Source of the DNA: Candidatus Iainarchaeum sp.
GTDB taxonomy: Archaea; Iainarchaeota; Iainarchaeia; Iainarchaeales; UBA10191
DNA length: 64,000 nucleotides
Assembly (NCBI GenBank): GCA_030649735.1
Contig: JAUSFL010000044.1
Span: 14,038-78,037, forward strand
Direction: 5' to 3'
How positions within the stretch are numbered: the stretch's first letter is position 1; each line of letters starts with the position of its first letter. Below, one piece after another: positions 1-64,000 of the stretch. The translations under genes were made by a program, and so were the position numbers. Under the pieces are notes generated by a model. It was not told the origin of the DNA. It saw only the letters and a program-made list of their open reading frames with translations, and searched no databases.

Positions 1-838
1 TTGCTTTTGGCAAATGCAACCCTATCCAATGGAAGCGTTGCAAGAGTGTACAATTTCTCTACGCGGGAAAGTTTTCCAAATTGAGAAATTCTCTCACGCC
101 AGCTTTTCATTGACTCCTTGCCAACCAAAGCTCCCGGCACCCCTTTCAAAAGCCCCATTTCATAAAATTGTCTTCCGCCAGCAAAATTTCTTATGCGCGC
201 ATTCATGTAGTCGCGAATTTTCCTTGCAGATTGATAGTAAACTTTTGCAGAATTTACAAAGACAACCCGGTTTCCTGCCTTAATTTCCAAAAAAGTGTCA
301 TCGCAAATAATATTAGCAGGCATTTTCACTGATTCTGCAAAATCCCTTTTAACGCCATAAAGCATTCCAGTGACCCAGGGAGTTCCTGAACGAAGAACTT
401 CCTTTGATAATTTGTTTATTCCACGCATGAATGCTGAATCAGCCGCTGTTAAAGGAACTATTCTCGCAGCTGCAATCAAAGCTCTTCCGGAAAGCGCGCT
501 TTTCAAGTTTTCCAAGGCCTTGCGATGGACTAGAACATCAGCATCGGCAAAAAACAATACTTTCGCACGCCCATCCATTTTCTTGACCAGGGCATTCCAT
601 GCAACTGCCTTTCCCGGGGCGCTAACAATAAGCTTCACATCTCCCCTACGCTGCTCAACACTGATCCGCTTCACAATTTCCTCAGTCTTGTCAGTGCAGC
701 CGTTGCAGCAAACCATGACTTCACGCATTCCTGGAGGCGTCTGCCTCCACAAAGTGCTTTTGAAAACACTTGAAAGCATTCTCTCAATGCTTTCCTCCTC
801 ATTATAAGCCGCAATTCCAACACTCAAAAAATCAGCCA
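1..838 (-). CDS. Glycosyltransferase family 2 (5'-partial in window; start codon at 838-836)
   Basis: Minus-strand translation from 838: MADFLSVGIAAYNEEESIERML... with a DADV (DxD) motif, typical GT2 N-terminus. The plus-strand ORFs 14-283 and 370-807 are its antisense shadows. Confidence 0.65.
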
Positions 839-934
839 TTTAAAGCACCTTAATTTATGGTTTTTCCAGAGAATGACGCAATTTCAAATTATAAGCTTTT
901 GGATTGAATTTAAAAGAAAATTTTAAAGGGAAAC

Positions 935-987
935 GCAGGGCAGATTTTTTGTGGGGGCTTTGGGGAAAATAACCTTTTCTGCCCTGC
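935..987. other. Perfect 10-bp inverted repeat (GCAGGGCAGA / TCTGCCCTGC) with a 33-nt loop in the divergent intergenic region
   Basis: Read directly at 935-944 and 978-987. Confidence 0.5.
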
Positions 988-1094
988 TGGAAAAGCACAA
1001 TTTTGGAATGACTAACAAAATCATACTCGAAAAAGAGCTTCTAGACTAAAAAAACAGCATTGGCTTTTAAAAATTCCCAAACACAGTATTTTCA

Positions 1095-1163
1095 GGCGAT
1101 GATGAAGTTAACACCTATAGACCTTGAGCGATCAAGGAGTGATGAGGATGTCAAGACTGAGCC
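1095..1163 (+). ncRNA. Candidate archaeal C/D-box sRNA
   Basis: C box ATGATGA (1099-1105), C' box GTGATGA (1139-1145) and D box CTGA (1157-1160) lie 11 nt after C'. A terminal stem GGC(1095-1097)/GCC(1161-1163) closes it. The D' box is degenerate (TTGA, 1124-1127). Confidence 0.4.
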
Positions 1164-1217
1164 TATTTTCTTTTATTAGTTTCGAACCTTATTCTAAAGG
1201 TTTTTGACGGAGTTGAT

Positions 1218-1523
1218 TTGAAAATGCCAGATTTGAAAATTAAGGACTTGAAGGCCGGAACCGGCGACGTAACAATTGAATTGGAAATTGTGAGCCTGGG
1301 GGAAGCAAGGGCTTTCAGCAGCTTTAAAGGCCAAGGAACTGTCTGCAGCGCAGCGGGAAAAGATTCTGACGGAAAAGAAATCACGGTTTCATTATGGAAC
1401 GACCAGTGCAAGCAAGTTCACGAAGGCGACAAAATAAAAATCGAAAAAGGCTACGTGAGCGAGTACAAGGGCCAAAAGCAATTAAGCACTGGAAAATTTG
1501 GCATTTTGACTGTTTTAAAATAA
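1218..1523 (+). CDS. OB-fold ssDNA-binding protein (short archaeal SSB/RPA-like)
   Basis: 101-aa single OB-fold pattern (VTIELEIVSLGEARAF...ITVSLWNDQ...GDKIKIEKGYV). Confidence 0.5.
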   Translation: MKMPDLKIKDLKAGTGDVTIELEIVSLGEARAFSSFKGQGTVCSAAGKDSDGKEITVSLWNDQCKQVHEGDKIKIEKGYVSEYKGQKQLSTGKFGILTVLK

Positions 1524-1576
1524 AGCATTCAAGAAAAAAGCCGGGTTAATAAAGTTTTTTCAGGAATAATGGTATT

Positions 1577-2845
1577 ATGCTGGACATTGATTTAATCAGG
1601 AAGAACCCACAGTTTGTCAAGGAAAACCTTGCAAAAAGGCTTTGCGAAATCAGCATTGACGAAGTCGTGAAATCCGATCTCGAATGGAAGAAAAGCAAAG
1701 AGCTTGAGGATTCTTTAAGAAAGAAAAGAAACGACTTGACTGAAGAAATCAAGAACGCAAAAATGCAGAAAAAGCCTGCAGAGCGCTTGGTTGATGAAGC
1801 AAAGCAAGTCGCAGACAAAATAATCGTCGCGGGCGAAAAAACAAAAGAAATGGCTGAAAAAAGAAACTATCTGATTGAAAGGCTTCCGAACTTGATTGAC
1901 AATTCTGTTCCTGAAGGCCCTGAAGAAAATTTCAAAATAGTAAAAGAATGGGGCAAAAAGCCAAGCTTTGATTTCAAGCCAAAACAGCACCACGAGCTTG
2001 GGCAATCTTTGGGAATTTTGGACATGCCCCGCGCGGCAAAGATTGCGGGCGCTGGATTTTACATGTTCCGCGGGCCATTGGCAAGGTTGGAATGGGCTTT
2101 AATCAATTATTTTAGGGATTCTCACTTCAAAAACGGATTTGAGGAAATTTGCCCGCCATTTTTAGTCAATTCGCAAACTGCTTTTGGCACTGGAAATTTG
2201 CCAAAATTTGAGAAAGACCTTTACAAGACCATTGACGGCTTTTACTTGATTCCTACAGCCGAAGTTCCAGTAACAAACATTTACGCCAATGAAGTCTTGG
2301 AAGAAAGCGAATTGCCAAAAAGATTTTACGCTTACACGCCATGCTATAGGACAGAGGCTGGAAGGCACGGCTCTGAAACCCCTGGGTTTTTCAGGCTGCA
2401 TCAATTTGACAAGGTTGAAATGGTTTTCTTGAGCAAGCCTGAAGACTCTTGGAAAATGCATGAGGAAATGCTTTCTTTTGGGGAAAAATTGATTGAAGGC
2501 TTGGGCTTGCATTACAGGACTAAAATGCTTGCTGCCGGAGATTGCGGAATTGCTTCTGCAAAAACTTACGATTTGGAAGTTTACGCTCCGGGAATGGACA
2601 AGTATTTGGAAACCAGCAGCATTTCAAACTGCACTGACTTTCAGGCAAGAAGAATGAACACCAAGTATAAGACAAAAGAAGGCTCAAAGTTAATTCACAC
2701 TTTGAATGGTTCTGGCCTTGCAACACCGCGCTTGATGATTGCACTAATGGAAACTTGCCAGACAAAGGAAGGAAACATCAAGGTTCCGGAAGTACTGCAA
2801 AAATACATGAACGGCTTGAAAGAAATAGCGCCGGTAAAAAAATAA
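1577..2845 (+). CDS. serS: Seryl-tRNA synthetase
   Basis: Class II motifs FRGPLARLEWAL, TPCYRTEAGRHGSETPGFFRLHQFDKVE and GSGLATPRLMIALME; N-terminal coiled-coil arm. Confidence 0.92.
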   Translation: MLDIDLIRKNPQFVKENLAKRLCEISIDEVVKSDLEWKKSKELEDSLRKKRNDLTEEIKNAKMQKKPAERLVDEAKQVADKIIVAGEKTKEMAEKRNYLIERLPNLIDNSVPEGPEENFKIVKEWGKKPSFDFKPKQHHELGQSLGILDMPRAAKIAGAGFYMFRGPLARLEWALINYFRDSHFKNGFEEICPPFLVNSQTAFGTGNLPKFEKDLYKTIDGFYLIPTAEVPVTNIYANEVLEESELPKRFYAYTPCYRTEAGRHGSETPGFFRLHQFDKVEMVFLSKPEDSWKMHEEMLSFGEKLIEGLGLHYRTKMLAAGDCGIASAKTYDLEVYAPGMDKYLETSSISNCTDFQARRMNTKYKTKEGSKLIHTLNGSGLATPRLMIALMETCQTKEGNIKVPEVLQKYMNGLKEIAPVKK

Positions 2846-2847
2846 AA

Positions 2848-3066
2848 TTATTTCTTTAATTCGGCGAGCTTTTTCTTCCAGTCTTTAAGCGTCAAGCGTT
2901 TCATTTCTTTTCCGTGCAAGACTTGGCCATTGGCCAGTTTCAAAAGCAAGTAAGGCGCAGCGCATTCCCCGCATTTCGTCAAAGAGCCAAAATGGCAATA
3001 GCCTTGCTTTTCCCACAGGCTAAGGCAAAATTCAAGTTCTGAAACCAAAGAATTCATAAAATTCAA
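2848..3066 (-). CDS. Small Cys-containing hypothetical protein
   Basis: 72-aa ORF with C..C...CxxC. Confidence 0.3.
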   Translation of the reverse strand: MNFMNSLVSELEFCLSLWEKQGYCHFGSLTKCGECAAPYLLLKLANGQVLHGKEMKRLTLKDWKKKLAELKK

Positions 3067-3075
3067 ACAAGAAAA

Positions 3076-3684
3076 TTATCTTTTGCTAATGTAGCTTTTC
3101 CTGATTTTTTGCAGTGCTTCAAAGTCTGCAATCCGGACTGTGCCTTGCTGGATTCTTTGCGCTATTTGCTGCAATTGGTCTTGGTGGACTGAACTGATTT
3201 CCAAACTTTGCGAAGCCTGCCTTAATTCCTGCAAAATCCTTAAAGAATTCATGCGCATTGCTTGCCTTGAAACTGCAGGATCCAAATGCTCCCGCACTAC
3301 TGGCTCGCGCCTTGCTGTCTGAGGCCTTTGAGCAGAAGGCCTTTTTTCCAAAGGCCCTAATTTTGAAAGCTCTCTTTTTTGGAACAATTGCTTCACGCGT
3401 TCAATGTCTGCGGCAGTCCAAGAGCCAGTGATGTTTCTTTCTTCAATGGCACGCAATTCAGCCTGGGCCTTCATTGACAAGTGAGTTGTCTGCTCTGAAA
3501 GCATTTCCCTAAATTTCCCCAAAAGCCCTGAAAGCTCAACGCTTGCAGTCCTCCGCGGCTTTGCGACAGGCCTTAACTTTTCTTTCCCGTAAGTCGGCCC
3601 GCGGGGATGCTTTTCAAAATGTTCTGAAGCCCTGCTGACTCCGGAAATCGGAGGAATGAAAGGCTTTCTCGGAGGCTTTGGCAT
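3076..3684 (-). CDS. Hypothetical basic protein
   Basis: 202-aa ORF, Pro/Arg-rich N-terminus, locally higher GC by eye; next to tnpB. Confidence 0.35.
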   Translation of the reverse strand: MPKPPRKPFIPPISGVSRASEHFEKHPRGPTYGKEKLRPVAKPRRTASVELSGLLGKFREMLSEQTTHLSMKAQAELRAIEERNITGSWTAADIERVKQLFQKRELSKLGPLEKRPSAQRPQTARREPVVREHLDPAVSRQAMRMNSLRILQELRQASQSLEISSVHQDQLQQIAQRIQQGTVRIADFEALQKIRKSYISKR

Positions 3685-3803
3685 GAAATAATTAACGCAT
3701 TGCGGGTTTTTTAATCTGTAGCATGAAAAATCCAGGAACGGCTGCCCTTTAGAGTGGAAATGAATCGCGCTTCAAATTATTCTTTCGACCGGAATTCTGG
3801 GGT

Positions 3804-4979
3804 TTGGGAGTGTTTATTAATTTTAGAATGTACTTTTTTGTAATGGCTGAGTCTAGTTTGAGGGCTTATAAATTCAGATTGTATCCAAATAAATTGCAGA
3901 TTTTGGGATTGCGTAAGCATCTATGGATATCTAAGAATCTGTGGAATAAATTGCTTGCTTTTTGTAAGGGCATTTATGCTAAAACTAAAAGGTTTCCGAA
4001 AAAGACTGAATTGCAGTTAATGGTGAAGGGTTTTGGTTTGTATTCTCAGACTCAGCAGTGTGTTTCTCATCGAGTGTTCGAGTCAATCAAGAGGATGTTT
4101 ACTCTTAAGAAAAAGGGGGTTCATTGTGGTTTTCCAAGGTTTAAGAGTTTTCACAATATGAAGTCTTTGTATTATCCTCAGAGTGGTTTTAAGCTCGGGA
4201 AGAAGTTAAAGGTGACTCCTTTTGGTGAAATTGCAATCAGAAAGCATAGGAAAATTAAGGGACGAATTAAGACTTTGAGTTTGAAACTGGAGCCTACTGG
4301 CAAGTGGTATGCTGTTTTTACTGTGGAAGTAGAATTAGAGCACAGGGTAAATTGCGGTGGTTTTGTGGGTGTTGATTTGGGTTTGAAGTCTTTTGCTTCT
4401 TTGTCTGATGGTCTGATAATTCAGAATCCGCATCATTTTAAAAAGTACGAAAGCAAACTTTCTTTTTTGCAGAGGAATTTATCACGATGCAAGAAAGATT
4501 CAAGAAACAGAAATAAAGCCAAGCATAAAGTTGCTTTATTGCATGAGAAAGTAGGTAATTCGCGCAGGGATTTTTTGCATAAGTTGAGTGCTTCTTTAGT
4601 TTCAAAATATTCTCTAATAGCATTGGAAAAGCTTAATCCAAAAGAAATGAGTGAACAACAATTAGGAAAAAGCATTCATGATGCTGGTTGGAGCATGTTC
4701 TCGAACATGTTGTGCTACAAGGCTGAAAGTGCTGGTAGCAGAATAGTGTTCGTGAATCCAAAAGACACAACTAAAGAATGCAGTGAATGCGGATCATTAT
4801 CCAAGAAAAACTTGCAGGATAGAACACACAATTGCCCAATTTGCGGTTTTTCTCTGGATAGAGATTTAAATGCTGCCAAAGTTATACTCAAAAGAGCTAC
4901 CGCCGGACTTGCGGAATGTAACGCTTGCGGAGTCGGAACAAAAAGTTCCGTCAAGGAAGCAAGAAACCCAGTCAATTAA
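3804..4979 (+). CDS. tnpB: TnpB (IS200/IS605 OrfB-family RNA-guided nuclease), solitary
   Basis: RuvC-I GVDLGLKSFASLSDG, RuvC-II E in ALEKLN, C-terminal zinc finger CSECG...CPICG. No tnpA nearby. Confidence 0.88.
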   Translation: MGVFINFRMYFFVMAESSLRAYKFRLYPNKLQILGLRKHLWISKNLWNKLLAFCKGIYAKTKRFPKKTELQLMVKGFGLYSQTQQCVSHRVFESIKRMFTLKKKGVHCGFPRFKSFHNMKSLYYPQSGFKLGKKLKVTPFGEIAIRKHRKIKGRIKTLSLKLEPTGKWYAVFTVEVELEHRVNCGGFVGVDLGLKSFASLSDGLIIQNPHHFKKYESKLSFLQRNLSRCKKDSRNRNKAKHKVALLHEKVGNSRRDFLHKLSASLVSKYSLIALEKLNPKEMSEQQLGKSIHDAGWSMFSNMLCYKAESAGSRIVFVNPKDTTKECSECGSLSKKNLQDRTHNCPICGFSLDRDLNAAKVILKRATAGLAECNACGVGTKSSVKEARNPVN

Positions 4980-5041
4980 GACTGAGGGGATGTCACCTTT
5001 TGGCTTTTTAAACAATAAAAACCATTCAATAATCAGTCATT

Positions 5042-5755
5042 ATGAATTCAGTCTTGAATTTTTCCACAATTGAAAAAAAGGAAGTCTTGAAGTTTTTGGA
5101 GAACTTTCCAAGCTCTGGCGTGCGTTCAGAGTTTGAGGAATACCGTTGCAAGATTCTGGACTGTGCTGTAGTGCTTTACAAATCGGGAAAGCTTTTGATT
5201 CAAGGAAACTCTGCGGAAAAAGTGAAGGCGACAATTTTGCAAAAGGTTTCTTTCAAGGACGAACTAGTGCTTGGAATTGATGAAGTCGGCAGGGGCGAAG
5301 GCTTTGGAGCTTTTGTTGTTGCAGGGGTTTTGGGAAAAACAAGCGCTTTGCGCGAGCTAAGGGACAGCAAGAAAACCGCAAAGGAAAAAATTCCTGAAAA
5401 GGCAAGGCTTGTGAAAAAAAATGCGGAGTGGTTTTTTGTTGAAATTTCGGCGAGTGAAATTGACTCTTTAAGAGAGTTAGGCACTACAATGAATCAAATC
5501 CAGGCAAACGCAGTGAACAAAATCATCAAGCATTTTGAAGCCGAAAAAGCAAAAGAAAAATTCCGGATTGTAGTTGACGGCTCGAAAATCAAAGGCATTG
5601 ACAAGAAAGCAGAATTTTTGACAAAAGCCGACGACCTTGTAGTGCAATGCGCTGCTGCTTCAATAATCGCAAAAGACGCAAGAAATAATAGCAAGGATTC
5701 TGGAAAAAGAAATACTTGGAAAAGCAAGGAAAATTCAGAGAAAACAAAAAATTAA
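5042..5755 (+). CDS. rnhB: Ribonuclease HII with N-terminal extension
   Basis: GIDEVGRGEGFGAFVVAGV (DE), LRDSKK (DSK), EID, IVVDGS. Contains an in-frame copy of the dispersed 16-mer (ELGTT). Confidence 0.7.
   Translation: MNSVLNFSTIEKKEVLKFLENFPSSGVRSEFEEYRCKILDCAVVLYKSGKLLIQGNSAEKVKATILQKVSFKDELVLGIDEVGRGEGFGAFVVAGVLGKTSALRELRDSKKTAKEKIPEKARLVKKNAEWFFVEISASEIDSLRELGTTMNQIQANAVNKIIKHFEAEKAKEKFRIVVDGSKIKGIDKKAEFLTKADDLVVQCAAASIIAKDARNNSKDSGKRNTWKSKENSEKTKN
5477..5488 (+). repeat. Dispersed element copy (TTAGGCACTACA; context GAGTTAGGCACTACAA), inside rnhB in frame (LGTT)
   Basis: Exact 12-mer; the surrounding 16-mer is identical to the copies at 29045 and 31186. Confidence 0.8.
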
Positions 5756-5779
5756 ATACGCAAACAAGGTGAATATATT

Positions 5780-6220
5780 ATGGAAGTAAAAATCACAAGC
5801 CCAAAATACAATGAAATACTCAAAGTAGGCCAAAAAGTCAAGATAACGTGGACTGCCGATAGCGTTACAGAAAGAGCCGCAACCACAATTGAAATAACTT
5901 GCTATGGCCCGCGTGCAAAGCTTAGCGGCGATATATCTGCAGCAGATATTCCCGCACCCGCAAAACTAAAGTTAATATTCGAAGCTTTGCCAGAGAAAAC
6001 TTTATCTTACGATTGGGTTGTTCCTACCGCAAAAGAATGTAATATTGTTGAAGAAGAAAAAAAAAGTTGGAATGCATGGCACACTTTTTTTAATATTGGG
6101 CCAGATCTTGAATATCATTGGCCAAAAGATCCAGAAACAAGATTTACAATACGAATTGCGGTTCAAAATAAAGAAGAGCCCTGCCAGTCAGACTATATCC
6201 AATTCCAAGTTAAGGAATAA
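5780..6220 (+). CDS. Hypothetical protein
   Basis: 146-aa ORF; its N-terminal ITSP..G..V.ITW pattern is reminiscent of Kre9/KNH1-like domains. Confidence 0.4.
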   Translation: MEVKITSPKYNEILKVGQKVKITWTADSVTERAATTIEITCYGPRAKLSGDISAADIPAPAKLKLIFEALPEKTLSYDWVVPTAKECNIVEEEKKSWNAWHTFFNIGPDLEYHWPKDPETRFTIRIAVQNKEEPCQSDYIQFQVKE

Positions 6221-6243
6221 TTCGACAAGATCATTAAATTTGG

Positions 6244-6807
6244 CTAGTTCCCTTGAAACACAGTGATTGGCTTTTTGAGCTTTGCAGCCTGCTGTTTTGA
6301 AAGAAGAATTCTTTTAACGCTGTTTCCGACAAGCGCTGAATTGCCGAAAGGGTCAAGCACTTCAACAGTGAATGAAAATTTGGAGTCGCGCGCAGCGTGG
6401 ATTTTTTCCAAGGCTTTGTCTGCGGCTTTGACTTCTTTGGGCTCTTTTGCAGAGCTTACCAGAATTTCAGCGACTTGCTGAATGCGGTCCAAAAGGCCTT
6501 CAATGTTGCTGAAATAGCCGTCACTTGCAGGCCCTGGTTCGATTAAAACTCCGAGCTCTGGAATTTTTATTGTTGCAGTTGAACTTTTGATTATTTTAAT
6601 GCTCAAGTGCGAAGGCTTTGAAATTTTTGCAGAATACTCGACTGGCTTTTTGAAGTCAAGGCTCATTACGTCAGAAAGCTTAAAGCCGCACTTTTCACAA
6701 TGCAGGACTGAAAAAAGCATTTTTCCAAAATTAGCAATTTCTTCAACAGTCTGCTGCAGTTGAATGTCTGCATTGCAGTTCGGGCATTTTACGTTCTGAG
6801 TGGGCAT
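6244..6807 (-). CDS. ZPR1-type zinc-finger protein
   Basis: CPNC...CEKC zinc ribbon followed by the DPFGNSAL (ZPR1 DPxGNS) motif. Confidence 0.7.
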   Translation of the reverse strand: MPTQNVKCPNCNADIQLQQTVEEIANFGKMLFSVLHCEKCGFKLSDVMSLDFKKPVEYSAKISKPSHLSIKIIKSSTATIKIPELGVLIEPGPASDGYFSNIEGLLDRIQQVAEILVSSAKEPKEVKAADKALEKIHAARDSKFSFTVEVLDPFGNSALVGNSVKRILLSKQQAAKLKKPITVFQGN

Positions 6808-6853
6808 GAAAGAAATTAGAAAGCTTGTGATTTAATGCTTTATGGTCTGGAGT

Positions 6854-7396
6854 CTAGCGCTTTGCTGTTCTTCCGCGCGGAGTCCTGGCTTTAAAAATTT
6901 GAGAGCTCAAGAATTCTTCATCCTGTTTTCTCAAGCTATCATAGCTTGTGGTTCTAGGGTTTCTTCCAATTGCAAGCTGGGCCGCAATTATTTCCTTCAA
7001 GGCCTTGATTTCATTTTCAGTGTCAGAGCGGAAATTGTCAAACTTTTCAAGCCTTTTTTCAAAAGGAAGCAGTTTTGTTTCTTCAACGCCCGCGCTTTCT
7101 GATTTTGAAGCGACTAATTCCTGCTCCAAGTCATTAAGCCTTGAATGCGCCATGTCTGTCTTTTTGCTCATTGCATTAAGCCTTGACTGGATTGCAATCA
7201 TTGTTTCTGCAGTGGAATAGTCTGCCGGAAGCCTTGATTCTGAGGCAAGTTCCTTGTTAAAGTAAACTTTCACTTCAGGATTGCTTGGCTCTTGAAAGAC
7301 GCGTTTGGGCTTTGAAAGGTCAATAAGCCACACTACCAAGAATAAAATAACTGCCGATGCAAGCAAAATCAAGGAAAGCTCAGTCATTAACCCCAC
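6854..7396 (-). CDS. Membrane-anchored coiled-coil hypothetical protein
   Basis: N-terminal TM helix (LSLILLASAVILFLVVWLI) followed by a charged helical region. Confidence 0.45.
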   Translation of the reverse strand: MGLMTELSLILLASAVILFLVVWLIDLSKPKRVFQEPSNPEVKVYFNKELASESRLPADYSTAETMIAIQSRLNAMSKKTDMAHSRLNDLEQELVASKSESAGVEETKLLPFEKRLEKFDNFRSDTENEIKALKEIIAAQLAIGRNPRTTSYDSLRKQDEEFLSSQIFKARTPRGRTAKR

Positions 7397-7468
7397 TAAA
7401 TTAATTAGTGAAAAGAAACTCTTTTAAATCAGAAAAGCCGGCTTTAAAAGAAAACAGTGTTTTTGGCA

Positions 7469-7960
7469 TTATTTGTACTTGTAGTCGTAAGTTCCGTAAG
7501 ACACCAAAAGCTCTTCGCCTTTCTTGATTTTTCGCAGAGTTCTGAAATTAGCGCCGTTGTTTTCTGCCTTGATGTTTGGCTTTTTTGAATGATTGATGTA
7601 GAATGAAGGCTCCATTCCATTAAGCCCCAAATCCCATGCCCAGAAAGAGCCGTCTTTTTGAATCACGAAGAAAGCGTCAATCAATTCCAGGACTGCCTTG
7701 TCTGCGTTCTGGAATTCTGAAATATTGAATTTCACCCATTTTTGCTTTCTCACGCTTGGGAAAGGGTTTGTTCCCTTGGGAATGTCCCTTATTGCAAGAA
7801 TTCCAACTCCTTGGACTTTTGAAGGCGCAATTCTGCAGTAAGTGCTTTTCAAATTTTGCAATAATTCTTTCCGCGAGTTCACGAGATTATAGAATCCGCT
7901 AACTCTTTTAATTCTTTCCAAAAAGCGCTTGGAAGTTTTTTTCAGCAGCCTTTTGGACAT
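7469..7960 (-). CDS. SET-domain protein (putative lysine methyltransferase)
   Basis: GVGILAIRDIPKG and INHSKKPN (NHSCxPN-like) motifs and a C-terminal Tyr. The ORF 5' end overlaps the TatD 3' end by ~50 nt; the true start may be later. Confidence 0.65.
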   Translation of the reverse strand: MSKRLLKKTSKRFLERIKRVSGFYNLVNSRKELLQNLKSTYCRIAPSKVQGVGILAIRDIPKGTNPFPSVRKQKWVKFNISEFQNADKAVLELIDAFFVIQKDGSFWAWDLGLNGMEPSFYINHSKKPNIKAENNGANFRTLRKIKKGEELLVSYGTYDYKYK

Positions 7961-8666
7961 TTTCTGCCTGAATGCCTTTCAATTCTGCAATTTTTGAGGC
8001 AATTCTTGGAATCCAAACCGACGAGCATTGTTCTCCAGAGAATTCAAGCGGGCTGTCTGTCTCTAAAAGCAGTTTTTCCAAAGGCAATTCTTGCGCGAAT
8101 TTTTGAATCCATTCACTGTTCAAAACTCCTGCACCCACAGAGACAAAAAAAGAAGTTTTTAGCAAGTCTTTCATTTGCTTTTCCTTGCAGACAAAAGAAT
8201 GCAATAAAACTTTTTGCGCGTTTTCTTCCTGCAGAATGCGCAGCACTTCAGCCCTAGAGCCGCGCGCGTGCACGATCAATGGCTTTTTGAATTCTTTTGA
8301 GAGTAAAATGAATTTTTTGAAAATTGCGACTTGCAATTCTTTCTCTTCTTTTGAAGTTTGCTCGTCAAAATCAAGTCCGACTTCTCCAAAAGCAATTGCT
8401 TCGCTCGCGTGCTGTATGATGTGGTTCATTGTTTCCTCGCGCTTGCTTGCCGAGTCTTCGAAGATGTGAGTTGGATGATAGCCTAAAGCCACTGAAATTA
8501 TTTTGGGAAATTGCATTTTCAATGCAAGGCACTTGTGCAATCCTTCAAGAGTTGTGGAATTTGCGATTATGCGCTTGACTCCTGCTTTTTCAGCCGCAAC
8601 AATGATTTCTGCAGGGTTTTCAAAATAGTCAAAATGACAATGAACGTCAGCCCACATTTTAGTCAC
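7908..8666 (-). CDS. TatD-family metal-dependent hydrolase/DNase
   Basis: HCHFDYF, EVGLDFDE, HARGS and LETDSP motifs. Confidence 0.85.
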   Translation of the reverse strand: MTKMWADVHCHFDYFENPAEIIVAAEKAGVKRIIANSTTLEGLHKCLALKMQFPKIISVALGYHPTHIFEDSASKREETMNHIIQHASEAIAFGEVGLDFDEQTSKEEKELQVAIFKKFILLSKEFKKPLIVHARGSRAEVLRILQEENAQKVLLHSFVCKEKQMKDLLKTSFFVSVGAGVLNSEWIQKFAQELPLEKLLLETDSPLEFSGEQCSSVWIPRIASKIAELKGIQAENVQKAAEKNFQALFGKN

Positions 8667-8698
8667 TTTTAGTATTCTGGGGGCATTTTTTTAAAAAG

Positions 8699-8710
8699 TG
8701 TAGTGCCTAA
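8699..8710 (-). repeat. Dispersed element copy (reverse orientation), intergenic between TatD and the downstream ORF
   Basis: TGTAGTGCCTAA, exact reverse complement. Confidence 0.8.
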
Positions 8711-8720
8711 CAATTATGTC

Positions 8721-8903
8721 ATGTCATTTGTAAGAAGCAAAAGCATCAAAGGCCACACTTACTACTACTTGGTTTCAAACAAGCGCGTTAACGGCCGCGT
8801 TGTTCAAAAGTTCGAAAAGTATTATGGAAAAAACTCTCCAAGCCCAAGCACTAAAGTGGAAACCGTTGATGCTTCAAAGCAAGAGCAAAGCCAGCAGCAA
8901 TAA
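8721..8903 (+). CDS. Small hypothetical protein
   Basis: The ORF track starts at a GTG inside the repeat copy (8703); the ATG at 8721 is more plausible. Confidence 0.3.
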   Translation: MSFVRSKSIKGHTYYYLVSNKRVNGRVVQKFEKYYGKNSPSPSTKVETVDASKQEQSQQQ

Positions 8904-8936
8904 AAAATTGCTGAAAAAAGAAAAAAAAGTTTTTTT

Positions 8937-10082
8937 ATGACAACTAATGTTTCAGTAGAATACGGAAAAGCGCAGGAAAAGTACGAGGCAGCAAAAACAG
9001 ACGCTGAAAGGCTTCAGGCGCTTTTGGAAATGAAGTCTGCAGCGCCAAACCACAAGGGCGCTGAAAACATGCGCGTGGAGCTTGGAAAAAAAATCTCAAA
9101 ACTAAAAATGGAGATTGAAAAGCAAAAAACCCAAGAGTCAAAAAAAGGCTCTGGCCAAAGCTTAGCAGTAAAAAAAGACGGAATTGGGCAAATTGTCCTA
9201 ATTGGCTTGCCAAATGCAGGAAAAAGCTGCGTGCTAAAAGCCCTAACTGGAGTTGACGTGCAAATAGCCCCTTTTGAATTCACTACAACAATTCCGGAAA
9301 AAGGAATGGTGTTTTTTGAGCAAGTGCAAATTCAAATTGTGGAACTTCCAGCAATAATTGAGGGCAGTTCTGAAGGAAAAGCAAATGGAACTCAAATAAT
9401 TTCAATAGTGAGAAATGCAGATGCGGTGTGCCTGGTGCTTAATGGAAATAATGCATTGCAAGAGTACAAGATTTTGGCTTCAGAATTGAGAAAATCAAAT
9501 ATTTTATTGAATGACAGAAAGCCAAGAATCAGGGTTGAAAGCTCAAAGTTTCCTGGAATTTCAATGTCTGGGAAGCAGTTTTTGAAATGCAGGCAGGAAG
9601 AATTTGAAGGGTTCTTGAAAACAATGGGTTTTTCCAACGCTAGCGTAATGCTTGAAGAGCCGACAGACTTGGCGCTTTTGGCAAAAGCCCTTGATGAAAA
9701 ACTGGTTTACAAAAACGCAATAGCTTTTTTCATCAGGCAAAATCCAGAACAGCTTGAAGAATTGAAAAAAGAGTTTGGCGGAAAAATAATGGTTTTTCAA
9801 GATTACAAAAGTAAGGAAAAAATTGAAGAAGCAAAAAAAGAACTTTTTCAAATTTTGGGAAAAATAAGGATTTTTACAAAAAAGCCTGGAAAAGAAGCTG
9901 ATAAAGAACCGCTTGTTTTGCCGATTGGCTGCACTATCGAAGATGTTGCAAAAGACTTGCACAAAGACTTTGCAGCAAGCCTGAAGTATGCAAAGCTTTG
10001 GGGCTCAAGCAAGTTTGAAGGCCAAAGAGTCCCGAAAGACTACCAATTGCAAGACAAGGACATTGTTGAAATCAGCGCTTGA
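8937..10082 (+). CDS. OBG/DRG-type GTPase with C-terminal TGS domain
   Basis: G1 GLPNAGKS, G-domain order and a C-terminal TGS-like segment (VPKDYQLQDKDIVEI). Confidence 0.75.
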   Translation: MTTNVSVEYGKAQEKYEAAKTDAERLQALLEMKSAAPNHKGAENMRVELGKKISKLKMEIEKQKTQESKKGSGQSLAVKKDGIGQIVLIGLPNAGKSCVLKALTGVDVQIAPFEFTTTIPEKGMVFFEQVQIQIVELPAIIEGSSEGKANGTQIISIVRNADAVCLVLNGNNALQEYKILASELRKSNILLNDRKPRIRVESSKFPGISMSGKQFLKCRQEEFEGFLKTMGFSNASVMLEEPTDLALLAKALDEKLVYKNAIAFFIRQNPEQLEELKKEFGGKIMVFQDYKSKEKIEEAKKELFQILGKIRIFTKKPGKEADKEPLVLPIGCTIEDVAKDLHKDFAASLKYAKLWGSSKFEGQRVPKDYQLQDKDIVEISA

Positions 10083-10143
10083 GCCGACTCATTCTTTAAA
10101 GCAGGGAAGTAAGAATTTATTCTTTTCCGCAAACTATGTTGTA

Positions 10144-11412
10144 ATGCCTGTTGAAGTTAATGTTGGATTAGTTGGTTTGGGAAATATTGGCTCTGGAGTC
10201 CTTGACATTTTGAAGGAAAACTCTGAAATCATTGAAAAACGAACCGGAGTTAGGATAAACCTTGTTGCCGCCTGCGACAAAAGCAAGGAACAGTTGGAGA
10301 AAGCAATTACTTTAGGAATTCCAACAACTGAAAATTTTAAAGACTTGCTCAATAACGAAAAAATCGGCGTGATTATTGAATTGATTGGAGGCTATGAGCC
10401 GGCGCATTCAATAATCATTGATGCGTTAAGGGCAAAAAAGCACGTTATTACAGCCAATAAGGCAGTTCTTGCCAAGTACGGCACTGAAATTTTTGCTGAA
10501 GCGCAAAAAAACAATGTCAATGTATTGTTTGAGGCTGCTGTCGGAGGCTGCATTCCAATAATCAGAACGATTGAAGAAAGCTATTCTTCGGACAGGATAG
10601 AAAAAATTTATGGAATTCTAAACGGAACCACAAACTTTATTCTCACAAGAATGGGTGAAGGAATGAGCTACGAAGAAGCATTGAAAAAAGCGCAAGAGCT
10701 CGGCTTTGCAGAAGCAGACCCTTCTTTTGACGTTGAAGGAAAAGACACCGCGCAAAAGCTTTCAATTCTTGCAGGACTGGCTTTTGACGCAAAAATAGGC
10801 TGCGAAATTTTCACTGAAGGAATCACTAAAATCACTAAAAGCGACATTGACTTTGCAAAAGAGCTTGGCTATGTGATAAAGCTTTTGGCAATCGCAAAAA
10901 AAGAGAACGGCCAGATTGAATTAAGGGTCCATCCGACAATGATTCCAGCCAGTCATTTTTTCGCGAACATCAGCAATGAATTCAATGCAGTTTTGCTTTC
11001 AGGCGCAAACACTGGCGAAATTTTGCTTTCAGGAAAAGGCGCTGGAAAGCTTCCCACCGCAACTGTCGTGGTTACAGACATTATTGAATTAGGGTCCAGG
11101 GTTAGAGTTACGCAAAGGAATTTTGAGAATGTAAAAATAATGCCTTTTGAAGAAGTCACGTCCAGGTTTTTGTTAAGGCTTAATGTTGCCGACAAGCCTG
11201 GAATTCTTGCTGAAATTGCCAAGAGTTTGGGAAATAATGGAATTTCAATTGCCGCGCTTTCGCAGAAAGAAACCAATATGGAAACAGTGCCAATAATTCT
11301 TATAACCCACAAGGCAAGCGAAGGCCAGTTGATTAAGGCAATCAAAGAATTTGAAAGCATTAAAGAAATCAGGGAAAAAGCAAGCGTTTTAAGGATTGAA
11401 GACTTTGATTGA
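10144..11412 (+). CDS. hom: Homoserine dehydrogenase with C-terminal ACT domain
   Basis: VGLVGLGNIGSGV Rossmann motif, catalytic core and C-terminal ACT. Start chosen at the ATG at 10144; the ORF-track upstream extension is unlikely. Confidence 0.85.
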   Translation: MPVEVNVGLVGLGNIGSGVLDILKENSEIIEKRTGVRINLVAACDKSKEQLEKAITLGIPTTENFKDLLNNEKIGVIIELIGGYEPAHSIIIDALRAKKHVITANKAVLAKYGTEIFAEAQKNNVNVLFEAAVGGCIPIIRTIEESYSSDRIEKIYGILNGTTNFILTRMGEGMSYEEALKKAQELGFAEADPSFDVEGKDTAQKLSILAGLAFDAKIGCEIFTEGITKITKSDIDFAKELGYVIKLLAIAKKENGQIELRVHPTMIPASHFFANISNEFNAVLLSGANTGEILLSGKGAGKLPTATVVVTDIIELGSRVRVTQRNFENVKIMPFEEVTSRFLLRLNVADKPGILAEIAKSLGNNGISIAALSQKETNMETVPIILITHKASEGQLIKAIKEFESIKEIREKASVLRIEDFD

Positions 11413-11418
11413 TTTTTT

Positions 11419-12765
11419 TCAGCGCTTCATGCTGTAACTGTCCTTGAATTCTTCAAAGTCTTCCTGCGGGCCTTTTGGCTTGATTATTTTTGGCAAGACT
11501 TTTTGGATAAAAATTATCAAAGCCAATACTGCCGCAATTCCAACCGCGAATTGCACGAAAATGTCAGTGTTCATTGGCTGGTCTATTGGAGCCTGTTCTT
11601 TAACTCCTGCCTTTAGAATCAACCCAATGCTTTGCTTTGCTTTTTGCGCTTCGGAAATTGCAGCGTCATAGTTTGTTTTCTGGAATGCCAGTTCTGCATT
11701 GGTCCAATAGCCTGAAAGCTTTTTGACTTCAGACTGGCTTTTCCACAAACTCACTTTGGTTTCTGACAAGACATCCAATACAGCGGTTTTGAGTATTGAA
11801 TAGTCTTTTGTTGTGGTTTTGAATGAAGCGTCTTCTGAATAAAGCTCGTTGTATGCCTTTACGCGCTTTAGCCTTGATTGCAAGGAGTCAGAGAACACAA
11901 TTGAATAGGAGATTGCTTCCTTTAATGCCTGCTGGACTGCAAGAATGCTTGCGTTAGCCGCTTGCTTTCTTGAAGAAATAGCGCTCTTGTTCAACGCGCT
12001 TGGAGGCTCTGCAAAGGCCATTAACTGCTGTTTTACTGTAGAGTCCAGGTTTGCGTCGGCAATTGCCTTGCGCAAGGCAGAAACCTTGCTGTCATAATCT
12101 ATTGCTTTTTGCTCTAAAGAACTCATGTCGTCCTTTACTGCTTCAAACGCTAATACAACATTGCTTGATTTTTCAGGCGTTGGATTGCTTGAAAAGTCTG
12201 TTTCTTCAGTCAATGCTGCAGAAATTCCTTTCCCAATTGACTTGCAGTCTTCCTGCATTGAGGCAAGCGCAATTTTCATTTCATCGGCCTTTGATTTTAT
12301 CGCCAGAATTTTGGTTTCTGAAGAGACCAGCGAAATGTCTGACTCTTGCTCTTGCTTTAAAACGCGGTTCAGGCTTTCAAAAAAGTCAATGTTTTGCGGC
12401 GTGAAAAACCACTGGCTTTGCAAGGCTTCGCTTTTAGTGTTCAAGAACCTCAGGAAGTATGCTGTTTTGAATAATTGCTCATTGGTTGTTTTGGATTCTA
12501 AAACTTCAGGCAGTGCTTTTGAGGCATTGACTGAAACAAACCCTGCAATTAAAGTGCCTGAAGTTATTGTGACAACCCAGTATTTTGAGTTTGAGGCAGT
12601 AATTTGGACAGGGGGCGAGATTTCAGCGCTTTCTCCAGTTCCCAAAAAGCCTGAAGATCCGACAAAATCGACTGCCTGGCTTGCTGAAATTCCGGCAAAA
12701 GAAAATGCGGGAATTATTGCAAAAGCCAGCAAAATCGCAAAGAATTTTGAGTTCGCAAAAAGCAT
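11419..12765 (-). CDS. Secreted/membrane-anchored coiled-coil protein (signal peptide plus C-terminal TM)
   Basis: N-terminal hydrophobic signal and a C-terminal TM helix followed by a basic tail. Confidence 0.5.
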   Translation of the reverse strand: MLFANSKFFAILLAFAIIPAFSFAGISASQAVDFVGSSGFLGTGESAEISPPVQITASNSKYWVVTITSGTLIAGFVSVNASKALPEVLESKTTNEQLFKTAYFLRFLNTKSEALQSQWFFTPQNIDFFESLNRVLKQEQESDISLVSSETKILAIKSKADEMKIALASMQEDCKSIGKGISAALTEETDFSSNPTPEKSSNVVLAFEAVKDDMSSLEQKAIDYDSKVSALRKAIADANLDSTVKQQLMAFAEPPSALNKSAISSRKQAANASILAVQQALKEAISYSIVFSDSLQSRLKRVKAYNELYSEDASFKTTTKDYSILKTAVLDVLSETKVSLWKSQSEVKKLSGYWTNAELAFQKTNYDAAISEAQKAKQSIGLILKAGVKEQAPIDQPMNTDIFVQFAVGIAAVLALIIFIQKVLPKIIKPKGPQEDFEEFKDSYSMKR

Positions 12766-12821
12766 AATTGACCAAAATTTTAAGGAAATTCTTGTTTATA
12801 ATGGTTTTCAGGGAAAAAGCC

Positions 12822-13046
12822 TCACTTTCCAAGCAATTGTTTTCTTTTTTCCTGCTGTTGCTCCATGAATTTTTGGATTAGAAAGTAGGCCGCCGCCAGT
12901 ATTGGCGGGATTATTGCAATGAAAGAATTCAGGCCCTGGGTTTTCATTGAAATAAAGTTCAATAGAATGAGCAAAGTGGCTGAAAACTCTAAAGTGATCA
13001 GGACAATCATGACTCGCTTGACATCGCTTAAGGCCCTCATTCTCAA
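12822..13046 (-). CDS. Small two-TM membrane protein
   Basis: 74 aa with two hydrophobic helices. Confidence 0.3.
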   Translation of the reverse strand: MRMRALSDVKRVMIVLITLEFSATLLILLNFISMKTQGLNSFIAIIPPILAAAYFLIQKFMEQQQEKRKQLLGK

Positions 13047-13112
13047 AAACCCCTAATCAAACAGGCAAAACAAATATAATAATGTTTTTTTGCAAAAAAA
13101 CAGGCTGGGGAT

Positions 13113-13388
13113 TTGGTTTTTAAAGTTTCACTTCTAGAGAATACTCTTATGCACAGGAAACAATCGAAAGACCATATTGAAAAGCCAGAGGACAAGATCT
13201 GGAAACAATGGTTTGAAAAGCTCACTCCCAAAGACCATGACAATTACATGTCAAAATTGGGTTTGACTGAAGAAGACAAGGAAGAATTGCCTGTAATTGA
13301 AGAGCAATTGCATTCTTTGGACAGTCCGCAAAAGAGCCAAGAGCAGGCACTTGATTCCAAGGCATTGAAAGGCAAGAAAAAACGTTGA
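13113..13388 (+). CDS. Hypothetical charged protein
   Basis: ORF only. Confidence 0.3.
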   Translation: MVFKVSLLENTLMHRKQSKDHIEKPEDKIWKQWFEKLTPKDHDNYMSKLGLTEEDKEELPVIEEQLHSLDSPQKSQEQALDSKALKGKKKR

Positions 13389-13401
13389 GGGGCGGTTTTG
13401 A

Positions 13402-13773
13402 ATGGGTGAATTGAAAATTTTAAAGTTAAAGGACGGCGATGACGTCATTGAATCATTGAAGGAGTTTGCTTCAAAAAACAACATACAGCAAGGCTACATC
13501 AAGGAAGCCGAGGGAAAAATCAGGGATTTTGAAATAAGCGCTTTTTCAGGCGGCGGAAGCATTCAAAACTACAGGGACAAAAACCAGCAGGACGTAATCG
13601 CAATCAATGGGCAAATTACTCTATCTAAAGGGAATCCGGTAATTCAATTGAAAATTTCAGTCTCCAGGGCTGGATTAAGCGCTGTTTCAGGGCTTTTGCT
13701 TTCAGCAAAGGCTGGGGAAACCCTTGACATTGCAATTGAAAAAAGAGACATGAGCAAAATGATTTACGCTTGA
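13402..13773 (+). CDS. PPC/DUF296-like domain protein
   Basis: ~120-aa beta-rich pattern resembling the PPC (DUF296) fold. Confidence 0.4.
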   Translation: MGELKILKLKDGDDVIESLKEFASKNNIQQGYIKEAEGKIRDFEISAFSGGGSIQNYRDKNQQDVIAINGQITLSKGNPVIQLKISVSRAGLSAVSGLLLSAKAGETLDIAIEKRDMSKMIYA

Positions 13774-13823
13774 AGTCTTGAAAGCCTTATTAACCACTTT
13801 CGACTTTTTTCTTTAGGTCTAAA

Positions 13824-14378
13824 ATGCTGCAAAAACTGATTGGCGAGCTTGTCGAGTTAAGGCAAAGCTTCAAGAAAGAAAAGCAATTCAAGCTTAAGGA
13901 ATTAAGCAGCGAACTAATCGAACAGGCTGCCTTGACTAATGACTACTTCAAGGCATTAATGTCCTTAATCGCCTATTCTTTGTACAAGCTTTCTTCAAAA
14001 ACACACGTTCGGAAAAACCCGAAATGGAAATTAGCGAGAACTGAAATCCTGTCGCATTTGGATGCTGCGATTGGCTTGCTTGAAAAGCACGATTTTCGGA
14101 ATGCGGAAGAAGAATTGCGCAATGCCGTAGGGCATATTTCAAGGGCAGATTCTGAAATAAGCAATTACGCGAAAGGAATTTTTGAAAAGTCAAAGACAAA
14201 AATGGCGTCAAGCGCTTATTCTTTCGGGCTTTCTTTAGGCCAGGCGGCATGGCTTACTGGCGCTGACAAGAAAGACTTGATGAATTACATTGGAATTACT
14301 AAAATGCATGAAGAGGCGGGCGTTAGCCTGGGAATCAGCGAGCGCTTGAAAAACCTGAAGGGAGCGCTTTCTGCATGA
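13824..14378 (+). CDS. Hypothetical alpha-helical protein
   Basis: ORF only. Confidence 0.4.
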   Translation: MLQKLIGELVELRQSFKKEKQFKLKELSSELIEQAALTNDYFKALMSLIAYSLYKLSSKTHVRKNPKWKLARTEILSHLDAAIGLLEKHDFRNAEEELRNAVGHISRADSEISNYAKGIFEKSKTKMASSAYSFGLSLGQAAWLTGADKKDLMNYIGITKMHEEAGVSLGISERLKNLKGALSA

Positions 14379-15040
14379 ACAGCATTGTCTTGGATTCAAG
14401 CAGCATTATTTCAATCAGCGAAAAATGCTTTATCAAAAGCTTTGCAGGCCTGTCAAAAAAGGCAGAATTGGTCATTCCAAAAAAAGTCGAGTTTGAGTCA
14501 ATAATAAAGCCAATTGGAATTAAAGAATTCGAGCTTAACGCGTTAAGGATTAGAATGGCTTTGAAAGAGCAGTGGCTGAAAAGCATTCAATTGACTCCGG
14601 AATTTTTGCAGCTTTCTGTAAAAATCAAGGACACTGCAAACAATTGCTTTCTTGTTGACCAAAAGCCTTTCGTGCTCATTCAAGACGGCGAGGCAGAGAC
14701 TCTGGCATTAATGAAGCAAATTAATGCCTCAATGCTGGTCATTGATGAAAGGAACACTCGAATGCTGATTGAAGACATTCAAGGCTTGAAGTCTTACTTG
14801 GAGCACAAGATTGGCAAAATAACAATCAATGAAAAAAGCGCTTTGGAATTGAAGCGTTTGATTTCGGGCATTAAAGTGTGCAGATCTGTGGAATTGATTG
14901 CGCTCGCTTTCGAGCAGGGATTTTTGGATGAAGAGCTTGAAAAAAGCAAGGAATCGCTTGAGGCTGCGCTTTACGCAGTCAAGTTTTCAGGCTGCGCTGT
15001 CTCAGAACAGGAAATCCAAGAGTACTTAAGAAACGTTTGA
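14375..15040 (+). CDS. Hypothetical protein
   Basis: ORF; 4-nt overlap with the upstream gene suggests an operon. Confidence 0.4.
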   Translation: MNSIVLDSSSIISISEKCFIKSFAGLSKKAELVIPKKVEFESIIKPIGIKEFELNALRIRMALKEQWLKSIQLTPEFLQLSVKIKDTANNCFLVDQKPFVLIQDGEAETLALMKQINASMLVIDERNTRMLIEDIQGLKSYLEHKIGKITINEKSALELKRLISGIKVCRSVELIALAFEQGFLDEELEKSKESLEAALYAVKFSGCAVSEQEIQEYLRNV

Positions 15041-15107
15041 AAAGTCTTTTAGGAATTGAATAAAAAAGGTTTCGGTTTTAATAAATTAGTTCACAAGGCG
15101 TTTTTTT

Positions 15108-15566
15108 ATGATTGTTAAAAAAGCAGAAAGCGAGGATGCTGCAGTAATAAGTGAAATGATTTTTTCAGAATTCCCTTACACCAAGGCAGACACTGAAAAC
15201 GTCAAAGTGCGCATGAGCAAGCCGCACATCGGGCTTTTCAAGGCAATTGATGGGGCAAAAATTGCCGGATTTTTGGAAATTGAACTGCTTGACAGTCTTT
15301 TCAATGTCTGGAGAATCAATGGCCTTGCAGTGAAGAAAGAGTTCAGGCAGAATGGAATTGGGAAAGAACTGACAGAATTTGCTGTTTCTTTCGCAAAGCG
15401 CAATAGGGCTTCACAATTGGTTCTTTTAGTAAGGCCTGACAATTACATTGCGAAAAAAATGTACAAGAAAATTGGCTTTCAGGCAAATGGATTGTGGAAA
15501 AGCCAGATTAATGGCAAGCGCGCTGAAGAATGGGTCTTGAATTTGCAGAACAATTCCATAGTTTAG
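15108..15566 (+). CDS. GNAT N-acetyltransferase
   Basis: Motif A region LAVKKEFRQNGIGKELT. Confidence 0.8.
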   Translation: MIVKKAESEDAAVISEMIFSEFPYTKADTENVKVRMSKPHIGLFKAIDGAKIAGFLEIELLDSLFNVWRINGLAVKKEFRQNGIGKELTEFAVSFAKRNRASQLVLLVRPDNYIAKKMYKKIGFQANGLWKSQINGKRAEEWVLNLQNNSIV

Positions 15567-15636
15567 CCTGGTTTTTCTTCGACCGGAACTCTCGCACCAA
15601 AAGCGATTTATAAAGCAAAAATTATCGTATAGCTTT

Positions 15637-15828
15637 ATGCTAAGGCTTTTGAAAATTCCTGAAAACGAGGCTAAGAGAGTGAAATGGTCGGCAAGGTATA
15701 GGCGCTTGCTATTTATTCACAGAAACGAGAAATTTGGGGATTTGAGGCTTTTCTTGAAGCAAACCCAGCTTGTTTTAGAAGCTACTGCCGCAGTGCAAAT
15801 TCAGTCTTCAAGAAAGCCAAGCCTTTAG
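15637..15828 (+). CDS. Small hypothetical protein, possible antitoxin partner of the downstream PIN protein
   Basis: 63-aa ORF immediately upstream of the PIN gene. Confidence 0.25.
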   Translation: MLRLLKIPENEAKRVKWSARYRRLLFIHRNEKFGDLRLFLKQTQLVLEATAAVQIQSSRKPSL

Positions 15829-15851
15829 CATTATCTTTACAGGCGGCTTTT

Positions 15852-16265
15852 GTGAGAATTTACCTGGATTCTAACGTGCTGATTTCTTTAATTAAGGAAG
15901 AAATTAACAGCCAGCTTAGGGCATTGTTCATTGAGGCTGAAAGATTTTTCAGGAATGCCAAAGCAAAAGGCCACACATTAGTTATTTCAGAATTTTTCTT
16001 AATGGAGGTTGGAAAAATCTGCAAAATAAGCAGGGCGCAGATCATCGAATATTTTGAAATGATGGAAGTAAAAACAGAAATTGCTTGCCTTAATGAAAAG
16101 ATTATTCGGGAAATGGCTCAAAGAATAAGACTGCACTATCCAGGCAATTTTCACGCTGCAATTGCACTGGCAAACAAATGTGATTGCATTGTAACATTCA
16201 ATGGCAGGGATTTTGAAGCAATTAAATGCAAGATTCAAGTCTTGGAACCTTTAGATTTGGCTTGA
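15852..16265 (+). CDS. PIN-domain (VapC-like) protein
   Basis: N-terminal IYLDSNVLI with a conserved Asp, ~135 aa, GTG start. Confidence 0.65.
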   Translation: MRIYLDSNVLISLIKEEINSQLRALFIEAERFFRNAKAKGHTLVISEFFLMEVGKICKISRAQIIEYFEMMEVKTEIACLNEKIIREMAQRIRLHYPGNFHAAIALANKCDCIVTFNGRDFEAIKCKIQVLEPLDLA

Positions 16266-16537
16266 AGTTCTTTAAGAAATTCATCAGCAATTCCTGCGCG
16301 GTCTTTTCTCATTAGTGTTCTGCCGTCATAACCGTTTTTTCTTGCAAGCGCGCGGATCTTTTCACTGGCTTCGTGGACTTTCCTGAAATCCTCGTCAAGC
16401 ATTAAAGTTTCCAGAAGGTTTTTCCTGATTGCATCCTTTAAGAATTCGCTTCGTGAGGAGTAAAGGCCTGAATTCTTGACAGCATTGTCAATTACCTTAA
16501 CTAGAGAATCATTAACTTCAACTGAAAGCATTTTCAT
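16235..16537 (-). CDS. Ribbon-helix-helix (CopG/NikR-like) DNA-binding protein
   Basis: N-terminal RHH pattern LSVEVNDSLVKVIDNAVKNSGLYSSRSEFLKDAIRKNL. Confidence 0.6.
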   Translation of the reverse strand: MKMLSVEVNDSLVKVIDNAVKNSGLYSSRSEFLKDAIRKNLLETLMLDEDFRKVHEASEKIRALARKNGYDGRTLMRKDRAGIADEFLKELQAKSKGSKT

Positions 16538-16604
16538 AAAACCACATTAAAAATGTGTTAGTAACAGGTTATTAAGGCTTTCGTGGCTGAAAACAAGAAG
16601 AAAA

Positions 16605-18071
16605 TCAATAGCTTTTGCCAAACAATATTTTTCGTTTTGAGGGCTTTCCGCAGCGAATGCATTTTCCGCTTGAAGGCTTTTGGTTGAATGGAATGCATCT
16701 TGTTCCTGCTGTTGTTTCTGCCTTGATGTTGTCTTCGCATTCTCCTGTTTCGCAAAAGTGCGCCAAAACCATTTTTTTGCCTTCAATGATTTTTTTCAAT
16801 TCTGCCATTGTTGAAGCTTCCACAATGCTCGAGTCAAGGAAAGCTTTTGCTTTTTTGAAAAGAGAGCTTTGCATTTCTTCAAGAGATTTTAAGACTTCCT
16901 TTTTAACTTCAGGAATTTTTACCGGCTTTTTTTCCCCGGTGTCCCTTCGCACAAGCATTATGCTTTCTTTTTCCAGGTCTTTTGGGCCTATCTCAATCCT
17001 TAATGGAATTCCCTTTAGTTCCCACTCGCCATACTTGAAGCCTGGGGAAAGGTTTTCCCTGTCGTCAATTATTGGGTTGAATTCTAGAAGTGCTTTTTCA
17101 AGCTCGCGGGCTTTTTTAAGGACTTTTTCCTTGGAGTCTGTAAATAAAATCGGCACAATCACTATCTTATTGAACGCGATTTTTGGAGGAATCACAAGCC
17201 CTTTATTGTCCGAATGAGTCATTATCAAACCGCCAATAAGCCTTGTTGAAAAGCCCCAGCTGTTTTGCCAGCCAAACTCGAATTCGCCTTTCTTGTTCAG
17301 GAATTTTATTCCAAAAGCTTTTGCGAAATTCTGCCCCAAAAAATGCGTTGTTCCCATTTGCAATGCCTTTCCGTCAGGCATGAATGCTTCCACAGCATAA
17401 GTGTTGACTGCGCCGGGAAATTTTTCCTTTTCAGTTTTGACTCCCAAAATTACGGGAATTGCCAAGAGCTCTTCGTCAAGCTTTTTGTACTCTTGCAGCA
17501 TTTCCAAAGCATCTTTTTCTGCCTCTTCGGGTGTTGCAAAAACATTATGGCCTTCCTGCCACAAGAACTCGCGCGTCCTAAGGAAGAGCTTTGTCATTTT
17601 GATTTCCCAACGCACTATGTTGCACCATTGATTAATGCGCAAGGGCAAGTCACGCCAGCTTCTAATCCATTTTGAATAGGCATCGTACATTATTGTTTCG
17701 CTTGTTGGACGGATTGCAAGCCTTTCCACTGTCTCTTGCCTGTCTTTTTCAACCCATGCAACTTCTGGAGTGAATCCTTCAGCGTGCTCTTGCTCTTTCT
17801 TGAAGAATGATTCTGGAATCAATAATGGAAAATAAGCGTTTTTTACTCCGCGGGCTTTAATGACTTCGTCAAAGTTTTTTTGGATTGCTTCCCAAATTGC
17901 ATAACCGTTGGGGCGAATTGTCATGAAGCCATGAACTGGCGCATAATCTGCAAGCTCTGCTTTTTCGACAATTTGATTGTACCATTCAGAGAAATCCTGC
18001 TCTTTAGTGACTGTCAAGCCGGCAGTCTGAGAGCTCTTTTCATTAATTGCCTGCTTTCTTTGCCCTTGCAT
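16605..18071 (-). CDS. proS: Prolyl-tRNA synthetase, archaeal/eukaryotic type (no bacterial editing insertion)
   Basis: Class II motifs, C-terminal zinc-binding archaeal-type domain, 488 aa. Confidence 0.92.
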   Translation of the reverse strand: MQGQRKQAINEKSSQTAGLTVTKEQDFSEWYNQIVEKAELADYAPVHGFMTIRPNGYAIWEAIQKNFDEVIKARGVKNAYFPLLIPESFFKKEQEHAEGFTPEVAWVEKDRQETVERLAIRPTSETIMYDAYSKWIRSWRDLPLRINQWCNIVRWEIKMTKLFLRTREFLWQEGHNVFATPEEAEKDALEMLQEYKKLDEELLAIPVILGVKTEKEKFPGAVNTYAVEAFMPDGKALQMGTTHFLGQNFAKAFGIKFLNKKGEFEFGWQNSWGFSTRLIGGLIMTHSDNKGLVIPPKIAFNKIVIVPILFTDSKEKVLKKARELEKALLEFNPIIDDRENLSPGFKYGEWELKGIPLRIEIGPKDLEKESIMLVRRDTGEKKPVKIPEVKKEVLKSLEEMQSSLFKKAKAFLDSSIVEASTMAELKKIIEGKKMVLAHFCETGECEDNIKAETTAGTRCIPFNQKPSSGKCIRCGKPSKRKILFGKSY

Positions 18072-18137
18072 TTTTTGAAAACCTTTAGAACAATTACTGC
18101 TGATTTTGTTTAAAAAACAACTGCTGCGCGCTGGCTT

Positions 18138-18392
18138 TTATTTGCTTAATTGCTTTTCAGAGCCGCGCGTGCAATAATACCTGTTGTGCAGCCCGGCTTT
18201 TTGCGTTACTGGACAGCCGCCGCAAATGCAGCCGTTTTCTTCTTTTATGCACTTGCTTTTGCCAATGCTTTCAAAGCAAAAGCCGCCTTTTTCCTTGCAT
18301 TCAATCCAGGAAGGGCATTGAGGGCAGGCGCATAATGGAATCAGTTCTTTCTTTTGCTTTTCCATTGCCTCAAAATCAACCATTTGAAACAC
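18138..18392 (-). CDS. Small cysteine-rich (metal-binding) protein
   Basis: 84 aa with CACPQCPS and CICGGCP clusters. Confidence 0.45.
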   Translation of the reverse strand: MFQMVDFEAMEKQKKELIPLCACPQCPSWIECKEKGGFCFESIGKSKCIKEENGCICGGCPVTQKAGLHNRYYCTRGSEKQLSK

Positions 18393-18401
18393 CGTACATT
18401 T

Positions 18402-19283
18402 TTAATTTTTTGAATTGTCAAAAACCCACTTGTTCGGGCCTTCCTTACGCAGTATTCTTGCGGAATTCATGACATTTTCAGCCAGTAATTCAACTTCTTC
18501 CACATTGCATTCTGAAAGCACTATTGGCTTGTCCTTGCTTGTGGCATTGCAGATTGAAGCCATTGCGTAAGAATTTGAGAATGGAGGAAAGCTCATTCCA
18601 TAATGGTTTAATGTCATAAAAAGGCTTGAAATTGCCATTGACGCCCCTTCCTCATGGCTTGTTGTAATAATCCCGGCTGTCTTTCCAGTGAATCTTTTCA
18701 GCATTCCAGAACCTGGAATTTTACTGTCTGCAGTCAATTCAATGAATTGCATATGCTTTTTGTTCAATTCCCTGTTTTTCGGGCTTTTTGGGTCTGCTGG
18801 AGAAAGGCTTCCGTCAAGGCTAATGCACCTGTCAATGAATGCCGCCATTAGAGTTGAAATTTTGAAATTGTTAACTGGGGTTGCAAAAATTATTGCGTCA
18901 GCCTTCAGGATTTTGTCATAAAGCTTGTTTGACATGTCGTCTCCTTGCGGAGTCCCTTTAGGATAGCAAGTGCAGTAAAAGTGGCATTGCGTGTTGACTG
19001 TCGAATAGCAGGCCTTGCAGTGCTGTATGCTGAATTTCCGCAATGGAACCAATTCTGTTTTTGCGCCTAATTTTTCGCATTTTTTCAGGCAGGCTTTCAA
19101 AAGCGCTTCTGAACTCGAGCTTTCCTGGGACATGTCGAACTCGTCCCTTGCGCTGCCCGAAATTCCCAAAACAGTGATTTTTCCCGTCTTTTTCTTTGCA
19201 AGCGCTTTTGCTTCCTTCAATGTCTTGCCTTGCACTTTCTTGAACATTTGCAAAGTTTTGGAATCAATCCCTAGCGCAGACAT
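18402..19283 (-). CDS. NADPH-dependent FMN reductase / iron-sulfur flavoprotein (Isf-like)
   Basis: Flavodoxin-like KITVLGISGSARD and compact Cys motif HCKACYSTVNTQCHFYCTC. Start uncertain; the ORF track extends to 19394. Confidence 0.65.
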   Translation of the reverse strand: MSALGIDSKTLQMFKKVQGKTLKEAKALAKKKTGKITVLGISGSARDEFDMSQESSSSEALLKACLKKCEKLGAKTELVPLRKFSIQHCKACYSTVNTQCHFYCTCYPKGTPQGDDMSNKLYDKILKADAIIFATPVNNFKISTLMAAFIDRCISLDGSLSPADPKSPKNRELNKKHMQFIELTADSKIPGSGMLKRFTGKTAGIITTSHEEGASMAISSLFMTLNHYGMSFPPFSNSYAMASICNATSKDKPIVLSECNVEEVELLAENVMNSARILRKEGPNKWVFDNSKN

Positions 19284-19417
19284 TATTTCAGAGTCAGAAT
19301 GCCTTGAGACCATGATTAGCATTAAATGCATAATTTGTTTAAAAAAACAAGCGCAAAAAGCGCGTTTTTTCGCTTCCCTTCCCGGAAAAAGCACTCAAGC
19401 TGAACTGTTTTTATAAA

Positions 19418-19433
19418 GTTAGGTTGACCTAAT
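19418..19433. promoter_or_regulatory. Probable DtxR/MntR-family operator (palindrome TTAGGTTGACCTAA) overlapping the TATA-like box of the dtxR-feoB promoter
   Basis: TTTTTATAAA at 19409-19418, then GTTAGGTTGACCTAAT immediately upstream of the dtxR ATG (19439). Half-sites TTAGGT/ACCTAA match the DtxR iron-box half-site. Confidence 0.5.
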
Positions 19434-19438
19434 ATTTT

Positions 19439-20077
19439 ATGCCATCACGGAATGAGCAAGATTATTTGAGATACATTTACGAACTTCAGTCAAAGAACAA
19501 CCGGGGCGTCAAAGTTGGCGAGATTGCTAAAGAATTGGGAATTTCAAAGCCCAGCGTTTCTGAAATGCTTTCAAAATTCAAAAAGGCCGGCCTTGTTGAA
19601 TTCAAGAATTACGGGCCAGTCTCATTGACAAAGCGGGGAATCAGGCAGGCAAGGATTGTCCTTAGAAAGCACAGAATTCTAGAGGTTTTCTTTGCAAGGC
19701 TTTTGGGATTGAAAAAGTCATTTCATGACGAAGCGCATGAGATAGAGCACGCAATTTCTGAAGTTGCAAGCGACAGGCTTGAAAAGCTTTTGAAAAACCC
19801 GAAAGAATGCCCTGACGGGAGGGAAATCCCGGCAAAGCAGGCAAAAGTAATGACATTAAATTCAGCGCCATTGAACAGGCAATTGCGCGTGCTTTTTTCA
19901 AGGATTGAAAGAAAGGAAGAGCAGAGCAGGATTAACGCGTTGGGCCTGGTCCATGGGGAAAAAATCAGTGTGACAAAAAGAATTTCCAACGGCCCTTTGA
20001 TAATCAAGGTTAAAAAAAGCGAGATTGTTCTTGGAAAGAACATTTCATCCCTGATTTTTGTCGAGGCAGACAAATGA
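19439..20077 (+). CDS. DtxR/MntR-family metal-dependent repressor fused to a C-terminal FeoA-like domain
   Basis: N-terminal wHTH (GEIAKELGISKPSVSEML) plus metal-binding helices; C-terminal SH3-like FeoA segment. Confidence 0.85.
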   Translation: MPSRNEQDYLRYIYELQSKNNRGVKVGEIAKELGISKPSVSEMLSKFKKAGLVEFKNYGPVSLTKRGIRQARIVLRKHRILEVFFARLLGLKKSFHDEAHEIEHAISEVASDRLEKLLKNPKECPDGREIPAKQAKVMTLNSAPLNRQLRVLFSRIERKEEQSRINALGLVHGEKISVTKRISNGPLIIKVKKSEIVLGKNISSLIFVEADK

Positions 20078-21852
20078 AAGACTGCTGTAAAACAGGCATT
20101 AAGCTGAAAGGCGCTGACATTGCGCTTTTGGGAAACCCTAATGTCGGAAAAAGCGCGTTGATAAACCAATTGACCGGAATTGGCGCTACAGTGTCTAACT
20201 ATCCTGGAACAACAGTGGAAATACTGGAAGGCGAATGCAATTCAGGAAAAGAAGGAATAGTGAGAATTGCAGACCTGCCGGGAATATACTCAATCCACGG
20301 GTCTTCGGAAGACGAGCTGGTTGCGTGGAATTACATCAAGTCTTCAGAGCCCAAAGCAATAATCAACGTGGTTGATGCCACAAAGCTTGAAAGAAACCTT
20401 TTTCTCACTTTACAGCTAATTGCATTGAAAAGGCCAATGGTGATAGCGCTTAACTTTAATGAAGAGGCTGAAGAAAAAGGAATGAAAGTGAATGCAGAAA
20501 GGCTTTCTGAAATCCTGGGAGTTCCAGTAGTCAAGATTAATGCAGTCCGCGGACTGCAGGTAAACAAGCTTGTGGAAGAGGCAGTAAAACAATCCAAATC
20601 CAAAAAGTTGAAGAAGAGGATAATTTCAAGAGAGCAAGGCAACAAAAAAAACCATTCCTTGGCTTCTTCAATAGCTGAAAAATCAGTGTCAAAAACCCGT
20701 GGAAAGAAAACCAGCAATATTAAGGATTACTTGGATTCTTTAACAACAGACCAGTTTAGCGGCACAATAATACTTGTCATTATAATGGCACTGCTTTTTG
20801 CCGCATTGTTCATTATTGGCAGCGGGCTTTCAGGGATAATTGGAAACGCATTTCAATCATTTGCAGCGCCATTTCTAAACTCGCTGATCAATCTAGTTCC
20901 AAACAAAGTTCTCCAGGAAACATTAAAGTACATGTTTGTTGACGGGATTAACGCAGGCCTGCAGATAGCAATTCCTTTCGTGCTTGTTTTCTACGCGATA
21001 ATAGCAGTTCTTGAAGACTGTGGATATCTTCCAAGAATGGCATTCTTGATGGATAAGACAATGCACAAGCTCGGTCTTCATGGAAAGGCAGTGATTCCAA
21101 TGATGCTTGGCTTTGGATGCAGTGTTCCGGCAATAATTTCAACAAGAGTGCTTCCAAACCCTAGGGAAAGACTGTTGACTGCAATACTGATTGTCTTGAT
21201 TCCCTGCTCTGCAAGAACTGCAGTGATACTTGGAGCCGTGGGCCTTTTTGTAGGCTGGCAGTATGCTTTGCTGATTTACGCATTCCTTCTATTGCTCATT
21301 TTTGCTTCAGGATTCATTCTTGGAAAAGCATTGCCTGGAGAACAATTAGGGATTATAATGGAAATGCCGCCTTACAGGCTTCCAAGAGCAAAGAATGTTT
21401 TAATGAAAACCTGGATTAGAGTGAAAGACTTTATAATTTCCGCATTTCCGCTAATTTTCCTGGGCTCTGGGGTTTTGGGCGGCTTGAAGGCTCTTGGGCT
21501 TCTTGAATCAATTCTCGCGCCAGCGCAGCCTTTGATTTCAGGCTGGCTCTTGCTTCCTTCAGTCGCGGGAATCACGCTGGTTTTTGGAGTGTTAAGGAAA
21601 GAGCTTGCCTTGGAAATGCTTGTGGTCCTTGGAGGAAGCGCAAGCCTGCTGGCATTTATGAGCAGGCTTCAAATATTCGTTTTTGCACTGGTTGTTGCAA
21701 TTTACATTCCTTGCATTGCCACTGTCGGAGTCTTGAACAGGGAATTTGGGTGGAAAAAAGCCGCAATTATTTCAGCATCCACAATAAGTCTTGCAATACT
21801 CATTGGAGGAATTGCCGCAAGGATTCTTCCAGCCTTTGGACTGCTTTCCTGA
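20074..21852 (+). CDS. feoB: Ferrous iron transporter FeoB
   Basis: G-domain GNPNVGKS and a large polytopic membrane domain; 4-nt overlap with dtxR. Confidence 0.9.
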   Translation: MKDCCKTGIKLKGADIALLGNPNVGKSALINQLTGIGATVSNYPGTTVEILEGECNSGKEGIVRIADLPGIYSIHGSSEDELVAWNYIKSSEPKAIINVVDATKLERNLFLTLQLIALKRPMVIALNFNEEAEEKGMKVNAERLSEILGVPVVKINAVRGLQVNKLVEEAVKQSKSKKLKKRIISREQGNKKNHSLASSIAEKSVSKTRGKKTSNIKDYLDSLTTDQFSGTIILVIIMALLFAALFIIGSGLSGIIGNAFQSFAAPFLNSLINLVPNKVLQETLKYMFVDGINAGLQIAIPFVLVFYAIIAVLEDCGYLPRMAFLMDKTMHKLGLHGKAVIPMMLGFGCSVPAIISTRVLPNPRERLLTAILIVLIPCSARTAVILGAVGLFVGWQYALLIYAFLLLLIFASGFILGKALPGEQLGIIMEMPPYRLPRAKNVLMKTWIRVKDFIISAFPLIFLGSGVLGGLKALGLLESILAPAQPLISGWLLLPSVAGITLVFGVLRKELALEMLVVLGGSASLLAFMSRLQIFVFALVVAIYIPCIATVGVLNREFGWKKAAIISASTISLAILIGGIAARILPAFGLLS

Positions 21853-21903
21853 AAAAAAGGATTAGGCGCTGTTTTTTTAAATCCAAAAACACCTAATTAT
21901 ACC

Positions 21904-23766
21904 ATGCGCTTTGAGCTTGTCGCGGAGTATTTTGAAAAGATTGAGGGCGTGAGCTCTCGCTTGGAAATGACTGCAATCTTGCAGGAGTTCTTGCATAAGG
22001 TTCCTGCAAAAGAAATGAGGCGGGTCATTTACTTGTGCCAGGGAAGGCTTGCGCCTGCTTTTGAAAACTTGGAGATTGGAATGGGCGAAAAGTTCGTGAT
22101 GGAAGCCATTGCGAAAACTTCCGGCTTTGAAAGGAAGGAAGTCGAGAAAAAATTCAAGGAACTCGGCGATTTGGGGCTTGTGGCTGAAGAGTTTGCGAAA
22201 AAGAAAAGGCAAAAGGCATTGTACAGCGAAGAGCTTTCTTTGGACAAGGTTTTTGCAAACTTGAAGAAAATCGCGACTTCTTCAGGAACTGGAAGCCAGG
22301 ACTTGAAGATTAAATTGCTTTCTGAATTATTGAACAGCTCAAATTCTTTAGAGGCAAAGTTCATCACGCGCGTTCCAATTGGGAACTTGCGCTTGGGAGT
22401 CGGAGATCCCACAATAATGGACGCTTTTGCGTTAATGCTTTCTAAGGAATTCCGCAAGGAAAACCTAAAAGTTGTTGAAGAATTGGAGAAAGAGTTAAAA
22501 GAAAAAAAAGAGGAAAAGCGAAGCGAAGAGTTGGACAGGAAAGTAAAAGTGAAAATCCGCGAGCTGATTGAGGAAAAATACAACATTCACTCTGACCTTG
22601 GAAGCATTGCTGAAATCCTGAAAGAGCACGGGTTGAAGGGGCTGGAAAAGATTGAAATCACTCCGGGAATTCCATTGCGTCCGACTTTGGCTGAAAGGCT
22701 TTCAAGCGCCGAAGAAATAATTGAAAAGCTCGGAAAGTGCGCTGTGGAAGCAAAGTATGACGGCTTTAGATTGCAAATCCACAAGAAAGGAAATGAAGTG
22801 CATATTTTCAGCAGGCATTCTGAAAACATGACTGAAATGTTTCCGGACATTGTGAAAGCAGTCAGGGAAGAAATAAAGGCAAAGGACGCTATTTTTGAAG
22901 GAGAAGCCCTGGCTTACAATGAAACTGCTGAAGAATTTTATTCATTCCAGGTTACAATCCAGCGCAAGAGAAAATACGACATTCAGGAAAAAAGCCTGGA
23001 ATTTCCCTTGCGCTTGTTCTGCTTTGACCTAATGTTCCTTAATGGAAAAGACCTGATGCCATTGCCTTTCAAGGAAAGAAGGGAAAAGCTTGAGGAAGTC
23101 ATTGGAAAGGGAAAAATTGTTGAATTGACAAAAAGCATCATTACTGACTCTGCAAAAGAGCTGGAAAAATTCTTTGAACAGAATGTTTCCGCGGGCCTTG
23201 AAGGAATCATTGCAAAAGACTTGAACGCGAAGTACATTGCGGGCGCGAGAAAGTTTGCGTGGATAAAGCTCAAGCGCTCGTACAAGGGAGAATTGCAGGA
23301 CTCCCTGGACTGCGTGATTTTAGGATATTTTAAAGGCCGCGGGCAAAGGACAGAGTTTGGCCTCGGAGCTTTATTGACTGGAGTTTATGACGAGGCAAAA
23401 GACGAGTTTGCGACAATTGCAAAAGTGGGCACTGGAATGAGCGAGGACAAAATGGTAGAGCTTGAAAAAATGCTTTCAAAAATAAAGGAAAGGAAAAAGC
23501 CCGCGAGGGTTTTCAGCAACTTGGAGCCTGATGTTTGGGTAACGCCAATTCACGTGATTGAAATTCGCGCTGACGAAATCACAAAAAGCCCAGTGCACTC
23601 TTGCTCTTGGAATGGAAGTGAAGGCCTTGCTTTAAGGTTTCCGCGGCTTATTAGCATGCGAAGCGACAAGAAAGCGGAAGAGTGCTCTAGTGTTAAAGAA
23701 GTGAAGAAAATGTTTGAAAGCCAGAAAAAGCAAAAGACTTCATTTGGGGAAGGCGAGGAAAAATGA
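21904..23766 (+). CDS. lig: ATP-dependent DNA ligase
   Basis: Motif I EAKYDGFRLQ (adenylation Lys), OB domain, 620 aa. Confidence 0.9.
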   Translation: MRFELVAEYFEKIEGVSSRLEMTAILQEFLHKVPAKEMRRVIYLCQGRLAPAFENLEIGMGEKFVMEAIAKTSGFERKEVEKKFKELGDLGLVAEEFAKKKRQKALYSEELSLDKVFANLKKIATSSGTGSQDLKIKLLSELLNSSNSLEAKFITRVPIGNLRLGVGDPTIMDAFALMLSKEFRKENLKVVEELEKELKEKKEEKRSEELDRKVKVKIRELIEEKYNIHSDLGSIAEILKEHGLKGLEKIEITPGIPLRPTLAERLSSAEEIIEKLGKCAVEAKYDGFRLQIHKKGNEVHIFSRHSENMTEMFPDIVKAVREEIKAKDAIFEGEALAYNETAEEFYSFQVTIQRKRKYDIQEKSLEFPLRLFCFDLMFLNGKDLMPLPFKERREKLEEVIGKGKIVELTKSIITDSAKELEKFFEQNVSAGLEGIIAKDLNAKYIAGARKFAWIKLKRSYKGELQDSLDCVILGYFKGRGQRTEFGLGALLTGVYDEAKDEFATIAKVGTGMSEDKMVELEKMLSKIKERKKPARVFSNLEPDVWVTPIHVIEIRADEITKSPVHSCSWNGSEGLALRFPRLISMRSDKKAEECSSVKEVKKMFESQKKQKTSFGEGEEK

Positions 23767-24020
23767 AGGGCGGAAAGGCATTGGGCTTTGGCGCCAAAGT
23801 GATTGTTTTCCTCGCTGCTTTTGCAGTGGTAATAGTGTTCAATGCTTTCATTAGCCCGGAAATTTCCTCAAATGCTAGATTCTGGTTCAGGACAGGGGAT
23901 TACTTCAGCTTAATAATTGTCTTGGCCGAGACTTTCATCCTAGGCTCAATTTTCAGGGCATTGCTGATGTGGGCTTTCAAGATGCAGTTTGAAAGGAAAG
24001 AATTGAGGCGGTCAAAGTGA
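23763..24020 (+). CDS. Small membrane protein
   Basis: Two TM helices; overlaps the lig stop. Confidence 0.35.
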   Translation: MKGGKALGFGAKVIVFLAAFAVVIVFNAFISPEISSNARFWFRTGDYFSLIIVLAETFILGSIFRALLMWAFKMQFERKELRRSK

Positions 24021-25009
24021 GCGAGGGAAGCGGGGTTTTCGGCATCTTGATTGCGGCAATTGCTTTCATAATAGTTCTTTTTTTGGCTTACACTTACTTC
24101 CTGCCATTCCTTAATCCCCCAATAGACTTGAGCAAGGAAGTTAAAAACGGCTTTGCGATTTCACAGGCAAATGAAGGAAAAGTTTCTGAGGAAAAAAAGC
24201 TTTTCTTGAAGGCAAGCCAGTCAATTAACGCGAAAAACTTTGACGATTCTTCAACAATTGCCGTGCTTGAATGCAACAATCCTGCAATTTGCTGCATTGA
24301 TGAGGAAAACTGCAGCAGTGCATTAAGCATTAACACTGCATTCAGGGGCATTTTTGTGAAAAAAGACATTCTGACAAGCGTTTTTTACCGCTGCATGTTC
24401 GATCGCAAGGCTTTTGTCTGCAAGGCATTTTTTGGAGTCAAGCCAGCGCAAGTTGAAATTAAAAGCCTGAAAGTTCCCGCAACAATTGACCTGGGCAAAA
24501 ACAACGCTTTGGATTTAGAAATTAACATTCAAAATTCGGGCGCTCTTCCAAACAATGAGACAATGACTGCAATAGTGAAAGTTTTCAATGCTTCAGATAC
24601 CAATCCTTCAAAAGAGCCATTGCTTGAGGCAAGCCAGGAAATCGGGAAATTGCAGGCTGGAGAATCCAAAACCCAAAAAATGCAATTGCTGCTTTCAAGC
24701 CCTGGAAAGCTTGAAGTAAGAGTGAGTGTTTCTGGAGAGAATTCAGGAAGCGATTTGAAAAAAGCGATTGTTCAGGCTTCCGGAATTCCTGCAACAGGCT
24801 GTGCTGCTTTAGGCAGGCAGGCTCCAGAATTTTATTCAAGCAGCGGAAGCATTGAAGAACTGAAGGGAAAATGCGTTTCAAAGGCATTGTGCGGCAGTTG
24901 CAGTACTTCTTTTGAATGCAGGCAGGCCTGGCTTTCAAGGGAAGCAGTTGTTGTTTCAGCAAACAGCGATTACGCATACGTTGTATTGCAAGACAGCCAG
25001 TGCCAATAG
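24017..25009 (+). CDS. Cys-rich secreted/membrane-anchored hypothetical protein
   Basis: N-terminal TM anchor; many Cys in the extracellular portion. Confidence 0.4.
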   Translation: MSEGSGVFGILIAAIAFIIVLFLAYTYFLPFLNPPIDLSKEVKNGFAISQANEGKVSEEKKLFLKASQSINAKNFDDSSTIAVLECNNPAICCIDEENCSSALSINTAFRGIFVKKDILTSVFYRCMFDRKAFVCKAFFGVKPAQVEIKSLKVPATIDLGKNNALDLEINIQNSGALPNNETMTAIVKVFNASDTNPSKEPLLEASQEIGKLQAGESKTQKMQLLLSSPGKLEVRVSVSGENSGSDLKKAIVQASGIPATGCAALGRQAPEFYSSSGSIEELKGKCVSKALCGSCSTSFECRQAWLSREAVVVSANSDYAYVVLQDSQCQ

Positions 25010-25070
25010 GCAAATGACGAAAGCAATTAGCTTATATAATTTACGCCTAAGTCTTAGGTAAAGTGATTTC

Positions 25071-25496
25071 ATGATTGACTGGCAGCAATTTGACAAGGGA
25101 ATTTTTCTCGTTAATGTTCTGGGAATAATCTATGACAAGAAGTCAAAGAAAATCCTGATTGGAAAGAGGGAAAACGACCCTTTCACCAAGGAATTGGCCT
25201 GGTGCTTTCCTGGCGGAAGGCCGGCTTATGGAAAAAGCACTGGGGAAAGCCTTGTTGAAGAAGTCAGGAAAAAGACCGGCATTGAAGTGAAAGTGAAAAA
25301 GATTGTTTTCGCAAGGCCGTTTCCTGAAAAAAGGGAATTCTTGCTGCTTTATTATTACTGCGAATTCCGAAAAGGAACCGCAAAAGCGGGCGATAAAATC
25401 ACAGAATTAAAATGGGTCAGGCCTTCAGAAGTCAAAAAATACTTCACTACTTCAATAGCCGATGAAGTGCTTGATTTCTTGCAGAAATTAAAGTAA
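25071..25496 (+). CDS. Nudix-fold protein with degenerate Nudix box
   Basis: GGRPAYGKSTGESLVEEVRKKTGI aligns to the Nudix box, but REx2EE is replaced by EEVRKK. Confidence 0.55.
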   Translation: MIDWQQFDKGIFLVNVLGIIYDKKSKKILIGKRENDPFTKELAWCFPGGRPAYGKSTGESLVEEVRKKTGIEVKVKKIVFARPFPEKREFLLLYYYCEFRKGTAKAGDKITELKWVRPSEVKKYFTTSIADEVLDFLQKLK

Positions 25497-25560
25497 AATC
25501 GCGCTGCAGAATGCAATGCATATAAAAAGCATTTTCACTCTAGTCTAATTACTGAAGCTT

Positions 25561-26910
25561 ATGAGACTGCAAGAGTTTTTCCAAAAATTTGCGCTTTCCG
25601 AAGGAAACCAAGTCAGTGTCTTGACTAAAAAGCAGCAAATTTTGGAAGGAACGCTCATTCCGTCAAATGATGAAGGAATTCTGGCCTTGAAATTAAAGAA
25701 CGGTTATAATGCGGGCATTAAAGTTGAGGAAGTTTCTGAAATCAAGAAAATTTCTGAAGGCAAGACTGTCGGAAAGCCTCCAGTGAAAGAAATCCAGAAA
25801 GACTCAAAAAAGCCGACAATTGCAATACTGCACACTGGGGGAACAATTGCGAGCAGGGTTGATTACGCGACTGGCGCTGTTTACGCAAGCTTTAACGAAA
25901 AAGACCTTTTGACAATGTTTCCAGAGCTTTCGCAAAAGGCAAACATTGTTTCAGAGCACTTAAGCAACATGTGGAGCGATGACATGCGCTTTGCGCATTA
26001 TGCAAAAATGGCAAAGGCAATTGAAAAGCACGCAAGTTCTGGAGTTGCAGGAATAATTATTGGCCACGGCACTGACACTTTAGGATACAGCGCAGCTGCA
26101 TTGGCTTTCATGCTTGAAGGCTTGAATATTCCAGTGCTTTTGGTTGGAGCACAAAGAAGCTCTGACAGGGGCAGTTCTGACGCTGCAATGAATTTGGAAT
26201 GCGCTGCAGAATTTATTCTGAACTCTGACTTTGCTGGAGTTGCTGTTTGCATGCATGATTCTTCAAGCGATTCAAAATGCGCGATTCTTCCGGCCTGCAA
26301 AATGCGAAAATTGCATTCAAGCAGGCGCGACGCTTTCAAGGCAGTGAATGACACTCCAATAGCGCTCGTTGATTACAATTCCAAAAAAATAGATTTCTTG
26401 AAAGAGAATTTTGAAAGGAAAAGCAGCAAGAAAAAGCTTGTTGTTAAGGAAAAAATGGAAGATAAGGTTGCAATACTAAAAGTCCATACTAACATGAGCC
26501 CTGAGCAAGTCAGGTTTTTCGAAAAACAGGAATACAAAGGATTAGTGATTGAAGGAACTGGCCTTGGGCAAATGCCTGGATTTATTCCTGATGATTCCGC
26601 AATGGGAAACAAGGGAATTATTGAAGCAGTCGAATCATTGACAAAATCCGGCTGCGTTGTAGTAATGACTACCCAATGCATTTTTGGAAGAGTGCAAATG
26701 CATGTTTACGACAAGGGCGTGAAATTGATAAAAGTGGGAGTTATTCCGGGAGAAGACATGCTTGCTGAAACCGCGTTCGTGAAGCTTGCGTGGCTTTTGG
26801 GGCAGTATCCAAAAAGTCCTGAAAAAGTCAAAGAGCTAATGGTAAAAAACTTGCGCGGGGAAATAACTGAAAGGACAAATTTTGACGAAGACTTTGCAAA
26901 AGAGCTCTAA
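25561..26910 (+). CDS. gatD: Glu-tRNA(Gln) amidotransferase subunit D
   Basis: Asparaginase-type domain (ILHTGGTIAS, GHGTDT) with an N-terminal GatD extension. Confidence 0.9.
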   Translation: MRLQEFFQKFALSEGNQVSVLTKKQQILEGTLIPSNDEGILALKLKNGYNAGIKVEEVSEIKKISEGKTVGKPPVKEIQKDSKKPTIAILHTGGTIASRVDYATGAVYASFNEKDLLTMFPELSQKANIVSEHLSNMWSDDMRFAHYAKMAKAIEKHASSGVAGIIIGHGTDTLGYSAAALAFMLEGLNIPVLLVGAQRSSDRGSSDAAMNLECAAEFILNSDFAGVAVCMHDSSSDSKCAILPACKMRKLHSSRRDAFKAVNDTPIALVDYNSKKIDFLKENFERKSSKKKLVVKEKMEDKVAILKVHTNMSPEQVRFFEKQEYKGLVIEGTGLGQMPGFIPDDSAMGNKGIIEAVESLTKSGCVVVMTTQCIFGRVQMHVYDKGVKLIKVGVIPGEDMLAETAFVKLAWLLGQYPKSPEKVKELMVKNLRGEITERTNFDEDFAKEL

Positions 26911-26921
26911 AACTTTAGAAA

Positions 26922-27356
26922 TTGAAAGTTTGCGTGGGAAAATTAATGGATAATTTTCGGGTTGCTGTAAAAGCATTGATTTTGGACGACGAAAACAATT
27001 TGCTGCTTGTCAGGCGAAGCCATGATGACAAAGTGGCCGCCGGGCTTTGGGAAATTCCTGGCGGAAGGCTGGAGCTTGGCGAAAGCCCTTTTGATGGATT
27101 AAAGAGAGAAGTGATGGAAGAAACTGGAATTCCAATAGATATTGGGGCTCCAGTAAACGTGCAGCATTTCACAAACACGGACAAGGTTGTAATAACAATG
27201 ATTATTTTCAAATGCAAGGCGCTTTCAAAGGAAGTAAAGCTTGTTGACGGAGAGCTTTCAGAATTTGGCTGGGTGAAAATTCCTGAAGCAAAAGCCAAAA
27301 TTACAAAATACTTCCATAAGGAAATAGATATTCTGGAAAAAATGGCTGGTGTTTAG
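26922..27356 (+). CDS. Nudix hydrolase
   Basis: Canonical Nudix box GGRLELGESPFDGLKREVMEETGI. Start may be the ATG at 26946. Confidence 0.8.
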   Translation: MKVCVGKLMDNFRVAVKALILDDENNLLLVRRSHDDKVAAGLWEIPGGRLELGESPFDGLKREVMEETGIPIDIGAPVNVQHFTNTDKVVITMIIFKCKALSKEVKLVDGELSEFGWVKIPEAKAKITKYFHKEIDILEKMAGV

Positions 27357-27358
27357 AA

Positions 27359-29248
27359 ATGCCGAAACTAAAATGCGGGATTGAAGTGCACCAGCAGCTT
27401 GATACTGGAAAATTGTTCTGCCGCTGCCCGAGCTTTTTGCGCGATGACAAGCCAGAATTCACTGTTGAAAGAAAGCTTCGTGCTGTTGCATCTGAAATGG
27501 GCGAATTTGACGCTGCAGCCTTGGAAGCAATGCAAAAGAATTATACGTTTGTTTATGAAGGACACCACGAAAACGCATGCCTAACGGACATTGACGAATC
27601 CCCGCCAATGCCAGTTGATAAAGAAGCCTTGAGAATAGTCCTAGAAGTTGCATTGCTTGCAAAATCAACAGTGCTTGACAAGGTTTTTGTAATGCGAAAG
27701 GCAGTTGTTGACGGAAGCAACACTTCAGGCTTCCAAAGAACAGCGCTTGTCAGTACTGGCGGAAGCCTGAAAATCAATGAAAAAAAAAGCGTGGGCATTC
27801 AGACAATTGCGTTGGAAGAGGACGCTTGCAGGCCTTCAAAGAAAGACGAGGAAAACAAGAGAATTTACTACCGTCTGGACAGGCTGGGAATTCCATTGAT
27901 TGAGCTTGCGACAGCGCCAGACATTGAAACTCCAGAAGAGGCAAAAGAGACTGCATTGGCCATTGGAAAATTATTGAGGATTACTTGCAAGGCAATGAGG
28001 GGCTTGGGGACAATAAGGCAGGACTTGAACATCAGCATTGAAGGCGGAGCAAGAATTGAAATCAAGGGCTGCCAGGATTTGGAAATGCTTGAAGAGCTTG
28101 TAAGGCGGGAAATGCAAAGGCAGGAAAAGCTTTTGGAATTGAAGAAAATTCTTTCTTCAAAAGCAAAGCCCGAAGATTTTGGAAAATTCGAGATTTTAGA
28201 GCTTTCGGAATTTTTCAAGAATTCTGAAAACAAGCTAGTGAAGGGAAAAAAGATTTTTGGGGCAAGAATTCCAAAAATGAAAGGACTGCTTGGAATTGAA
28301 TTACAGCCCGGAAGACGGTTTGGAAGCGAATTGTCAGACCAAGTGAAGGCAAAGGCAGGCTTGAAGGGATTATTGCACAGCGACGAGCTGCCGAATTATG
28401 GAATTACTGAAGCAGAGAAGAGTCGCATTGCAGGCAAGCTTGATATTCCTCTTGACGATATACTGCTCCCTTATGGCGACGCTTTCATTCTAGTGATTGC
28501 AGAAAAAGAAGCAGCGGAGAAAGCATTCAAAGCAATCAGCGCAAGGATTTTGCAGGCTTTCAAAGGAGTTCCTGAAGAAACCCGCAATGCTTTAGAGAAC
28601 GGAAACACTGAATATTCGCGCCCTTTGCCCGGAGCTGCTAGAATGTATCCTGAAACCGACATTGCTTCTTTTGAAACTTCAGAAAAAGAACTCAGCGAGT
28701 TGGAGAAAGAGCTGCCTTTATGGCCGCAAGAACGCGTGAGGCTTTACACTGAAAAATTCGGGGTTTCAAGACAGCTTGCAGAAAAGATGTCATTGGACAA
28801 TTACGCAATCTTTTTTGAAAGCCTTGCGAAAAAAGGCTTTGATGCAACGCAAGCCGCTGTTTTGCTTTTGGAGGGATTGACTCAGCTTTCAAGGGAAGGA
28901 ATCAATGTTGAAAAATTTACGGAGCAACAGATTGAAGAATCATTGCAGCTTTTGAAAGATAAAAAACTGACCAAAGAGACAGTTCTTGAATTCTTGAAAT
29001 TACGGAGCAAAAATCAGTTCAAACTTGCAGCGGAATTGCTAAAAGAGTTAGGCACTACAAGTGTTTCAGAAAAAGAAGTGCAAAAAACAATTGCCGCAAT
29101 TGTTGCAAAAAGCTCTGCGCTCATTAAGGAAAAAGGCGACCGGGCAATTTCAGCATTGATGGGTGAGGCAATGAAAGAACTGAAAGGAAAAACTGACGGG
29201 GCAACAATCTCGCGAATTCTAAAAGAAGAAATTGCAAAGCTCAAATAA
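27359..29248 (+). CDS. gatE: Glu-tRNA(Gln) amidotransferase subunit E
   Basis: N-terminal KCGIEVHQQLDTGKLFCRC, AspRS-like insertion, C-terminal GatB/YqeY tail. Contains an in-frame copy of the dispersed 16-mer at 29045-29060. Confidence 0.9.
   Translation: MPKLKCGIEVHQQLDTGKLFCRCPSFLRDDKPEFTVERKLRAVASEMGEFDAAALEAMQKNYTFVYEGHHENACLTDIDESPPMPVDKEALRIVLEVALLAKSTVLDKVFVMRKAVVDGSNTSGFQRTALVSTGGSLKINEKKSVGIQTIALEEDACRPSKKDEENKRIYYRLDRLGIPLIELATAPDIETPEEAKETALAIGKLLRITCKAMRGLGTIRQDLNISIEGGARIEIKGCQDLEMLEELVRREMQRQEKLLELKKILSSKAKPEDFGKFEILELSEFFKNSENKLVKGKKIFGARIPKMKGLLGIELQPGRRFGSELSDQVKAKAGLKGLLHSDELPNYGITEAEKSRIAGKLDIPLDDILLPYGDAFILVIAEKEAAEKAFKAISARILQAFKGVPEETRNALENGNTEYSRPLPGAARMYPETDIASFETSEKELSELEKELPLWPQERVRLYTEKFGVSRQLAEKMSLDNYAIFFESLAKKGFDATQAAVLLLEGLTQLSREGINVEKFTEQQIEESLQLLKDKKLTKETVLEFLKLRSKNQFKLAAELLKELGTTSVSEKEVQKTIAAIVAKSSALIKEKGDRAISALMGEAMKELKGKTDGATISRILKEEIAKLK
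29048..29059 (+). repeat. Dispersed element copy inside gatE, in frame (LGTT)
   Basis: Exact 12-mer within the 16-mer GAGTTAGGCACTACAA. Confidence 0.8.
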
Positions 29249-29255
29249 AAAAGAA

Positions 29256-29266
29256 TTAGGCACTAC
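29256..29266 (+). repeat. Dispersed element copy (11/12) just after the gatE stop
   Basis: GAATTAGGCACTACTG. Confidence 0.7.
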
Positions 29267-29280
29267 TGAGTTGAAAAACA

Positions 29281-29943
29281 ATGAAGCATTTTCCAATAGC
29301 TAAAGAATTGCATACTGATGTTCTGGCTCAAAAGTACGGGCAAATTTCAGCAAAAGTATTAAGGCATGATGAAAAAGCAAGGGAAGCGCACTTGATTGAT
29401 TCTAATGGAATTTCAAGAACTTTTGCAATAACGCTCTTTCCCAAAAGCATTCCCAAGCAAATCAAAAAGATTAATGAACAAATAAAGAATGGCAGTCCAA
29501 TTGGCGAAACTTTCAGGCAGAACGGCTTTGAAGTCAGAAAGAATGTTTTAAGCGTTAACATACTTCAAATTCCAAAATGGCTAAAGAATGATTTTAGAAC
29601 TGGAAAAGCAAGTGCAAAATACAGGATTTCTGAATTTTACGCAAAAAGCCAAAAATCAAAGCCAGTAATTTATGGGACAGTCATTGAAATTTACTCCCCG
29701 GACTTTAGGGAAGCCAAAATAAACCAAATTGACTTGATTCAATTAAGTGCTCCAACAGAAGCATTGAAAAAAGCAGGGTTTTCAATGCAGGAAATCTGGG
29801 AAAAAATCGGCGATGCTTCATTAAAATCCCAGCAAGCACTGAGAGAAAAAGCCAACCCAAAAGCCGGAAAACTAGTCAGAGAAATGGAAAATGAAATAAT
29901 GGATATTTTATCACTGCCTCACCAAAGCATTAGAAAGAGTTAG
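29281..29943 (+). CDS. Hypothetical protein (cassette-like ORF bounded by two direct copies of the dispersed element)
   Basis: 220-aa ORF; copies at 29256 and 29940, the latter providing its stop codon. Confidence 0.5.
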   Translation: MKHFPIAKELHTDVLAQKYGQISAKVLRHDEKAREAHLIDSNGISRTFAITLFPKSIPKQIKKINEQIKNGSPIGETFRQNGFEVRKNVLSVNILQIPKWLKNDFRTGKASAKYRISEFYAKSQKSKPVIYGTVIEIYSPDFREAKINQIDLIQLSAPTEALKKAGFSMQEIWEKIGDASLKSQQALREKANPKAGKLVREMENEIMDILSLPHQSIRKS

Positions 29944-29949
29944 GCACTA
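29940..29949 (+). repeat. Dispersed element copy (10/12) supplying the TAG stop of ORF 29281-29943
   Basis: AAAGAGTTAGGCACTAT; the stop codon TAG is at 29941-29943. Confidence 0.7.
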
Positions 29950-29969
29950 TTTTTTTAGAAATCAAGAGC

Positions 29970-30407
29970 TTACACAAATGCGGAAATCAAAACAATCAAA
30001 TACCACAAAGCCAAGTTTGTAATGCTTAGCATGCCTAATTGCTTTTTTGCTTTAAAGAATTCTTCAGAAGGCTTTTCGCCGGGCTTTGCAAGCTTTTGCA
30101 TTTTTTTAACCCTTAAAAAAATCAAGGCTCCAATTGCAACTATCAAAACCACCAAAGCATGCTTTATTAGTAGTAAATTCGTGTCAAGCGGCCATTTTAC
30201 AAGGCTTGTTACTGCAATTCCGGAAATTATGAGCAAAACCAAGCCAGCCCAGATTAGTTTTGACAGCGCGGGAATTATTTTCATCAAGCTTGCGGCAACT
30301 TCCGGATTTTTCTCCGCCTTCATTGAAATAATTGCGGCTGCTGTTGCTCCGCCAACTCCCCAGGCCAATCCAATAAAGTGCAGAAAATTGAAAATTTCTA
30401 AAAGCAT
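29970..30407 (-). CDS. Four-TM membrane protein
   Basis: Hydrophobic helices throughout. Confidence 0.45.
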   Translation of the reverse strand: MLLEIFNFLHFIGLAWGVGGATAAAIISMKAEKNPEVAASLMKIIPALSKLIWAGLVLLIISGIAVTSLVKWPLDTNLLLIKHALVVLIVAIGALIFLRVKKMQKLAKPGEKPSEEFFKAKKQLGMLSITNLALWYLIVLISAFV

Positions 30408-30525
30408 GCTTTGATTAAAAGCGCTTTAGTTTTTAATTTTTCCTGCCAAAAAGCCCGAAAAAGCGGGATAAAAAGAAAATAAAATGAAAAGCCGCAAAAA
30501 ACGGCTTTTCAAAAACTGGTTCAAA

Positions 30526-31002
30526 TCATTTTTTCTTGAACACGTTCAAGGCAAGGAATGCTCCAATAACTCCCAAGATTGCGCCAATTATTATTGCCAC
30601 AATTATGCCGATTATTAGGCCGACTATTCCAATTGCAGCTCCAAGGCCTGCAGCTGCTGGGTTTGAGCCAATGCCTGCCGAAATCAATGGCGCAACAAGC
30701 AATAACTGCAAAATTCCGCCAATAATTCCGGAAATTACTGCAACAACTGCTCCTGCAACAGCTCCTGAAACATATGCTTCAGCGGCTGGCGCTTTCTTTG
30801 CGGCTTCAAGGCCTGCCCAAATTACAACTACCCAAATCAGCAATCCAATAAGTCCTGCCAATCCAATCGAGCCAACTGCGGCAAGCGGGTTTCCTCCAGC
30901 GCCAGCCCAGGCAGCGTAAGTAATTGCAATCACGACTAATTCCAAAACAATGGCCAGTATTATTTGAGTTTTAACCGCCATTGCTGTTTTCATTATATCC
31001 AT
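30526..31002 (-). CDS. Gly/Ala-rich polytopic membrane protein
   Basis: AxxxG/GxxxG-rich TM segments. Confidence 0.45.
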   Translation of the reverse strand: MDIMKTAMAVKTQIILAIVLELVVIAITYAAWAGAGGNPLAAVGSIGLAGLIGLLIWVVVIWAGLEAAKKAPAAEAYVSGAVAGAVVAVISGIIGGILQLLLVAPLISAGIGSNPAAAGLGAAIGIVGLIIGIIVAIIIGAILGVIGAFLALNVFKKK

Positions 31003-31132
31003 TAAAATAATCCCTCCATTAATGTAATAGAAATAAACAACGAGCCCGGCTTAATAAAACTTTGCGGGTTAAAAAACAAGGGTTTTTTTCAATATTTTAA
31101 ACCATTCTGCCGGCCATTCTCAGTTATCAAAT

Positions 31133-31215
31133 ATTCAAAATTACGGAGCAAAAACTCTTTCAAACTTGCAGCGGAAATTCTAAAAGAGTTAGGCACTACA
31201 ATTGTTTCAGAAAAA
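31133..31215 (+). repeat. Decayed duplicate (~85% identity by eye) of gatE internal segment 28996-29078, centred on the dispersed element
   Basis: Window: ATTACGGAGCAAAAACTCTTTCAAACTTGCAGCGGAAATTCTAAAAGAGTTAGGCACTACAATTGTTTCAGAAAAAAAG. gatE: ATTACGGAGCAAAAATCAGTTCAAACTTGCAGCGGAATTGCTAAAAGAGTTAGGCACTACAAGTGTTTCAGAAAAAGAAG. Confidence 0.75.
31189..31200 (+). repeat. Dispersed element copy within a decayed duplicate of the gatE internal segment
   Basis: Exact 12-mer; flanks match gatE 28996-29078. Confidence 0.8.
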
Positions 31216-31223
31216 AAGCCAAA

Positions 31224-31565
31224 TTATAAGAATTTTACAAACTTGTTGTTTTCATTGACTAAAATCTTTTTTGCTTTCACTGGCTTGCTTGAAAGCTCAA
31301 AGCCCATTATTATCACGCGTTCTCCGGCTTTTATCAAGTGCGCTGCAGCTCCATTAATGCAAACAATTCCCGAACCTTCATTTCCGGGCATTATGTAAGT
31401 TTCAAGCCTTACCCCAGAACTCTTGCTAACAACCAGTGCTTTCTCCCCACTCAAGAAACCGGCTTTTTTCATAAGGGCAGAGTCAATGGTAATGCTTCCC
31501 TCATACTCTACATTAGCTTCTGTTACAGTCGCATCATGAATTTTAGACCTTAGCACCCAGCGCAT
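31224..31565 (-). CDS. panD: Aspartate 1-decarboxylase, pyruvoyl-dependent (bacterial type)
   Basis: Self-processing site EYEGSITID (Gly-Ser), KIHDATVT, INGAAAH; 113 aa. Confidence 0.82.
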   Translation of the reverse strand: MRWVLRSKIHDATVTEANVEYEGSITIDSALMKKAGFLSGEKALVVSKSSGVRLETYIMPGNEGSGIVCINGAAAHLIKAGERVIIMGFELSSKPVKAKKILVNENNKFVKFL

Positions 31566-31631
31566 TCCAAAACACCAATTATTTTCTTAAAGTATTTTGT
31601 TGCAATTAGTATTTAAGAATTTAAGTAAAAG

Positions 31632-31643
31632 TTAGGCACTACA
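31632..31643 (+). repeat. Dispersed element copy supplying the (minus-strand) TAG stop of ORF 31639-32826
   Basis: AAAGTTAGGCACTACAAA; the minus-strand stop is the reverse complement of CTA at 31639-31641. Confidence 0.8.
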
Positions 31644-32826
31644 AATTTGAAATTTTAACTACTCCCCATTCAAGAATTTCTCGCGAATCATAATATAGTG
31701 GTTTCCTACCATAATAAATCCAACCAGTTATTTTGTAAATGTGGTTTTTTGGAAGCCGCAGTTTTTCAAGTATTCTATCTGCGCTCAATCCAGTACTTCG
31801 TAATTGAATAGTTTTTTCATAAGTTTCCCATTCTTTCTTTAATCCACTGGAGTTTTTTAGAAATGTTTCAACTGCCTTAACAAATTTGGCTTGCTTTTTC
31901 TCCGCATATTTGAAAGGAATTTCCTGAAATAATTTGACAATATTTGGGCTTCGTCCATCAATATAGAATGAGATTTTCTGTGAAAGAGTTCCATCCTTTC
32001 TTAATGTCCTATTTTTCTCTCCAGCAATTGGTGAAGAAGTAACTCCAAACTCAGCCAACAAGGATTTTACTTGTTCATGAAATTTTATTAGCTCATTTAC
32101 CTTTGACTCAACTTTATGCAATCCAAAAGTTGCAGAAGTAAATGCATTCTTTGCTCTAATAAAAGGGCATTGCAACTCGTTGCCAAAAAGAACACTCAGA
32201 AAAGCGCGTTTTATCTCCTTATCAGAATTCATTACCCAATCAGGAACTTTTGTTGAAGAAGAAACTTTATCCCCAACAGGAGCGCCCGCCAAGAATAATA
32301 ATCTTGCAAGCGGAGAACTATTAACATTTAAACGATAATCACCCCCTTTTGGATAAGTTCGATATAGTACCCTATTTTTTATTTTTCTTATTTCTGACTC
32401 CGAAGAATTAATTGCCAAATGCGGTTCGATTTTGTATTGCTTGAACAATAATGATGCAATCAACTCCAAGTCTTCTTTCTCGCCAAAAAGGGAAAAGGCG
32501 CCCAAATGTTTCATTAAATGGCCATCACCAAATAGAAATGCAGATAGCTCTGTAAAAAGAAGAAAACTTTGAGTATCTTCTACTTTTAATGGAATCAATC
32601 TAATTGACTTAAGATAATTCAAGGCTCTAATTGGAAAAGGCACTCTTTTGTCAGATAACCAACTGTATATTGTCCTTTCAGGATGCTTTATCAAGCGCGA
32701 TATTTCAGAAATAGTCTTTATTGAATTTTGCAATTCTTTAGCTTGAATATACTTTTCTGCCAGGTTTAATTGCCGGTCTCCAAAAGAAGCAAGAAATTTA
32801 TTCTCATCAACAATTATTTCTTCCAT
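31639..32826 (-). CDS. Free-standing LAGLIDADG-like (double-motif) homing-endonuclease-like protein with N-terminal HTH
   Basis: LSAFLFGDGHL and a second degenerate KRAFLSVLFGNEL motif ~130 aa later; N-terminal HTH-like segment. The stop codon lies inside a dispersed element copy. Confidence 0.4.
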   Translation of the reverse strand: MEEIIVDENKFLASFGDRQLNLAEKYIQAKELQNSIKTISEISRLIKHPERTIYSWLSDKRVPFPIRALNYLKSIRLIPLKVEDTQSFLLFTELSAFLFGDGHLMKHLGAFSLFGEKEDLELIASLLFKQYKIEPHLAINSSESEIRKIKNRVLYRTYPKGGDYRLNVNSSPLARLLFLAGAPVGDKVSSSTKVPDWVMNSDKEIKRAFLSVLFGNELQCPFIRAKNAFTSATFGLHKVESKVNELIKFHEQVKSLLAEFGVTSSPIAGEKNRTLRKDGTLSQKISFYIDGRSPNIVKLFQEIPFKYAEKKQAKFVKAVETFLKNSSGLKKEWETYEKTIQLRSTGLSADRILEKLRLPKNHIYKITGWIYYGRKPLYYDSREILEWGVVKISNL

Positions 32827-32885
32827 TAATAACTTCTAATTTAATTATTTAAGAACACTGGGGAGCCAAAGCGCCAGTCGTAAAA

Positions 32886-33101
32886 TCAAACCATTTTGCC
32901 TGCAAGCCTTTTTGCAACACGCCTGCATTTCGTGTGAAAGTATTGTCCCATCCACTTAACGTCTGTCGGGCCTTTTCCGCAAATCGCGCAGGTTTCGCTG
33001 AATTTTCCCGAGTTTTGGCTTTCTGAAGCCCCAGAATTTTTTTGCAATGGAGCCGCAGAATTTTCTTCTGGCTTTTTTCTGAAACCGTCCAATAATCCCA
33101 T
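32886..33101 (-). CDS. Small zinc-ribbon protein
   Basis: CAICG...HTKC. Confidence 0.35.
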   Translation of the reverse strand: MGLLDGFRKKPEENSAAPLQKNSGASESQNSGKFSETCAICGKGPTDVKWMGQYFHTKCRRVAKRLAGKMV

Positions 33102-33155
33102 TAATGCACCTTTTACAAAAAGATTAAACCTGCAAAGTTATTAAATATTGCTTGA

Positions 33156-34085
33156 ATGCTTGATACTTGCATGATTCCCGAAAGGCTCAAGGCTGGCGAC
33201 TGCATTGGAATAATATCTCCATCCGGCGCTATGGAGAAAGAAAGAATGGGCCAGTTTGAGCATGGCAGGGCTTTTTTTGAAAAGCATGAATTCAAAGTAA
33301 TTTTGGCAAAAAACGCGCTAAGCAATTCTCTGGGCTATTCTGCAAGCCCTGCTGAAAAGGCAGAAGACTTGAACAGCATGTTCAAAGACAATTCAATAAA
33401 GGCCATTATTTGCTCGCAGGGCGGCCAGAATTCCAATTCTATTCTTCCATTGCTTGATTTTAAATCAATTGCAAAAAACCCAAAGATTTTCCTTGGAATA
33501 AGTGACATTACAGTATTATTGAACGCAATTTACTCAAGGACCGGGCTTGTCACATTTCACGGTAATGACTTGGTGTGGGGTTTTGGAAGAAACCCGACTG
33601 CTTATGACATCCTGGAATTTGATGATAGGCTGGTTGGAGGAAAAACAGGCCTAATTACCAAGAATTCAGAATGGATTTGCGTCAGGGAAGGAAATGCAAA
33701 AGGAGTATTGATTGGCGGGAGCATAAATTGCATGAACAAGCTTGTGGGTACAAAATTCGCGCCTGATTTTAAGGGCAAAATCTTGTTTTTGGAGTCTTAT
33801 GGGGAAGGAAGAACTGCAGATGAGCTTGACGGCCAGATACAAAGACTAAAGCAGTCGGGGGCTTTCGAGAAAATCAAGGGATTATGGCTTGGCTATTATA
33901 AATCAAAAGACAATTTTGCAATTGAAACAGTAGTGCAAAACTCCCTTAAAGAATTTGATTTTCCAATATTAAAGTGCAATGACTTTGGACATAATACTCC
34001 AAACACTACAATTCCAATTGGGGTAAAAGCAGAACTTGATGCTGATAAAAGAACTTTGGAAATCTTGGAAAAGTGCGTGAAATAA
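33156..34085 (+). CDS. LD-carboxypeptidase (peptidase S66, LdcA/MccF-like)
   Basis: GISDITVLLNA (catalytic-Ser GxSDxT motif) and two-domain S66 architecture. Confidence 0.78.
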   Translation: MLDTCMIPERLKAGDCIGIISPSGAMEKERMGQFEHGRAFFEKHEFKVILAKNALSNSLGYSASPAEKAEDLNSMFKDNSIKAIICSQGGQNSNSILPLLDFKSIAKNPKIFLGISDITVLLNAIYSRTGLVTFHGNDLVWGFGRNPTAYDILEFDDRLVGGKTGLITKNSEWICVREGNAKGVLIGGSINCMNKLVGTKFAPDFKGKILFLESYGEGRTADELDGQIQRLKQSGAFEKIKGLWLGYYKSKDNFAIETVVQNSLKEFDFPILKCNDFGHNTPNTTIPIGVKAELDADKRTLEILEKCVK

Positions 34086-34106
34086 TTCACCATTTTTGCT
34101 TTTTTG

Positions 34107-35192
34107 TCATGAATTCCTGACATACTCCAACGACAAAATGCCGTTAAGTTTTGGGGTTTCTGGATTCCTAATATTTTCCCCTTTAGGCGTATCAGTGCTA
34201 CCCTTCAGCACATCTCTGTCTGTGCTGAATCGAGATATGCCTTGGCGATACAAACTTGCAATATTGAATCCTGCGTTTGCATCGGCATTCTCAACCACCC
34301 CACATTTCGTGCAGTGGAATTCTTTTAGTTTTCTGTTCCTTGCTTCTATATGACCGCACTTACTACACCTTTGCGAAGTATATTGCGGTTCAACATAGGC
34401 AACAGGCACTCCGAACTTTTTGGATTTGTATTCTATCATTTTTTGCAACTGATAAAAACTCCAAGAGTTTATGGAATACCTCTGCTTTCTTCTCATTTTT
34501 GTAGTCTTTCGAATATCTTTCAATTCTTCAAGTACTATAATTGCTTTGCTATTTTGTGCTTCATCAATCAATTTCTTGCTTATCTGGTGATTAATATTCC
34601 TAATGATTCTGCTCTCTCTATCTTTGATTTTCTTAACAAGAGAATGCTTGCCATTCTTTTGAAGTGACCGTCTTATGTTTTTATATTTTGTGTGAATATG
34701 ATTGCACTTCTTACCTAGCTTAAGCACTTTTCCAGTATCAATATTTGAAGCTACAAGGACATGCTTAATTGTATTTCTATCCACACCAATCACTTGCTTT
34801 GGTTTGTATTGACAAGGTTCTTCGTATGAATATGACACATAAGCAAAAGTCTCCCCAATTTCAACTTGGTTTATCTTCTTAAATGAAATATTAAAGCGAA
34901 TTGGAAGTGTTAATTTCAGACAAGGTATTATTATCTCTTTTTTTGTGAATCTAATTCCTTGAGAAGGAACAGTCAGTTTTACTGAATTTACAGTTTTGAT
35001 TGTTTTATTTTTGGCATACTTTCGGAGGATTTGGTTGGCAATCACTGATTTCAAGCCAATATGTTTTACATCTTTGCTTGATAATGTTCTCTCTCTTATT
35101 GCATACTCAGCTATTTTCTTTGCCAAGCTAAGTTCTCTGCTAAAGTTCTGATAATGCTTTATTTTGAGAGTCAATATCAAAAAAGACCACAA
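34107..35192 (-). CDS. tnpB: TnpB (IS200/IS605 OrfB-family), solitary
   Basis: RuvC-I IGVDRN, E in IVLEELK, zinc finger CSKCGH...CTKCG. Only 21 nt separate its stop from the convergent ldcA stop. Confidence 0.85.
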   Translation of the reverse strand: MWSFLILTLKIKHYQNFSRELSLAKKIAEYAIRERTLSSKDVKHIGLKSVIANQILRKYAKNKTIKTVNSVKLTVPSQGIRFTKKEIIIPCLKLTLPIRFNISFKKINQVEIGETFAYVSYSYEEPCQYKPKQVIGVDRNTIKHVLVASNIDTGKVLKLGKKCNHIHTKYKNIRRSLQKNGKHSLVKKIKDRESRIIRNINHQISKKLIDEAQNSKAIIVLEELKDIRKTTKMRRKQRYSINSWSFYQLQKMIEYKSKKFGVPVAYVEPQYTSQRCSKCGHIEARNRKLKEFHCTKCGVVENADANAGFNIASLYRQGISRFSTDRDVLKGSTDTPKGENIRNPETPKLNGILSLEYVRNS

Positions 35193-35301
35193 AATAACTT
35201 GGCCTTTGATGTTTATAAGTGGTTGGAGACGCTAGATTTCCACTCGTTGCAATCCCCTCCGCGCTAGAACGAAACAAAGATTGTTGGGGCTAGCTCTAAA
35301 A

Positions 35302-36099
35302 CTACCAGTTTACTCTTTTACTCATAAATTCATAAAACAAGTAAATTTGGGCAAAGCCTTTATACTCGTGCCATAATTCTTCTGCTTTTTGCAAGTACTG
35401 GTCGTTTTTTGCTTCTTTTCCTTGAAAGTAAACTTTGCTCATTGCGCGCTTCATCCAAACATCCAATGGAAATCCATTAGTGTCGCCAAAGCCATAAAGC
35501 AGAATGCATTCTGCAATTTTTTCTCCAATGCCTGGGCAGGAAAGCAGGAATTCTTTCAGTTCTGCAGAGTTCTTGAATTTCAAATCTCCCCTTTGCAAGA
35601 CCTTCAGTGTAGTGCCTAACAAGTACTGGTCGCGAAAACCGCACTTTACTTTTCGAAAATCCTGCACTGTGCATTTTGCAAAGTCTTCAGGCATTGGAAA
35701 TTCATGCAGGCCTTCCACTTTTGCCCCGTAAGCATTCATTAATTCCTGCACGTTCATTCTGATTATTGGAATGCTCCTGTTCGAGCTTAGCAGGAAGCAG
35801 ACTATTGTTTCCCACAAGTCGCTTTGCGTCAAGCGCAGGCCTTTGTAATCCTTGACTGCCTGCTTCATGAAAGAGTCTGTTGAAATTTTCGCAAAAACCA
35901 TTTTGTAATTGTCATTGCTCCGTAAAGTGAACTCTGCAAACTTTGCATTATTGGTTTTCAGTTTTCCTTGCTCTTGCATTAACTCGACAATTTTTCCATT
36001 CCGGGCCCTTTTGAAAACTCCGCGGTCTTCCTGCCAGACAAACTGTGGAGTTTGCCCTGAAAGCATTGTCAAACCAAGATTCAATGACTTTGGCAGCAT
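35302..36099 (-). CDS. HhH-GPD DNA glycosylase (Ogg/AlkA-like)
   Basis: LLSCPGIGEKIAECILLYGFGDTNGFPLDVW HhH-GPD motif. Start uncertain (36099 or 36066); the ORF track extends to 36201, overlapping the divergent DJ-1 gene. Confidence 0.7.
   Translation of the reverse strand: MLPKSLNLGLTMLSGQTPQFVWQEDRGVFKRARNGKIVELMQEQGKLKTNNAKFAEFTLRSNDNYKMVFAKISTDSFMKQAVKDYKGLRLTQSDLWETIVCFLLSSNRSIPIIRMNVQELMNAYGAKVEGLHEFPMPEDFAKCTVQDFRKVKCGFRDQYLLGTTLKVLQRGDLKFKNSAELKEFLLSCPGIGEKIAECILLYGFGDTNGFPLDVWMKRAMSKVYFQGKEAKNDQYLQKAEELWHEYKGFAQIYLFYEFMSKRVNW
35608..35619 (-). repeat. Dispersed element copy (reverse) inside the ogg-family gene, in frame on the minus strand (LGTT)
   Basis: TGTAGTGCCTAA exact. Confidence 0.8.
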
Positions 36100-36133
36100 A
36101 TTATTTTTAAGGCTTGCAAAGCAAATTAATGTT

Positions 36134-36646
36134 ATGGGTGGAAAGAAGGCATTGCTTGTTATTGCTTCACGCAATTTTCGCGATGAGGAATTGTTTGACA
36201 CTCAAGCCGAGCTTGAGAAATCTGGAGTTCAATGCGTTATTGCCTCGACTTCGCTTTCAGAGGCTGTCGGAATGCTTGGCGGAAAAGCAAGGCCGGCTTT
36301 GACAATTGACAAAATAAATGCTGAAGATTTTGACGCTTTGGTTTTTGTCGGGGGCTCTGGCTCTGAAACTTTTTTCAAGAACCGCTTTGCCTTGGGATTG
36401 TGCCAAAAATTCGCAAATGCCGGAAAAGTCACTGCGGCAATTTGCATTGCTCCGATGGTTTTGCTTAATGCAGGAGTTCTTAAAGGAAAGAAAGCGACTA
36501 TTTCCAAGGGAATTTCTGAAGAATTCAAGGAAAAAGGGGCAAATTACTCGGGCAATCCAGTGGAAGTTGACGGCTTGATTGTCACAGCGCAAGGCCCTAA
36601 GGACGCGAAAGAGTTTGGAAAAAGAATCGCGGCTTTTTTGAAGTAA
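36134..36646 (+). CDS. DJ-1/PfpI-family protein
   Basis: MGGKKALLVIAS..., nucleophile elbow AAICIAPMVL, 170 aa. Confidence 0.8.
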   Translation: MGGKKALLVIASRNFRDEELFDTQAELEKSGVQCVIASTSLSEAVGMLGGKARPALTIDKINAEDFDALVFVGGSGSETFFKNRFALGLCQKFANAGKVTAAICIAPMVLLNAGVLKGKKATISKGISEEFKEKGANYSGNPVEVDGLIVTAQGPKDAKEFGKRIAAFLK

Positions 36647-36660
36647 AAACCAGCGATTTT

Positions 36661-37063
36661 ATGAGATTCAGATTCTACAAAAGCCCGGATTTTAAGGAAT
36701 TAATTGCCTTATTGAAAATCAATGGCTCTTTTGACAAGGCGACTGACAGCAAAAGGATTTTCAGTAAATTAATCAGGCAAAACCCAAAGTCAATAATCCT
36801 TGCTGTTGAAGGAAAGCAAAATTGCAGGGTATGTTTTTGCAATTTTCACCCCGTTTGAGTCTTACATTCATCATTTGGGAGTTGCTCCGACATTCCAGAG
36901 CAAGGGACTTGGAACAATGCTTTTGAAGTTTGCTGAAAAAACCTTGAAACAGGAAGGCGCCAAAAGAATCAACTTGTTCTGCAGCAAGGACAAGATTGAA
37001 TATTATAAGGACCGTGGCTGGGTTTTTTTGGAAAACGCGGCTTGCTTTGAAAAATACCCTTGA
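36661..37063 (+). pseudogene. GNAT acetyltransferase interrupted by a 1-nt frameshift near 36815-36825
   Basis: ORFs 36661-36858 and 36800-37063 together form one GNAT (…ILAVEGK / KIAGYVFAIF…HHLGVAPTFQSKGLGTMLL). Removing the c in AAGCAAAATT restores VEGKKIAGYV. Confidence 0.55.
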
Positions 37064-37116
37064 AAAAACTTGTTTTTTAACAGTTTCCTTCCACTATTTT
37101 TTTGAAAAGAACCGCT

Positions 37117-37189
37117 AGCCCCGTAGTATAGTGGCCAAGTATGCCGGGCTTTGAACCCGTTGACGGGAGTCCGAATCTCCCCGGGGCTA
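37117..37189 (+). tRNA. tRNA-Gln (anticodon UUG)
   Basis: Acceptor AGCCCCG/CGGGGCT, anticodon loop CTTTGAA, T arm GGGAG-TCCGAAT-CTCCC, discriminator A, no encoded CCA. Confidence 0.8.
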
Positions 37190-37253
37190 TTAGCCAAAAG
37201 TTAGTAGCCTCTTTCCTCGTTTCTTTTAAAGTCCGAGGAAGGAGGTTATTAAC

Positions 37254-38525
37254 ATGGAAGAAAACGTTTTCGACCCGCATGGTTTGACCAAGCGAATGGA
37301 AGCAGAATTACGAAAGATTTCCTTGCTTCCAGAACCCAATAAATCTCTAATTCTGGATTTTTTGCACAATTACAGGTACAAAAAGAAGTCTTTGAGCTTG
37401 GCCAGGCGTTGTCGTTTGGCAAGCCAGTTTCACTTTTTTGCCAAGCTTTCAGGAAAGCCTTTGAATCCTTTTAGAGAACAGGATGCTCGAAGCTTGGTTG
37501 GCTTGATTGAAAGGTATGAGAATTCTCGAAAGCCTTATTCTTTGCATACTTGGAAAGAAATCGTAAAGAATGTTAAGATTTGGGTTAAATGGGTTAATCC
37601 TGAAGACTACCCTAACGTTTTGTTGAAGTGTAAAGATGTTTTAACAGTCCAAAACCCTTACTCAGACCCTAAAAGAAAAGCCAGTCTTGAGGATTTCTTG
37701 ATTACTGACGAAACCTTCCTGAAGCTTTTGAATGTAGCCAAAGACCAACAAAAAGCCATTCTAGCCATTGGATTTGGCTGCGGTTCAAGAACTGGAGAGC
37801 TCTTGGGTTTGCGTAGAAAAGACTTGAAATTCAATCCTGACGGAACAATATCGCTTTCTTTTCTTGAAAGCAAAACTTTTCCCCGAGAAAATATTTTATT
37901 AAGTCCAGACTTATCCTGTTACGTGCGAGAATGATTTGAAAAAAGCCCGTTGAAAAGCCAGAATGACTTCTTTTTCTGCACTGTCAACGGCCCGCCAAAA
38001 CCACTATCTCAAAACGCTCTTGGAATAATCCTAAAACGCCTGGCTGTCAAAGCCGGCTTAGGAAAATGGAAGAAAGTCAAGTCAAGCAATGGCATTTGGT
38101 ATTCTCACTATCAAGGCCAAAGAATCTATTTCACTAAATTCCGGCGTTCTGCAGCAACTTGGGCTTTAAAAAACTTGAAAAGCCACGCCTTAGCTGGCAA
38201 AAGAATCTGGGGTAACGAAGCTTCAAGCATGATTAAAATTTACTCTGGATTAGTTTCTGAAGACGCTAACGAAGCTTACAGGGAAGCTTTAGGTTTAGCA
38301 CAACCAACTCAAGTCGAAAACATTCTGAAGCCTAAAACCTGCTTCAAATGCCATACAATGCTTTCTCCAACTCAAAGCCTTTGCCCAAACTGTAAAATAG
38401 AAACAGACACTTCAAAATTAATAGATACTCAATTACTGAAAGAAGCAGAAATGACAGCCTTAAGGGAAGAAATGAAAATGCTCCAAACAGCACTAGCGCA
38501 AATAACCCTAAAAATGCAAAGTTAG
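37254..38525 (+). pseudogene. int: Tyrosine recombinase/integrase interrupted by one in-frame TGA (37932-37934); N- and C-parts in the same frame
   Basis: Core-binding N-domain; catalytic box GCGSRTGELLGLRRKDL (Arg) upstream of the stop; KFRRSAATW and KIYSG (Tyr) downstream. Junction reads YVRE*FEKSPLKSQ; the stop is a single transition from TGG (Trp). Strong SD AGGAGGT 8 nt upstream. Confidence 0.75.
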
Positions 38526-38532
38526 GCACTAC
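38522..38532 (+). repeat. Dispersed element copy (11/12) supplying the TAG stop of the integrase
   Basis: CAAAGTTAGGCACTACG; the stop codon is at 38523-38525. Confidence 0.7.
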
Positions 38533-38785
38533 GCCGGAACTAAAAAAGCAATAAAAAAGCTTCAAAAGCTAAGAAAAACAGTAAAAATAATGATTGCGCC
38601 AATCAAAGCAAAATAATGTTACAAAAAAAGGAATACGAGCTGAAAGAAACAACCTATTGGTTGAAAGGAGGGAAAATCCAGCTAAAAATTTCCCCCGAAT
38701 AAAAGATTATTCTTAGAGTGTGGATCCAAATCAATAAGCTCGCTCATTAAATCTTCAATTTTTTTGACAATCATTTTCAAGATTA

Positions 38786-39691
38786 TTATTGATTCCATTT
38801 CCTTTGCGTTTCTATTTTAGCGTGTAGTTTAAACTTTTTTCTGAATTGATTAATTTTTTCTTGAAAATCTTTTGGGTAGGTCTTAGATTTCTCGTTGAAT
38901 AAAAATTTTAAATATCCTACTTTTTGTGGATTTACTCCTATTAATTGGGCCAGTGTAAAGTCACACATGAATGGGTTATCGGATGCTAGCGCCCAATTGC
39001 AATTTATTTTGGTTCCAAACAGCGGTCCATTCCCCTCCATGCCTAGATAGCCATCAATTATTGAATAATTTGGATACGCTTTCTTGATTAAACTGGCCAA
39101 ATTATAATGAATTAATTTAATACTTTGCAAGTATTCTTTTCCTTTTAAGGTGTGTTTTCTCAAGCCATGAATTTTCACTCGATCTTCTGGTTTGATTAAT
39201 GGCATTACAAAGTTTTTGGTTGAACTTGTCATAATAGCGTAATCATGTGACTTTGGAACTGTCATTGATATCAAAATATCATAATCTAGAAAAGTCCGAT
39301 TAATTCTAACTTTATCCCACCCATAAATGGTTTTAACTGGGTGGGAGAAATATTCTGAGTCCAAATTTAGATCAACAAAAGATGCTCCGTGTTTTTGAAT
39401 GATGTCCCAAACGCCAAATTTTTTGAGTGTTGATTTGGTAGTAAGCCCTTGTTGCCAGGACTCGCCGCTTCCTTCAGCCACTGTAATTTTAGATGGGTGG
39501 TGTTCTGTTAAGATTTGTAAAACAGTGTCTAGCGATTCTGCAGAGGTATCTGCTAGTTGGGTATTGCAAGAAGTAAAATTTGGTTTTATAAAAATAGATT
39601 TATCCCGTATTTTGTCGTCTGAGAATAGTTTTGGAACTATTGAACGTATGTTTTCAACTCTGTTTTTGCCGCCAGTCAACAAAATTTTCAT
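38786..39691 (-). CDS. DUF362-family protein
   Basis: IFIKPNF... and overall DUF362-like pattern; first gene of a minus-strand pair with the kinase. Confidence 0.45.
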   Translation of the reverse strand: MKILLTGGKNRVENIRSIVPKLFSDDKIRDKSIFIKPNFTSCNTQLADTSAESLDTVLQILTEHHPSKITVAEGSGESWQQGLTTKSTLKKFGVWDIIQKHGASFVDLNLDSEYFSHPVKTIYGWDKVRINRTFLDYDILISMTVPKSHDYAIMTSSTKNFVMPLIKPEDRVKIHGLRKHTLKGKEYLQSIKLIHYNLASLIKKAYPNYSIIDGYLGMEGNGPLFGTKINCNWALASDNPFMCDFTLAQLIGVNPQKVGYLKFLFNEKSKTYPKDFQEKINQFRKKFKLHAKIETQRKWNQ

Positions 39692-40371
39692 GCATTCACT
39701 TTAATTAATTTTGGGTGGTTATAATTTGCATTGTTTATAACTAAATTGGCTGCTTTTTTTGGGTGGTTTTTTCTAAGGTACCATTGTTGGGCTGGTTTGT
39801 GCCAATGGTTCCACCGAAATATTACTTCTTTTCTGGAAATTTTTCTCACAATTGGCTCTCTTTTAAGTTGCCGTTCAAACGAGCATGAAAATGGAATGTC
39901 TAAAAAAATTCTGAACGCCGGTATCTTGCTAAATTCCTTTTTTGATAGAAAAACGCCCTCAACGATTAAAATTGATTCTTTTTTGACTTGTATTTTTTCC
40001 TTTTTTTTCTTGGTTTTATTGTTAAATATTAAGGATTCTTTTTCTAGTTTGCCTTTCTGAATGAATGTTGTTAGAATTTTTTTTATGGTTATAAAATCAA
40101 ACCATTGGCTATAATATGCTTTCCAGGAAGATTTTCCGTTTCTGATTCTCTTGGTTTCGGTTTTCAAAAAGTCATCCACCCGTAATTGGGTGGATTTTAT
40201 CGCCTTGCTGTAAAGGCTTTTTTTTAGATTGCGGGCAAAGTATGTTTTTCCGGATGCGTCTATTCCGTCCACAAAAATAATGGTTTTCCCACTCTTCAAA
40301 AATGAGTTTACTACCATTGTCATTATTGAATCTGTTTTCCTATTTGGCCAATTCTGTTGGGGCATAGACAT
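39688..40371 (-). CDS. P-loop nucleoside/nucleotide kinase-like protein
   Basis: Walker A VDGIDASGKTYFARNL, ~200 aa. True start probably a few codons downstream of 40371. Confidence 0.5.
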   Translation of the reverse strand: MSMPQQNWPNRKTDSIMTMVVNSFLKSGKTIIFVDGIDASGKTYFARNLKKSLYSKAIKSTQLRVDDFLKTETKRIRNGKSSWKAYYSQWFDFITIKKILTTFIQKGKLEKESLIFNNKTKKKKEKIQVKKESILIVEGVFLSKKEFSKIPAFRIFLDIPFSCSFERQLKREPIVRKISRKEVIFRWNHWHKPAQQWYLRKNHPKKAANLVINNANYNHPKLIKVNA

Positions 40372-40405
40372 TTAAAGAATATAATCATTAATAAAAGCTT
40401 CCGAA

Positions 40406-41749
40406 TTGAATGATTCTATGCAAAAAAGATTGACGGAGAAAATCATACAAGTTGTTCTGAAAGATTTGATTCATCAGCCCACCAATAGTAAAAGCCGCGC
40501 TGAATTGATTTTAGACTGCTTGTTTGAAGGAAGAAAGGGGATTAGCTGGGATTTTCGTTGCGATTTGTATTTCTTTTTTCTGAAAACGATTGTTACTAAA
40601 ATGATGAAAGAGAACCGGGAGCTCATTGATACTGTGAAAAAAGGTTACTGCGATTATTCTATTTTTAAAAAAGCGCTTAACAAGGCCCTCAAACTTTATC
40701 TTACCAGTATTGTGGAATATGGAATCACAACTCCCCAAAAATTTAGCTTTCCATTCCTTGTGGAATTTGAACTCACTAATAAGTGCAATTTGGCGTGTAA
40801 ACATTGTTATGCAAATGCTGGTAAAGAGCTGGCTGATGAAATTAATACTCAAGAAGCAAAAGAAATCCTTAACCAGCTAAACAATATAGGTGTTCCAATA
40901 GTCTGTTTCACTGGCGGAGAGCCCTTTCTAAGGGCAGACTTCTTTGAATTACTTGAACACTCTAATAAAATAGGCCTCTTGACTGTTATAACTAGTAATG
41001 GAACCTTGATTACAAAGGAAAGTGCAGCCAGACTCAAAGAATTGCAAGTGGAATATATTAGAATCAGCTTGGACAGTGCAACCCCTAAAACGCACGATTG
41101 GCTAAGGGGAATGCCAGGAGCCTACGAGCAAACCATTCAAGGAATAAAAAATTCTATCCAAGCTGGAATCAAAACCGGAGTCACTACAGTTTTGATTCAA
41201 GAAAACTCGTCAGAAATGGAACAAATGATAGAACTTTTGAGCCAATTAGGGTGTTCAGATTTTACTGTGTGCAGGTTGTTTCCATTAGGTAAAGGAAGTT
41301 CGTTGCAAAATAGTTTGCTTAACAAAGAAGAATTGAGTAAAGTGGAATCTCGCATTTCGGCAAAAGCAAAAGAGCACCCTAATCTTTTGATGAATCCTTT
41401 GACGCTGGAAGGCAGAATCCATTCAAAAAAAGACATGCTACGGAAAATAACAGACATGATTGGAGGCTGCCCTGCCGGATTAAACGTATGCGCCATTACT
41501 CCTAAAGGGGAAATAAAGCCTTGCGCGCTAATGTCTATAACCGCGGGGGATTTTAAAAAACAAAAGTTTGAAGAAGTCTGGAAAAACAGTCGGTTATTTA
41601 ATGAACTTCGGGATCGCTCGCTGCTTAAAGGAAAATGTTCCGCTTGCGAATTCAAATTTTCGTGCGGTGGTTGTCGTGCAACCGCATATGGTTATACTGG
41701 AGATTACCTTGAGACAGACCCCATCACATGCATGTTACGTATAAAATGA
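40406..41749 (+). CDS. Radical SAM enzyme with C-terminal SPASM domain and ~115-aa N-terminal extension
   Basis: CNLACKHC (CxxxCxxC) and a SPASM Cys cluster (CPAG...C...CSACEFKFSCGGCRA). Confidence 0.8.
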   Translation: MNDSMQKRLTEKIIQVVLKDLIHQPTNSKSRAELILDCLFEGRKGISWDFRCDLYFFFLKTIVTKMMKENRELIDTVKKGYCDYSIFKKALNKALKLYLTSIVEYGITTPQKFSFPFLVEFELTNKCNLACKHCYANAGKELADEINTQEAKEILNQLNNIGVPIVCFTGGEPFLRADFFELLEHSNKIGLLTVITSNGTLITKESAARLKELQVEYIRISLDSATPKTHDWLRGMPGAYEQTIQGIKNSIQAGIKTGVTTVLIQENSSEMEQMIELLSQLGCSDFTVCRLFPLGKGSSLQNSLLNKEELSKVESRISAKAKEHPNLLMNPLTLEGRIHSKKDMLRKITDMIGGCPAGLNVCAITPKGEIKPCALMSITAGDFKKQKFEEVWKNSRLFNELRDRSLLKGKCSACEFKFSCGGCRATAYGYTGDYLETDPITCMLRIK

Positions 41750-41770
41750 CTCCGCTAATGGGATGATAAT

Positions 41771-43123
41771 GTGAAAAGAATACAGAACCTGATTGGAAGC
41801 GCTATAATCAAATCCGCGTTATTTGATTTGTCCAAACCAATAGGGGTTTTAAAGAAAAGCCGTGCTGAACTCATTTTAGACAGACTCTTTGAAGAAAAAA
41901 AAGAGATTGATTGGGACATTAAATGCCGAATTTATTTTTTTCTCTTGAATCAAATAATGGCTAAAATGATTAAAGAAAATAAGATCACGATGCAAACTGC
42001 AAAGAAGTTTTTTCAGGATTACCCTATTTTTAGAAGAATACTCAATAAAACGCTTAAACTATTTCTTCAGAGCATAACTGAATACGGGATTACTATGCCG
42101 CAAAAACTTAGTGCGCCATTATTGGTAGAATTTGAGTTGACTAATAAATGTAATCTTGCATGCAAACACTGTTATGCAAATTCTGGAAGCAAATTTGCAA
42201 AAGAACTGGATTTAAGAGAAGTAAAAGAAATCCTGAACCAAATCAACCAAGCCGGCGTTCCTTTAGTGTGCTTTACTGGCGGCGAACCACTTCTAAGGCC
42301 GGACTTCTTTGACATTTTGAGCCATGCTAAGCGCATTGGTCTTGTTACTATTGTTACAACCAATGGGACTCTAATCACAAAAGAAAAGGCCAGAAAGTTC
42401 AAAGAGCTTGGAACAGATTATATCCGCATTAGTTTGGATGGGGCAAGTATAAAAACACATGATTGGCTGCGTGGAATTCCTGGCGCGTATAAAAGAACCG
42501 TTCAAGGAATCAGAAATTCCATTGAAGCAGGAAACAAAACCGGAATAGGCACAGTTCTAATTCAAGAAAACGTGCATGAACTTGAAAACTTGATTGATCT
42601 GGCAGCTCAATTAGGTTGCACTGACATAAACGCAATTCCGCTCATTGAAAGCGGTCGGGCAAAAAGCACTTTGAATAAAGAGATTCATGAAATGAGCAAT
42701 GAACAAAAAAAGAAAAACGAAGAGTTGATAGTTGCAAAAGCCAAAGAATATGAGGGAAAAATGCTGCTTAATTTTTTGGATTTAGATCATATTCGCAGGG
42801 TAAAAGGTTCATCAAAGCATTTTGTTGGTTGGGCTCAAGGTGGTTGCGCTGCAGGGCGAACAGTTTGTGTCATAAACCCCAATGGAGAAATTCGGCCATG
42901 TATCACTCTTAGATTGAATGTCGGAAGCCTGCAAAAACAAAAGTTTGTAAAGATTTGGAAAAATTCCAAAATAATGGAAGAACTTAAAAACCGTTCTCTT
43001 GTAAAAGGAAGTTGCGGCAAATGTGAATCCAAGTATACTTGTGGGGGATGCCGCGCTGCAGCTTATGATAAATTTGGGGATTATCTTGAATCAGACCCTG
43101 GTTGCTATGTGCGATACTTTTGA
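41771..43123 (+). CDS. Radical SAM/SPASM enzyme, paralog of 40406-41749
   Basis: Same architecture (CNLACKHC; C-terminal CGKCESKYTCGGCRA); recognisably similar along its length. Confidence 0.8.
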   Translation: MKRIQNLIGSAIIKSALFDLSKPIGVLKKSRAELILDRLFEEKKEIDWDIKCRIYFFLLNQIMAKMIKENKITMQTAKKFFQDYPIFRRILNKTLKLFLQSITEYGITMPQKLSAPLLVEFELTNKCNLACKHCYANSGSKFAKELDLREVKEILNQINQAGVPLVCFTGGEPLLRPDFFDILSHAKRIGLVTIVTTNGTLITKEKARKFKELGTDYIRISLDGASIKTHDWLRGIPGAYKRTVQGIRNSIEAGNKTGIGTVLIQENVHELENLIDLAAQLGCTDINAIPLIESGRAKSTLNKEIHEMSNEQKKKNEELIVAKAKEYEGKMLLNFLDLDHIRRVKGSSKHFVGWAQGGCAAGRTVCVINPNGEIRPCITLRLNVGSLQKQKFVKIWKNSKIMEELKNRSLVKGSCGKCESKYTCGGCRAAAYDKFGDYLESDPGCYVRYF

Positions 43124-43145
43124 GATTGGGAAAAAGCGTGATTGA

Positions 43146-44360
43146 ATGGAATTATATATTGAAAGAGCAAAAGGAGTTTGGCTATACGGCCAGAATAATG
43201 AAAAGTATTTGGACGCGTGTGCTGGGACGTTTAACATAATTCTTGGGCATGGGGAAGAACGAGTAATGGACGCCGTCCAAGAACAATTGGGTAAAATGGT
43301 TCAATATTCTTCTTCTTGGAAAAGCCATTTAGTTGAAGATTTCTCAGCAAACCTTTTGTCAATATCTCCAAAAAATTTGGACTCCTGTTTTTGTAAAGTT
43401 ACTGGGGGAAGTACTGCAAACGAAGTGGCCATTAGAATGTTGGCAAAAAATTTAAATAGAAAAAAAGTGATCTTGATGGAAGGCAGCCATCATGGGAATA
43501 CAATTTTTCTTTCAAACAATCAATCTGTTTTGAATGAAAATAATAAAATCTTTGTGAAAATGCCTAAACTTTCCTTTCCATCCATGTCTAGCATGAATGA
43601 TTCGGCATGGGCAAAATCCGCTGCTGATTTGGACTTTTTATTTAAAAAACACTCAAAAGAAGCGGCTTGTTTCATAATTGAACCAATTCAAGGCCGAGGT
43701 GGAAATCTTGTACCCCCAAAGTCATTTTTTAAAACGGTTTCAGAATCAGCTTCAAGGTATAGTATACCCATAATTGCCGATGAAGTGCAAGTGGGTGTTG
43801 GCCGAACTGGAAAGTTTTTTGGAAGTGAAGCTGTTGGCTTGTTACAACCAGATGTAATTGTCTTGGCCAAAGGAATCACTGGGTGTGGTTTTCCTTTAGG
43901 CGTAATTTTATATGACTCAACGTATGGAAAATTGGAATCAGCAAAAGACGGTTTTACTTTTGGATCCAATCTAGTTTCAGTTGCGGCAGCCAAAAAAACA
44001 GTGGAAATAGTGAGCGATCCAAAGTTTTTGCAGGAAATCCAATTTAAAGGAGAATATTTGCGAGCCAAGCTTGAAAAGCTGCAACTTGAGCACAATTCTT
44101 TGGAAGATATTCGCGGCATTGGGTTGTTTTTTGGCATAAAACTGAAGTCTGGAAAAGAATTTCCAAGCACTGAACGCATGATTGCAGTTCTTGCTAAAAA
44201 TGGGGTAATCTGCCGGTCAAGCGAAAACGTTCTTAAAATTAGACCGCCCCTTGTAATAACTTTGGAACAAATTGATTTTTTATGTAAATCATTGGAGGTG
44301 GCTCTGAATGAAACAGAAAGAAAAACTAAATTGGCAAATGGAATTCTTGCGCATGGGTAA
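43146..44360 (+). CDS. Class-III (omega) PLP-dependent aminotransferase
   Basis: IADEVQVGVGRTGKFFG, PLP-Lys region VLAKGITGCGFPLG, ~400 aa. Confidence 0.8.
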   Translation: MELYIERAKGVWLYGQNNEKYLDACAGTFNIILGHGEERVMDAVQEQLGKMVQYSSSWKSHLVEDFSANLLSISPKNLDSCFCKVTGGSTANEVAIRMLAKNLNRKKVILMEGSHHGNTIFLSNNQSVLNENNKIFVKMPKLSFPSMSSMNDSAWAKSAADLDFLFKKHSKEAACFIIEPIQGRGGNLVPPKSFFKTVSESASRYSIPIIADEVQVGVGRTGKFFGSEAVGLLQPDVIVLAKGITGCGFPLGVILYDSTYGKLESAKDGFTFGSNLVSVAAAKKTVEIVSDPKFLQEIQFKGEYLRAKLEKLQLEHNSLEDIRGIGLFFGIKLKSGKEFPSTERMIAVLAKNGVICRSSENVLKIRPPLVITLEQIDFLCKSLEVALNETERKTKLANGILAHG

Positions 44361-45297
44361 ACTCCTTCGAAAAGAAATCACTTCATTGAAACAGTTTAAC
44401 GAACGGCAAAAAATTTCTGGAATTAGCAAATCAGGAGATCCCCAATTTAAAGTGGATAATATTGCTGAAAACTTTCTTTTAAAACAAATAAAAAAGATTT
44501 CCAAAAAAACAAGCATTGCTTATTTTTCAGAAGATAAAGGCCTTGTTCGTTTTGCAAAAAACCCAGAGTATTTGCTGATTTGCGACCCAATTGATGGATC
44601 AAGACCGTTCTCAGCTGGTTTTGAGTCAAATAACTTTTCGATTGCACTTGCAGAAACAAATGGTAAAGACCCCACGGATTTAACATTTGCTCAAATAGTC
44701 TCGGGTTTTTTATTGGAACTGAAAACCGGAGAATATCTTTTTGCGGAAAAAGGAAAAGGAGTTATTCAAAACGGAGCTAAATTTCAACCTAAACCCACTC
44801 GTTTTAATAGCAATAACTTGAACCAATTGTTTTGGAGTTTTGAATTCAATGGAACCCCCTCAAGAATTGTTCATGAAATACTGGGTGATTTGATTGATAC
44901 TTCAGCAAATAAGGGGGGCATTTTTGTTTTCAATTCTGGAAGTTATTCAATTTCAAGAGTGATTACTGGCCAACTTCACGCATATATTGACATTGGAAAT
45001 TTGGTTTTGAAGAAATTTCCCGAACTTGAAAAAGAATTCAAATCTGTAGGTTCGGGATCAATTCTGCACTTGTTCCCGTATGACATTGCAGCCTCCTACA
45101 TTATTGCAAAAGAAGCGCACATAAGCATTGCAGATGCTGCAGGAAATTCATTGGAATCTCTTTCCCTAACAGATTTATCTGCACAAAATCAAACTTCTTG
45201 CGTATGCGCGCTGAATGAAAAGCTATCCAAGAAACTAATTAACGAGATTTCTGTAAACCTAGAAAAAAAACGAAAACAAATCGCTGAAGAACAGTGA
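44308..45297 (+). CDS. Inositol-monophosphatase-family (IMPase/FBPase-like) phosphatase
   Basis: LICDPIDGSRPF (DPIDGT-type motif). Start probably 44338 or 44353. The 3' end overlaps the convergent gene by 59 bp. Confidence 0.7.
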   Translation: MKQKEKLNWQMEFLRMGKLLRKEITSLKQFNERQKISGISKSGDPQFKVDNIAENFLLKQIKKISKKTSIAYFSEDKGLVRFAKNPEYLLICDPIDGSRPFSAGFESNNFSIALAETNGKDPTDLTFAQIVSGFLLELKTGEYLFAEKGKGVIQNGAKFQPKPTRFNSNNLNQLFWSFEFNGTPSRIVHEILGDLIDTSANKGGIFVFNSGSYSISRVITGQLHAYIDIGNLVLKKFPELEKEFKSVGSGSILHLFPYDIAASYIIAKEAHISIADAAGNSLESLSLTDLSAQNQTSCVCALNEKLSKKLINEISVNLEKKRKQIAEEQ

Positions 45298-45874
45298 ATA
45301 AAGCAGCTATTGCGAGTAGAAGCAACACAACGCCAGCCATTTGGCTATCGAATAACAGCAAGATAAAAATTAGAACGAATAACATGCATCTTTCTCCTCT
45401 TTGAATTAACCCATGCATATTGTCAAGTTGTTTTCGCCAGTTAGGGTTGCTGTATGATGCATGCGACTTGGCAAAACTGGTTAAAAAAACACCCAAAATG
45501 CAAGTAAAAATTATATAATTCCAAGAGATAAAAAAACCAAAAAGGTTGACAGAATTCAAATTTAAACTCCACAATCCAACTAACAAAAGAAAGTCAACCA
45601 GGATATCAGATAACCCATCAAAATAATCGCCAAAAGGAGTTTGTTTTTTCAAATATTTGGCTATACTCCCATCAAAAATGTCAAACAGAAAAGAAAGCGA
45701 AAAAAGAATACCTCCTAAAAGAATTTGCTTCTCAACTAAGCTTAGAAAACCGCTAAACCCAAGCACAACTGCCAGTAAAGTCCATTGATTAGGGGATAAA
45801 GGCACGATCGAAAGCATTCTCCCAACAGATTGTTCTAACTCAACCAATTGCTTATCAAATAACCCTTTAATCAT
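45239..45874 (-). CDS. CDP-alcohol phosphatidyltransferase
   Basis: DGSIAKYLKKQTPFGDYFDGLSD matches D-G-x2-A-R/K-x8-G-x3-D-x3-D; multiple TM helices. Confidence 0.8.
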   Translation of the reverse strand: MIKGLFDKQLVELEQSVGRMLSIVPLSPNQWTLLAVVLGFSGFLSLVEKQILLGGILFSLSFLFDIFDGSIAKYLKKQTPFGDYFDGLSDILVDFLLLVGLWSLNLNSVNLFGFFISWNYIIFTCILGVFLTSFAKSHASYSNPNWRKQLDNMHGLIQRGERCMLFVLIFILLLFDSQMAGVVLLLLAIAALFTVLQRFVFVFFLGLQKSR

Positions 45875-46622
45875 TTGTAATGCCGCCCAAAAACAAAATA
45901 AATTCTGGAATTTTAGTAATCTTTGGAAATAGTTGCCCTGTCTTTTGTTGGTATATTACATATTCTTTCCCAAATCTTTGAATCAAATCTTTCTCCTCAA
46001 TTGAAATCCACATCAAAGCAGTTAAGCACACTGCTAAAAACGATAATAAACCAAATAAGCTCGGACTAATAATGAAAAGTCCAAAACAAACCACGACTGC
46101 TATTCCCAAAAAGGGATGGCGAATAAACCGAAAAACCGAGTTCTGCTTCAATTTAAAACTAGAAGGAAAAAATGAGCCCATAACATATATTTCTTCAACA
46201 GAAAAGACTTTTACTGCCTTCTTCCAAATTAACAATGCAATCAAGAATAAGATAAAACCCGCAACGAAATTCACTGGGTGAATTTGTTTTATATTTCCAG
46301 CAAAAAAAGGAATTAGTAAAGCAGAATACCACAAACACATTCCAAAAAAGAAAAAAGGCAGTGCATGACGATAATTTAGTCTTTGATCGCCCGTCTTTTT
46401 TGAAAAACCATGCGCTTTCTTCCAGAGCAAAAAACTAAGCGCGCAATAAACTAACGATTGTAAAAACGGTATAAAATCAAATTTTATAATCGCGTTTGGT
46501 ACAAATGCAAATAGAAAAGCAAAAATAAAAAGCGCAAACAACAAAAAGTAATATCTTGGAGGAGAAATCTCCGGAACTAAATCAAATAAACGCAATTTTT
46601 CCTCACGAATATTCACGGGCAA
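45867..46622 (-). CDS. ICMT/PEMT-family membrane methyltransferase (isoprenylcysteine carboxyl / phospholipid methyltransferase-like)
   Basis: RFIRHPFLGIA...IEEKDLIQRFGKEYVIYQQKTGQLFP signature; polytopic. Confidence 0.65.
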   Translation of the reverse strand: MPVNIREEKLRLFDLVPEISPPRYYFLLFALFIFAFLFAFVPNAIIKFDFIPFLQSLVYCALSFLLWKKAHGFSKKTGDQRLNYRHALPFFFFGMCLWYSALLIPFFAGNIKQIHPVNFVAGFILFLIALLIWKKAVKVFSVEEIYVMGSFFPSSFKLKQNSVFRFIRHPFLGIAVVVCFGLFIISPSLFGLLSFLAVCLTALMWISIEEKDLIQRFGKEYVIYQQKTGQLFPKITKIPEFILFLGGITND

Positions 46623-47614
46623 ATAACCACCTTTACCGCAGTTGATTCTCGTGCAAACCTTCTTGATGCAAAATCATATCCAAGAACTTCAAAAGCTTCC
46701 CGATAATCTTTCAAACCAAACTTGTGAGTAATAATGTCTTTGCCCCTAATTCTTGGCAGTAACTTGATCGCTTGTTTAAATGTACCAGAGTCCATATTGA
46801 CTCCAAGAATATCCACGTTCTTTTGAGCAATCAAAAAAGGTTCAATCTTCTCAACATGCCCTGGACTCATTCCAAATAACACTAACTTGCCAGCAGGCTT
46901 GACCAAGCGAACCCCCAGCTCAAACGCTTGCCCAGAAGAATCAATCACAAAATTAAAACCATTCGATTCATCCCCCTGGCAAATTGTTATCCCAAACTTT
47001 TGAGCAAAAGCACACCTAAACTCGGACTTTTCAACGCCAAAAACTTTTATTCCCCTCAATCTAAAGAGTTCAGCCCAAATCAACCCAGTAGGACCAAGAC
47101 CAATAATACACGCTGTTTGATTCTTTTTGATGTTAAGCCGATTAAAACCATTCAATATACACGCCAATGGCTCAACCAAAGTAGCTTCTTCAAAGCTAAT
47201 ATTATCAGACAACTTATACACATTACTTTCTCTGATTTTCACAAAAGCAGCAAATGCCCCGTTGATATTAACACCCAACTCACCATTTCCGCCAGTACCT
47301 AAATTTTTACACAAATTCTGCTTTCCATCAAGACAAAACTCACAATTCCCGCAAGTTAGTGTTGGATCAGCAACTACCATATCCCCAATTTTAAATCGCC
47401 TTGCTTTATTCCCTGTTGAAGTAATTACGCCGGAAAATTCATGACCCAGAACAATATTATCTAAACAACCCATAATCCCTGAAACAATCTTTAAATCAGA
47501 CCCGCAAATTCCGCAACAATTAACCCTAATCAGAACCTCATCTGGTAAAACGGCTGGCATGGGAAATTGGCTCACTTCCAGACTACTCTTTTTAGACAAA
47601 CACAATGCATCCAT
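46613..47614 (-). CDS. Zinc-dependent medium-chain alcohol/polyol dehydrogenase
   Basis: GHEFSGVI, Cys-rich structural-zinc loop (CGNCEFC), Rossmann IGLGPTGL. Start taken at MDALCL; the ORF track extends to 47668. Confidence 0.82.
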   Translation of the reverse strand: MDALCLSKKSSLEVSQFPMPAVLPDEVLIRVNCCGICGSDLKIVSGIMGCLDNIVLGHEFSGVITSTGNKARRFKIGDMVVADPTLTCGNCEFCLDGKQNLCKNLGTGGNGELGVNINGAFAAFVKIRESNVYKLSDNISFEEATLVEPLACILNGFNRLNIKKNQTACIIGLGPTGLIWAELFRLRGIKVFGVEKSEFRCAFAQKFGITICQGDESNGFNFVIDSSGQAFELGVRLVKPAGKLVLFGMSPGHVEKIEPFLIAQKNVDILGVNMDSGTFKQAIKLLPRIRGKDIITHKFGLKDYREAFEVLGYDFASRRFARESTAVKVVICP

Positions 47615-48033
47615 AAACATGGAAATAAGGTTGTTACTGAATAAAAAAATAGCACATTCTAATGCCAAAATTAGTGTATAATGATTTGATAATTATTATA
47701 GTGGGTCTTTTAGATATCTTCTTTCAAAATAATCAATTAATTGTAAATTACAAGTTTAGAACTATGATTACATTTGTTTATGATAAAAAATTGTTAAAAC
47801 ATCAACTGAAAATCCAAAATATGATTAATTAAGTCTGGATTGAACTTCGAATTTCTTGTATATTCTATGGGTTTTTAAGTGTAGGAATTGCCTTGCTTTT
47901 AGCTGATTTCTAGTAATCCTTGTTGTTTTTTCTATTAATTAGACTAGATTAGCTTTATTCTTGGCAAAAAGAAATAATTAAGCTTATTTGCTGGTTTTAG
48001 TTTTTGCAGTTTCTTTTTTTCTGGGTTATTTTT

Positions 48034-48044
48034 TGTAGTGCCTA
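48034..48044 (-). repeat. Dispersed element copy (11/12, reverse) in the repeat-dense non-coding block
   Basis: TTTTGTAGTGCCTAT. Confidence 0.65.
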
Positions 48045-48198
48045 TGTCTCTATTTTTGCTTTTGTTTTCGGGACATTTACAAGACATTTTTTGGGTTTGC
48101 GGGACAATTAATTGGCAATTTTATAGTTGATTTTTTTGATTCGTATTTTTTTTGCCGACATTTTCCCGACATTTTTTCACTTTTCCCGACACCCATTT

Positions 48199-48210
48199 TG
48201 TAGTGCCTAA
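48199..48210 (-). repeat. Dispersed element copy (exact, reverse) in the repeat-dense non-coding block
   Basis: TTTTGTAGTGCCTAA. Confidence 0.8.
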
Positions 48211-48296
48211 TGCTGCTTTCAATTTTCCTATTTTCTGCTTAGTGCCATTTTTGTGCCATTTTTTTACTTTGCGTGTCATTCAAAGCTTGCATCTTC

Positions 48297-48307
48297 TGTA
48301 GTGCCTA
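48297..48307 (-). repeat. Dispersed element copy (11/12, reverse) in the repeat-dense non-coding block
   Basis: CTGTAGTGCCTAT. Confidence 0.65.
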
Positions 48308-48482
48308 TGCTCCGCTTTATTCACTTGCTTGCCAGTAACTGAGTTAACTCATGCTTAAATAATTCAATGTAGAAGGTATGTCTAGAGAGTTTTCAAAACT
48401 GCTTTATAAAAGCAGAAGTAAGGACTTCTCATGAGAAACCCGACAACGACAATAAGAAGGCCGGAACAGAAATTAATGCAAG

Positions 48483-48671
48483 GTGAAGAAATTGGAACTA
48501 CAGCAAACTCTTACAGTTAGGAAGAATGAGCAAATGACGGCAAAGCAAGTGGCCTTGTTGCTGGCGAGAAAGACAGATTTTGAGTTAAAGCGAGAGTTTC
48601 CGGTTTTTTGGGAATTGCTTGCAATAAAAAGCAAAAGTTGGAAAAGTGTTGATGATGAGTTTGAATATTGA
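48483..48671 (+). CDS. Small hypothetical protein
   Basis: 62-aa ORF at the edge of the repeat block. Confidence 0.3.
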   Translation: MKKLELQQTLTVRKNEQMTAKQVALLLARKTDFELKREFPVFWELLAIKSKSWKSVDDEFEY

Positions 48672-48882
48672 GTTGAGAATACCAAAGCAAGTAGTGCCTA
48701 ACTGTTTTCTCTGCCTCTCAAACAAAAGAAAACGCAAAAAAATGGTGTTCCGTACAACCCAAAGAAGATGGGTTTGCAAAGAATGCCTTGACGCGCTTGG
48801 AGAAAACCAAATACAACAAATGCTTGAAAAAATTCCTTTGGCTGAAGATATAATATTCAGAAAGCCAAGCATCAATTTTTAG
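48646..48882 (+). CDS. Small zinc-ribbon protein
   Basis: CFLC...CKEC. Confidence 0.35.
   Translation: MLMMSLNIELRIPKQVVPNCFLCLSNKRKRKKMVFRTTQRRWVCKECLDALGENQIQQMLEKIPLAEDIIFRKPSINF
48691..48701 (-). repeat. Dispersed element copy (11/12, reverse) between small ORFs of the element
   Basis: AAGTAGTGCCTAACTG. Confidence 0.65.
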
Positions 48883-48890
48883 TGATTGCT

Positions 48891-49241
48891 TCAGACGCAG
48901 ATTATTTTTACTGTTTTTAAGTCTATTAGCGGGGTTCTTTTTTCTGTTTCGTTGATGATTTCGAACATTTTTTCAACGTTTTCTGGAACGTTTGCTTCAT
49001 TGATGTCTTTTTTTGAAGTGTTTTTTCTTGTTAGGTATTCTTGTGCGAAAGAGCGGGATATTGACTTGACTTTTTTGAAGTCTATGGTTATTTGTTTCTC
49101 TTTCATTTTCTCTAAATCATCAAAGAAGTTGCTGACTAGGTCTCTTAAAGCAAGGTTTTCGGAAATTATTTTTGCAATTTCTATCTTACTTGATAAAGTC
49201 ATAAATGTCCACTTCTTTTGCCGGATAGGGTATTCTGACAC
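48891..49241 (-). CDS. STAS-like (DUF4325-like) small protein, partner of the upstream GHKL ATPase
   Basis: ITIDFKKVKSISRSFAQEY pattern, 116 aa; overlaps the ATPase 3' end. Confidence 0.4.
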   Translation of the reverse strand: MSEYPIRQKKWTFMTLSSKIEIAKIISENLALRDLVSNFFDDLEKMKEKQITIDFKKVKSISRSFAQEYLTRKNTSKKDINEANVPENVEKMFEIINETEKRTPLIDLKTVKIICV

Positions 49242-49995
49242 TTATTAGGGTGCCTTGTAACCTATAATTGTCTCGGAGTTTATATAATTTTGTTGGTTCA
49301 TTGCCTTTAAAGTAGGCTGCCCCATTTCCTGACACAATAAGCAGCTCTCCCGAAAGGCCTTTTGTGAAAAGCTTTAAGTTTGAGCCTAAGCCAAAACCAC
49401 GCTCTTTCCCTTTGGTTGAAAGGCCATTAATTGCCTGGATTATGCTTTCAGCGTCCTCAAAAACCATTCCTTTTTTTGCAAAACTACCGGGAATTGTTAT
49501 TCCGTCATCAAAAAAGCATATTTCAACAAATCCTTTCTTTTCATACTTTTGGGCCATTACAAAAGCATTCTTGAATTCTGAATGCTGATAAATGTTATCA
49601 ACAAGCTCGTTTATCAAATATTTGAAAGCATTTTCCCCACCATACTCTTTGCCATTATTGTGCAGTTTGAAAATCTGTTCTAGAAACTTTTCTGAATCCT
49701 TTTCTGCAACTTTTGGCGGCAGGCCTATTATTGGAATGTAAGTTTTTAATCCATTCTCAACCTTAAACTCACCAATAACCAAAGAAATATAGTTTGCGGC
49801 ATTCTGATTTGCTGGGGGAACATACTTGATTTTCTTGCTGTTTTCCTTAATGAACACGCCTAAAGGAAGCAAGGTTGTGGGATAAAGCCAGCTAACAGTT
49901 TGCAAATTAAGAACTTTTGTTTCAATGCTGGAATTCTTAAAATTACAGAAAATAAGGTAATTGTTCAATTGATTAGGAAACTCCAACTCAGCCAT
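49186..49995 (-). CDS. GHKL-superfamily ATPase (histidine-kinase-like ATP-binding domain) with N-terminal unknown region
   Basis: N box ELVDNIYQHS, G1 DDGITIP, G2 GFGLGSNL. Confidence 0.6.
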   Translation of the reverse strand: MAELEFPNQLNNYLIFCNFKNSSIETKVLNLQTVSWLYPTTLLPLGVFIKENSKKIKYVPPANQNAANYISLVIGEFKVENGLKTYIPIIGLPPKVAEKDSEKFLEQIFKLHNNGKEYGGENAFKYLINELVDNIYQHSEFKNAFVMAQKYEKKGFVEICFFDDGITIPGSFAKKGMVFEDAESIIQAINGLSTKGKERGFGLGSNLKLFTKGLSGELLIVSGNGAAYFKGNEPTKLYKLRDNYRLQGTLISVRIPYPAKEVDIYDFIK

Positions 49996-50232
49996 AAAGC
50001 AATTATCGCTAAAAAGAGAATAAAAACCTAAGCAGGCGAGAATTCCACTGGAAAAAAGCGCCAGAAACGTTTTACGCAGAAAAAATTATTAACAACTTAC
50101 TACTTCTATGTCAACTACTAAAGGATAAATAAAAGAAGCGAGTTTTAAGCATTGAGGGAATTCTTACTTTTGACCTTTATTCTCCCCGGGGCTATTAAGA
50201 CCTGGGGCTTTTTTGAACAGCAGTTCAAAATT

Positions 50233-50246
50233 GCCCCTGGGGCTAT
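50233..50246 (+). repeat. Degenerate second att-like copy (CCCCTGGGGCTATT) 40 bp beyond attR
   Basis: Resembles CCCCGGGGCTATT with one T inserted; CCTGGGGCT also at 50200. Confidence 0.4.
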
Positions 50247-50387
50247 TTTTTCTTTTTTGCCTAGTTTTCCAACTATTGCACTATTTTTTGTTAGCCTTTT
50301 CCCTAACATTAACGTTTTCTTTTAAAACTGCTGCGACTGCTTTTACTAATGCATGTGTTTTGATTTCGTGCTTAAATTTTTCAAGAG

Positions 50388-51263
50388 GTGAAAAGCATGG
50401 TTAAGGAAAACAAGTTTTGGATAATTCCTGCGGCTGTGATTCTTGCGGCATTGATTGTTGCAATTGGATTGAATTTCAGCTCGCTGACAGGCAAAAATGC
50501 GGAAGTTGCTCCGCAGATTCAAGTGCCGAACTATTTGACAAAGGCGCAAAACAATTATAATGCGCAAGATTTTATTCCGGCAAGCGATGGAGCAATCAGT
50601 TTTGCGGCTGACAATTCAGGCAATCAGGCAAGATTGCTTTCGGTTTCTGGAACAGTCTTGAAAACCACGGCTCCAGACAAGGCAACAGTGGTTTTTAGCG
50701 TTGAAACAACGGATAAGCATGCTTCAAAAAGCCAAAGCGACAATGCAGAACTTGCCGCCAAAGTAATGGCTGCCTTGAAAAATGCGGGAATTGCGGACAA
50801 GGACATCAAGACAGTCTCTTACAACTTGAATGAAGAATTCCAATGGAATGAGACTTTGAGAAAGTCTGAAAGCATTGGATACAGGACAACAAACAGCGTT
50901 CAAGTTTCATTGACTGACCTGTCAAAGACTGGAAGCGTCATTGATGCCGCAGTGCAGGCTGGAGCAAACAATGTAAGCTCTGTAAGCTTTGGGCTTTCTT
51001 CGGACAAGGAAAGCGCGTTGAAAATTCAGGCATTAAAAGAAGCTGCTGAAGCAGCCAAAGTCAAGGCAGAAAGCATTGCTTCAGGGCTTGGAATCACTGT
51101 GGGACAGGTTTACAGCGCGCAGGAAAGCTCGAACTATTACATTCCAAACTACAAGAATTACGCAATGGAATCGGCAGCGCCTTCAGCGGGAGTTTCTACT
51201 CCAATAACTCCAGGCGACATTGAGTTTTCTGCAACAGTCAGCGTTCAATTTGAAATCCAGTAA
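50388..51263 (+). CDS. SIMPL/DUF541-family secreted protein
   Basis: N-terminal TM/signal, two-repeat SIMPL pattern (VSYNLNEEF...; GITVGQVYS...). Confidence 0.7.
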   Translation: MKSMVKENKFWIIPAAVILAALIVAIGLNFSSLTGKNAEVAPQIQVPNYLTKAQNNYNAQDFIPASDGAISFAADNSGNQARLLSVSGTVLKTTAPDKATVVFSVETTDKHASKSQSDNAELAAKVMAALKNAGIADKDIKTVSYNLNEEFQWNETLRKSESIGYRTTNSVQVSLTDLSKTGSVIDAAVQAGANNVSSVSFGLSSDKESALKIQALKEAAEAAKVKAESIASGLGITVGQVYSAQESSNYYIPNYKNYAMESAAPSAGVSTPITPGDIEFSATVSVQFEIQ

Positions 51264-51446
51264 AAAAAACTGGGTTTCCTTCTTTTCTTTTTTATTCTGG
51301 AAAAAAAAGCCTTAAATCCAGAGTGTTTTTTAATACTTTTTCCAGAAAATTCATTATATGCAGGCCAGAAGGGATTGTCGGATTCTCAGTCTTTAAGACT
51401 TCTTCTTTAAATAATTTATTGGCTAATAGATTTATGAGTGATGTTT

Positions 51447-51520
51447 GGGAGGGTAGCATAGTCTGGTGGTGCTCTCGACTGATAATCGAGTGGTCCTGGG
51501 TTCAAATCCCAGCCTTCCCA
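51447..51520 (+). tRNA. tRNA-Ile (anticodon GAU)
   Basis: Acceptor GGGAGGG/CCTTCCC, D stem GCAT/GTGC, anticodon stem CTCGA/TCGAG with loop CTGATAA, T arm CTGGG-TTCAAAT-CCCAG. Confidence 0.8.
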
Positions 51521-51550
51521 ATTCCCTCAAAACTCTAAAAGGTTTTTTGA

Positions 51551-52180
51551 ATGCCGATTCCTAAAAAACAAAGGACAGCAATAAACAATGCAAGGCAAAG
51601 GCTCGGAAAGCCTGAAGGAATTTTTTACAGCAGGCTCAAAAGGCTGCTAAAAGGCAAAGAGCTAATGCGCATGTATGCCAGGCAAAGCGCTTTGCTTGAC
51701 ACGCGGGCAACTCAAGGCGTTGAATTAATAAAAAAGCTTGCGGAAGACTTAGACGCTGGAAAAATACCTGTTGAAGAGTATTCTAAAAAGCGCGGGCAAT
51801 TAACAATTAAGTACATTCAAGGCAGGACTCAAATGAAGGCAATGGGCCGCTTGATTTTAAATAACATTATGAGAGTTTCAAAAATTGAAAACCCGCAAGA
51901 AATTAGAATGTTAAATGAAATGATTTTTAAGGCAAAGTTTCCCTTGCCTGCTGATTTTGTAAAGGCAGTGGGGAATGGAATTGTTTCGGCAGAAAGCATT
52001 AAAAAAGCCAGGCTGGATTTGGAACTAATTGCACAGCAAAACAGCAAAATGCTTAGGAAAATCAGGATTTACAAAAAGCAGGATTTCATGGTCCATCATC
52101 ACTTCACGCACATTGGGCTTGTTATTCAAGGGTATTCTCAAATTATGGCGCATTATTTGAAAGACTTTCAGTCAGCATGA
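51551..52180 (+). CDS. Hypothetical protein
   Basis: ORF only. Confidence 0.4.
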   Translation: MPIPKKQRTAINNARQRLGKPEGIFYSRLKRLLKGKELMRMYARQSALLDTRATQGVELIKKLAEDLDAGKIPVEEYSKKRGQLTIKYIQGRTQMKAMGRLILNNIMRVSKIENPQEIRMLNEMIFKAKFPLPADFVKAVGNGIVSAESIKKARLDLELIAQQNSKMLRKIRIYKKQDFMVHHHFTHIGLVIQGYSQIMAHYLKDFQSA

Positions 52181-52186
52181 GTTAAT

Positions 52187-53125
52187 TCAGCGCTTGGCTT
52201 GCATTGGAGCAATGATGCTTTTTGGGTTTTGAGGCTTTTGGGGCTTGCTTGGCCCTTTCACTAAAGGCATTGCGCCTGCAGGGTGCAATTGCTCTTCGAT
52301 TTCTTTTTCATCAACCAGTTCGCAAATGTCATCCAAAGGAATGTCGTAGGCTTTCGCGAATTCTTCAGTGCAGCGAATGTACTGCTTTAACGGCGCCATT
52401 CTTGTCGCGAATTCCGCCTTGTATGGAAAGTCGCCGTTCAGCAAGTCGTAAACTTTCAGGCCGCGCGCAATTCCCAAATTAATGTTTTGCAGTATTGCGT
52501 AAAATCCAAGCGCCCTCTTGTTCAATGCCGCGTTTTCTTTCCTCAAGAAAGCAAGGTCGTAAATTGTCGAGTTGACCCACATGCTCACGTTAACTCCGAC
52601 AAGCTCTTCGCCAAGGTAAAAGCTTAAAGTGTGGGTGTTTTTGGAATGGAACAGTTCCCAGCGCATTTTCCAGTCTTCTTCAGGCTCTGGATCTTCGCCT
52701 TCTTTCATGTTCAATTCGTCAATTTTTTTCACAAACCATTTCCAGGCTTTCTTCAAGTCTTCAAAATTGTCTTCAACAATCCTTATGTCGGAATTTTTTC
52801 TTAAAATGTACTTGAATTTTTTCCTTCGTTTCTTTTGAACGCCGGCCAAGTATTCATTAAAGTTTTCCGGCAAGTCCACAATGTATTCTTTAAGGTTGGA
52901 ATTGTCGATTTTTCCAATCTTTGACTTCCTGTCAATTCCAGTAATCCAGACATTGGTTGGGGCGTTTTTCAAATCGCTTTTCTTTAGCCTTACGGTTGGG
53001 ATTACCCAGCACAAAGGATACTCGAAAAAAACAGGCCCTTTCACGCTTGGGTCTATGGGAGAGCTTGTCCTTGGCTTCCAATCAAGACTTTTTTTATCAT
53101 CAAACCAAAAATCAACTACCGGCAT
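52187..53125 (-). CDS. Hypothetical protein, possibly FemAB/CelD-like (BioF2-like) acyltransferase fold
   Basis: Weak pattern similarity (LNGDFPYKAEFA near the C-terminus); uncertain. Confidence 0.35.
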   Translation of the reverse strand: MPVVDFWFDDKKSLDWKPRTSSPIDPSVKGPVFFEYPLCWVIPTVRLKKSDLKNAPTNVWITGIDRKSKIGKIDNSNLKEYIVDLPENFNEYLAGVQKKRRKKFKYILRKNSDIRIVEDNFEDLKKAWKWFVKKIDELNMKEGEDPEPEEDWKMRWELFHSKNTHTLSFYLGEELVGVNVSMWVNSTIYDLAFLRKENAALNKRALGFYAILQNINLGIARGLKVYDLLNGDFPYKAEFATRMAPLKQYIRCTEEFAKAYDIPLDDICELVDEKEIEEQLHPAGAMPLVKGPSKPQKPQNPKSIIAPMQAKR

Positions 53126-53378
53126 AATTTTTATTAAACCCCCAAAAGGATTTTCACACGCTTCAAAAAATATTTTCCAAAATAATTCTCGGATTTTTTT
53201 CCAAGAACTTTTTCCAAATATTTTTTGCTAACTAAAATAAATCAAAAGAAGTATTTAAACATTAGCTTTAGAATTTTTTTCGTTGAAAGGAAAAAAGATT
53301 GGTTCAATAGTTAAAAAATGCTTGAAAAAAATACTTTTCACGGAAAAATCTTGAATTCTGCGGGAAATTAGGCAAGAT

Positions 53379-55310
53379 TTATTTTTTTGAAATTGTTTTT
53401 TCAAATATTTTCTGCAGTTCTTTCGCGTCTGCCTTGCCTTTTGCAGCGCGCATTGCCTGCCCGACAAGGAAATTTAGGGCTTTTTCGCTGCCGTTCGCAA
53501 AGTCTTGCGCGGCCTTCTGGTTTTCTGAAGCAATTTTTTTACAGATTTCTTCAAGTTCTTTTCCGCCAAGCTTTGAAAGCAGGCCTTGCGAGCTCAAATA
53601 CTGCAAGGGGTCTATCTTTTCGCTTACAATCCGAATCATTGTTTCTTTGGCGATTTTTTCATTGATTTTTCCAGCCTGCAGAAATTCAAGCAGGGAAATT
53701 ATTTTTTTTGCGGGAATTTCGGCCTCGGCAAGGGACAAATTGCCGTGGTTGAGTATTGCCAAGAGCTCGCGCGTGAGGAATTTTGCCGAAAGCTTTGCGT
53801 CAATTTTTTTGGAAACTTCATCAAAGAGCTTTCCGAGCTCGAAGTCCGAGACTATCACGCGCGCTTCATATTCTGTAAGGCCTTTTTCTTTCACTATGCG
53901 TTTTATTTTTTGCTCTGGCAGTTCTGGCAGTTCTGCCTTGATTTTCTTGATTTTTTCTTCAGAAACTTCAACAACCGGCAGGTCTGGCTCGAAAATATAT
54001 CCGTAATCCTCTTCGGTTTCTTTTGTTCGAAGGCTTCTTGTCTTTCCGGTTGTTTCATCAAAAGACCTTGTTTCGCGAATTGGCTTTCCGCCAGCCGCTA
54101 TTAATTTCGTTTGCCTTTCAACTTCAAACTTCAAAGCGTCTTCAACTGCCTTAAAGCCAGTCACGTTTTTCACTTCGACTCTTTCAAAGCCCTGCATTGA
54201 AACATTTGTGTCTGCCTTCATTACGTTTTTTCCCAAGACAAAAACATTCAAGTAATTCAATAAATTCAGGAGCAAGTCCAGGAATTCGCGCGCTTCTTCA
54301 GGGGTTTCCATGTCCGGGTCAGTGACTATTTCAAGCAATGGGATTCCCGAGCGGTTGTAGTCAATGAGCGAGTAATTGCTTGACGAGATTCCTGCCTCGT
54401 GCACTAATGCTGCCGGGTCTTCTTCCAAGTGAACTCTTGTAATGTTGATTGTTTTTCCATTTTTTAAATTCAGGCTGCCTTTTTCCCCTAATGGAATTTC
54501 AAACTGCGTGATTTGGAAGTCTTTCGCCAGGTCTGGATAAAAGTATGTTTTCCTGCTGAAAAAGAATTCCTTGTTGATTTTGCAGTTCAATGCCAGCGCT
54601 ACCTTTAATCCCATTTCAACTGCCTTTTCGTTCAATGAAGGCTTGCTGCCTGGCATTCCGAGGCAGATTTCGCAGACTCTGGAGTTTGGCTTGTCTTCAA
54701 CTTCTGCGCCAGAGCCTGAAATCGCTTTTTCAATGCCTTCTTTTTCGGCAATGACTTCATCGCTTGAAATTTCCGCAATTTTGTAATTGTCAATTGCCTT
54801 GAGGAATTCTTTTTTTGAAATTATTATTCCTGAATAATGGTTTCCGGCATTGAATGAAATCAATTCATTTTCCAAAAGCCTTTTGTCAATTATTTTTTTC
54901 ACGCCTTCAATTGTTGGTGGAACTGCCCCTACAGAGCAGCCGGTGAATTTCAGCACTTCTTCAGGAGTTGCTGGCCTTATTTTTTCTCTATTCAATGCTT
55001 CTGAAGATTTTTCCAAATCCAGTTTTCTGTCTCCCGGAAGAATGAAAATGACCGGGTTTCCTGAACTGACGCAAACCATTGCTTTTGCTATCTGGCTTGC
55101 CTTGAGGTTTCTTTCCCTTGCGGAGTCAGCGCAGCGCATTGCGAGGCCATGCTGCACGTACTTGAAGTCAATTCCTTTATTTTCCAAATAATTCTTGACC
55201 CAAGGCGCTTTCATTGCCTGTGTCGGGCATTTGCAGAAAAGCTTTGTTTGAGTGTTCAATTGAATATGGATTTCAAGGCCCATCATTGGCGTAAGGCTTT
55301 TCTGGCTCAT
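53379..55310 (-). CDS. gatB: Asp/Glu-tRNA amidotransferase subunit B with an inserted YbaK/ProX-type deacylase domain
   Basis: GLEIHIQLNT..KLFCKCPTQ, then ~170-aa insert (aa ~32-205; nt ~54696-55217), then PNSRVCEICLGMPGSKP..ALALNC and the rest of GatB including the C-terminal YqeY tail. The insert aligns to YbaK. Confidence 0.85.
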   Translation of the reverse strand: MSQKSLTPMMGLEIHIQLNTQTKLFCKCPTQAMKAPWVKNYLENKGIDFKYVQHGLAMRCADSARERNLKASQIAKAMVCVSSGNPVIFILPGDRKLDLEKSSEALNREKIRPATPEEVLKFTGCSVGAVPPTIEGVKKIIDKRLLENELISFNAGNHYSGIIISKKEFLKAIDNYKIAEISSDEVIAEKEGIEKAISGSGAEVEDKPNSRVCEICLGMPGSKPSLNEKAVEMGLKVALALNCKINKEFFFSRKTYFYPDLAKDFQITQFEIPLGEKGSLNLKNGKTINITRVHLEEDPAALVHEAGISSSNYSLIDYNRSGIPLLEIVTDPDMETPEEAREFLDLLLNLLNYLNVFVLGKNVMKADTNVSMQGFERVEVKNVTGFKAVEDALKFEVERQTKLIAAGGKPIRETRSFDETTGKTRSLRTKETEEDYGYIFEPDLPVVEVSEEKIKKIKAELPELPEQKIKRIVKEKGLTEYEARVIVSDFELGKLFDEVSKKIDAKLSAKFLTRELLAILNHGNLSLAEAEIPAKKIISLLEFLQAGKINEKIAKETMIRIVSEKIDPLQYLSSQGLLSKLGGKELEEICKKIASENQKAAQDFANGSEKALNFLVGQAMRAAKGKADAKELQKIFEKTISKK

Positions 55311-56752
55311 TGAACCGCCTTTTCAATCATTCTTGAAGCCTGCAATAATTGCAGTTCTTGCAGGTAATTTCCAGTAAGCATTAATCCAACCGGCATTTTT
55401 CCTTCAAAGCCTGCATTAATGCTTGCGTGAGGCAGGCCTGCAAGATTTGCCGGAACAGTGCAAAGGTCCATTGCGTAATTTTGCAATGGAGAGAGCTTTT
55501 CAATTTTTGAAAATTCTGGCGCGATTATTGGCATTGTCGGGCTTGCGAGAATTTCTGCTTTTTTGAAGGCTTGCTGGAATTCTTGAATCAATAAAGTCCT
55601 TACTTTCATTGCCTTCAGATAATACGCGTCCCTAAAGCCGCTCATTCTTGCGAAAGTTCCCAGAATTATCCTGCGTTTTGCCTCTTCTCCAAAGAATTCA
55701 GTCCTTACTTTAGTGAAGTACTCGTCAAAGCTTCCTTCAAGATTTAATGCGTTTCCATAGCGCAGCCCGCAGTATTTTGCCAGGTTTGTCGAGGATTCAG
55801 TCATTGCAACCAGGTAGTATGCTGGAATTCCGTATTTTGCGTTTAATGGAAGCGAAATTTCTTCAAGCTTTGCGCCTTCGCTTTCAAGCCTTTTCAATGC
55901 TTTCCAGACTGTTTCTGACACTTTCTTGTCAATTCCTTCGCTAAAGAATTCTTTTATAATTCCAATCTTCAATTCTTTAGGTTGTTTTTCCAAAAGCTTT
56001 GAGTATTCTTCAACTGGATTTGGCAGTGAAGTGCTGTCTTTTTCATCAATTCCTGCGATTGATTCAAGCATTAACGCCGCATCTTGGGTGTTTTTTGCCA
56101 TTGATCCTATTTTGTCAAGTGAACTCGCATAATCCATGAGTCCATAGCGTGAAACCCTGCCGTAAGTTGGAGTAAAGCCAAAGACTCCGCAAAATGAGGC
56201 AGGACATGCTATAGAGCCGCCAGTGCTTTCTGCAATTCCTGCATGGGTGTTTTCAGTCAATGCGGCAAATCCAGCGCTTCCGCCAGAGCTTCCGCCACAG
56301 CTTCTTTTCTTGTCGTATGGATTCAAAGGAATTTGGAATCCTTTTCCTACATTAGTGCTGAAAGTTCCAAACCCAAACTCGTCCTGGCTTGTTTTTCCAA
56401 TTATTATTGCGCCCTCGCGCTCAGCTCGTTCAACTGCAGTCGCGTTGAATAATGGCTTGTAAGTTTTCAAAATCGCGCTTCCCGCAGTGCTTTCGACTCC
56501 TTTCACGCAAAGGCAGTCTTTTACTGAAACTGGAATTCCGAACAATTTTCCGCTGGCTTTTCTTGCCTTGAGTTGCTTGTCAAGCTCTTTTGACTTTTGC
56601 AGTGCTTTTTCCCAGGATATTTCATTAAAGTGATGGAATTCTTTATTGGAGTTTTTTGCCTCGCTGATTATTTTTTGCGTGTTTTCTTCCACTGAAAGCT
56701 CTCCGCTAGTGAACTTTTCCTGCAATTCTAAAATTGAAAGCGCTTTTTTCAT
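55307..56752 (-). CDS. gatA: Amidotransferase subunit A (amidase signature)
   Basis: Amidase-signature Gly/Ser-rich GGSSGGSAG; ATGA start/stop overlaps with gatC and gatB. Confidence 0.9.
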   Translation of the reverse strand: MKKALSILELQEKFTSGELSVEENTQKIISEAKNSNKEFHHFNEISWEKALQKSKELDKQLKARKASGKLFGIPVSVKDCLCVKGVESTAGSAILKTYKPLFNATAVERAEREGAIIIGKTSQDEFGFGTFSTNVGKGFQIPLNPYDKKRSCGGSSGGSAGFAALTENTHAGIAESTGGSIACPASFCGVFGFTPTYGRVSRYGLMDYASSLDKIGSMAKNTQDAALMLESIAGIDEKDSTSLPNPVEEYSKLLEKQPKELKIGIIKEFFSEGIDKKVSETVWKALKRLESEGAKLEEISLPLNAKYGIPAYYLVAMTESSTNLAKYCGLRYGNALNLEGSFDEYFTKVRTEFFGEEAKRRIILGTFARMSGFRDAYYLKAMKVRTLLIQEFQQAFKKAEILASPTMPIIAPEFSKIEKLSPLQNYAMDLCTVPANLAGLPHASINAGFEGKMPVGLMLTGNYLQELQLLQASRMIEKAVQ

Positions 56753-57048
56753 TCTAAAACCACTTTTGGGCCTTTGAAGTAGCCATTTTTTGAATGCTTT
56801 GCCAATGAAAGCGCTTCCTCTTGTGAAATGCATTCTCCCGCATTGTCTTTCCTGAAAACATTCTTTACAGGCAATGGCTGGAAGGAAGGCTTTGCTTTTG
56901 AAACATCGACTTCATCAAGCCTGTCAAAGACTTCAAGAATTTCTTTCATTTGCGAAAGGAACTTTTTCACCTCGCTTTCCGAAAGCTTCAGGCGCGAGTT
57001 TTTCGCGACTTTCAGGATTAATTCTTCATCAAGCTTTAATTTAGGCAT
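56749..57048 (-). CDS. gatC: Amidotransferase subunit C
   Basis: 99-aa GatC-like protein; stop overlaps the gatA start (ATGA). Confidence 0.75.
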   Translation of the reverse strand: MPKLKLDEELILKVAKNSRLKLSESEVKKFLSQMKEILEVFDRLDEVDVSKAKPSFQPLPVKNVFRKDNAGECISQEEALSLAKHSKNGYFKGPKVVLE

Positions 57049-57107
57049 AAATAACTACAATAAAGCAAAAAAGGGTTAAAAAAGCCTTTTCACGCTAGCT
57101 TTCCTTA

Positions 57108-57548
57108 ATGAAGCACAAATTGAAAGAATGGCTATTGCGCTACGGCCCTGCTGAAGCAATTAGCATTGGAATATCCATAATTGCAGGATTGCTTGTTTTT
57201 GCGGTTTCCCGAAACAACATTGCTGTTTCTTTCATAAGCCCGTGGATTCAAAACATCGGCTTTTACTGCATAATGGCATTTAATGAATATTCCAGAATGC
57301 GAAAAAAGCACGGAAAGAATTTCAAGAACATTCATTACTGGAAAATCTTAAGGAATTTGATTATAGAATTTGGGCCTGCGGAATTCTTTGACAGTTTAAT
57401 CATCAGGCCTTTCTGGATTTTTGTTTTCACAAGCGCGCTTAATAATATCGCTTTAGGCGTGCTTGCAGGCAGCTTGCTCGCAAATGTTTCATTTTACGCG
57501 CCGACAATAGTTTCTTACGAGTTGAGGAAAAAGCACTTGAAAGATTAA
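57108..57548 (+). CDS. Four-TM membrane protein
   Basis: Hydrophobic helices. Confidence 0.4.
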   Translation: MKHKLKEWLLRYGPAEAISIGISIIAGLLVFAVSRNNIAVSFISPWIQNIGFYCIMAFNEYSRMRKKHGKNFKNIHYWKILRNLIIEFGPAEFFDSLIIRPFWIFVFTSALNNIALGVLAGSLLANVSFYAPTIVSYELRKKHLKD

Positions 57549-57561
57549 TCAAAGACTTTTT

Positions 57562-59013
57562 TTACTGCGAGTAATTCGGGGCTTCTTCAGTTATCATGAC
57601 ATCGTGCGGGTGGCTTTCTTTCAAGCCGGCGCCAGTAATCCTGACAAATTTTGCGTTCTTGCGCAGTTCTTCAATTGTTTTGCAGCCTGCATAGCCCATT
57701 CCGCTCCTCAAGCCGCCCAGCAACTGGAAAACCATTTCTGAAATGCTTCCTTTGAATGGAACAACGCCTTCAATTCCTTCAGGAACCAATTTTTTCGTGT
57801 CTTTCACGTCGCCTTGGCCGTAACGGTCTTTAGAGCCGCTTGGCATTGCGCCAATGGATCCCATTCCCCTGTATTGCTTGAATTTCCTGTTGTTCAAGAA
57901 AACAATTTTTCCAGGAGTTTCCTCGCATCCTGCAAACAGGCTTCCAATCATTACGCTTGAAGCTCCGGCAGCAATTGATTTTGTAATGTCTCCGGAATAT
58001 TTCACTCCGCCGTCTGCAATTACTGGAATTTTTTCTTTCTCGGCAATTTTTGCTACATTCATTATTGCAGTGACTTGCGGAATTCCAATTCCTGAAATTA
58101 TCCTGGTGGTACAAATGCTTCCGGGGCCGACCCCGACTTTAACCGCGTCAGCGCCTGCAGAAATCAAGTCTTCGGCCGCTTTTGACGTTGCAATGTTTCC
58201 CGCAATTATTTCGCAATTGAAAGCTTTCTTGAATCGTTTTACCGCGTCAATCACTGAAACACTGTGTCCGTGCGCAGTGTCCAATACTATGACGTCAGCC
58301 CCTTTTTCCAGTAATTGCTCAACGCGCTTGTCGTCTTTTGGGCCGACTGCAGCTCCAACAAGCAAGCGGCCTTTGGAATCCTTGTTTGAGTTGGGAAATT
58401 TTTTTTCATTGTTGACGTCAGTGCTAGTAATCAATCCTTTAAGGTTTCCTTCAGAATCAACTATCGGCAGCTTTTCAACCTTGTTTTTTCTCAAAATTTC
58501 CCTGGCTTCATCCAGCCCTACCATTCTGTTTACTGTAATCAAGTCCTTGCTCATCAGCTCTTTCGCTTTTTTGCTTTCATCATCCTCGAAGACAATGTCT
58601 CTTTTGGTGATTATTCCAACAAGCCTTTGGCCTTCGACGACTGGAAAGGCGCTAAAGCCGTGAACCAGCCTTAATGCCTTTATTTCTGCAAGGGTCATTT
58701 CTGGATTTACTGTTATTGGATGGGTGATTATTCCAGACTCAAAGCGCTTTACTCTTTCAACCTGCAGTGCCTGCTCTGAGATTGAAAGGTTTTTGTGGAT
58801 TATTCCAATTCCGCCTTCTTTTGCTATTGCAATTGCGGTTTGGAATTCTGTCACAGTGTCCATTGCGGCGCTGAGCAATGGAACATTCAATGAAATTTTT
58901 GCGGTAAGTTTGGTTTTTAATGAAGCTTCAGAAGGAAGAATTCCAGAAATAGAAGGCTCTATCAGCACGTCGTCAAAGGTTAGTGCTTCAATAATGTGGG
59001 AATCCGCGACCAT
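57562..59013 (-). CDS. guaB: IMP dehydrogenase with CBS pair
   Basis: Catalytic loop GIGPGSICTTR, two CBS domains, 483 aa. Confidence 0.92.
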   Translation of the reverse strand: MVADSHIIEALTFDDVLIEPSISGILPSEASLKTKLTAKISLNVPLLSAAMDTVTEFQTAIAIAKEGGIGIIHKNLSISEQALQVERVKRFESGIITHPITVNPEMTLAEIKALRLVHGFSAFPVVEGQRLVGIITKRDIVFEDDESKKAKELMSKDLITVNRMVGLDEAREILRKNKVEKLPIVDSEGNLKGLITSTDVNNEKKFPNSNKDSKGRLLVGAAVGPKDDKRVEQLLEKGADVIVLDTAHGHSVSVIDAVKRFKKAFNCEIIAGNIATSKAAEDLISAGADAVKVGVGPGSICTTRIISGIGIPQVTAIMNVAKIAEKEKIPVIADGGVKYSGDITKSIAAGASSVMIGSLFAGCEETPGKIVFLNNRKFKQYRGMGSIGAMPSGSKDRYGQGDVKDTKKLVPEGIEGVVPFKGSISEMVFQLLGGLRSGMGYAGCKTIEELRKNAKFVRITGAGLKESHPHDVMITEEAPNYSQ

Positions 59014-59069
59014 ACTGGTTTAGGAAAGAAATTGCTTTTAAAACTAACTTTAAGGCAATTGCAGGAAAA

Positions 59070-60833
59070 TTATTTTTCTTCCTGGATTTTAATGCGCAGT
59101 TCTTTCAGTTGCTTTTCTGAAACGCCTGCGGGGGCGTTTTCCATTAGTGCAATGCCTGACTTGTTTTTTGGGAATGCAATCACGTCGCGGATGCTTTCAG
59201 AATTTGTCAAGAGCATTAGCAAGCGGTCTATTCCAATCGCAAAGCCTCCGTGAGGCGGAGCTCCATGGCCGAATGCCGAAAGCATGAAACCGAATTTTTC
59301 CTTTGCTTCTTCCTCATTTATTCCCGCAATATTGAAAACGCGCATTTGCAATTCTGGAATGTGGATTCTGATGCTGCCTGAAGCCATTTCATAACCGTTA
59401 TAGACTAGGTCGTAAGCGCTTGATTTTGCATCCAATGGCCTTTTTTCCAGGTCTTCCAAAGGCTCTATTTTAGGCCAGGTAAACATATGATGCGTGGCAT
59501 TGTATTTTCCGTCCTCTTCGCTCCATTCAAACATTGGGAATTCCAGAACCCAAAGGAAAGCATGCTGGCTTTCGTCAATTATTTTCAGTTTTTTCCCCAA
59601 ATGATTCCTCACTTGCCCTAAAGAATTGCTTGCCACTGCATAATTGTCTGCCACTATAACTATCAAGTCGCCTTTTTCCGCATTCATTTTCTTTTTCAAT
59701 TCTTCAATTGTTTTTTCGTCAAGGAATTTTGAAATTGAGCTTTCAATTCCTTTTTCAGTGAATTTTACTGTAACCAGCCCTTTTGCCTTGTAAATTTTTG
59801 CGACTTCTTCCATTTCCTTGATGTCTTTTTGCGAAAAGATTGCACAGTTTTTCGCGTTCAAGGCGCGAATGCTTTTTTTTGCAGCAGCGGCTTTCTTGAA
59901 AATTTCAAACCCGGAGTTTTTGAAAATGTCAGTGACTGTCTCAAGTTCCAGGCCAAAGCGAACGTCTGGCTTGTCCACTCCGAATCTTTCAAGCGCTTCA
60001 ACGTAAGGCATTCTTGGAAATGGAGTTTGCAATTTTATTCCCAAAGCCTGCTCGAAAGCAAATGCCATTGCGCCTTCGGCGACTTCAAAAATGTCTTCTT
60101 CTTTCACAAAACTCATTTCAACATCCAATTGCGTGAATTCCGGCTGCCTGTCTCCGCGCAAGTCTTCATCGCGCAGGCATTTTGCAATTTGGAAATAGCG
60201 GTCGAAGCCTGCAACCATTAGCATTTGCTTGTATAATTGCGGGCTTTGCGGGAGCGCAAAAAATGTTCCTGGATTTGTCCTGCTTGGGACTAAATAATCG
60301 CGCGCTCCTTCAGGAGTTGACTTTGCCAATAATGGGGTTTCAACTTCCACAAAAGCCTGCAAGTCCATGAAGTCCCTGATTGCTTTTATGAATTTGTGGC
60401 GCAAAAAGATTTTTTGCTGGCTTTTTGGATTGCGCAAGTCCAAATACCTGTATTTTAACCGCACGTCTTCGCCGACTGGAACTCTTCCATCAATTTCGAA
60501 AGGGACTGAAGTGCAGGCATTCAATATTTCAATGCTGTCTGCAACTACTTCAATCTTTCCAGTGTTTATTTTTTCGTTTTCAGTGCCTTTAGGCCTTGCA
60601 GAGACTGTTCCGGAAATTTGTATTACAAACTCTTTTCCGACAGTTTTTGCCTGCTCGTGGACTTTCTTGTTTTGCTCTGCATTGAATACGGCTTGCGTTG
60701 TTCCGTAACGGTCACGCATTTCAAAAAAAGTCAATTCTCCATGGTCTCTGCGTTTTGCAACCCAGCCTTGCAGGATTATTTTTTTTCCAACCTGCTTTTC
60801 AGACAATTCGCCGCAAGTGTGAGTTCTTTTCAA
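59070..60833 (-). CDS. aspS: Aspartyl-tRNA synthetase, bacterial type (with GAD insertion), probably non-discriminating
   Basis: 587 aa, N-terminal OB, class II motifs ([10 protein letters not shown]; [13 protein letters not shown]), GAD-like insertion. Confidence 0.9.
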
Positions 60834-60930
60834 ACAAAAAACCTTTTTGAACTTTTGAATTTTGATGTAATATTGCCGAAAAGTGTTTTTTAACCTTCGG
60901 GTTAGAAATAGAGTTTAAAGCAAGTTGATT

Positions 60931-61575
60931 TTACGGCTGTCTTGGAGGATTTCTTCGCCTGTTTCTTGCTGCTTCTGCGGCCCTTCTTGCTGCTTCTGCC
61001 GCTGCTCTTCCTGAAGCAGTGACAAGTTTTTCCCTTGCTTTTGGGGACATTGCCTTCCAGGCTGCAGCGCTAATGCCTAATGCAATCCCAGTCAATGGCG
61101 AGGCTGCTCCGCCAATTGCCCCAAGCGCTGTTGCTCCAGCAACAATTTTTCCGTGATATTTTCCCTGCCTTTTTTGCCCGCTTGCAATCCGGCTTAAGGC
61201 CCAGCCCGCGGCTAAAGCCCCAGCTGCTGTCCTGATTGGCCTGTTTGCTGCATTATCGCCTACTTTACCGCCAAGCTTTGCGGCGCCAATGACAATTGAC
61301 TTGCCAGTCCTTGTAACTGGATTGTGCGCTATTGCATGGCCTGCTACCTTAATCTCTCGGCCTGCGGCATTAACAGTGCGAACATAAGGCGCTGCAACTT
61401 TCCTGACAATTGCAGGCGAATGCTGGCTTGTTCCTGCATGGTATGCCCCTACTCCGCCGCCTACAAGAGTTCCTGCAACAGCGGCTGTAATTGCAAATTT
61501 CTTTAATCTGCCCATTTTCCTTGGTTTTGGAGGCATGTAATTATTGTAATTTAAGATATATTTAATACTTGACAA
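60931..61575 (-). CDS. Gly/Ala-rich hypothetical protein
   Basis: Low-complexity GA-rich ORF. Confidence 0.35.
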   Translation of the reverse strand: MSSIKYILNYNNYMPPKPRKMGRLKKFAITAAVAGTLVGGGVGAYHAGTSQHSPAIVRKVAAPYVRTVNAAGREIKVAGHAIAHNPVTRTGKSIVIGAAKLGGKVGDNAANRPIRTAAGALAAGWALSRIASGQKRQGKYHGKIVAGATALGAIGGAASPLTGIALGISAAAWKAMSPKAREKLVTASGRAAAEAARRAAEAARNRRRNPPRQP

Positions 61576-61617
61576 TTTGACAAACCAGTTTTTGAAGGCT
61601 GAAAAAAGCCATTATTT

Positions 61618-63006
61618 CTAAGCGCATCTTGAAGGCGCATTGTTGATTTTTTGCCAAATTACATTCAGGCTTGGCTTTTGCGAGGCAGTTGCGTCATTCC
61701 TATAAAATCCCGCATTCACAACCCATGACGATTTGTCCCAAAAAGTCCAAAAATTCAGGTAGGAAACGCTGCGGTTTGCAAAGGCGAATTCTGCAATGCT
61801 TCCATAATAATTTGCCTGGCATCCTTCCTGATAGCCCCAGTCAGGCCTGCTTGCACAGCCTGAAAAAGAATCGCTTCCAGCGTCAAGCTCTGTTATTGCA
61901 ATCTTTTTTCCAGTATTTGCAGCCCACCAACTCAAGTGCCCGCCTTCGTACGATGCAGTAAAGCTATTCTTGAAATGATATTGGAATCCAATCTGATCTA
62001 CTATTGCACCATAATTTGCGGTCAAATCATTAATCCAATTGTTTAAGCTCACAATCTTTTCATTGTATGGGTCTTCAACCCCGTACTCATTGACAATGAG
62101 AATTATGCCGGGGTCTGATGCTTTTATCAGCTTGGAAATTTCCGCAGCAAAACCTAAAAAGCCGCTGTAGCCGCACTTGTCTTGATAGACAAAGTCATGG
62201 CCTATTGGCTCGTTGACCAAGTCCCAATACTGGATTTTTCCCTTGTACCTGTTCAAAACAGTCGTGACATAAGTCCTGTACGCGTCTTTCAGTTGCTCGC
62301 AGTTCAATCCATTGACCCATAAGGGGTTTTGCGAATACCATATTGGAGCGTGGACTTTCACTTCAATATTGTTATCATAAGCGAAATTCATTATTGCATC
62401 AGCTGCAGTAAAATCAAAAGAATCCTTGTTGTAAGGTTGTACTGAACCCCACTTTAGCTCGTTTTCTGGAGTTATTATTGTCGCAAAATTATTCATTCTT
62501 TTCCTGTAAATTCTTGCAGACTCGCTGTCTGCATAACTGCCTGGCACCATCAAATGATACTGCATTATTGCGCCTACTTTAATGCATTTTTCCCTCGCAA
62601 TGTCTGAAATGCTTTTCTGGCAGGCTGCAACTCCAGAATAGTCAACTATGCAGCTTTGCTTGTAATTGCATATTGCGCCATTAGGCCCACAGTTTTCTGG
62701 GCTGTCAAGAATGCACTTGCCTGAAGCATTGTCCAAAACAAATCCTTGCGCGCATGCAATGCAGCTTGTCCCGATTTTGTCTGCAACTGCCCGCAAATCC
62801 ATGATGTTAATTGCGCCGTCATCGGTAATGTCAAAAGCAAGGTCATTTTCATTGATTGCTTTCACAATCCTTACAAGATCCAAAACACTAATGACTCCAT
62901 CATTCTTTGCATCAGGGCATTCTGTAGAGAACGCCAAGGCAGCAGGCAAGGCAGCAATGAAAAAAAGCAGGACAAGGAATTCCTTAATCATAATAAAATA
63001 ATTCAT
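61618..63006 (-). CDS. Secreted GH10-family glycoside hydrolase with N-terminal dockerin-like repeats
   Basis: Signal peptide; two DxNxDGxIxxxDL repeats (NDGVISVLDLVRIVKAI; DDGAINIMDLRAVADKI); GH10 motifs WDLVNEP and ITELD. Confidence 0.65.
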   Translation of the reverse strand: MNYFIMIKEFLVLLFFIAALPAALAFSTECPDAKNDGVISVLDLVRIVKAINENDLAFDITDDGAINIMDLRAVADKIGTSCIACAQGFVLDNASGKCILDSPENCGPNGAICNYKQSCIVDYSGVAACQKSISDIAREKCIKVGAIMQYHLMVPGSYADSESARIYRKRMNNFATIITPENELKWGSVQPYNKDSFDFTAADAIMNFAYDNNIEVKVHAPIWYSQNPLWVNGLNCEQLKDAYRTYVTTVLNRYKGKIQYWDLVNEPIGHDFVYQDKCGYSGFLGFAAEISKLIKASDPGIILIVNEYGVEDPYNEKIVSLNNWINDLTANYGAIVDQIGFQYHFKNSFTASYEGGHLSWWAANTGKKIAITELDAGSDSFSGCASRPDWGYQEGCQANYYGSIAEFAFANRSVSYLNFWTFWDKSSWVVNAGFYRNDATASQKPSLNVIWQKINNAPSRCA

Positions 63007-63045
63007 TGATTATATAAATATCTCATGCCTAAAAATGCTTCCAAA

Positions 63046-64000
63046 CTAAGCAGGCCTGCACGCGGGAGTTGTCCCAAGCATGCTTGAAATTGCCTTCATT
63101 CGCAAGTCATTAGAGCCAGTAATGTTAGAACTGTCCCAGACTTCAACTCCTTTCATCTCGTGGTCTAGAACAAATTGTATTTCCGATCTTGCCCTGGCTT
63201 CATCTTTAATGTAAGCGCCCTCATCAAAGTAAAAACCCAGGCCATTAATTATTTTGGAAGCCGGAACTCCTGCAGCAGTCAACTCGCTGAAATATGGCTG
63301 GACAACAGTTTCATAATCCATTGTGTTTACTGAATCAACGTAAGGACTTATTTGGACTATTGAATCTACAGTCACGTCACAGCAGATATCAATCAGCAGT
63401 AAAGGCCTTGGAGTGATTTTGTTGAATTCTGTGCGCAAGTCTTTCATGGTTTGCACTAAATTTGGGTTGTTCACTTCGTCTTCCCAGTCCATTGTTATTC
63501 CGTCATAGCCGTAATCTCTTACAGCAGTTGTTATTTGCTGGACGAATTTTGCCCTATTTGAATTTTTCGTTGCCCCATTGAATTCCGGCCCATAACCCCA
63601 GCCGCCAACAACCAGAATTGCCAAGTCATTTTTGCTATGCGCTGTTTGGGCAAAATTGCGCGCTGTTTGCGCATCCATGCCGCCTAAATTTGTGGAGCCG
63701 TTTGCTTGCGGCTCTAAGTTGAAGTGGAAAAAAATATTGAAATTATCATAATGGTATTGCTGGAGGTCCGGAGTCCAAGTAGGATGCGATAATATGCGCC
63801 ATTTTCCGCAATTTCCAGAACTGTCAATAATGCAATTTGTTCCGCTTTCATCAAGCACTAATCCTTGCGCGCATGCAGTGCAGCTTGCTCCAATTTTGTC
63901 CGCGACAGCCTGCAAGTCTTGAACGTCTATTTTATTGTCTCCAGTCAAATCATAAGCAATGTCATTTTGGTTCATTGCTTTCACTAGTCTTACAATGTCT
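63046..64000 (-). CDS. GH18-family (chitinase-like) protein with dockerin-like repeat (5'-partial; continues beyond the window)
   Basis: DGITMDWED (DGxDxDWE) GH18 motif; N-terminal YDLTGDNKIDVQDLQAVADKIG dockerin-like repeat and a Cys-rich linker shared with the GH10 protein. Confidence 0.6.
   Translation of the reverse strand, partial: DIVRLVKAMNQNDIAYDLTGDNKIDVQDLQAVADKIGASCTACAQGLVLDESGTNCIIDSSGNCGKWRILSHPTWTPDLQQYHYDNFNIFFHFNLEPQANGSTNLGGMDAQTARNFAQTAHSKNDLAILVVGGWGYGPEFNGATKNSNRAKFVQQITTAVRDYGYDGITMDWEDEVNNPNLVQTMKDLRTEFNKITPRPLLLIDICCDVTVDSIVQISPYVDSVNTMDYETVVQPYFSELTAAGVPASKIINGLGFYFDEGAYIKDEARARSEIQFVLDHEMKGVEVWDSSNITGSNDLRMKAISSMLGTTPACRPA

Follow-up and report, generated by a model that had tools for sequence, protein, structure and literature searches.

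A genomic island at tRNA-Gln(UUG) that probably descends from an integrated mobile element of Iainarchaeota

Positions 37176–50197 of the window, the whole 64,000-nt stretch of DNA analysed here, are very probably a foreign mobile element that was integrated by a Cre/XerA-like tyrosine recombinase and turned into a genomic island, which is now likely a fixed remnant. The region shows all four classical signatures: a direct repeat copying a tRNA 3' end, an adjoining tyrosine integrase, a shift in base composition, and cargo unrelated to the flanks. The proposal of the sequence-only reading, that an element had integrated into tRNA-Gln, is therefore supported. The island is real but conventional, and it comes from an undescribed family of elements in Ca. 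Diapherotrites/Iainarchaeota archaea; a literature search for integrative elements of Diapherotrites/Iainarchaeota yielded no publication.

Repeats, composition and limits of the island

The target gene, tRNA-Gln(UUG), lies on the forward strand at 37117..37189 (ARAGORN and Rfam RF00005, 59.2 bits; ends at 37116/7 and 37189/90). It has no intron, and its final 14 nt fall within the attL core, TCTCCCCGGGGCTATTA (37176..37192, forward strand). An exact copy of this 17-mer forms the attR core at 50181..50197 on the same strand, and the starts of the two repeats are 13,005 bp apart. The repeat had been described as 13 nt of tRNA plus 4 nt of flank, at coordinates that were off by one; it consists of the 3'-terminal 14 nt of tRNA-Gln followed by TTA. 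When up to three mismatches were allowed on both strands, these two sites were the only matches in 64 kb, where 0.04 were expected. The 17-mer does not recur at many unrelated sites; such recurrence had been named as evidence against integration.

Two further degenerate att-like copies follow attR on the forward strand. The first, CCTGGGGCT (50201..50209, followed by TTTTTT), begins 4 nt 3' of attR and is the weaker evidence, because it is one of seven one-error matches to the 9-mer. The second, CCCCTGGGGCTATT (50234..50247, followed by TTTTCTTTTTT), is the sole additional site in the window that matches the 13-mer core when one error is tolerated (0.05 were expected), and it resembles the 3' end of a tRNA followed by its oligo-T terminator. 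The repeated or tandem integration proposed from these copies is plausible, as a related locus (L027) carries three cores in tandem. It is unproven for the window, because each extra copy, with the T-run that follows it, might just as well represent a tRNA 3' end, displaced or native, and its terminator. Many GC palindromes with T-runs after them were also seen downstream of attR.

The base composition of the element differs from that of its surroundings. The GC content is 36.4% in the element, compared to 40.8% in the left flank and 42.2% in the right flank, and none of 100 windows of 13 kb placed outside the element fell below 39.9%. The GC3 of the cargo genes (0.29–0.37) is likewise lower than the host mean (0.414). 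These computed profiles agree with the AT-richness of the cargo previously judged by eye.

The insertion site was also compared with that of a relative. At locus L032 of a related genome, the left flank (GNAT, DJ-1, and OGG) is 71–77% identical to that of the window and the tRNA exons are identical, whereas the insert at the same tRNA-Gln is 2.2 kb long and differs in content. The right arm of the element (50076..50180, forward strand), which ends at the core, is 77% identical to L032/L031; the L032 arm is homologous to 50076–50195 and stops at the core (alignment A2), and the arm is partly kept in other family members too (arm comparison A5). Searches for the predicted empty attB site and for the predicted attP or excised form of the window element each returned zero matches. 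Since the nearest available relatives belong to a different species, the insertion is inferred from site replacement rather than from presence and absence.

Gene content of the island

A cluster of nine enzyme genes makes up the cargo. It begins on the reverse strand with a DUF362 protein (38786..39691; Pfam PF04015, 5.9e-31; conserved in L033) and a PRK/uridine-kinase-like P-loop kinase (39688..40371; Pfam PF00485, NCBIfam kinase match below cut-off). On the forward strand follow a radical SAM/SPASM enzyme (40406..41749; profile matches NirJ2/AhbD-like, below cut-off), which is identical to NCBI MDO8648012.1, its 54% identical paralogue (41771..43123; profile matches), a class III aminotransferase (43146..44360; Pfam PF00202, 8.7e-77), and an inositol-monophosphatase (IMPase)/FBPase-like protein (44308..45297; Pfam PF00459, NCBIfam match below cut-off). 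The reverse strand then encodes a CDP-alcohol phosphatidyltransferase (45239..45874; profile matches), a PEMT/ICMT-like membrane methyltransferase (45867..46622; Pfam PF04191), and, as the last gene of the cluster, a Zn-dependent dehydrogenase (46613..47668), for which the profile matches are threonine/scyllo-inosose dehydrogenase-like but below cut-off.

In the translation of the CDP-alcohol phosphatidyltransferase, the motif DxxDGxxAKx8GxxxDxxxD was found. Its best match is archaetidylinositol-phosphate synthase, with 92 bits against an NCBIfam equivalog cut-off of 180; the protein is related to this family, yet is not a member of it. The cluster may build or modify a phospholipid head group of the inositol or aminocyclitol type, a reading of the family matches that we hold with low confidence because these are sub-threshold. 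If it is true, a movable nine-gene pathway could let an archaeon whose lipid metabolism is limited remodel its membrane head groups.

The remaining island genes are few. From 47669 to 48482 the GC content is 31%, and the gene-poor stretch at 47833..48482, which contains no gene among the Logan gene calls, carries short repeats identified by repeat search (CGACATTTT, GTGCCATTTTT, and three copies of GTAGTGCCTA). Two small forward-strand ORFs follow, both belonging to the backbone of the element family. The first (48483..48671; 45–62 aa) has a homologue in L025 that is 55% identical over 40 aa and lies beside the zinc-ribbon ORF (tblastn). The second encodes a small CxxC..CxxC zinc ribbon (48646..48882), whose homologues are found near int in L027 (63%), L025 (52%), and L026 (28%). 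The small backbone ORFs are thus common to the window, L025, L026, and L027. On the reverse strand lie a DUF4325 (STAS-like) protein (48891..49241; Pfam PF14213; phrog_20761, 1e-10) and its GHKL/HATPase_c-like partner (49186..49995; phrog_3364, 9.5e-42; weak Pfam HATPase_c match). No replication genes were found in the island.

Integrase relatives, 45–84% identical to the window integrase, occur in Ca. Diapherotrites/Iainarchaeum MAGs, and their elements take several forms. In L025, int heads a T4SS-like conjugation module with genes for a T4SS pilin, TrbL, and TraC-like and VirB4/TraG-like proteins, in an element of 46% GC within a host of 56.5%. L028 is a circular 9.9-kb contig (30-nt end overlap) that contains the right arm, core, hairpin, and int; its attP joins the first three of these. 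Among the window ORFs, no VirB4/TraG-type ATPase, pilin, or mating-pore genes were found, and the island was on these grounds rejected as an integrative conjugative element, L025 having such genes.

It is possible, although the smaller part of the probability falls here, that the island is composite: a small integrative element comprising int, the small ORFs, the HATPase/DUF4325 pair, and the arms would have come first, and the nine-gene cluster would have been added separately by insertion or recombination. The cluster is kept as a block in L033 and L034, both of which lack an integrase, and in a genome other than that of the window it adjoins fibrillarin, with no integrase. Accordingly, the cluster could have entered the island secondarily or could predate it. 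In addition, homology to the other family members is limited to int and the small ORFs, and an 18-nt perfect inverted repeat (38574–38591 and 48901–48918) brackets the cluster together with the gene-poor stretch. However, this inverted repeat is rich in A and has its right arm within a coding sequence, and neither a transposase nor a second integrase or att pair is present inside the island. A composite origin would in any case refine the integration of a mobile element at tRNA-Gln rather than replace it.

The integrase, its interruption and the conserved hairpin

The tyrosine integrase gene (37254..38525, forward strand), identified from its translation, directly follows the tRNA gene. This close adjacency had been recognized from the sequence; the spacing, given there as 62 bp, is 64 nt from the end of the tRNA to the ATG at 37254. 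Integrase relatives lie directly 3' of tRNA-Gln in three of five loci (L024, L025, and L027) with a spacing of 60–70 nt, and the tRNA-Gln target genes of the relatives contain introns.

The spacer is occupied by a conserved hairpin (37200..37253, forward strand; dG −29.8 kcal/mol, z = −7.9 in RNA folding). It is real, as had been noted, and longer than was thought, with arms of 20 bp each (37200–37219 and 37234–37253). The loop (37220–37233) contains TTTCTTTTAAA, which is a T-tract and TATA-like, and the 3' arm contains GGAGG and ends 1 nt ahead of the int ATG. The hairpins of L024, L025, and L027 show compensatory changes, with three to four G.U pairs per stem, and the counterpart in L028 has a shorter stem.

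The integrase gene is interrupted by an in-frame TGA at 37932–37934 (codon 227, 678 nt into the ORF), where the homologues have Trp (alignment A1). The same TGA is seen in an independent Logan assembly; it was overlooked in the sequence-only reading. The read-through protein matches Pfam PF00589 with 33.2 bits (cut-off 27.1), and in a Pfam search neither half alone gave a match above threshold; the homologues carry a precomputed PF00589 annotation. The catalytic residues R179, K207, R297, W319, and Y330 are present and conserved in alignments A1 and A4, with His at the W319 position in P0004. The His-II position of the HxxR box, which varies within the tyrosine recombinase superfamily, is Thr294 in the window and Thr in most relatives; His was found there only in P0009 (PHAWRH). 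The C-terminus adds ~90 residues with a CxxC..CxxC zinc ribbon and a coiled coil.

The structure predicted for P0001, which is 84% identical to the window integrase, has a pLDDT of 78.5 and a pTM of 0.70. In Foldseek searches, this model matched Cre (1.3e-7), XerA (4.6e-6), and Brujita Int (5e-4), and marginally SSV1 Int (E = 1.8), consistent with a predicted two-domain Cre/Xer fold.

An active enzyme requires an uninterrupted ORF, which the window integrase lacks, and the premature stop makes the present-day mobility of the island doubtful. Together with the absence of replication, conjugation, and virion genes, this nonsense change suggests that the island is most likely a fixed remnant. A dead integrase is not certain, however, because other family members have interruptions at the same place: three of six loci carry different lesions within ~12 codons past the conserved Trp. 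P0008 and P0139, which are 69% identical, both end at ...PRK and come from long contigs (a circular one of 9.9 kb and one of 26 kb), and the further N-terminal halves P0138 and P0272 end at profile positions 227–233. In the P0001 model, the split falls after helix 217–229 and before residues 230–251, which are predicted to have almost no regular secondary structure. The stop in the window is placed exactly at the Trp codon, and UGA is the stop codon most easily misread by tRNA-Trp.

These observations could be explained if the island were still mobile and the break a family trait, with integrase made at a low level by UGA read-through, in two pieces, or, in relatives, by frameshifting. The break after the conserved Trp would then be designed: either a recoding, with UGA read as Trp in the window and, in the L028/P0139 subclade, a +1 shift, or a division into two polypeptides, which, judging from the model, may reassemble across the poorly structured segment past helix 217–229. 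If so, the supply of integrase would be throttled and the island would remain mobile. We consider continued mobility unlikely, and designed recoding or reassembly equally so. The closest relative, P0001, still has TGG at this codon, which makes the stop in the window a recent one. Under AT pressure, no nonsense change is commoner than TGG to TGA; the A6 and C4 runs nearby are hot spots for indels; and the C-terminal half has no convincing start codon or RBS in the window, where only a TTG was found. In addition, the adjacent GNAT gene is also frameshifted, indicating that decay or consensus errors happen in this region.

An integrated archaeal virus is very improbable: although PHROG families were hit by the HATPase and DUF4325 proteins, and phrog_1 by the integrase, Pfam and PHROGs revealed no capsid, portal, terminase, or other virion or packaging gene in the island, integrase relatives are absent from IMG/VR, and most of the island consists of metabolic enzymes. 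It is just as hard to credit that nothing was inserted and that native genes lie beside a tRNA end that was duplicated by chance or in connection with a terminator, for which the missing empty site and the abundant GC palindromes and T-runs past attR could be cited, given that the repeat is statistically unexpected (0.04), the adjoining integrase belongs to a tRNA-Gln-associated family, the right arm is homologous to that of another island at the same tRNA, and the GC content is below that of any other 13-kb window.

Proposed course of integration and comparison with known systems

For the integrated element that we favor, the attP would have consisted of the right arm, the core (a copy of the final 14 nt of tRNA-Gln, followed by TTA), and the hairpin with the int promoter region. 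The Cre/XerA-like tyrosine recombinase, whose gene lies at the left end, would have acted on this attP and on the host tRNA-Gln(UUG) gene at its 3' end. Strands would have been exchanged within the 17-nt core, which would have kept the tRNA intact at attL, with its 3' end supplied by the element, and duplicated the core at attR. The hairpin may control int by terminating or insulating read-through from the tRNA and hiding GGAGG and the start codon; alternatively, it may act as an operator around the TATA-like box. The extra att-like copies would be left over from earlier events or represent the native tRNA end after its displacement. In this probable order of events, the TGG-to-TGA nonsense change in int would have come later and the island then become a fixed remnant, whose present contribution would be the nine-gene cluster and the phage-associated HATPase/DUF4325 pair.

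The integration mechanism itself is textbook. The mobile elements of DPANN archaea, however, are barely described, and the locus anchors a small family that has tRNA-Gln as its clear target and an attP of recognizable architecture, and that includes a circular and a conjugative-type form. This family provides a handle on gene flow in reduced, often host-dependent cells.

Cryptic integrated elements and ICEs with the pNOB8-type layout occur in Thermococcales, Methanococcales, and Thaumarchaeota. In this 'pNOB8-type' or type II integration, reportedly described by She et al. and Krupovic et al., the int gene stays intact beside the tRNA. The island appears analogous in that int lies at one end, the att core, a copy of the tRNA 3' end, falls outside the int ORF, and direct repeats bound AT-richer cargo, with conjugative-type and plasmid forms among its relatives. 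It differs in its host (Iainarchaeota/Diapherotrites), its almost wholly metabolic cargo, and its integrase, which has the C-terminal zinc ribbon and coiled coil and a Thr replacing the first catalytic His.

For bacterial tRNA-linked genomic islands, Williams 2002 is said to have set out a sublocation scheme. As in those islands, integration takes place at the tRNA 3' end, which the element restores, integrase decay probably leads to fixation, and tandem arrays may form at hot-spot tRNAs. Conversely, the host here is archaeal, the target tRNA genes of the relatives bear introns, and the conserved 20-bp hairpin occupies the entire tRNA–int spacer.

SSV carries its attP within int, and the gene is split at the att sites by integration itself. 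The SSV1-type (type I) system shares with the island an archaeal tyrosine recombinase, a tRNA target, and an int in two pieces when integrated. In the island, however, the core precedes the ATG by 62 nt, and int is broken by a point mutation (by a frameshift in relatives) rather than at an att junction. SSV-type integration was rejected because the core (37176–37192) lies upstream of the int ATG (37254) and no att sequence is present at the TGA.

Finally, the integrase resembles Cre and XerA in its two-domain fold and its R-K-R-W/H-Y catalytic set, with Trp at the fifth position as in Cre. It differs from both in the ~90 extra C-terminal residues of the zinc ribbon and coiled coil, and in serving an integrative element rather than the resolution of chromosome or plasmid dimers.

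Insertion of the island at tRNA-Gln(UUG)

The tRNA-Gln(UUG) gene was identified by both ARAGORN and Rfam at 37116/7-37189/90 on the plus strand, and the 17-mer TCTCCCCGGGGCTATTA at its end recurs exactly at the right end of the island (attL, 37176-37192; attR, 50181-50197). The 17-mer combines the final 14 nt of the tRNA (the 3' strand of the T stem, the 3' strand of the acceptor stem, and the discriminator A) with TTA, and CCA is not encoded at the 3' end of the tRNA. The surroundings of attL and attR are unrelated beyond the 17 nt. These results confirm the 17-bp direct repeat described in the sequence-only reading, the coordinates of which were off by one base. The repeat is not a sequence found at many unrelated sites, which that reading had considered as evidence against an integrated element: only the two copies exist, and a search of both strands of the 64-kb window that tolerated up to 3 mismatches gave no third match (0.04 expected).

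The GC content of the element (37193-50180) is 36.4%, compared to 40.8% and 42.2% for the left and right flanks, and 0 of 100 13-kb windows outside the element fall under 39.9%. The GC3 values of the cargo genes (0.29-0.37) are lower than the 0.414 +/- 0.045 of 28 long ORFs elsewhere in the window. The computed profiles agree with the higher AT content of the cargo that had been judged by eye.

A scan of the JGI metagenomes with the 3' half of the tRNA returned only L031 and L032, which represent the same tRNA site in a related genome and are both occupied by a different insert. In L032, the GNAT, DJ-1, OGG, and GatE genes exhibited 71-77% identity to the left flank of the window, and the tRNA-Gln exons are identical. 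The insert after the tRNA is 2.2 kb long; it encodes a Fic protein plus another of 288 aa, and lacks an integrase. The right arm of L032 is 77% identical to window 50076-50195 and the homology ends at the core (…CCCCGGGGCTAT), past which a methyltransferase gene, not SIMPL, the gene on the right flank of the island, is located. The same tRNA in two species is therefore accompanied by differing cargo and homologous right arms. Since these arms end at the core, the right boundary of the island is the first core copy (50181-50197). The comparison of the two loci provides strong indirect evidence of site-specific insertion. Together with the repeats, the composition, and the relatives of the integrase described below, the L032 site indicates that the interpretation as an integrated element was correct.

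The in silico junctions are …GAGTCCGAATCTCCCCGGGGCTATTA/AGACCTGGGGC… for attB and …GACCTTTATTCTCCCCGGGGCTATTA/GCCAAAAGTTAG… for attP. The empty site, which the sequence-only reading had proposed to look for in related genomes, was not found: the attB junction had no matches in the JGI metagenomes, and L031 and L032 are occupied. For the excised form, the attP junction had no matches in IMG/VR. Seven matches to a 17-mer of the hairpin upstream of the integrase gene were all rejected as chance, none being accompanied by an integrase. The GTDB relatives selected by SIMPL were also rejected, as too distant (55-62% aa) and non-syntenic; one has a tRNA-Pro upstream. In L003, a Ca. Iainarchaeum MAG, tRNA-Pro(UGG) (9556-9630) is located ~200 nt upstream of the SIMPL homologue; a tRNA beside SIMPL recurs in the window and L003, with differing identity. 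The Logan assembly of SRR13727527 is broken on either side of the island, which occupies a separate contig of 13,085 nt (window 37135-50219); the following contig begins at 50222. The two breaks lie near the att cores, the right one inside the palindrome TTGAACAGCAGTTCAA; the contig ends were not taken as evidence, because they misfit a simple k=31 branching model of occupied and empty sites.

The tRNA-Gln(UUG) of the window (37117-37189) is intronless, and the copy in L031/L032 (L032 2895-3044) has a ~76-85-nt intron. The introns are ~106 nt in the tRNA beside the integrase gene in L025 (9720-9900), and 17-19 nt in the CUG isoacceptors in L024 (1025-1115) and L027 (9806-9897). With default settings, ARAGORN either fails to call the intron-bearing tRNAs or assigns them to Ser or Ile, and three of the four go undetected by Rfam. 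In the window, the GNAT acetyltransferase gene immediately before the tRNA (36661-37063) is divided between two frames by a frameshift close to an A-run; in L032 it is intact (145 aa).

Two further copies lie on the right side of attR. CCCCTGGGGCTATT (50234-50247) is the sole other place in the window where the 13-mer core is matched when up to one error is allowed (0.05 expected), and the match of CCTGGGGCT (50201-50209) is weaker. Both have T in place of the C of the core. This T is also the base by which the L027 tRNA, read as tRNA-Gln(CUG) (…CTCTCTGGGGCTA), differs at its 3' end from the tRNA-Gln(UUG) of the window; the tRNA-Gln(CUG) of L024, by contrast, has C at that base. T-runs directly follow both extra copies, and a T-run directly after the gene is also seen in native archaeal tRNA genes. 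We infer that the extra copies are relics, either of earlier att sites or of the displaced original tRNA end plus its terminator, and go no further because the gaps between successive core copies, only 3 and 24 nt, leave no trace of older elements. Of the repeated or tandem integration that had been suggested, the further att-like copies hold, and L027 has att cores in tandem (n = 3; 9886, 12224, and 18795), while traces of older elements between the copies are missing.

The integrase, its relatives, and the upstream hairpin

The integrase gene (37254-38525) is a single frame interrupted by an in-frame TGA (37932-37934, …CYVRE-stop-FEKSP…). In the Pfam search, neither half alone matches PF00589, and the read-through protein matches it at 33.2 bits (cut-off 27.1). 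Nine relatives were returned from 5.8 billion proteins. At the TGA position of the alignment, all six relatives that are at least 44% identical to the window protein have Trp (YVREWYEKSP), and the three most distant ones have Phe (P0006), Leu (P0007), and Glu (P0009). The Trp in all six closer relatives indicates that the window stop is a TGG-to-TGA change. The independent Logan assembly of run SRR13727527 carries the identical TGA, and has one base differing from the window, 37431 (stretch compared, 37663-50219).

R179, K207, R297, W319, and Y330 are conserved, and Thr294 takes the place of the first His in the HxxR box. The C-terminal part contains a CxxC…CxxC zinc ribbon (C363, C366, C377, and C380) and a coiled coil. 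The model of P0001, the relative 84% identical to the window integrase (pLDDT 78.5), matches Cre (E = 1.3e-7), XerA, and the Brujita integrase, and the closest solved protein by sequence is Pyrococcus XerA. The family is modest in size, with 74 proteins at E <= 1e-30 when all 1.84 billion representatives were scanned, and its profile finds no relatives in IMG/VR. A weak tblastn match to the family was seen at window 13083-13403 (E = 0.008), possibly a host XerA-type recombinase.

In L024, the locus of P0001, the integrase gene is located 64 nt after a tRNA-Gln(CUG) with a 17-nt intron (ARAGORN, intron search on). In L025 (P0003, 66%), it follows an intron-containing tRNA with exons resembling those of the window's tRNA-Gln; the anticodon is read as UUG under canonical 37/38 splicing, and ARAGORN sets the 106-nt intron elsewhere. 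Genes for SLFN/AlbA, T4SS pilin, TrbL, TraC-like, and VirB4/TraG-like ATPase proteins, histone, and TrmB are located behind the L025 integrase, and the GC content is 46.3% in the element part and 56.5% in the host flank. In L027 (P0005), a frameshifted, 3'-truncated integrase gene follows the tRNA read as Gln(CUG). For L026 (P0004, 45%), a tRNA was not recognisable beside the integrase gene. Homologues of the window ORFs 48483-48671 and 48646-48882 (CxxC…CxxC) were observed near the integrase gene in L025, L027, and L026, indicating that both small ORFs are part of the family backbone.

L028 (P0008) is a circular Logan contig of 9,867 bp (SRR26113682_2384), the first 30 nt of which recur at its end. 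The right-arm-like sequence, the core CTCTCCGGGGCTA, the hairpin, and the integrase gene are contiguous in this order and the tRNA is absent, which is what attP looks like. We consider L028 a probable plasmid or virus from a DPANN archaeon. A fragment of a second Xer-like recombinase spans its contig ends, and it further encodes a 444-aa protein with the MTBMA_p00010 domain and another protein of 953 aa.

The spacer between the tRNA and the integrase gene consists almost entirely of a 20-bp stem (arms 37200-37219 and 37234-37253; dG -29.8 kcal/mol, z -7.9) with the loop TTTCTTTTAAAGTC. The 3' arm includes GGAGG and stops one base short of the integrase ATG. A stem of 18-21 pairs with compensatory changes is present at the equivalent place in L024, L025, and L027: over the four loci, stem position -4 is AT, TA, CG, and AT, position -9 is CG, TA, GC, and GT, and positions -15, -17, and -19 are likewise compensatory. 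The stem in L028 is shorter, and no significant stem was found in L026. Two readings are considered. At the RNA level, the stem and the T-tract of its loop would either terminate transcription that reads through from the tRNA or shield the integrase gene against it, and would mask the ribosome-binding site and start codon of this gene. At the DNA level, TTTTAAA, 24-30 nt before the ATG, would be the TATA box of a leaderless integrase mRNA, with the arms as an operator. Every stem contains 3-4 G.U pairs, which favours the RNA-level role. Bacterial promoter and terminator scans were uninformative because the host is an archaeon.

The simplest reading of the window stop is a recent nonsense mutation: the 84%-identical P0001 is unbroken, every mobility function has been lost from the window island, and the GNAT gene beside it is likewise frameshifted. 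One fact, the clustering of the breaks, does not fit simple decay. The integrase gene is also broken in L028 and L027, by different one-base frameshifts within ~12 codons of the window stop; P0008 and P0139 (69% identical) both stop at …PRK, both on long contigs; and other N-terminal halves among the library representatives terminate at profile positions 227-233. The A6 and C4 runs at the break spot could form an indel hot spot; the alternative, a stable two-piece or recoded integrase, we regard as improbable for the element of the window.

Cargo and other repeats in the window

The nine genes of the cargo (38786-47668) encode a DUF362 protein, a PRK-like kinase, two radical SAM/SPASM paralogues (NirJ2/AhbD-like), a class III aminotransferase, an IMPase/FBPase-like protein, a CDP-alcohol phosphatidyltransferase with the full DxxDGxxAKx8GxxxDxxxD motif (best match, archaetidylinositol-phosphate synthase), a PEMT/ICMT-like methyltransferase, and a Zn-dehydrogenase (threonine/scyllo-inosose dehydrogenase-like). 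None of the cargo proteins reached a curated NCBIfam cut-off, indicating that they are relatives of the named families, not members. The entire block is present in L033 and L034 (JGI Ga0315289_10000821) with order and orientation kept and 50-65% protein identity; there it adjoins fibrillarin, without an integrase in the 18.5 kb covered, and is AT-richer than its flanks. Judging from the encoded families, we propose, with low confidence, that the cargo might build or alter a head group, of the inositol-phosphate or aminocyclitol-phosphate type, on a CDP-activated lipid. A literature search found nothing on the nine-gene cluster.

A gene-poor, repeat-rich stretch (47833-48482, 31% GC) is located to the right of the cluster, followed by the two backbone ORFs. 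The DUF4325 and HATPase_c-like pair matches PHROG families 20761 and 3364 (E = 9.5e-42), and PADLOC gave it no credible defence assignment. No replication, conjugation, or virion genes were found in the island.

The 10-mer GTAGTGCCTA, often as GTAGTGCCTAAC, occurs in 13 copies (0.78 expected), which lie on either strand, within the island as well as beyond it, and frequently where genes begin or end (5478, 8700, 29049, 29257, 29941, 31190, 31633, 35609, 38523, 48035, 48200, 48298, and 48691). It overlaps the TAG stop of the integrase gene and the stop of a 395-aa ORF at 31639, and two copies encode LGTT within GatE and OGG. As the motif is enriched window-wide, iterons of the element were ruled out. 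A perfect 18-nt inverted repeat, AAAAACAGTAAAAATAAT (38574-38591 and 48901-48918), encloses the nine-gene cluster and the gene-poor stretch. Transposon ends are unsupported, the repeat being A-rich and its right arm coding for the C-terminus of the DUF4325 protein; it may reflect chance in A-rich DNA or be the trace of a rearrangement.

A 78-nt direct repeat (28997-29074 and 31138-31215, 91% identical) is a copy of part of the gatE 3' region. The ~2.1 kb between the repeats contains a 220-aa ORF plus two ORFs for membrane proteins, and might have arisen by a second insertion aimed at the gatE 3' end. The stretch of ~6 kb at 29.3-35.3 kb (37.5% GC) corresponds to just 1.3 kb in L032, and encodes a TnpB/Cas12f-like IS200/605 protein (34107-35192, minus strand), the 395-aa ORF (31639-32826, minus strand, 26% GC3), an aspartate decarboxylase, and an LD-carboxypeptidase.

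Comparison with known integrative elements

A literature search found no publication on integrative elements in Ca. Diapherotrites/Iainarchaeota. The island is of moderate interest for the features of its family (the tRNA-Gln specificity, the circular and conjugative relatives, and the covarying hairpin), as well as for the enzyme cluster, which is movable, and the unusual way in which the integrase breaks group together. In its present state, the island is not an ICE, and it is not a provirus. Unlike SSV-type elements, its att core lies 62 nt upstream of the integrase ATG, and it is therefore not of that type. It resembles the classical integrative elements that target tRNA genes in archaea and bacteria, in that the integrase gene is located beside attL, the core is outside the ORF, and the integrase is intact in the family.

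Follow-up and report, generated by a model that had tools for sequence, protein, structure and literature searches.

The active site of a tyrosine recombinase can be assembled from two chains, as in engineered split Cre, and to our knowledge almost nothing is known about the mobile elements of DPANN archaea. In archaeal integrases of the SSV type, the att site lies inside the integrase gene, which integration thus divides into int(N) and int(C) (PMC8371274, PMC7253208). The int halves can bind DNA, and the Int(C) of TKV4 appears to aid excision in trans (PMC8371274). The integrase gene presented here shares with this type (SSV1/2, pTN3, pT26-2) an archaeal host, a tRNA target and a distribution over two ORFs. 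In the literature covered, which was incomplete, neither this integrase family, nor a tyrosine recombinase split by a point lesion, nor the recoding of an integrase in DPANN archaea was found described.

The gene lies in a window of 64,000 nucleotides, which is the whole stretch of DNA analysed (GCA_030649735.1 JAUSFL010000044.1:14038-78037). Counted from the first letter of the window, the features of the locus are the following:

37116..37190, + strand: tRNA-Gln(UUG), the integration target of the island (ARAGORN; Rfam RF00005, 59 bits)
37176..37192, + strand: attL core TCTCCCCGGGGCTATTA, 17 nt, at the tRNA-Gln 3' end, exact direct repeat with 50181-50197
37241..37245, + strand: Shine-Dalgarno-like GGAGG, 8 nt 5' of the integrase ATG, read from the sequence
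37254..37934, + strand: integrase N-terminal ORF, 226 aa, ending in TGA (NCBI MDO8648008.1, "hypothetical protein"), comprising the N-terminal/core-binding domain plus the initial portion of the catalytic domain (R179, E182, K207)
37932..37934, + strand: in-frame TGA at the codon of the conserved Trp227, which is TGG in the intact relatives L003 and L007
37935..38525, + strand: integrase C-terminal part, same frame (NCBI MDO8648009.1, "zinc ribbon domain-containing protein"), with R297, Y330, a CxxC...CxxC zinc ribbon and a C-terminal coiled coil
38786..49995, strand given as ".": metabolic cargo of the island (Pfam)
Cargo: DUF362 protein, PRK-like kinase, two radical SAM/SPASM paralogues, class-III aminotransferase (Pfam)
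Cargo, continued: inositol-P-phosphatase-like protein, CDP-alcohol phosphatidyltransferase, PEMT-like methyltransferase, Zn-ADH (Pfam)
Cargo, remaining genes: DUF4325 protein and an unknown protein of 269 aa
50181..50197, + strand: attR core, the second copy of TCTCCCCGGGGCTATTA, exact direct repeat

These features delimit a genomic island of about 13 kb integrated in tRNA-Gln of a Candidatus Diapherotrites (DPANN) archaeon, with the integrase at its left end (attL). The integrase ATG is located 64 nt downstream of the tRNA-Gln(UUG) gene, the full 24-nt tRNA 3' end occurs a single time in the window (0 chance matches expected from shuffles) and the GC content is 0.33-0.39 between the repeats against 0.40-0.42 in the flanks. 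Relatives of the integrase are likewise found directly downstream of tRNA genes (Gln, Ser, Glu and 'Ile'). The first-pass annotation had taken the gene for the tyrosine integrase of an integrated element, and this, with the gene at the border of the element, is borne out by the tRNA-Gln neighbour, the match to PF00589 and the 17-nt direct repeat. The att site lies outside the gene and the integrase is therefore of the non-suicidal type. The empty-site junction of the island was defined as ...GGAGTCCGAATCTCCCCGGGGCTATTA|AGACCTGGGGCTTTTTTG and its circle junction as ...TTGACCTTTATTCTCCCCGGGGCTATTA|GCCAAAAGTTAGTAGCC; an exact search of viral contigs for the circular attP junction of the window island gave no match. 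Both deposited proteins, MDO8648008.1 and MDO8648009.1, come from a Candidatus Diapherotrites archaeon MAG, in which MDO8648008.1 belongs to contig Q7R70, and, as a point of annotation, their labels "hypothetical protein" and "zinc ribbon domain-containing protein" conceal the integrase as well as the island.

Direct reading of the window confirmed the in-frame TGA at 37932-37934 between two integrase ORFs of the same frame, the codons around the break being TGT TAC GTG CGA GAA TGA TTT GAA AAA AGC CCG (CYVRE*FEKSP). Beyond the TGA, the frame is open for 196 codons up to its TAG-terminated end at 38525, with no second lesion. When W is substituted for the TGA, Pfam PF00589 (Phage_integrase) matches residues 153-308, crossing the stop, with a score of 33.2 bits for a cut-off of 27.1, and weak zinc-ribbon matches are obtained near residues 356-384; homologues also have a precomputed PF00589 annotation. 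The catalytic residues are split by the stop, R179, E182 and K207 being located before it and R297 and Y330 after it. R179, K207, R297 and Y330 (R-I, K-beta, R-II and the Tyr nucleophile) are each aligned with a column that is invariant in the family. E182 is invariant too, and so are four Cys located downstream of the stop. The His-II and His/Trp-III positions are occupied by Thr and Asn in this subfamily, giving an R-K-R-Y set and not the full hexad. The earlier proposal that reading the TGA as Trp yields a tyrosine recombinase thus holds, as PF00589 spans the stop and R-K-R-Y are all present. A complete active site is absent from either window product taken singly. The first possible start for the C-half is a TTG at 37950 without a Shine-Dalgarno-like motif; such a motif is missing in most other genes of the window too.

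Several observations bear on the reality of the stop. Trp is aligned with it in 6 of the 9 closest homologues, and the codon at this position is TGG in both intact relatives for which DNA is available, L003 (84% amino acid identity to the window integrase) and L007. A TGG-to-TGA transition is therefore the simplest origin of the stop. Regarding the genetic code, TGA terminates 20 of the 49 likely genes in the window, the stop of gatA and the start of gatB share an ATGA at 55307-55310, and GatA is full length, positions 1-445 of 445 of the Pfam Amidase model being covered; FeoB also terminates in TGA, followed in the same frame by the unrelated gene of an ATP-dependent DNA ligase. On the strength of this stop usage and of the full-length GatA and FeoB, TGA as a sense codon was rejected. 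Finally, Logan contig SRR13727527_32402 (13,085 nt) corresponds to window 37135-50219 with one mismatch in 13 kb, a His60Tyr change in the integrase, the TGA being identical in both. Since the same TGA is found in an independent assembly and TGA is a normal stop here, it is very unlikely that the stop stems from a sequencing error or from a change of code; the former was rejected on the basis of the separately built Logan assembly.

Judged from these sequence comparisons, the conserved Trp227 has been lost to a genuine nonsense substitution, TGG to TGA, and the mutation is probably recent. An exact look-up of the repaired protein in the protein collection did not return an intact W227 allele. 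With respect to the first-pass annotation, its statement that TGA is a genuine stop in this genome with a code change unlikely is supported by these results (20 of 49 gene ends, the gatA/gatB ATGA, full-length GatA), and so is the recent TGG-to-TGA nonsense mutation that it named as an option (W in 6 of 9 homologues, TGG in L003 and L007). The sequencing error that it also listed is unlikely, as the second assembly (SRR13727527) carries the same codon. Taken alone, the window feature is an ordinary, routine nonsense mutation in an island integrase.

The integrase was then placed in its family. Close homologues are few, all of them from Diapherotrites/Iainarchaeum MAGs and metagenomes, and the full-length members measure 406-426 aa; the sample is small, with roughly 20 close members, whereas the family loci with E < 1e-10 number roughly 2,400. 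Further relatives were found at 3 loci in genome contigs and 2 in metagenome contigs, and two scans of viral contigs found none. The lesions of the interrupted members, numbered from the conserved Trp (W), are as follows:

Window: TGG to TGA at W+0, downstream frame intact
L001 (P0005, Iainarchaeum MAG): 1-nt deletion at W+5 to W+10, two overlapping ORFs
L002 (P0008) and L009 (P0018): same 1-nt insertion, ...CCCAAGAAA[A/G]TAA..., at W+7, intact downstream ORFs of 180-187 aa
L016 (P0047): +1-type shift at W+5 to W+7
L010-L013 (P0017, 17 contigs): in-frame TAA at W+3, followed by a shortened C-part and the remains of a transposase
L014 (P0151): ORF end at W+7, homology stopping just after Trp and the contig ending 35 nt further on, too short for a type of lesion to be assigned
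L019/L020: IS insertion at about aa 110
L018: deletion at about aa 147
L021: rearrangement at W+27

At least four other Diapherotrites integrase lineages thus carry point lesions within 10 codons of Trp, one of them a nonsense mutation and three of them frameshifts. The other truncated members checked (the last three lines above) are gross rearrangements and not point lesions. L010 is itself a clearly decayed pseudogene. Identity among the broken lineages, or with the nearest intact relative, amounts to only 35-50%, and their lesions are therefore independent. Were lesions spread uniformly over the roughly 420 codons, the chance of finding five point lesions inside 11 of them would be about 2.4e-6, or 6.6e-5 without L010. 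A mutational hot spot was considered and ruled out, homopolymer runs and opportunities for nonsense mutation being spread over the whole gene: runs of at least 4 nt number 33-46 per gene and are distributed along its full length, and only 3.8% of the possible nonsense substitutions fall inside the break stretch. Ascertainment bias should oppose the clustering, because a break in the middle of the gene gives the lowest-scoring fragments.

Homologues do show a natural domain break at this place, an outcome that the first-pass annotation had named as refuting its reading; the closest relatives, P0001-P0004, are uninterrupted. The stop does not demonstrate the locked element with domesticated cargo that the annotation proposed: breaks within 10 codons of this Trp occur in homologues from at least four further lineages, and one such split is old and present on a circular, episome-like contig.

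The structural context of the break was taken from an AF2 model of P0001, which is 84% identical to the window integrase (pLDDT 91.9). The model displays the two-domain Cre/Xer fold, to which a beta-hairpin, zinc ribbon and long C-terminal helix are added, and its Foldseek comparison with the PDB returned Cre, XerH, Tn1549 Int and XerA with E values of 1e-6 to 1e-8. The heterodimeric Leishmania topoisomerase IB (PDB 2b9s), whose active site comes from two chains, was also among the results of the fold search. In the model, Trp is placed near the end of helix 217-229, and the lesions fall at the helix end and in the loop 230-238, which precedes a short strand with a D/N-x-F/L-F motif. The break segment differs in both length and sequence across the family. 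An indel-tolerant surface loop would be a plausible site for a chain break after which both parts can still fold together, and we infer that the window stop sits in a loop that tolerates breaks.

The behaviour of a long-standing break can be followed in L002 and L009, which carry an identical frameshift yet share only 68% DNA identity. Between them, the N-half and the catalytic core of the C-half both have a pN/pS of 0.23, compared with 0.83 for an out-of-frame control, synonymous sites being saturated (pS 0.81-0.84). The equally low values in both halves imply that the downstream half was translated throughout the divergence of L002 and L009. As read from this substitution pattern, the split is old and purifying selection on the two halves is equal, a combination of long retention and selection on both parts, as expected of a two-polypeptide enzyme, that was found for this pair only. 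An ATG preceded by GGGAG 7 nt 5' lies within the 17-20-nt ORF overlap of both L002 and L009, and the overlap of L016 contains an ATG with GGGTGA 6 nt upstream. At such a spacing, a start site for a second polypeptide is a better fit than an RF2-like +1 signal.

The two members of this pair are found in different states. The L002 contig measures 9,897 nt, and its two ends overlap exactly over 30 nt (k-1 for an assembler with k=31), on account of which it is probably a circle; an attP-like copy of the tRNA-Gln 3' end lies just 5' of its int gene. L009 is integrated beside tRNA-Gln, and its surroundings (AspRS-gatCAB) resemble a chromosome. Should both have inherited the split from a common ancestor, one or more integrations or excisions must have followed its origin. 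Three further points qualify this argument: L002 encodes a second, small tyrosine recombinase which could do the work, the L009 protein has a degenerate extreme C-terminus that lacks the coiled coil as well as the fourth zinc-ribbon Cys, and the shared frameshift could in principle be convergent. A word-index protein search for further members of the L002/L009 lineage found none. The long-lived splits keep the Trp and 5-7 more residues; the window N-fragment stops before the Trp.

It is conceivable from these sequences, though less likely than not, that L002/L009 and L016 encode a natural two-chain tyrosine recombinase, R-I and K being carried by one chain and R-II and Tyr by the other, and that the window allele would represent an early or leaky stage of the same process in an island that might still be mobilisable. 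If the halves do cooperate, this would be a natural split tyrosine recombinase.

For the window allele itself, omega relative to L003 is 0.09 in the C-half and 0.04 in the N-half, with the same C/N ratio in L001. The C-half is free of decay and the gene carries one lesion only. Neither the multiple lesions nor the relaxed selection of a decaying pseudogene were thus observed, a result with which a very recent inactivation is compatible. The reading that we favour, with a probability of roughly 55%, is that of a real nonsense mutation at a break-tolerant loop, by which the integrase would be strongly attenuated and the island largely, not necessarily completely, fixed. Alleles broken in the loop would persist through residual activity, and alleles broken elsewhere would get lost. 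The main product of the window gene would be the 226-aa N-fragment, and the residual recombinase might be supplied by two presumed routes: near-cognate decoding of UGA by tRNA-Trp, from which a protein identical to the wild type would result, or re-initiation at TTG 37950 followed by assembly of both fragments. Low-level UGA-to-Trp readthrough in the window is possible. The UGA-U context is not known to be leaky. A locked element is no more likely than a weakened or split enzyme.

The alternative of a plain loss of function, in which a random recent nonsense mutation has locked the island as domesticated cargo and its position is coincidental, is a serious one, even though we hold it to be somewhat unlikely. 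In its favour are the lack of a complete active site in either half, a C-half with neither a Shine-Dalgarno motif nor an ATG, an N-fragment deprived of the conserved Trp and a cargo which is metabolic and not viral; the decayed L010 shows moreover that such breaks can start pseudogenisation, and the low omega of the C-half would be equally expected for a very recent mutation. The odds that a random lesion hits the 11-codon stretch, however, are only about 3-4%, a second lesion is absent over the 196 downstream codons, and a split at the same site is maintained under purifying selection in both circular and integrated forms.

More improbable is that the N-fragment (about 225-232 aa) is itself the selected product, for example a dominant-negative or immunity DNA binder blocking excision or the integration of related elements, in which case selection would account for the recurrent break position. 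Three kinds of lesion all give N-fragments of 220-232 aa, the N-ORF of L010-L013 is intact on 17 contigs while the C-part is destroyed, and the halves of IntSSV1 each bind target DNA, the N-terminal part mediating multimerisation (PMC8371274). A selected N-fragment would nevertheless leave unexplained both the equal purifying selection on the C-half of L002/L009 and the presence of Shine-Dalgarno-like motifs and starts in the overlaps.

Programmed recoding, by which readthrough in the window and +1/-1 frameshifting in the relatives would set a low ratio of full-length protein to N-fragment, is a highly improbable explanation. The recurrence of recoding-like breaks at a single site of a mobile-element recombinase gene, the replacement by the stop of Trp, which is the residue inserted by near-cognate UGA reading, and the selection on the L002/L009 C-half are in line with it. 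Against this, a zero-frame slippery heptamer was not found, and the search for a stimulatory RNA structure by six folds around the breaks gave insignificant values (z of -0.2 to -1.1; -0.5 for the window). In addition, the type and exact position of the lesion vary by lineage, P0001-P0004 are intact although they are the closest relatives, and the Shine-Dalgarno-like motifs of the frameshift cases stand at the spacing of ATG initiation (6-7 nt), unlike an RF2-type +1 signal. Lastly, a sequencing or assembly error, or a TGA read as sense in the window organism, is next to impossible given the identical TGA in a second, independently built assembly, distinct at one other base, and the closure by TGA of 20 of 49 genes, full-length GatA and FeoB included.

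The attenuated integrase that we favour can be set against several known systems. Regarding the SSV-type integrases, the window halves are adjacent, collinear and parted by a point lesion, and not located at opposite ends of the element; the att site lies upstream of the gene and not inside it; and the break falls within the catalytic domain, between K-beta and R-II, leaving a C-half without R-I and K. A suicidal integrase of the SSV type was ruled out, as the halves are contiguous and att-like sequence is missing at the break and inside the gene; the attP-like site upstream of int in L002 likewise argues against it. The insertion sequences IS1 (InsA/InsAB') and IS3 (OrfA/OrfAB) resemble the present case by a short N-terminal DNA-binding product and a full-length enzyme made rarely. 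The slippery motif and the stimulatory structure are missing here, however, and the lesion types are heterogeneous, and programmed frameshifting of the IS1/IS3 kind, whose features were not recovered, was rejected.

With the integrase pseudogenes of cryptic prophages and fixed islands, the window gene shares a single nonsense mutation and an island of metabolic cargo. It differs from them in showing no further decay and in having its lesion in a stretch of recurrent breaks, and one break of its family persists under purifying selection. A routine nonsense mutation in an island integrase marks an element heading to fixation, and it is the family context which gives this one its interest; the interesting part is accordingly the recurrent break site of the family together with the conserved split of L002/L009. 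If true, the proposed attenuation would provide a concrete case of integrase attenuation or fission controlling element mobility in DPANN archaea.

With the non-suicidal archaeal integrases (pNOB8-type, 'type II'), the window integrase has in common the tyrosine-recombinase fold, PF00589, the neighbouring tRNA 3' end, the direct repeat of that 3' end bounding the element and an att site outside the ORF. The window family adds to this type a zinc ribbon of four Cys and a long coiled coil. Its His-II and His/Trp-III positions are filled by Thr and Asn, and in the window the gene is interrupted. As for two-chain enzymes, the window allele differs from them in having no obvious start for its second half, the assembly of halves in the integrase family being putative. 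The heterodimeric kinetoplastid topoisomerase IB has an active site made of two chains, and it is this kind of gene fission that the overlapping ORFs of L002/L009 and L016 resemble.

The ends of the independent Logan contig SRR13727527_32402 (L015/L017) correspond to positions 37135 and 50219 of the window. The left end lies 41 nt beyond the attL core and the right end 23 nt beyond the attR core, so that the contig represents essentially the island alone. The island may be polymorphic (presence/absence) in the population, which would produce such ends; a branch in the assembly graph at the conserved tRNA would do so equally well.

Parts of the island other than the integrase gene are listed below.

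Features of the island
38786-47668, cargo genes with Pfam matches
48891-49995, minus strand, a 269-aa protein gene overlapping that of a DUF4325 (STAS-like) protein, at the island's far end, immediately inside attR

The cargo enzymes comprise a PRK-like kinase, two paralogous radical SAM/SPASM enzymes, a class-III aminotransferase, an inositol-monophosphatase-like protein, a CDP-alcohol phosphatidyltransferase, a PEMT-like methyltransferase, a Zn-ADH and a DUF362 protein. Judged by these domain assignments, the cargo looks like a pathway that makes either the head group of a polar lipid or an aminocyclitol. The 269-aa and DUF4325 proteins may form a regulatory or defence pair.

Among the related loci with a split integrase gene, the L002 contig (1-9897) displays an exact 30-nt overlap between its termini, so that L002 is probably a circular element of about 9.87 kb. 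Its split integrase is preceded upstream by the attP-like sequence CTCTCCGGGGCTA, a second small tyrosine recombinase spans the contig junction, and a 953-aa protein is found among the remaining ORFs. In the split integrase of L009 (7100-7240), the zinc ribbon lacks its fourth cysteine (CPEDG stands in place of CxxC) and the C-terminal coiled coil has been lost, with the catalytic core still conserved. The integrase remnant P0017 (L010-L013), recovered on 17 contigs from several samples, consists of an intact 224-aa N-terminal ORF followed by an in-frame TAA and a truncated C-terminal part, and at its locus there is also a DDE transposase of which a C-terminal piece remains (...YNHKRPHMSL...).

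Outside the island, the window holds the following genes.

Features outside the island
25561-29248, plus strand, GatD/GatE
34107-35192, minus strand, TnpB/Cas12f-like ORF with a PF07282 TNB domain
53379-56833, minus strand, GatC/A/B
53379-55310, minus strand, GatB (643 aa) with matches to YbaK-like PF04073, GatB_N and GatB_Yqey
59070-60833, minus strand, GAD-domain AspRS
61618-63006, minus strand, glycoside hydrolase family 10 (xylanase-like) gene, carried here by a DPANN archaeon

The TnpB/Cas12f-like ORF is located upstream of the tRNA-Gln attachment site, at a distance of 2 kb. The archaeal GatD/GatE pair, the GatC/A/B set and the GAD-domain AspRS are all present in the window. In GatB, the aminoacyl-tRNA editing domain makes up the protein's N-terminal portion, ahead of GatB_N and GatB_Yqey; the GatB of the related genome carrying L009 is a plain protein of 474 aa, and the fusion of an editing domain to GatB is unusual for an amidotransferase subunit.

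Follow-up and report, generated by a model that had tools for sequence, protein, structure and literature searches.

A nine-gene cluster on a tRNA-Gln-integrated element of a Candidatus Diapherotrites genome with a possible role in tailoring archaeal membrane lipids

The stretch of DNA analysed here (the window, 64,000 nucleotides) comes from a Candidatus Diapherotrites (DPANN) genome and carries an element of about 13 kb in tRNA-Gln. Nine genes of this element are proposed to form a horizontally acquired, self-contained block that tailors archaeal membrane lipids; we give this reading a probability of about 0.45, a little short of even. The lipid assignment appears the most likely one on five independent lines: the kinship of a CDP-alcohol phosphatidyltransferase (CDP-OH-PT), a membrane methyltransferase, a pair of Gms-like radical SAM (rSAM) enzymes, the overlap of a DUF362 gene with a geranylgeranyl reductase (GGR) gene, and shared neighbourhoods of DUF362 and rSAM genes. 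Two of the nine enzymes are related to radical enzymes that cross-link archaeal lipid tails. The expected product would be a rare polar lipid of unusual structure, probably carrying amino and methyl groups.

The integrated island and its genes

The nine open reading frames described at 38786-47668 in an earlier sequence-only reading were confirmed in coordinates, strands and content. All score above the Pfam gathering threshold (DUF362, PRK-type P-loop kinase, Radical_SAM plus SPASM twice, Aminotran_3, Inositol_P, CDP-OH_P_transf, PEMT, and ADH_N plus ADH_zinc_N). Gene calls on contig L001 place the likely true starts of four genes slightly inside the maximal frames (dehydrogenase, 335 aa; rSAM-A, 443 aa; kinase, 225 aa; methyltransferase, 249 aa). 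The features are:

37116..37190, plus strand: tRNA-Gln (TTG), integration target (ARAGORN, Rfam)
37176..37192: attL core, 17 nt TCTCCCCGGGGCTATTA, overlapping the tRNA 3' end (exact direct repeat D6)
37254..38525, plus strand: tyrosine-recombinase (integrase) gene in one frame, single TGA at 37932-37934 (translation, sequence, PHROG)
38786..39691, minus strand: DUF362 protein, 301 aa, LarA-like fold (Pfam 108.5 bits; AF2; Foldseek)
39688..40371, minus strand: P-loop kinase, PRK/uridine-kinase family, 225-227 aa (Pfam PRK), overlapping the DUF362 gene by 4 nt
40406..41749, plus strand: rSAM-A, radical SAM/SPASM protein with Gms-type N-terminal helical domain (Pfam, NCBIfam, hhalign)
41771..43123, plus strand: rSAM-B, paralog of rSAM-A with the same architecture (Pfam, NCBIfam, hhalign)
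43146..44360, plus strand: class-III (omega-type) aminotransferase (Pfam 258.9 bits)
44308..45297, plus strand: IMPase/FBPase-family phosphatase, 329 aa (Pfam Inositol_P 57.6 bits)
45239..45874, minus strand: CDP-OH-PT, AIPS-like, below the equivalog cutoff (Pfam 55 bits; NF040950; motif)
45867..46622, minus strand: integral-membrane ICMT/PEMT-class SAM methyltransferase (Pfam PEMT 40.7 bits)
46613..47668 (probable start near 47620), minus strand: Zn-dependent medium-chain dehydrogenase, polyol/threonine-dehydrogenase type (Pfam, NCBIfam, PDB)
47669..48890: non-coding spacer, 1.2 kb, with iteron-like short direct repeats (repeat families D1, D2, D8)
48891-49241, minus strand: DUF4325/STAS-like gene (Pfam; PHROG)
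49186-49995, minus strand: HATPase-like gene (Pfam; PHROG)
50181..50197: attR core, same 17 nt as attL (direct repeat; ends of contig L001)

The island has a low GC content (~0.35 inside versus ~0.41 around), and is bounded by the exact 17-nt repeat, one copy of which lies at the 3' end of tRNA-Gln; the tyrosine-recombinase gene adjoins this tRNA. The island context described earlier is therefore upheld. Its mobility is upheld only in part: att repeats, a tRNA-Gln target and an integrase gene are present, but the integrase is interrupted by the in-frame TGA. Both halves of the integrase match PHROG integrase families (on phrog_216, the N-half covers positions 60-107, the C-half positions 145-234), and no Pfam match was found for the gene at E<0.01. 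The spacer contains three copies of TTTTGTAGTGCCTA and units of the (C/G)CGACATTTT type, with no match in Rfam. The DUF4325/STAS-like and HATPase-like pair matches phrog_3364 (E = 9.5e-42) and phrog_20761 (E = 1.2e-10), and PADLOC matches were only marginal; the pair is not kept beside the cluster in the related loci L003 and L005. Outside the island, the window shows housekeeping genes only.

Conservation and rarity of the module

Two more independent loci, both metagenomic, share the same nine genes and no others, with amino-acid identities of 35-65%; the gene order is that of the window in one (L003/L004) and rearranged in the other (L005). All three copies retain their catalytic motifs. 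Because precisely this set recurs at such identities, the nine genes are judged to be a real functional module and not a chance arrangement; conservation of the neighbourhood, which had been proposed as a check, was found. The convergent overlap of the IMPase-like and CDP-OH-PT genes was also confirmed at 59 bp (44308-45297, plus strand, against 45239-45874, minus strand), with an equivalent overlap of 44 bp in both L003 and L005. No small ORF is common to the three loci; the conserved items outside the nine genes are shadow ORFs inside them.

The module is evidently very rare. No orthologue of the rSAM pair was detected among the GTDB species representatives (185,579 genomes), where the best match (40% identity) belongs to the general Gms-like family, and the CDP-OH-PT subfamily has one other 50%-identity representative among 1.84 billion (exhaustive search). 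In the literature searched, no description of this enzyme combination was found, in keeping with the earlier statement that no characterised pathway combines these enzymes.

N-methylated aminopentanetetrol (APT) phospholipids, which occur in Methanospirillum and in certain halo(alkali)philic methanogens, had been raised as a possible parallel. The chemistry would fit (polyol phosphate attachment, dephosphorylation, amination and N-methylation), and no assignment of APT biosynthesis was found in the literature searched, as the sequence-only reading had supposed. However, the GTDB species representatives hold no orthologue of the rSAM pair and the CDP-OH-PT subfamily has a single further representative; therefore cultured APT-producing methanogens do not carry the module. 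No gene of the cluster specifies a C5 polyol. The link thus found no support, and it is very improbable that the cluster specifically makes APT phospholipids.

The radical SAM pair and the DUF362 protein

[quoted passage not shown] Its published architecture comprises a helical N-terminal domain, an rSAM core, a bridging region and a SPASM domain (PMC11186832). Verified Gms enzymes share only 38-48% identity among themselves, and the reference family used here was identified by architecture, taxonomy and gms-gmm gene order (adjacent gmm-like B12-rSAM gene). The two rSAMs of the cluster are 54% identical to each other, and the match of a cluster rSAM to a Gms-family protein, the gene of which adjoins a gmm-like B12-rSAM gene, extends over 425 residues (~35% identity, E = 9e-88). 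All four parts of the Gms architecture are shared: the helical domain at the N-terminus (98.5% probability and E = 2.7e-15 in hhalign), the CX3CX2C core, the bridge and the seven-cysteine SPASM domain; helical domain, core and SPASM are common to the family that holds the gms-gmm locus L068. The BtrN-type identity suggested earlier was rejected, as the BtrN match is limited to the core (E = 7.9e-6).

Several features nevertheless set the pair apart from Gms. The cluster rSAMs form a deep clade of their own that is not nested in Gms (rough NJ tree), are tandem paralogs whereas Gms works alone, and are embedded among head-group genes. Their core-plus-bridge region is also shorter by 17-21 residues and has no predicted beta-hairpin; in Gms the bridging region is the place of the substrate-gating hairpin. 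Because of the separate clade and the shorter bridging region, the rSAMs may act on a substrate other than lipid tails.

The missing ~20 residues also count towards a product that is not a bulk lipid but a lipid-anchored or secreted envelope component, for instance with an amino-polyol phosphate placed on a polyprenyl carrier or on a surface glycoconjugate. In that case the rSAMs would tailor the polyol by epimerisation, deoxygenation or ring formation, comparable to aminoglycoside or calditol chemistry. Radical SAM enzymes do tailor sugars and cyclitols (BlsE, DesII and BtrN are among the matches), the LarA-like fold seen for DUF362 would suit epimerisation of a hydroxyl, some CDP-OH-PT family enzymes use non-phospholipid acceptors, and Cds makes calditol (PMC13459092). 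We consider this unlikely, as none of the nine conserved genes encodes a glycosyltransferase, a flippase or a polyprenyl-phosphate transferase, the CDP-OH-PT is most closely related to phospholipid head-group synthases, and the rSAMs have their N-terminal domain in common specifically with the Gms family, which acts on lipids.

The best Foldseek matches of the rSAMs (SkfB, SuiB and PqqE) raise the question of a RiPP cluster, since N-terminally extended SPASM rSAMs are typical RiPP maturases. Here they would cross-link a precursor peptide, while dehydrogenase, aminotransferase and methyltransferase would convert its C-terminus into a methylated amine. Daptides follow the same dehydrogenase-transaminase-methyltransferase logic (10.1101/2023.03.08.531785), and the cluster shares with them the order of steps from alcohol through ketone and amine to N-methyl, as well as the use of a class-III aminotransferase (163.8 bits to the daptide model, cutoff 450). 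Yet a precursor peptide is lacking, as no small ORF is conserved across the three loci, and the rSAM extension shows homology with the helical domain of the Gms family, not with an RRE. Daptide systems use an oxidative decarboxylase, an aminotransferase and a methyltransferase; their Fe-ADH or SDR, DUF-RRE protein and M50 peptidase are all absent from the cluster, the dehydrogenase and methyltransferase of which come from other families. CDP-OH-PT, IMPase and kinase would have no role in RiPP maturation, making such a cluster extremely unlikely.

The AF2 model of the DUF362 protein (pLDDT 82) has LarA/malate racemases as its only significant Foldseek PDB matches (TM ~0.4-0.5), and DUF362 and the LarA N-terminal domain belong to the same Pfam clan, CL0471 (PMC11770544). 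In contrast to the LarA lactate/2-hydroxyacid racemase superfamily with its nickel-pincer cofactor, the protein is shorter (301 versus ~420 aa) and only 12-16% identical, fusions to ferredoxin domains occur among DUF362 proteins, and no larB, larC or larE was seen. Orthologues are present in L003 and L005. The closest relative outside the cluster (46% identity, locus L089) overlaps the 3' end of a GGR gene whose product passes TIGR02032 (218 bits, cutoff 158.8). Within one archaeal subclade, six loci have DUF362 next to Gms-like rSAMs. A bacterial locus, L078, encodes a DUF362-ferredoxin fusion, with a PAP2 lipid phosphatase and a Gms-like rSAM as neighbours. By guilt by association, DUF362 is proposed to serve the rSAM pair as accessory protein or redox partner.

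Head-group enzymes and the candidate pathway

The CDP-OH-PT motif (D-x2-DG-x2-AK-x8-G-x3-D-x3-D) is intact. Among NCBIfam models AIPS ranks best (NF040950, 92.1 bits, cutoff 180), followed by PIPS and, third, DIPPS (56 bits); nearest neighbours rank likewise, and the closest relatives are all inositol-phosphate users. By sequence, the enzyme is placed on the fringe of the inositol-phosphate branch (AIPS/PIPS/DIPPS). The phosphatase is nearest to the archaeal IMPase/FBPase MJ0109, with conserved SE(D/G)KG, DPIDGS and YDIAA motifs. The sole word-search match of the transferase, a distant homologue (P0002), lies beside MIPS, IMPase and a second CDP-OH-PT; together with the inositol-phosphate-using relatives, this fits the suggested attachment of an alcohol phosphate followed by dephosphorylation. 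The same logic, the motif (with A(R/K)) and a co-encoded IMPase-family phosphatase are found in the archaetidylinositol pathway (MIPS, AIP synthase, AIP phosphatase) and bacterial PIP synthase pathways. Unlike these, the transferase falls below the AIPS cutoff and belongs to a tiny isolated subfamily, and the dehydrogenase, aminotransferase, kinase, membrane methyltransferase, two rSAMs and DUF362 are foreign to the archaetidylinositol pathway. The cluster has no gene for making a polyol or cyclitol (no MIPS, no sugar-phosphate cyclase) and no CDP-archaeol synthase.

DIP synthesis, too, ends with an IMPase step, and among solved structures the CDP-OH-PT matches the IPCT/DIPPS enzyme 4mnd best (E = 1.3e-5). 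These points, and the third rank of the DIPPS model, are consistent with a variant of di-myo-inositol phosphate, a soluble phosphodiester acting as compatible solute: a DIPPS-like transferase would join two polyol units, the IMPase would remove the phosphate, and dehydrogenase, aminotransferase and methyltransferase would decorate the solute. However, the nine genes contain no cytidylyltransferase domain, the AIPS model outscores DIPPS, and the integral-membrane methyltransferase, Gms-like rSAMs and GGR-associated DUF362 point to lipids; a solute is decidedly improbable.

The kinase (PRK07667-like in NCBIfam, 90.7 bits, below cutoff; PDB 1rz3; Walker A GIDASGKT conserved) is proposed to phosphorylate the head-group alcohol. 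The dehydrogenase scores ~146 bits with both Tdh and IolM (below cutoff), IolM tying for best, and groups with sorbitol, iditol, xylitol and threonine dehydrogenases in PDB; Zn ligands and GxGxxG are conserved. The nearest solved structures to the aminotransferase, whose gene overlaps that of the phosphatase, are omega- and acetylornithine transaminases, and DEVQxGxGRTG and the LAKG lysine are conserved. These kinships fit the alcohol-ketone-amine conversion proposed earlier. Comparable pairs act in aminocyclitol formation, as in the streptomycin pathway (myo-inositol to scyllo-inosose to scyllo-inosamine), and the class-III aminotransferase HpnO converts ribosylhopane to aminobacteriohopanetriol. 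Aminocyclitol antibiotic pathways mostly use DegT-type aminotransferases, plus a cyclase; here a cyclase is absent and both enzymes fall far below every equivalog cutoff. The ICMT/PEMT class of the methyltransferase was confirmed by Pfam and by its sole solved relative, Ma-ICMT (4a2n, E = 8.7e-6), and its RHP...EE..L..FG..Y..Y motif is conserved. Its gene overlaps both neighbours, CDP-OH-PT and dehydrogenase, to which it is evidently translationally coupled.

While the family assignments are observed, we infer every step and substrate of the following scheme from them, because every enzyme falls below its curated NCBIfam equivalog cutoff. The P-loop kinase would provide a phosphorylated polyol or cyclitol, the AIPS-like CDP-OH-PT would join this alcohol phosphate to CDP-archaeol, and the IMPase-type phosphatase would take off the terminal phosphate. 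Before or after attachment, the Zn-dehydrogenase and aminotransferase would convert a head-group hydroxyl to a ketone and then an amine. The membrane methyltransferase would methylate the lipid-bound product on nitrogen or, alternatively, on oxygen of a phosphate or carboxyl. The Gms-type rSAM pair, aided by the LarA-fold DUF362 protein, would act at an unactivated carbon, most likely forming or altering a C-C bond in the isoprenoid chains and less likely acting in the head group.

Nine-gene unit, its conservation and distribution

The nine open reading frames at 38786-47668 were found as the sequence-only reading had described them, and together they probably constitute a membrane-lipid module (probability about 0.7). 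The domain identities that had been put forward for an HMM check were all recovered, with Pfam assigning each of the nine proteins above its gathering cutoff.

Genes of the cluster and their Pfam assignments
DUF362 protein: 108.5 bits
P-loop kinase of the PRK/uridine-kinase type: 37.6 bits
Two Radical_SAM + SPASM proteins (rSAM-A and rSAM-B): core about 110 bits
Aminotran_3 protein (class III, PF00202): 258.9 bits
Inositol_P protein (IMPase-like phosphatase, PF00459): 57.6 bits, cutoff 27
CDP-OH_P_transf protein (CDP-alcohol phosphatidyltransferase, CDP-OH-PT, PF01066): 55 bits, cutoff 22
PEMT protein (membrane methyltransferase, PF04191): 40.7 bits, cutoff 25
Alcohol dehydrogenase (ADH): ADH_N + ADH_zinc_N

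Curated NCBIfam equivalog cutoffs were reached by none of the nine proteins, so no specific name can be assigned to any of them. The closest relatives of rSAM-B share 51-65% identity with it, and through these relatives two more independent metagenomic contigs were located. Gene order in the first (L003/L004) is identical to that of the window cluster, and in the second (L005) the rSAM pair has been relocated behind the DUF362 gene. When all ORFs of 25 aa or longer were compared with one another, exactly nine genes proved common to the loci, at 35-65% identity; the remaining hits were all shadow ORFs lying within these genes. No conserved flanking gene or small ORF was detected across the loci in this comparison. 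Gene-neighbourhood conservation, a check suggested for the original grouping, was thereby established, the same nine genes co-occurring in L003/L004 and in the rearranged L005.

The convergent overlap of 59 bp noted earlier between the IMPase-like and CDP-OH-PT genes (44308-45297 and 45239-45874) is present, and a 3'-end overlap of 44 bp between the same genes is kept in L003 (12522-14088) and in L005 (3411-4956). That it is retained although L005 is rearranged elsewhere suggests a constraint, e.g., a shared terminator or antisense coupling. Catalytic signatures are unbroken in all cluster copies, and all of them retain the kinase Walker A motif.

The nine-gene module is rare. Homology searches yielded these loci and two short contigs and nothing else, and when 1.84 billion representatives were searched exhaustively with HMMER, a single other CDP-OH-PT was matched at E <= 1e-30. 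The HMMER search replaced a word-index search with the CDP-OH-PT, in which a single homologue came up and the orthologues of 50% identity in L003 and L005 were overlooked. A metagenome scan for further clusters yielded, among the matches listed, generic Gms-like loci only (Gms, GMGT synthase, is a radical SAM/SPASM enzyme cross-linking GDGT chains). No rSAM more than 40% identical to the cluster rSAMs was found in a scan of 185,579 species-representative genomes (best match 40%). This result bears on aminopentanetetrol (APT) lipids, which had been named as an example of archaeal amino-polyol head groups: as no rSAM orthologue of the module occurs in the species representatives, known APT producers do not use it, and APT lipids specifically are a very improbable product. 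A review from 2026 on radical SAM enzymes acting on lipids names Tes, Gms, Grs, Gmm, and Cds and includes no system similar to the nine-gene cluster (PMC13459092).

Putative head-group enzymes

The CDP-OH-PT motif D-x2-DG-x2-AR-x8-G-x3-D-x3-D is present as FDIFDGSIAKYLKKQTPFGDYFDGLSDILVD. Every Asp and Gly is kept, and Arg is replaced by Lys in all three cluster orthologues (DG-x2-AK...G-x3-D-x3-D). The best NCBIfam model for this protein was NF040950, archaetidylinositol-phosphate synthase (AIPS), at 92.1 bits, below the equivalog cutoff of 180; scores for PIPS and DIPPS were 57 and 56, respectively. Its nearest neighbours (about 30-35% identity) all rank the AIPS model first, followed by PIP synthase and then DIPP synthase. 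Among solved structures, the CDP-OH-PT is related to IPCT/DIPPS, mycobacterial PIP synthase, and AF2299, and the homologue from the word search adjoins MIPS, an IMPase, and a second CDP-OH-PT. Based on the model ranking, the solved relatives, and the homologue with MIPS and IMPase neighbours, the CDP-OH-PT is placed by homology on the fringe of the alcohol-phosphate-using branch. Neither the cluster nor the 64-kb window as a whole contains a MIPS gene. The metal-binding motifs of the phosphatase, SE(D/G)KG, DPIDGS, and YDIAA, are retained at all three loci. The position of this IMPase/FBPase-type phosphatase next to an AIPS-like transferase agrees, at the family level, with the attach-then-dephosphorylate logic proposed earlier. 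It is improbable that the module makes a soluble DIP-like solute: DIP synthesis needs a cytidylyltransferase (IPCT), and an NTP-transferase domain was found in 0 of the 9 cluster proteins.

The catalytic and structural Zn ligands of the ADH and its GxGxxG motif are all present and conserved across the loci. The protein scored below equivalog cutoffs (146 vs 380 for Tdh, 146 vs 450 for IolM) and clusters with sorbitol, iditol, xylitol, and threonine dehydrogenases and galactitol-1-P dehydrogenase. Conserved features of the aminotransferase include DEVQxGxGRTG and the PLP-binding lysine of LAKG; it clusters with omega-, acetylornithine, and polyamine transaminases. These families support the chemical logic of the sequence-only reading, in which an alcohol is converted via a ketone to an amine; the polyol itself is not specified by the family matches. 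The C-terminal SAM-binding motif of the methyltransferase, RHPxY...EE..L..FG..Y..Y, is conserved. Among solved structures it has a single relative, Ma-ICMT (4a2n), a membrane enzyme from archaea, and its score against the ICMT equivalog was 38 bits, below the cutoff of 160.

Radical SAM pair, DUF362, and the proposed pathway

The two rSAM proteins are paralogs (54% identity). It had been suggested that they are BtrN-type enzymes, for which a single-auxiliary-cluster twitch and no N-domain are expected. BtrN (4m7s) was matched at E = 7.9e-6 over the core only; the cluster proteins instead carry a full SPASM domain with seven cysteines and an N-terminal domain of 115 residues. Beyond the cluster orthologues, the rSAMs match, over nearly their full length, a very large archaeal family of about 470 aa at 30-40% identity. 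A member of this family from a DHVE2-group genome (L068) is directly followed by a B12-binding rSAM gene, and this gms-gmm gene arrangement has been published (PMC11214058). Gms combines a helical domain at its N-terminus with an rSAM domain, a bridging region whose beta-hairpin gates the lipid pocket, and a SPASM domain, and it occurs in anaerobic archaea including DPANN (PMC11186832). Based on gms-gmm gene order, taxonomy, and architecture, we infer that the reference family is Gms.

The cluster rSAMs have the Gms architecture (N-helical domain, rSAM, bridge, and SPASM, with two auxiliary clusters). By hhalign (98.5%, E = 2.7e-15), their N-terminal 115 residues share homology with the N-domain of Gms-like proteins, an AF2 model (pLDDT 89.5) places helices at residues 2-105 preceding the barrel, and CX3CX2C and the seven SPASM cysteines are invariant. 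Identity of rSAM-B to the L068 protein is 35% over 425 residues (E = 9e-88), which lies within the functional spread of Gms, since verified Gms enzymes share merely 38-48% identity. From sequence and architecture, the rSAM pair is thus assigned as Gms-type and not BtrN-type. The pair nevertheless differs from Gms. The seven cluster proteins fall in a separate deep clade outside the Gms clade in a rough NJ distance tree, the cluster rSAMs always occur in pairs, and compared with 120 Gms-like proteins they are 17-21 residues shorter across the core and bridge. DSSP assignment on the cluster rSAM model alone gave no clear hairpin in the bridging region.

Other identities were considered for the rSAMs and their neighbours. 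The AhbC/AhbD/NirJ heme enzymes gave the top NCBIfam scores, but these were well below cutoff, Gms-family proteins score alike, and the heme enzymes lack the Gms-type N-terminal domain. The cluster rSAMs and Gms-like proteins share one sub-threshold AhbD/TIGR04053/NirJ2 profile, and because their profiles are identical NCBIfam cannot tell them apart. A RiPP or daptide cluster was rejected: there is no precursor peptide candidate, i.e., no small ORF conserved across the loci, the N-terminal extension is the Gms-type domain and not an RRE, and the enzyme set is unlike that of daptide clusters. Aminotransferase-like genes about 1.1-1.3 kb from short bacterial rSAM homologues on five comparison contigs (L066, L069, L079, L142, and L152) match weakly (23-24% identity) and are putatively hemL-like. 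The class-III aminotransferase beside a Gms-like rSAM on another contig (L125) looks like an ordinary ArgD-type neighbour.

A published list of 'Gms homologues' includes a Diapherotrites protein, MCD6523049.1, of 447 aa and 40% identity to verified Gms (PMC11186832, supplementary file 8); the window accessions MDO8648012 and MDO8648013 are absent from the published table. The length of MCD6523049.1 fits the cluster-type paralogs (443-450 aa) and not Gms (466 aa or more). Counting 'Gms homologues' in genomes as a sign of GMGT production may therefore take in such paralogs of different function.

The DUF362 protein gave no match to solved structures by sequence, and its AF2 model (pLDDT 82) matched significantly only LarA and malate racemases. 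DUF362 and LarA share a Pfam clan (PMC11770544), which is consistent with the fold match. The DUF362 gene overlaps rSAM-A in L005. A DUF362 gene is also found 20-116 bp after a Gms-like rSAM gene at six loci of one Bathyarchaeia/Nitrososphaerota/Thermoproteota subclade (L010, L012, L013, L021, L024, and L105), where the two genes are translationally coupled (e.g., L012 9752-11251 and 11241-12200). A locus in a Latescibacterota MAG (L078, 2798-6464) encodes a fusion of DUF362 with a 2x[4Fe-4S] ferredoxin next to a PAP2 lipid phosphatase and to a Gms-like rSAM that has the N-terminal domain. The gene of the closest DUF362 protein outside the cluster (46% identity; L089, 8788-10945, GCA_975848055.1) shares 8 nt with the end of a gene for geranylgeranyl reductase, which scores above its curated threshold. 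Based on these four kinds of gene context, we infer that DUF362 works alongside isoprenoid-chain enzymes, possibly as a redox or hydride partner. The subclade could represent another uncharacterised lipid system, and bacterial Gms-type enzymes such as that of L078 may be related to bacterial membrane-spanning lipids. CobS/CobY-like, glycosyltransferase, and aminotransferase genes by the Bathyarchaeia rSAM-DUF362 pair are probably cobamide-salvage genes or otherwise unrelated, and were left out of the argument. The neighbours of the translationally coupled pair in L012 are UbiA, CobS-like, MobA-like, and three glycosyltransferase genes. In L089, genes divergently upstream encode a small P-loop kinase, an unknown protein of 315 aa, and a radical SAM protein of 345 aa; here DUF362, a kinase, and an rSAM are associated a second time, in the context of lipid saturation.

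The cluster is a rare and compact variation on known archaeal head-group and tail-tailoring systems. To our knowledge, the known archaeal lipid-tailoring enzymes are few (Tes, Gms, Grs, Gmm, and Cds, with Ted and Hgs as the latest additions), and many head groups detected by lipidomics are without assigned genes. In the pathway proposed here, the AIPS-like transferase and the phosphatase would put on a polyol or cyclitol head group, which the ADH, aminotransferase, and membrane methyltransferase would decorate; the kinase would supply the head-group pathway, and the Gms-derived rSAM pair with DUF362 would act by radical chemistry, either on the chains or on a head-group carbon that is not activated. 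Such a lipid-tailoring module, with head-group installation, decoration, kinase supply, and rSAM/DUF362 radical chemistry, has a slightly less than even chance of being correct in full. With respect to the amino-polyol/cyclitol lipid head-group operon originally proposed, the observation was confirmed and the head-group enzyme families stand; the BtrN and aminopentanetetrol elements were not upheld. Less probably, the product may instead be an envelope glycoconjugate, or the radical chemistry may be confined to the head group.

If the cluster is a lipid-tailoring module, the combination of an AIPS-like transferase with two Gms-type rSAM paralogs in one conserved unit would represent a new way of making unusual lipids, and nine genes are compact enough to synthesise and express. 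For DUF362, a large and uncharacterised family, the recurrent coupling to Gms-like rSAMs and geranylgeranyl reductase provides a context that can be tested. DPANN lineages are usually thought to depend on host lipids, and a module on an integrated element in a DPANN genome bears on the remodelling of their own membranes by reduced archaea and on horizontal movement of lipid traits. It is conceivable, though unlikely, that the mobile pathway gives this DPANN archaeon an unseen lipid class, an aminated and methylated cyclitol or polyol phospholipid with chains or head group C-C modified by the dedicated, Gms-derived rSAM pair and with the LarA-fold DUF362 as obligatory partner. In that case DUF362 would gain its first function and the Gms family a new reaction type.

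The island carrying the cluster

Features of the island
37116-37190: tRNA-Gln, 3' end containing the 17-nt TCTCCCCGGGGCTATTA
37176-37192: attL core, TCTCCCCGGGGCTATTA
37932-37934: single TGA within the tyrosine-recombinase reading frame
47669-48890: non-coding, repeat-rich spacer (1.2 kb)
48891-49995, minus strand: HATPase_c-like gene (269 aa) overlapping a DUF4325/STAS-like gene
50181-50197: attR core, exact repeat of TCTCCCCGGGGCTATTA

The tRNA-Gln-integrated element described earlier was confirmed in that the 17-nt repeats flank a segment of deviant GC (about 0.35 between the repeats vs about 0.41 outside); its integrase gene is not intact. The tyrosine-recombinase gene adjoins tRNA-Gln as a single reading frame split by one in-frame TGA. 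Both halves match PHROG integrase profiles (phrog_216 alignment: N-half 60-107, C-half 145-234), and an independent Logan contig also calls two separate integrase genes, consistent with the same stop. The TGA could be a nonsense mutation that has immobilised the island; alternatively, the stop could be read through or recoded.

The repeats of the spacer are short, direct, and iteron-like (TTTTGTAGTGCCTA three times, and GGGACATTT/CCGACATTTT/GTGCCATTTTT units); an Rfam scan of the spacer gave no match, and it may be the replication origin of the element or a protein-binding array. The HATPase_c-like (phrog_3364, E = 9.5e-42) and DUF4325 (phrog_20761) genes match virus-associated PHROG families, and overlapping pairs of this type are characteristic of viruses or mobile elements. 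Scanning the island with Rfam and PADLOC gave nothing relevant, the PADLOC result being marginal only (a DrmA-like segment, E = 4e-6).

The Logan contig covering the island (L001, run SRR13727527) matches the window at 99.99% identity from exactly 37135 to 50219 and breaks just beyond both att copies. The right-flank neighbour contig (L171) stops shortly past the SIMPL gene (50388-51263), near attR. Contig breaks at the att sites hint at a mixed population of occupied and empty or excised forms. The island is flanked by archaeal housekeeping genes, and the host carries the annotation Candidatus Diapherotrites MAG. A TnpB/Cas12f1-like gene (TNB domain), at 34107-35192 on the minus strand, precedes the tRNA-Gln integration site by about 2 kb. 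Both GatD/GatE-type and GatCAB-type tRNA amidotransferase genes are present in the window (25561-29248 and 53379-56833), and one GatB-like protein of 643 aa also carries a tRNA_edit (YbaK-like) domain, an unusual fusion.
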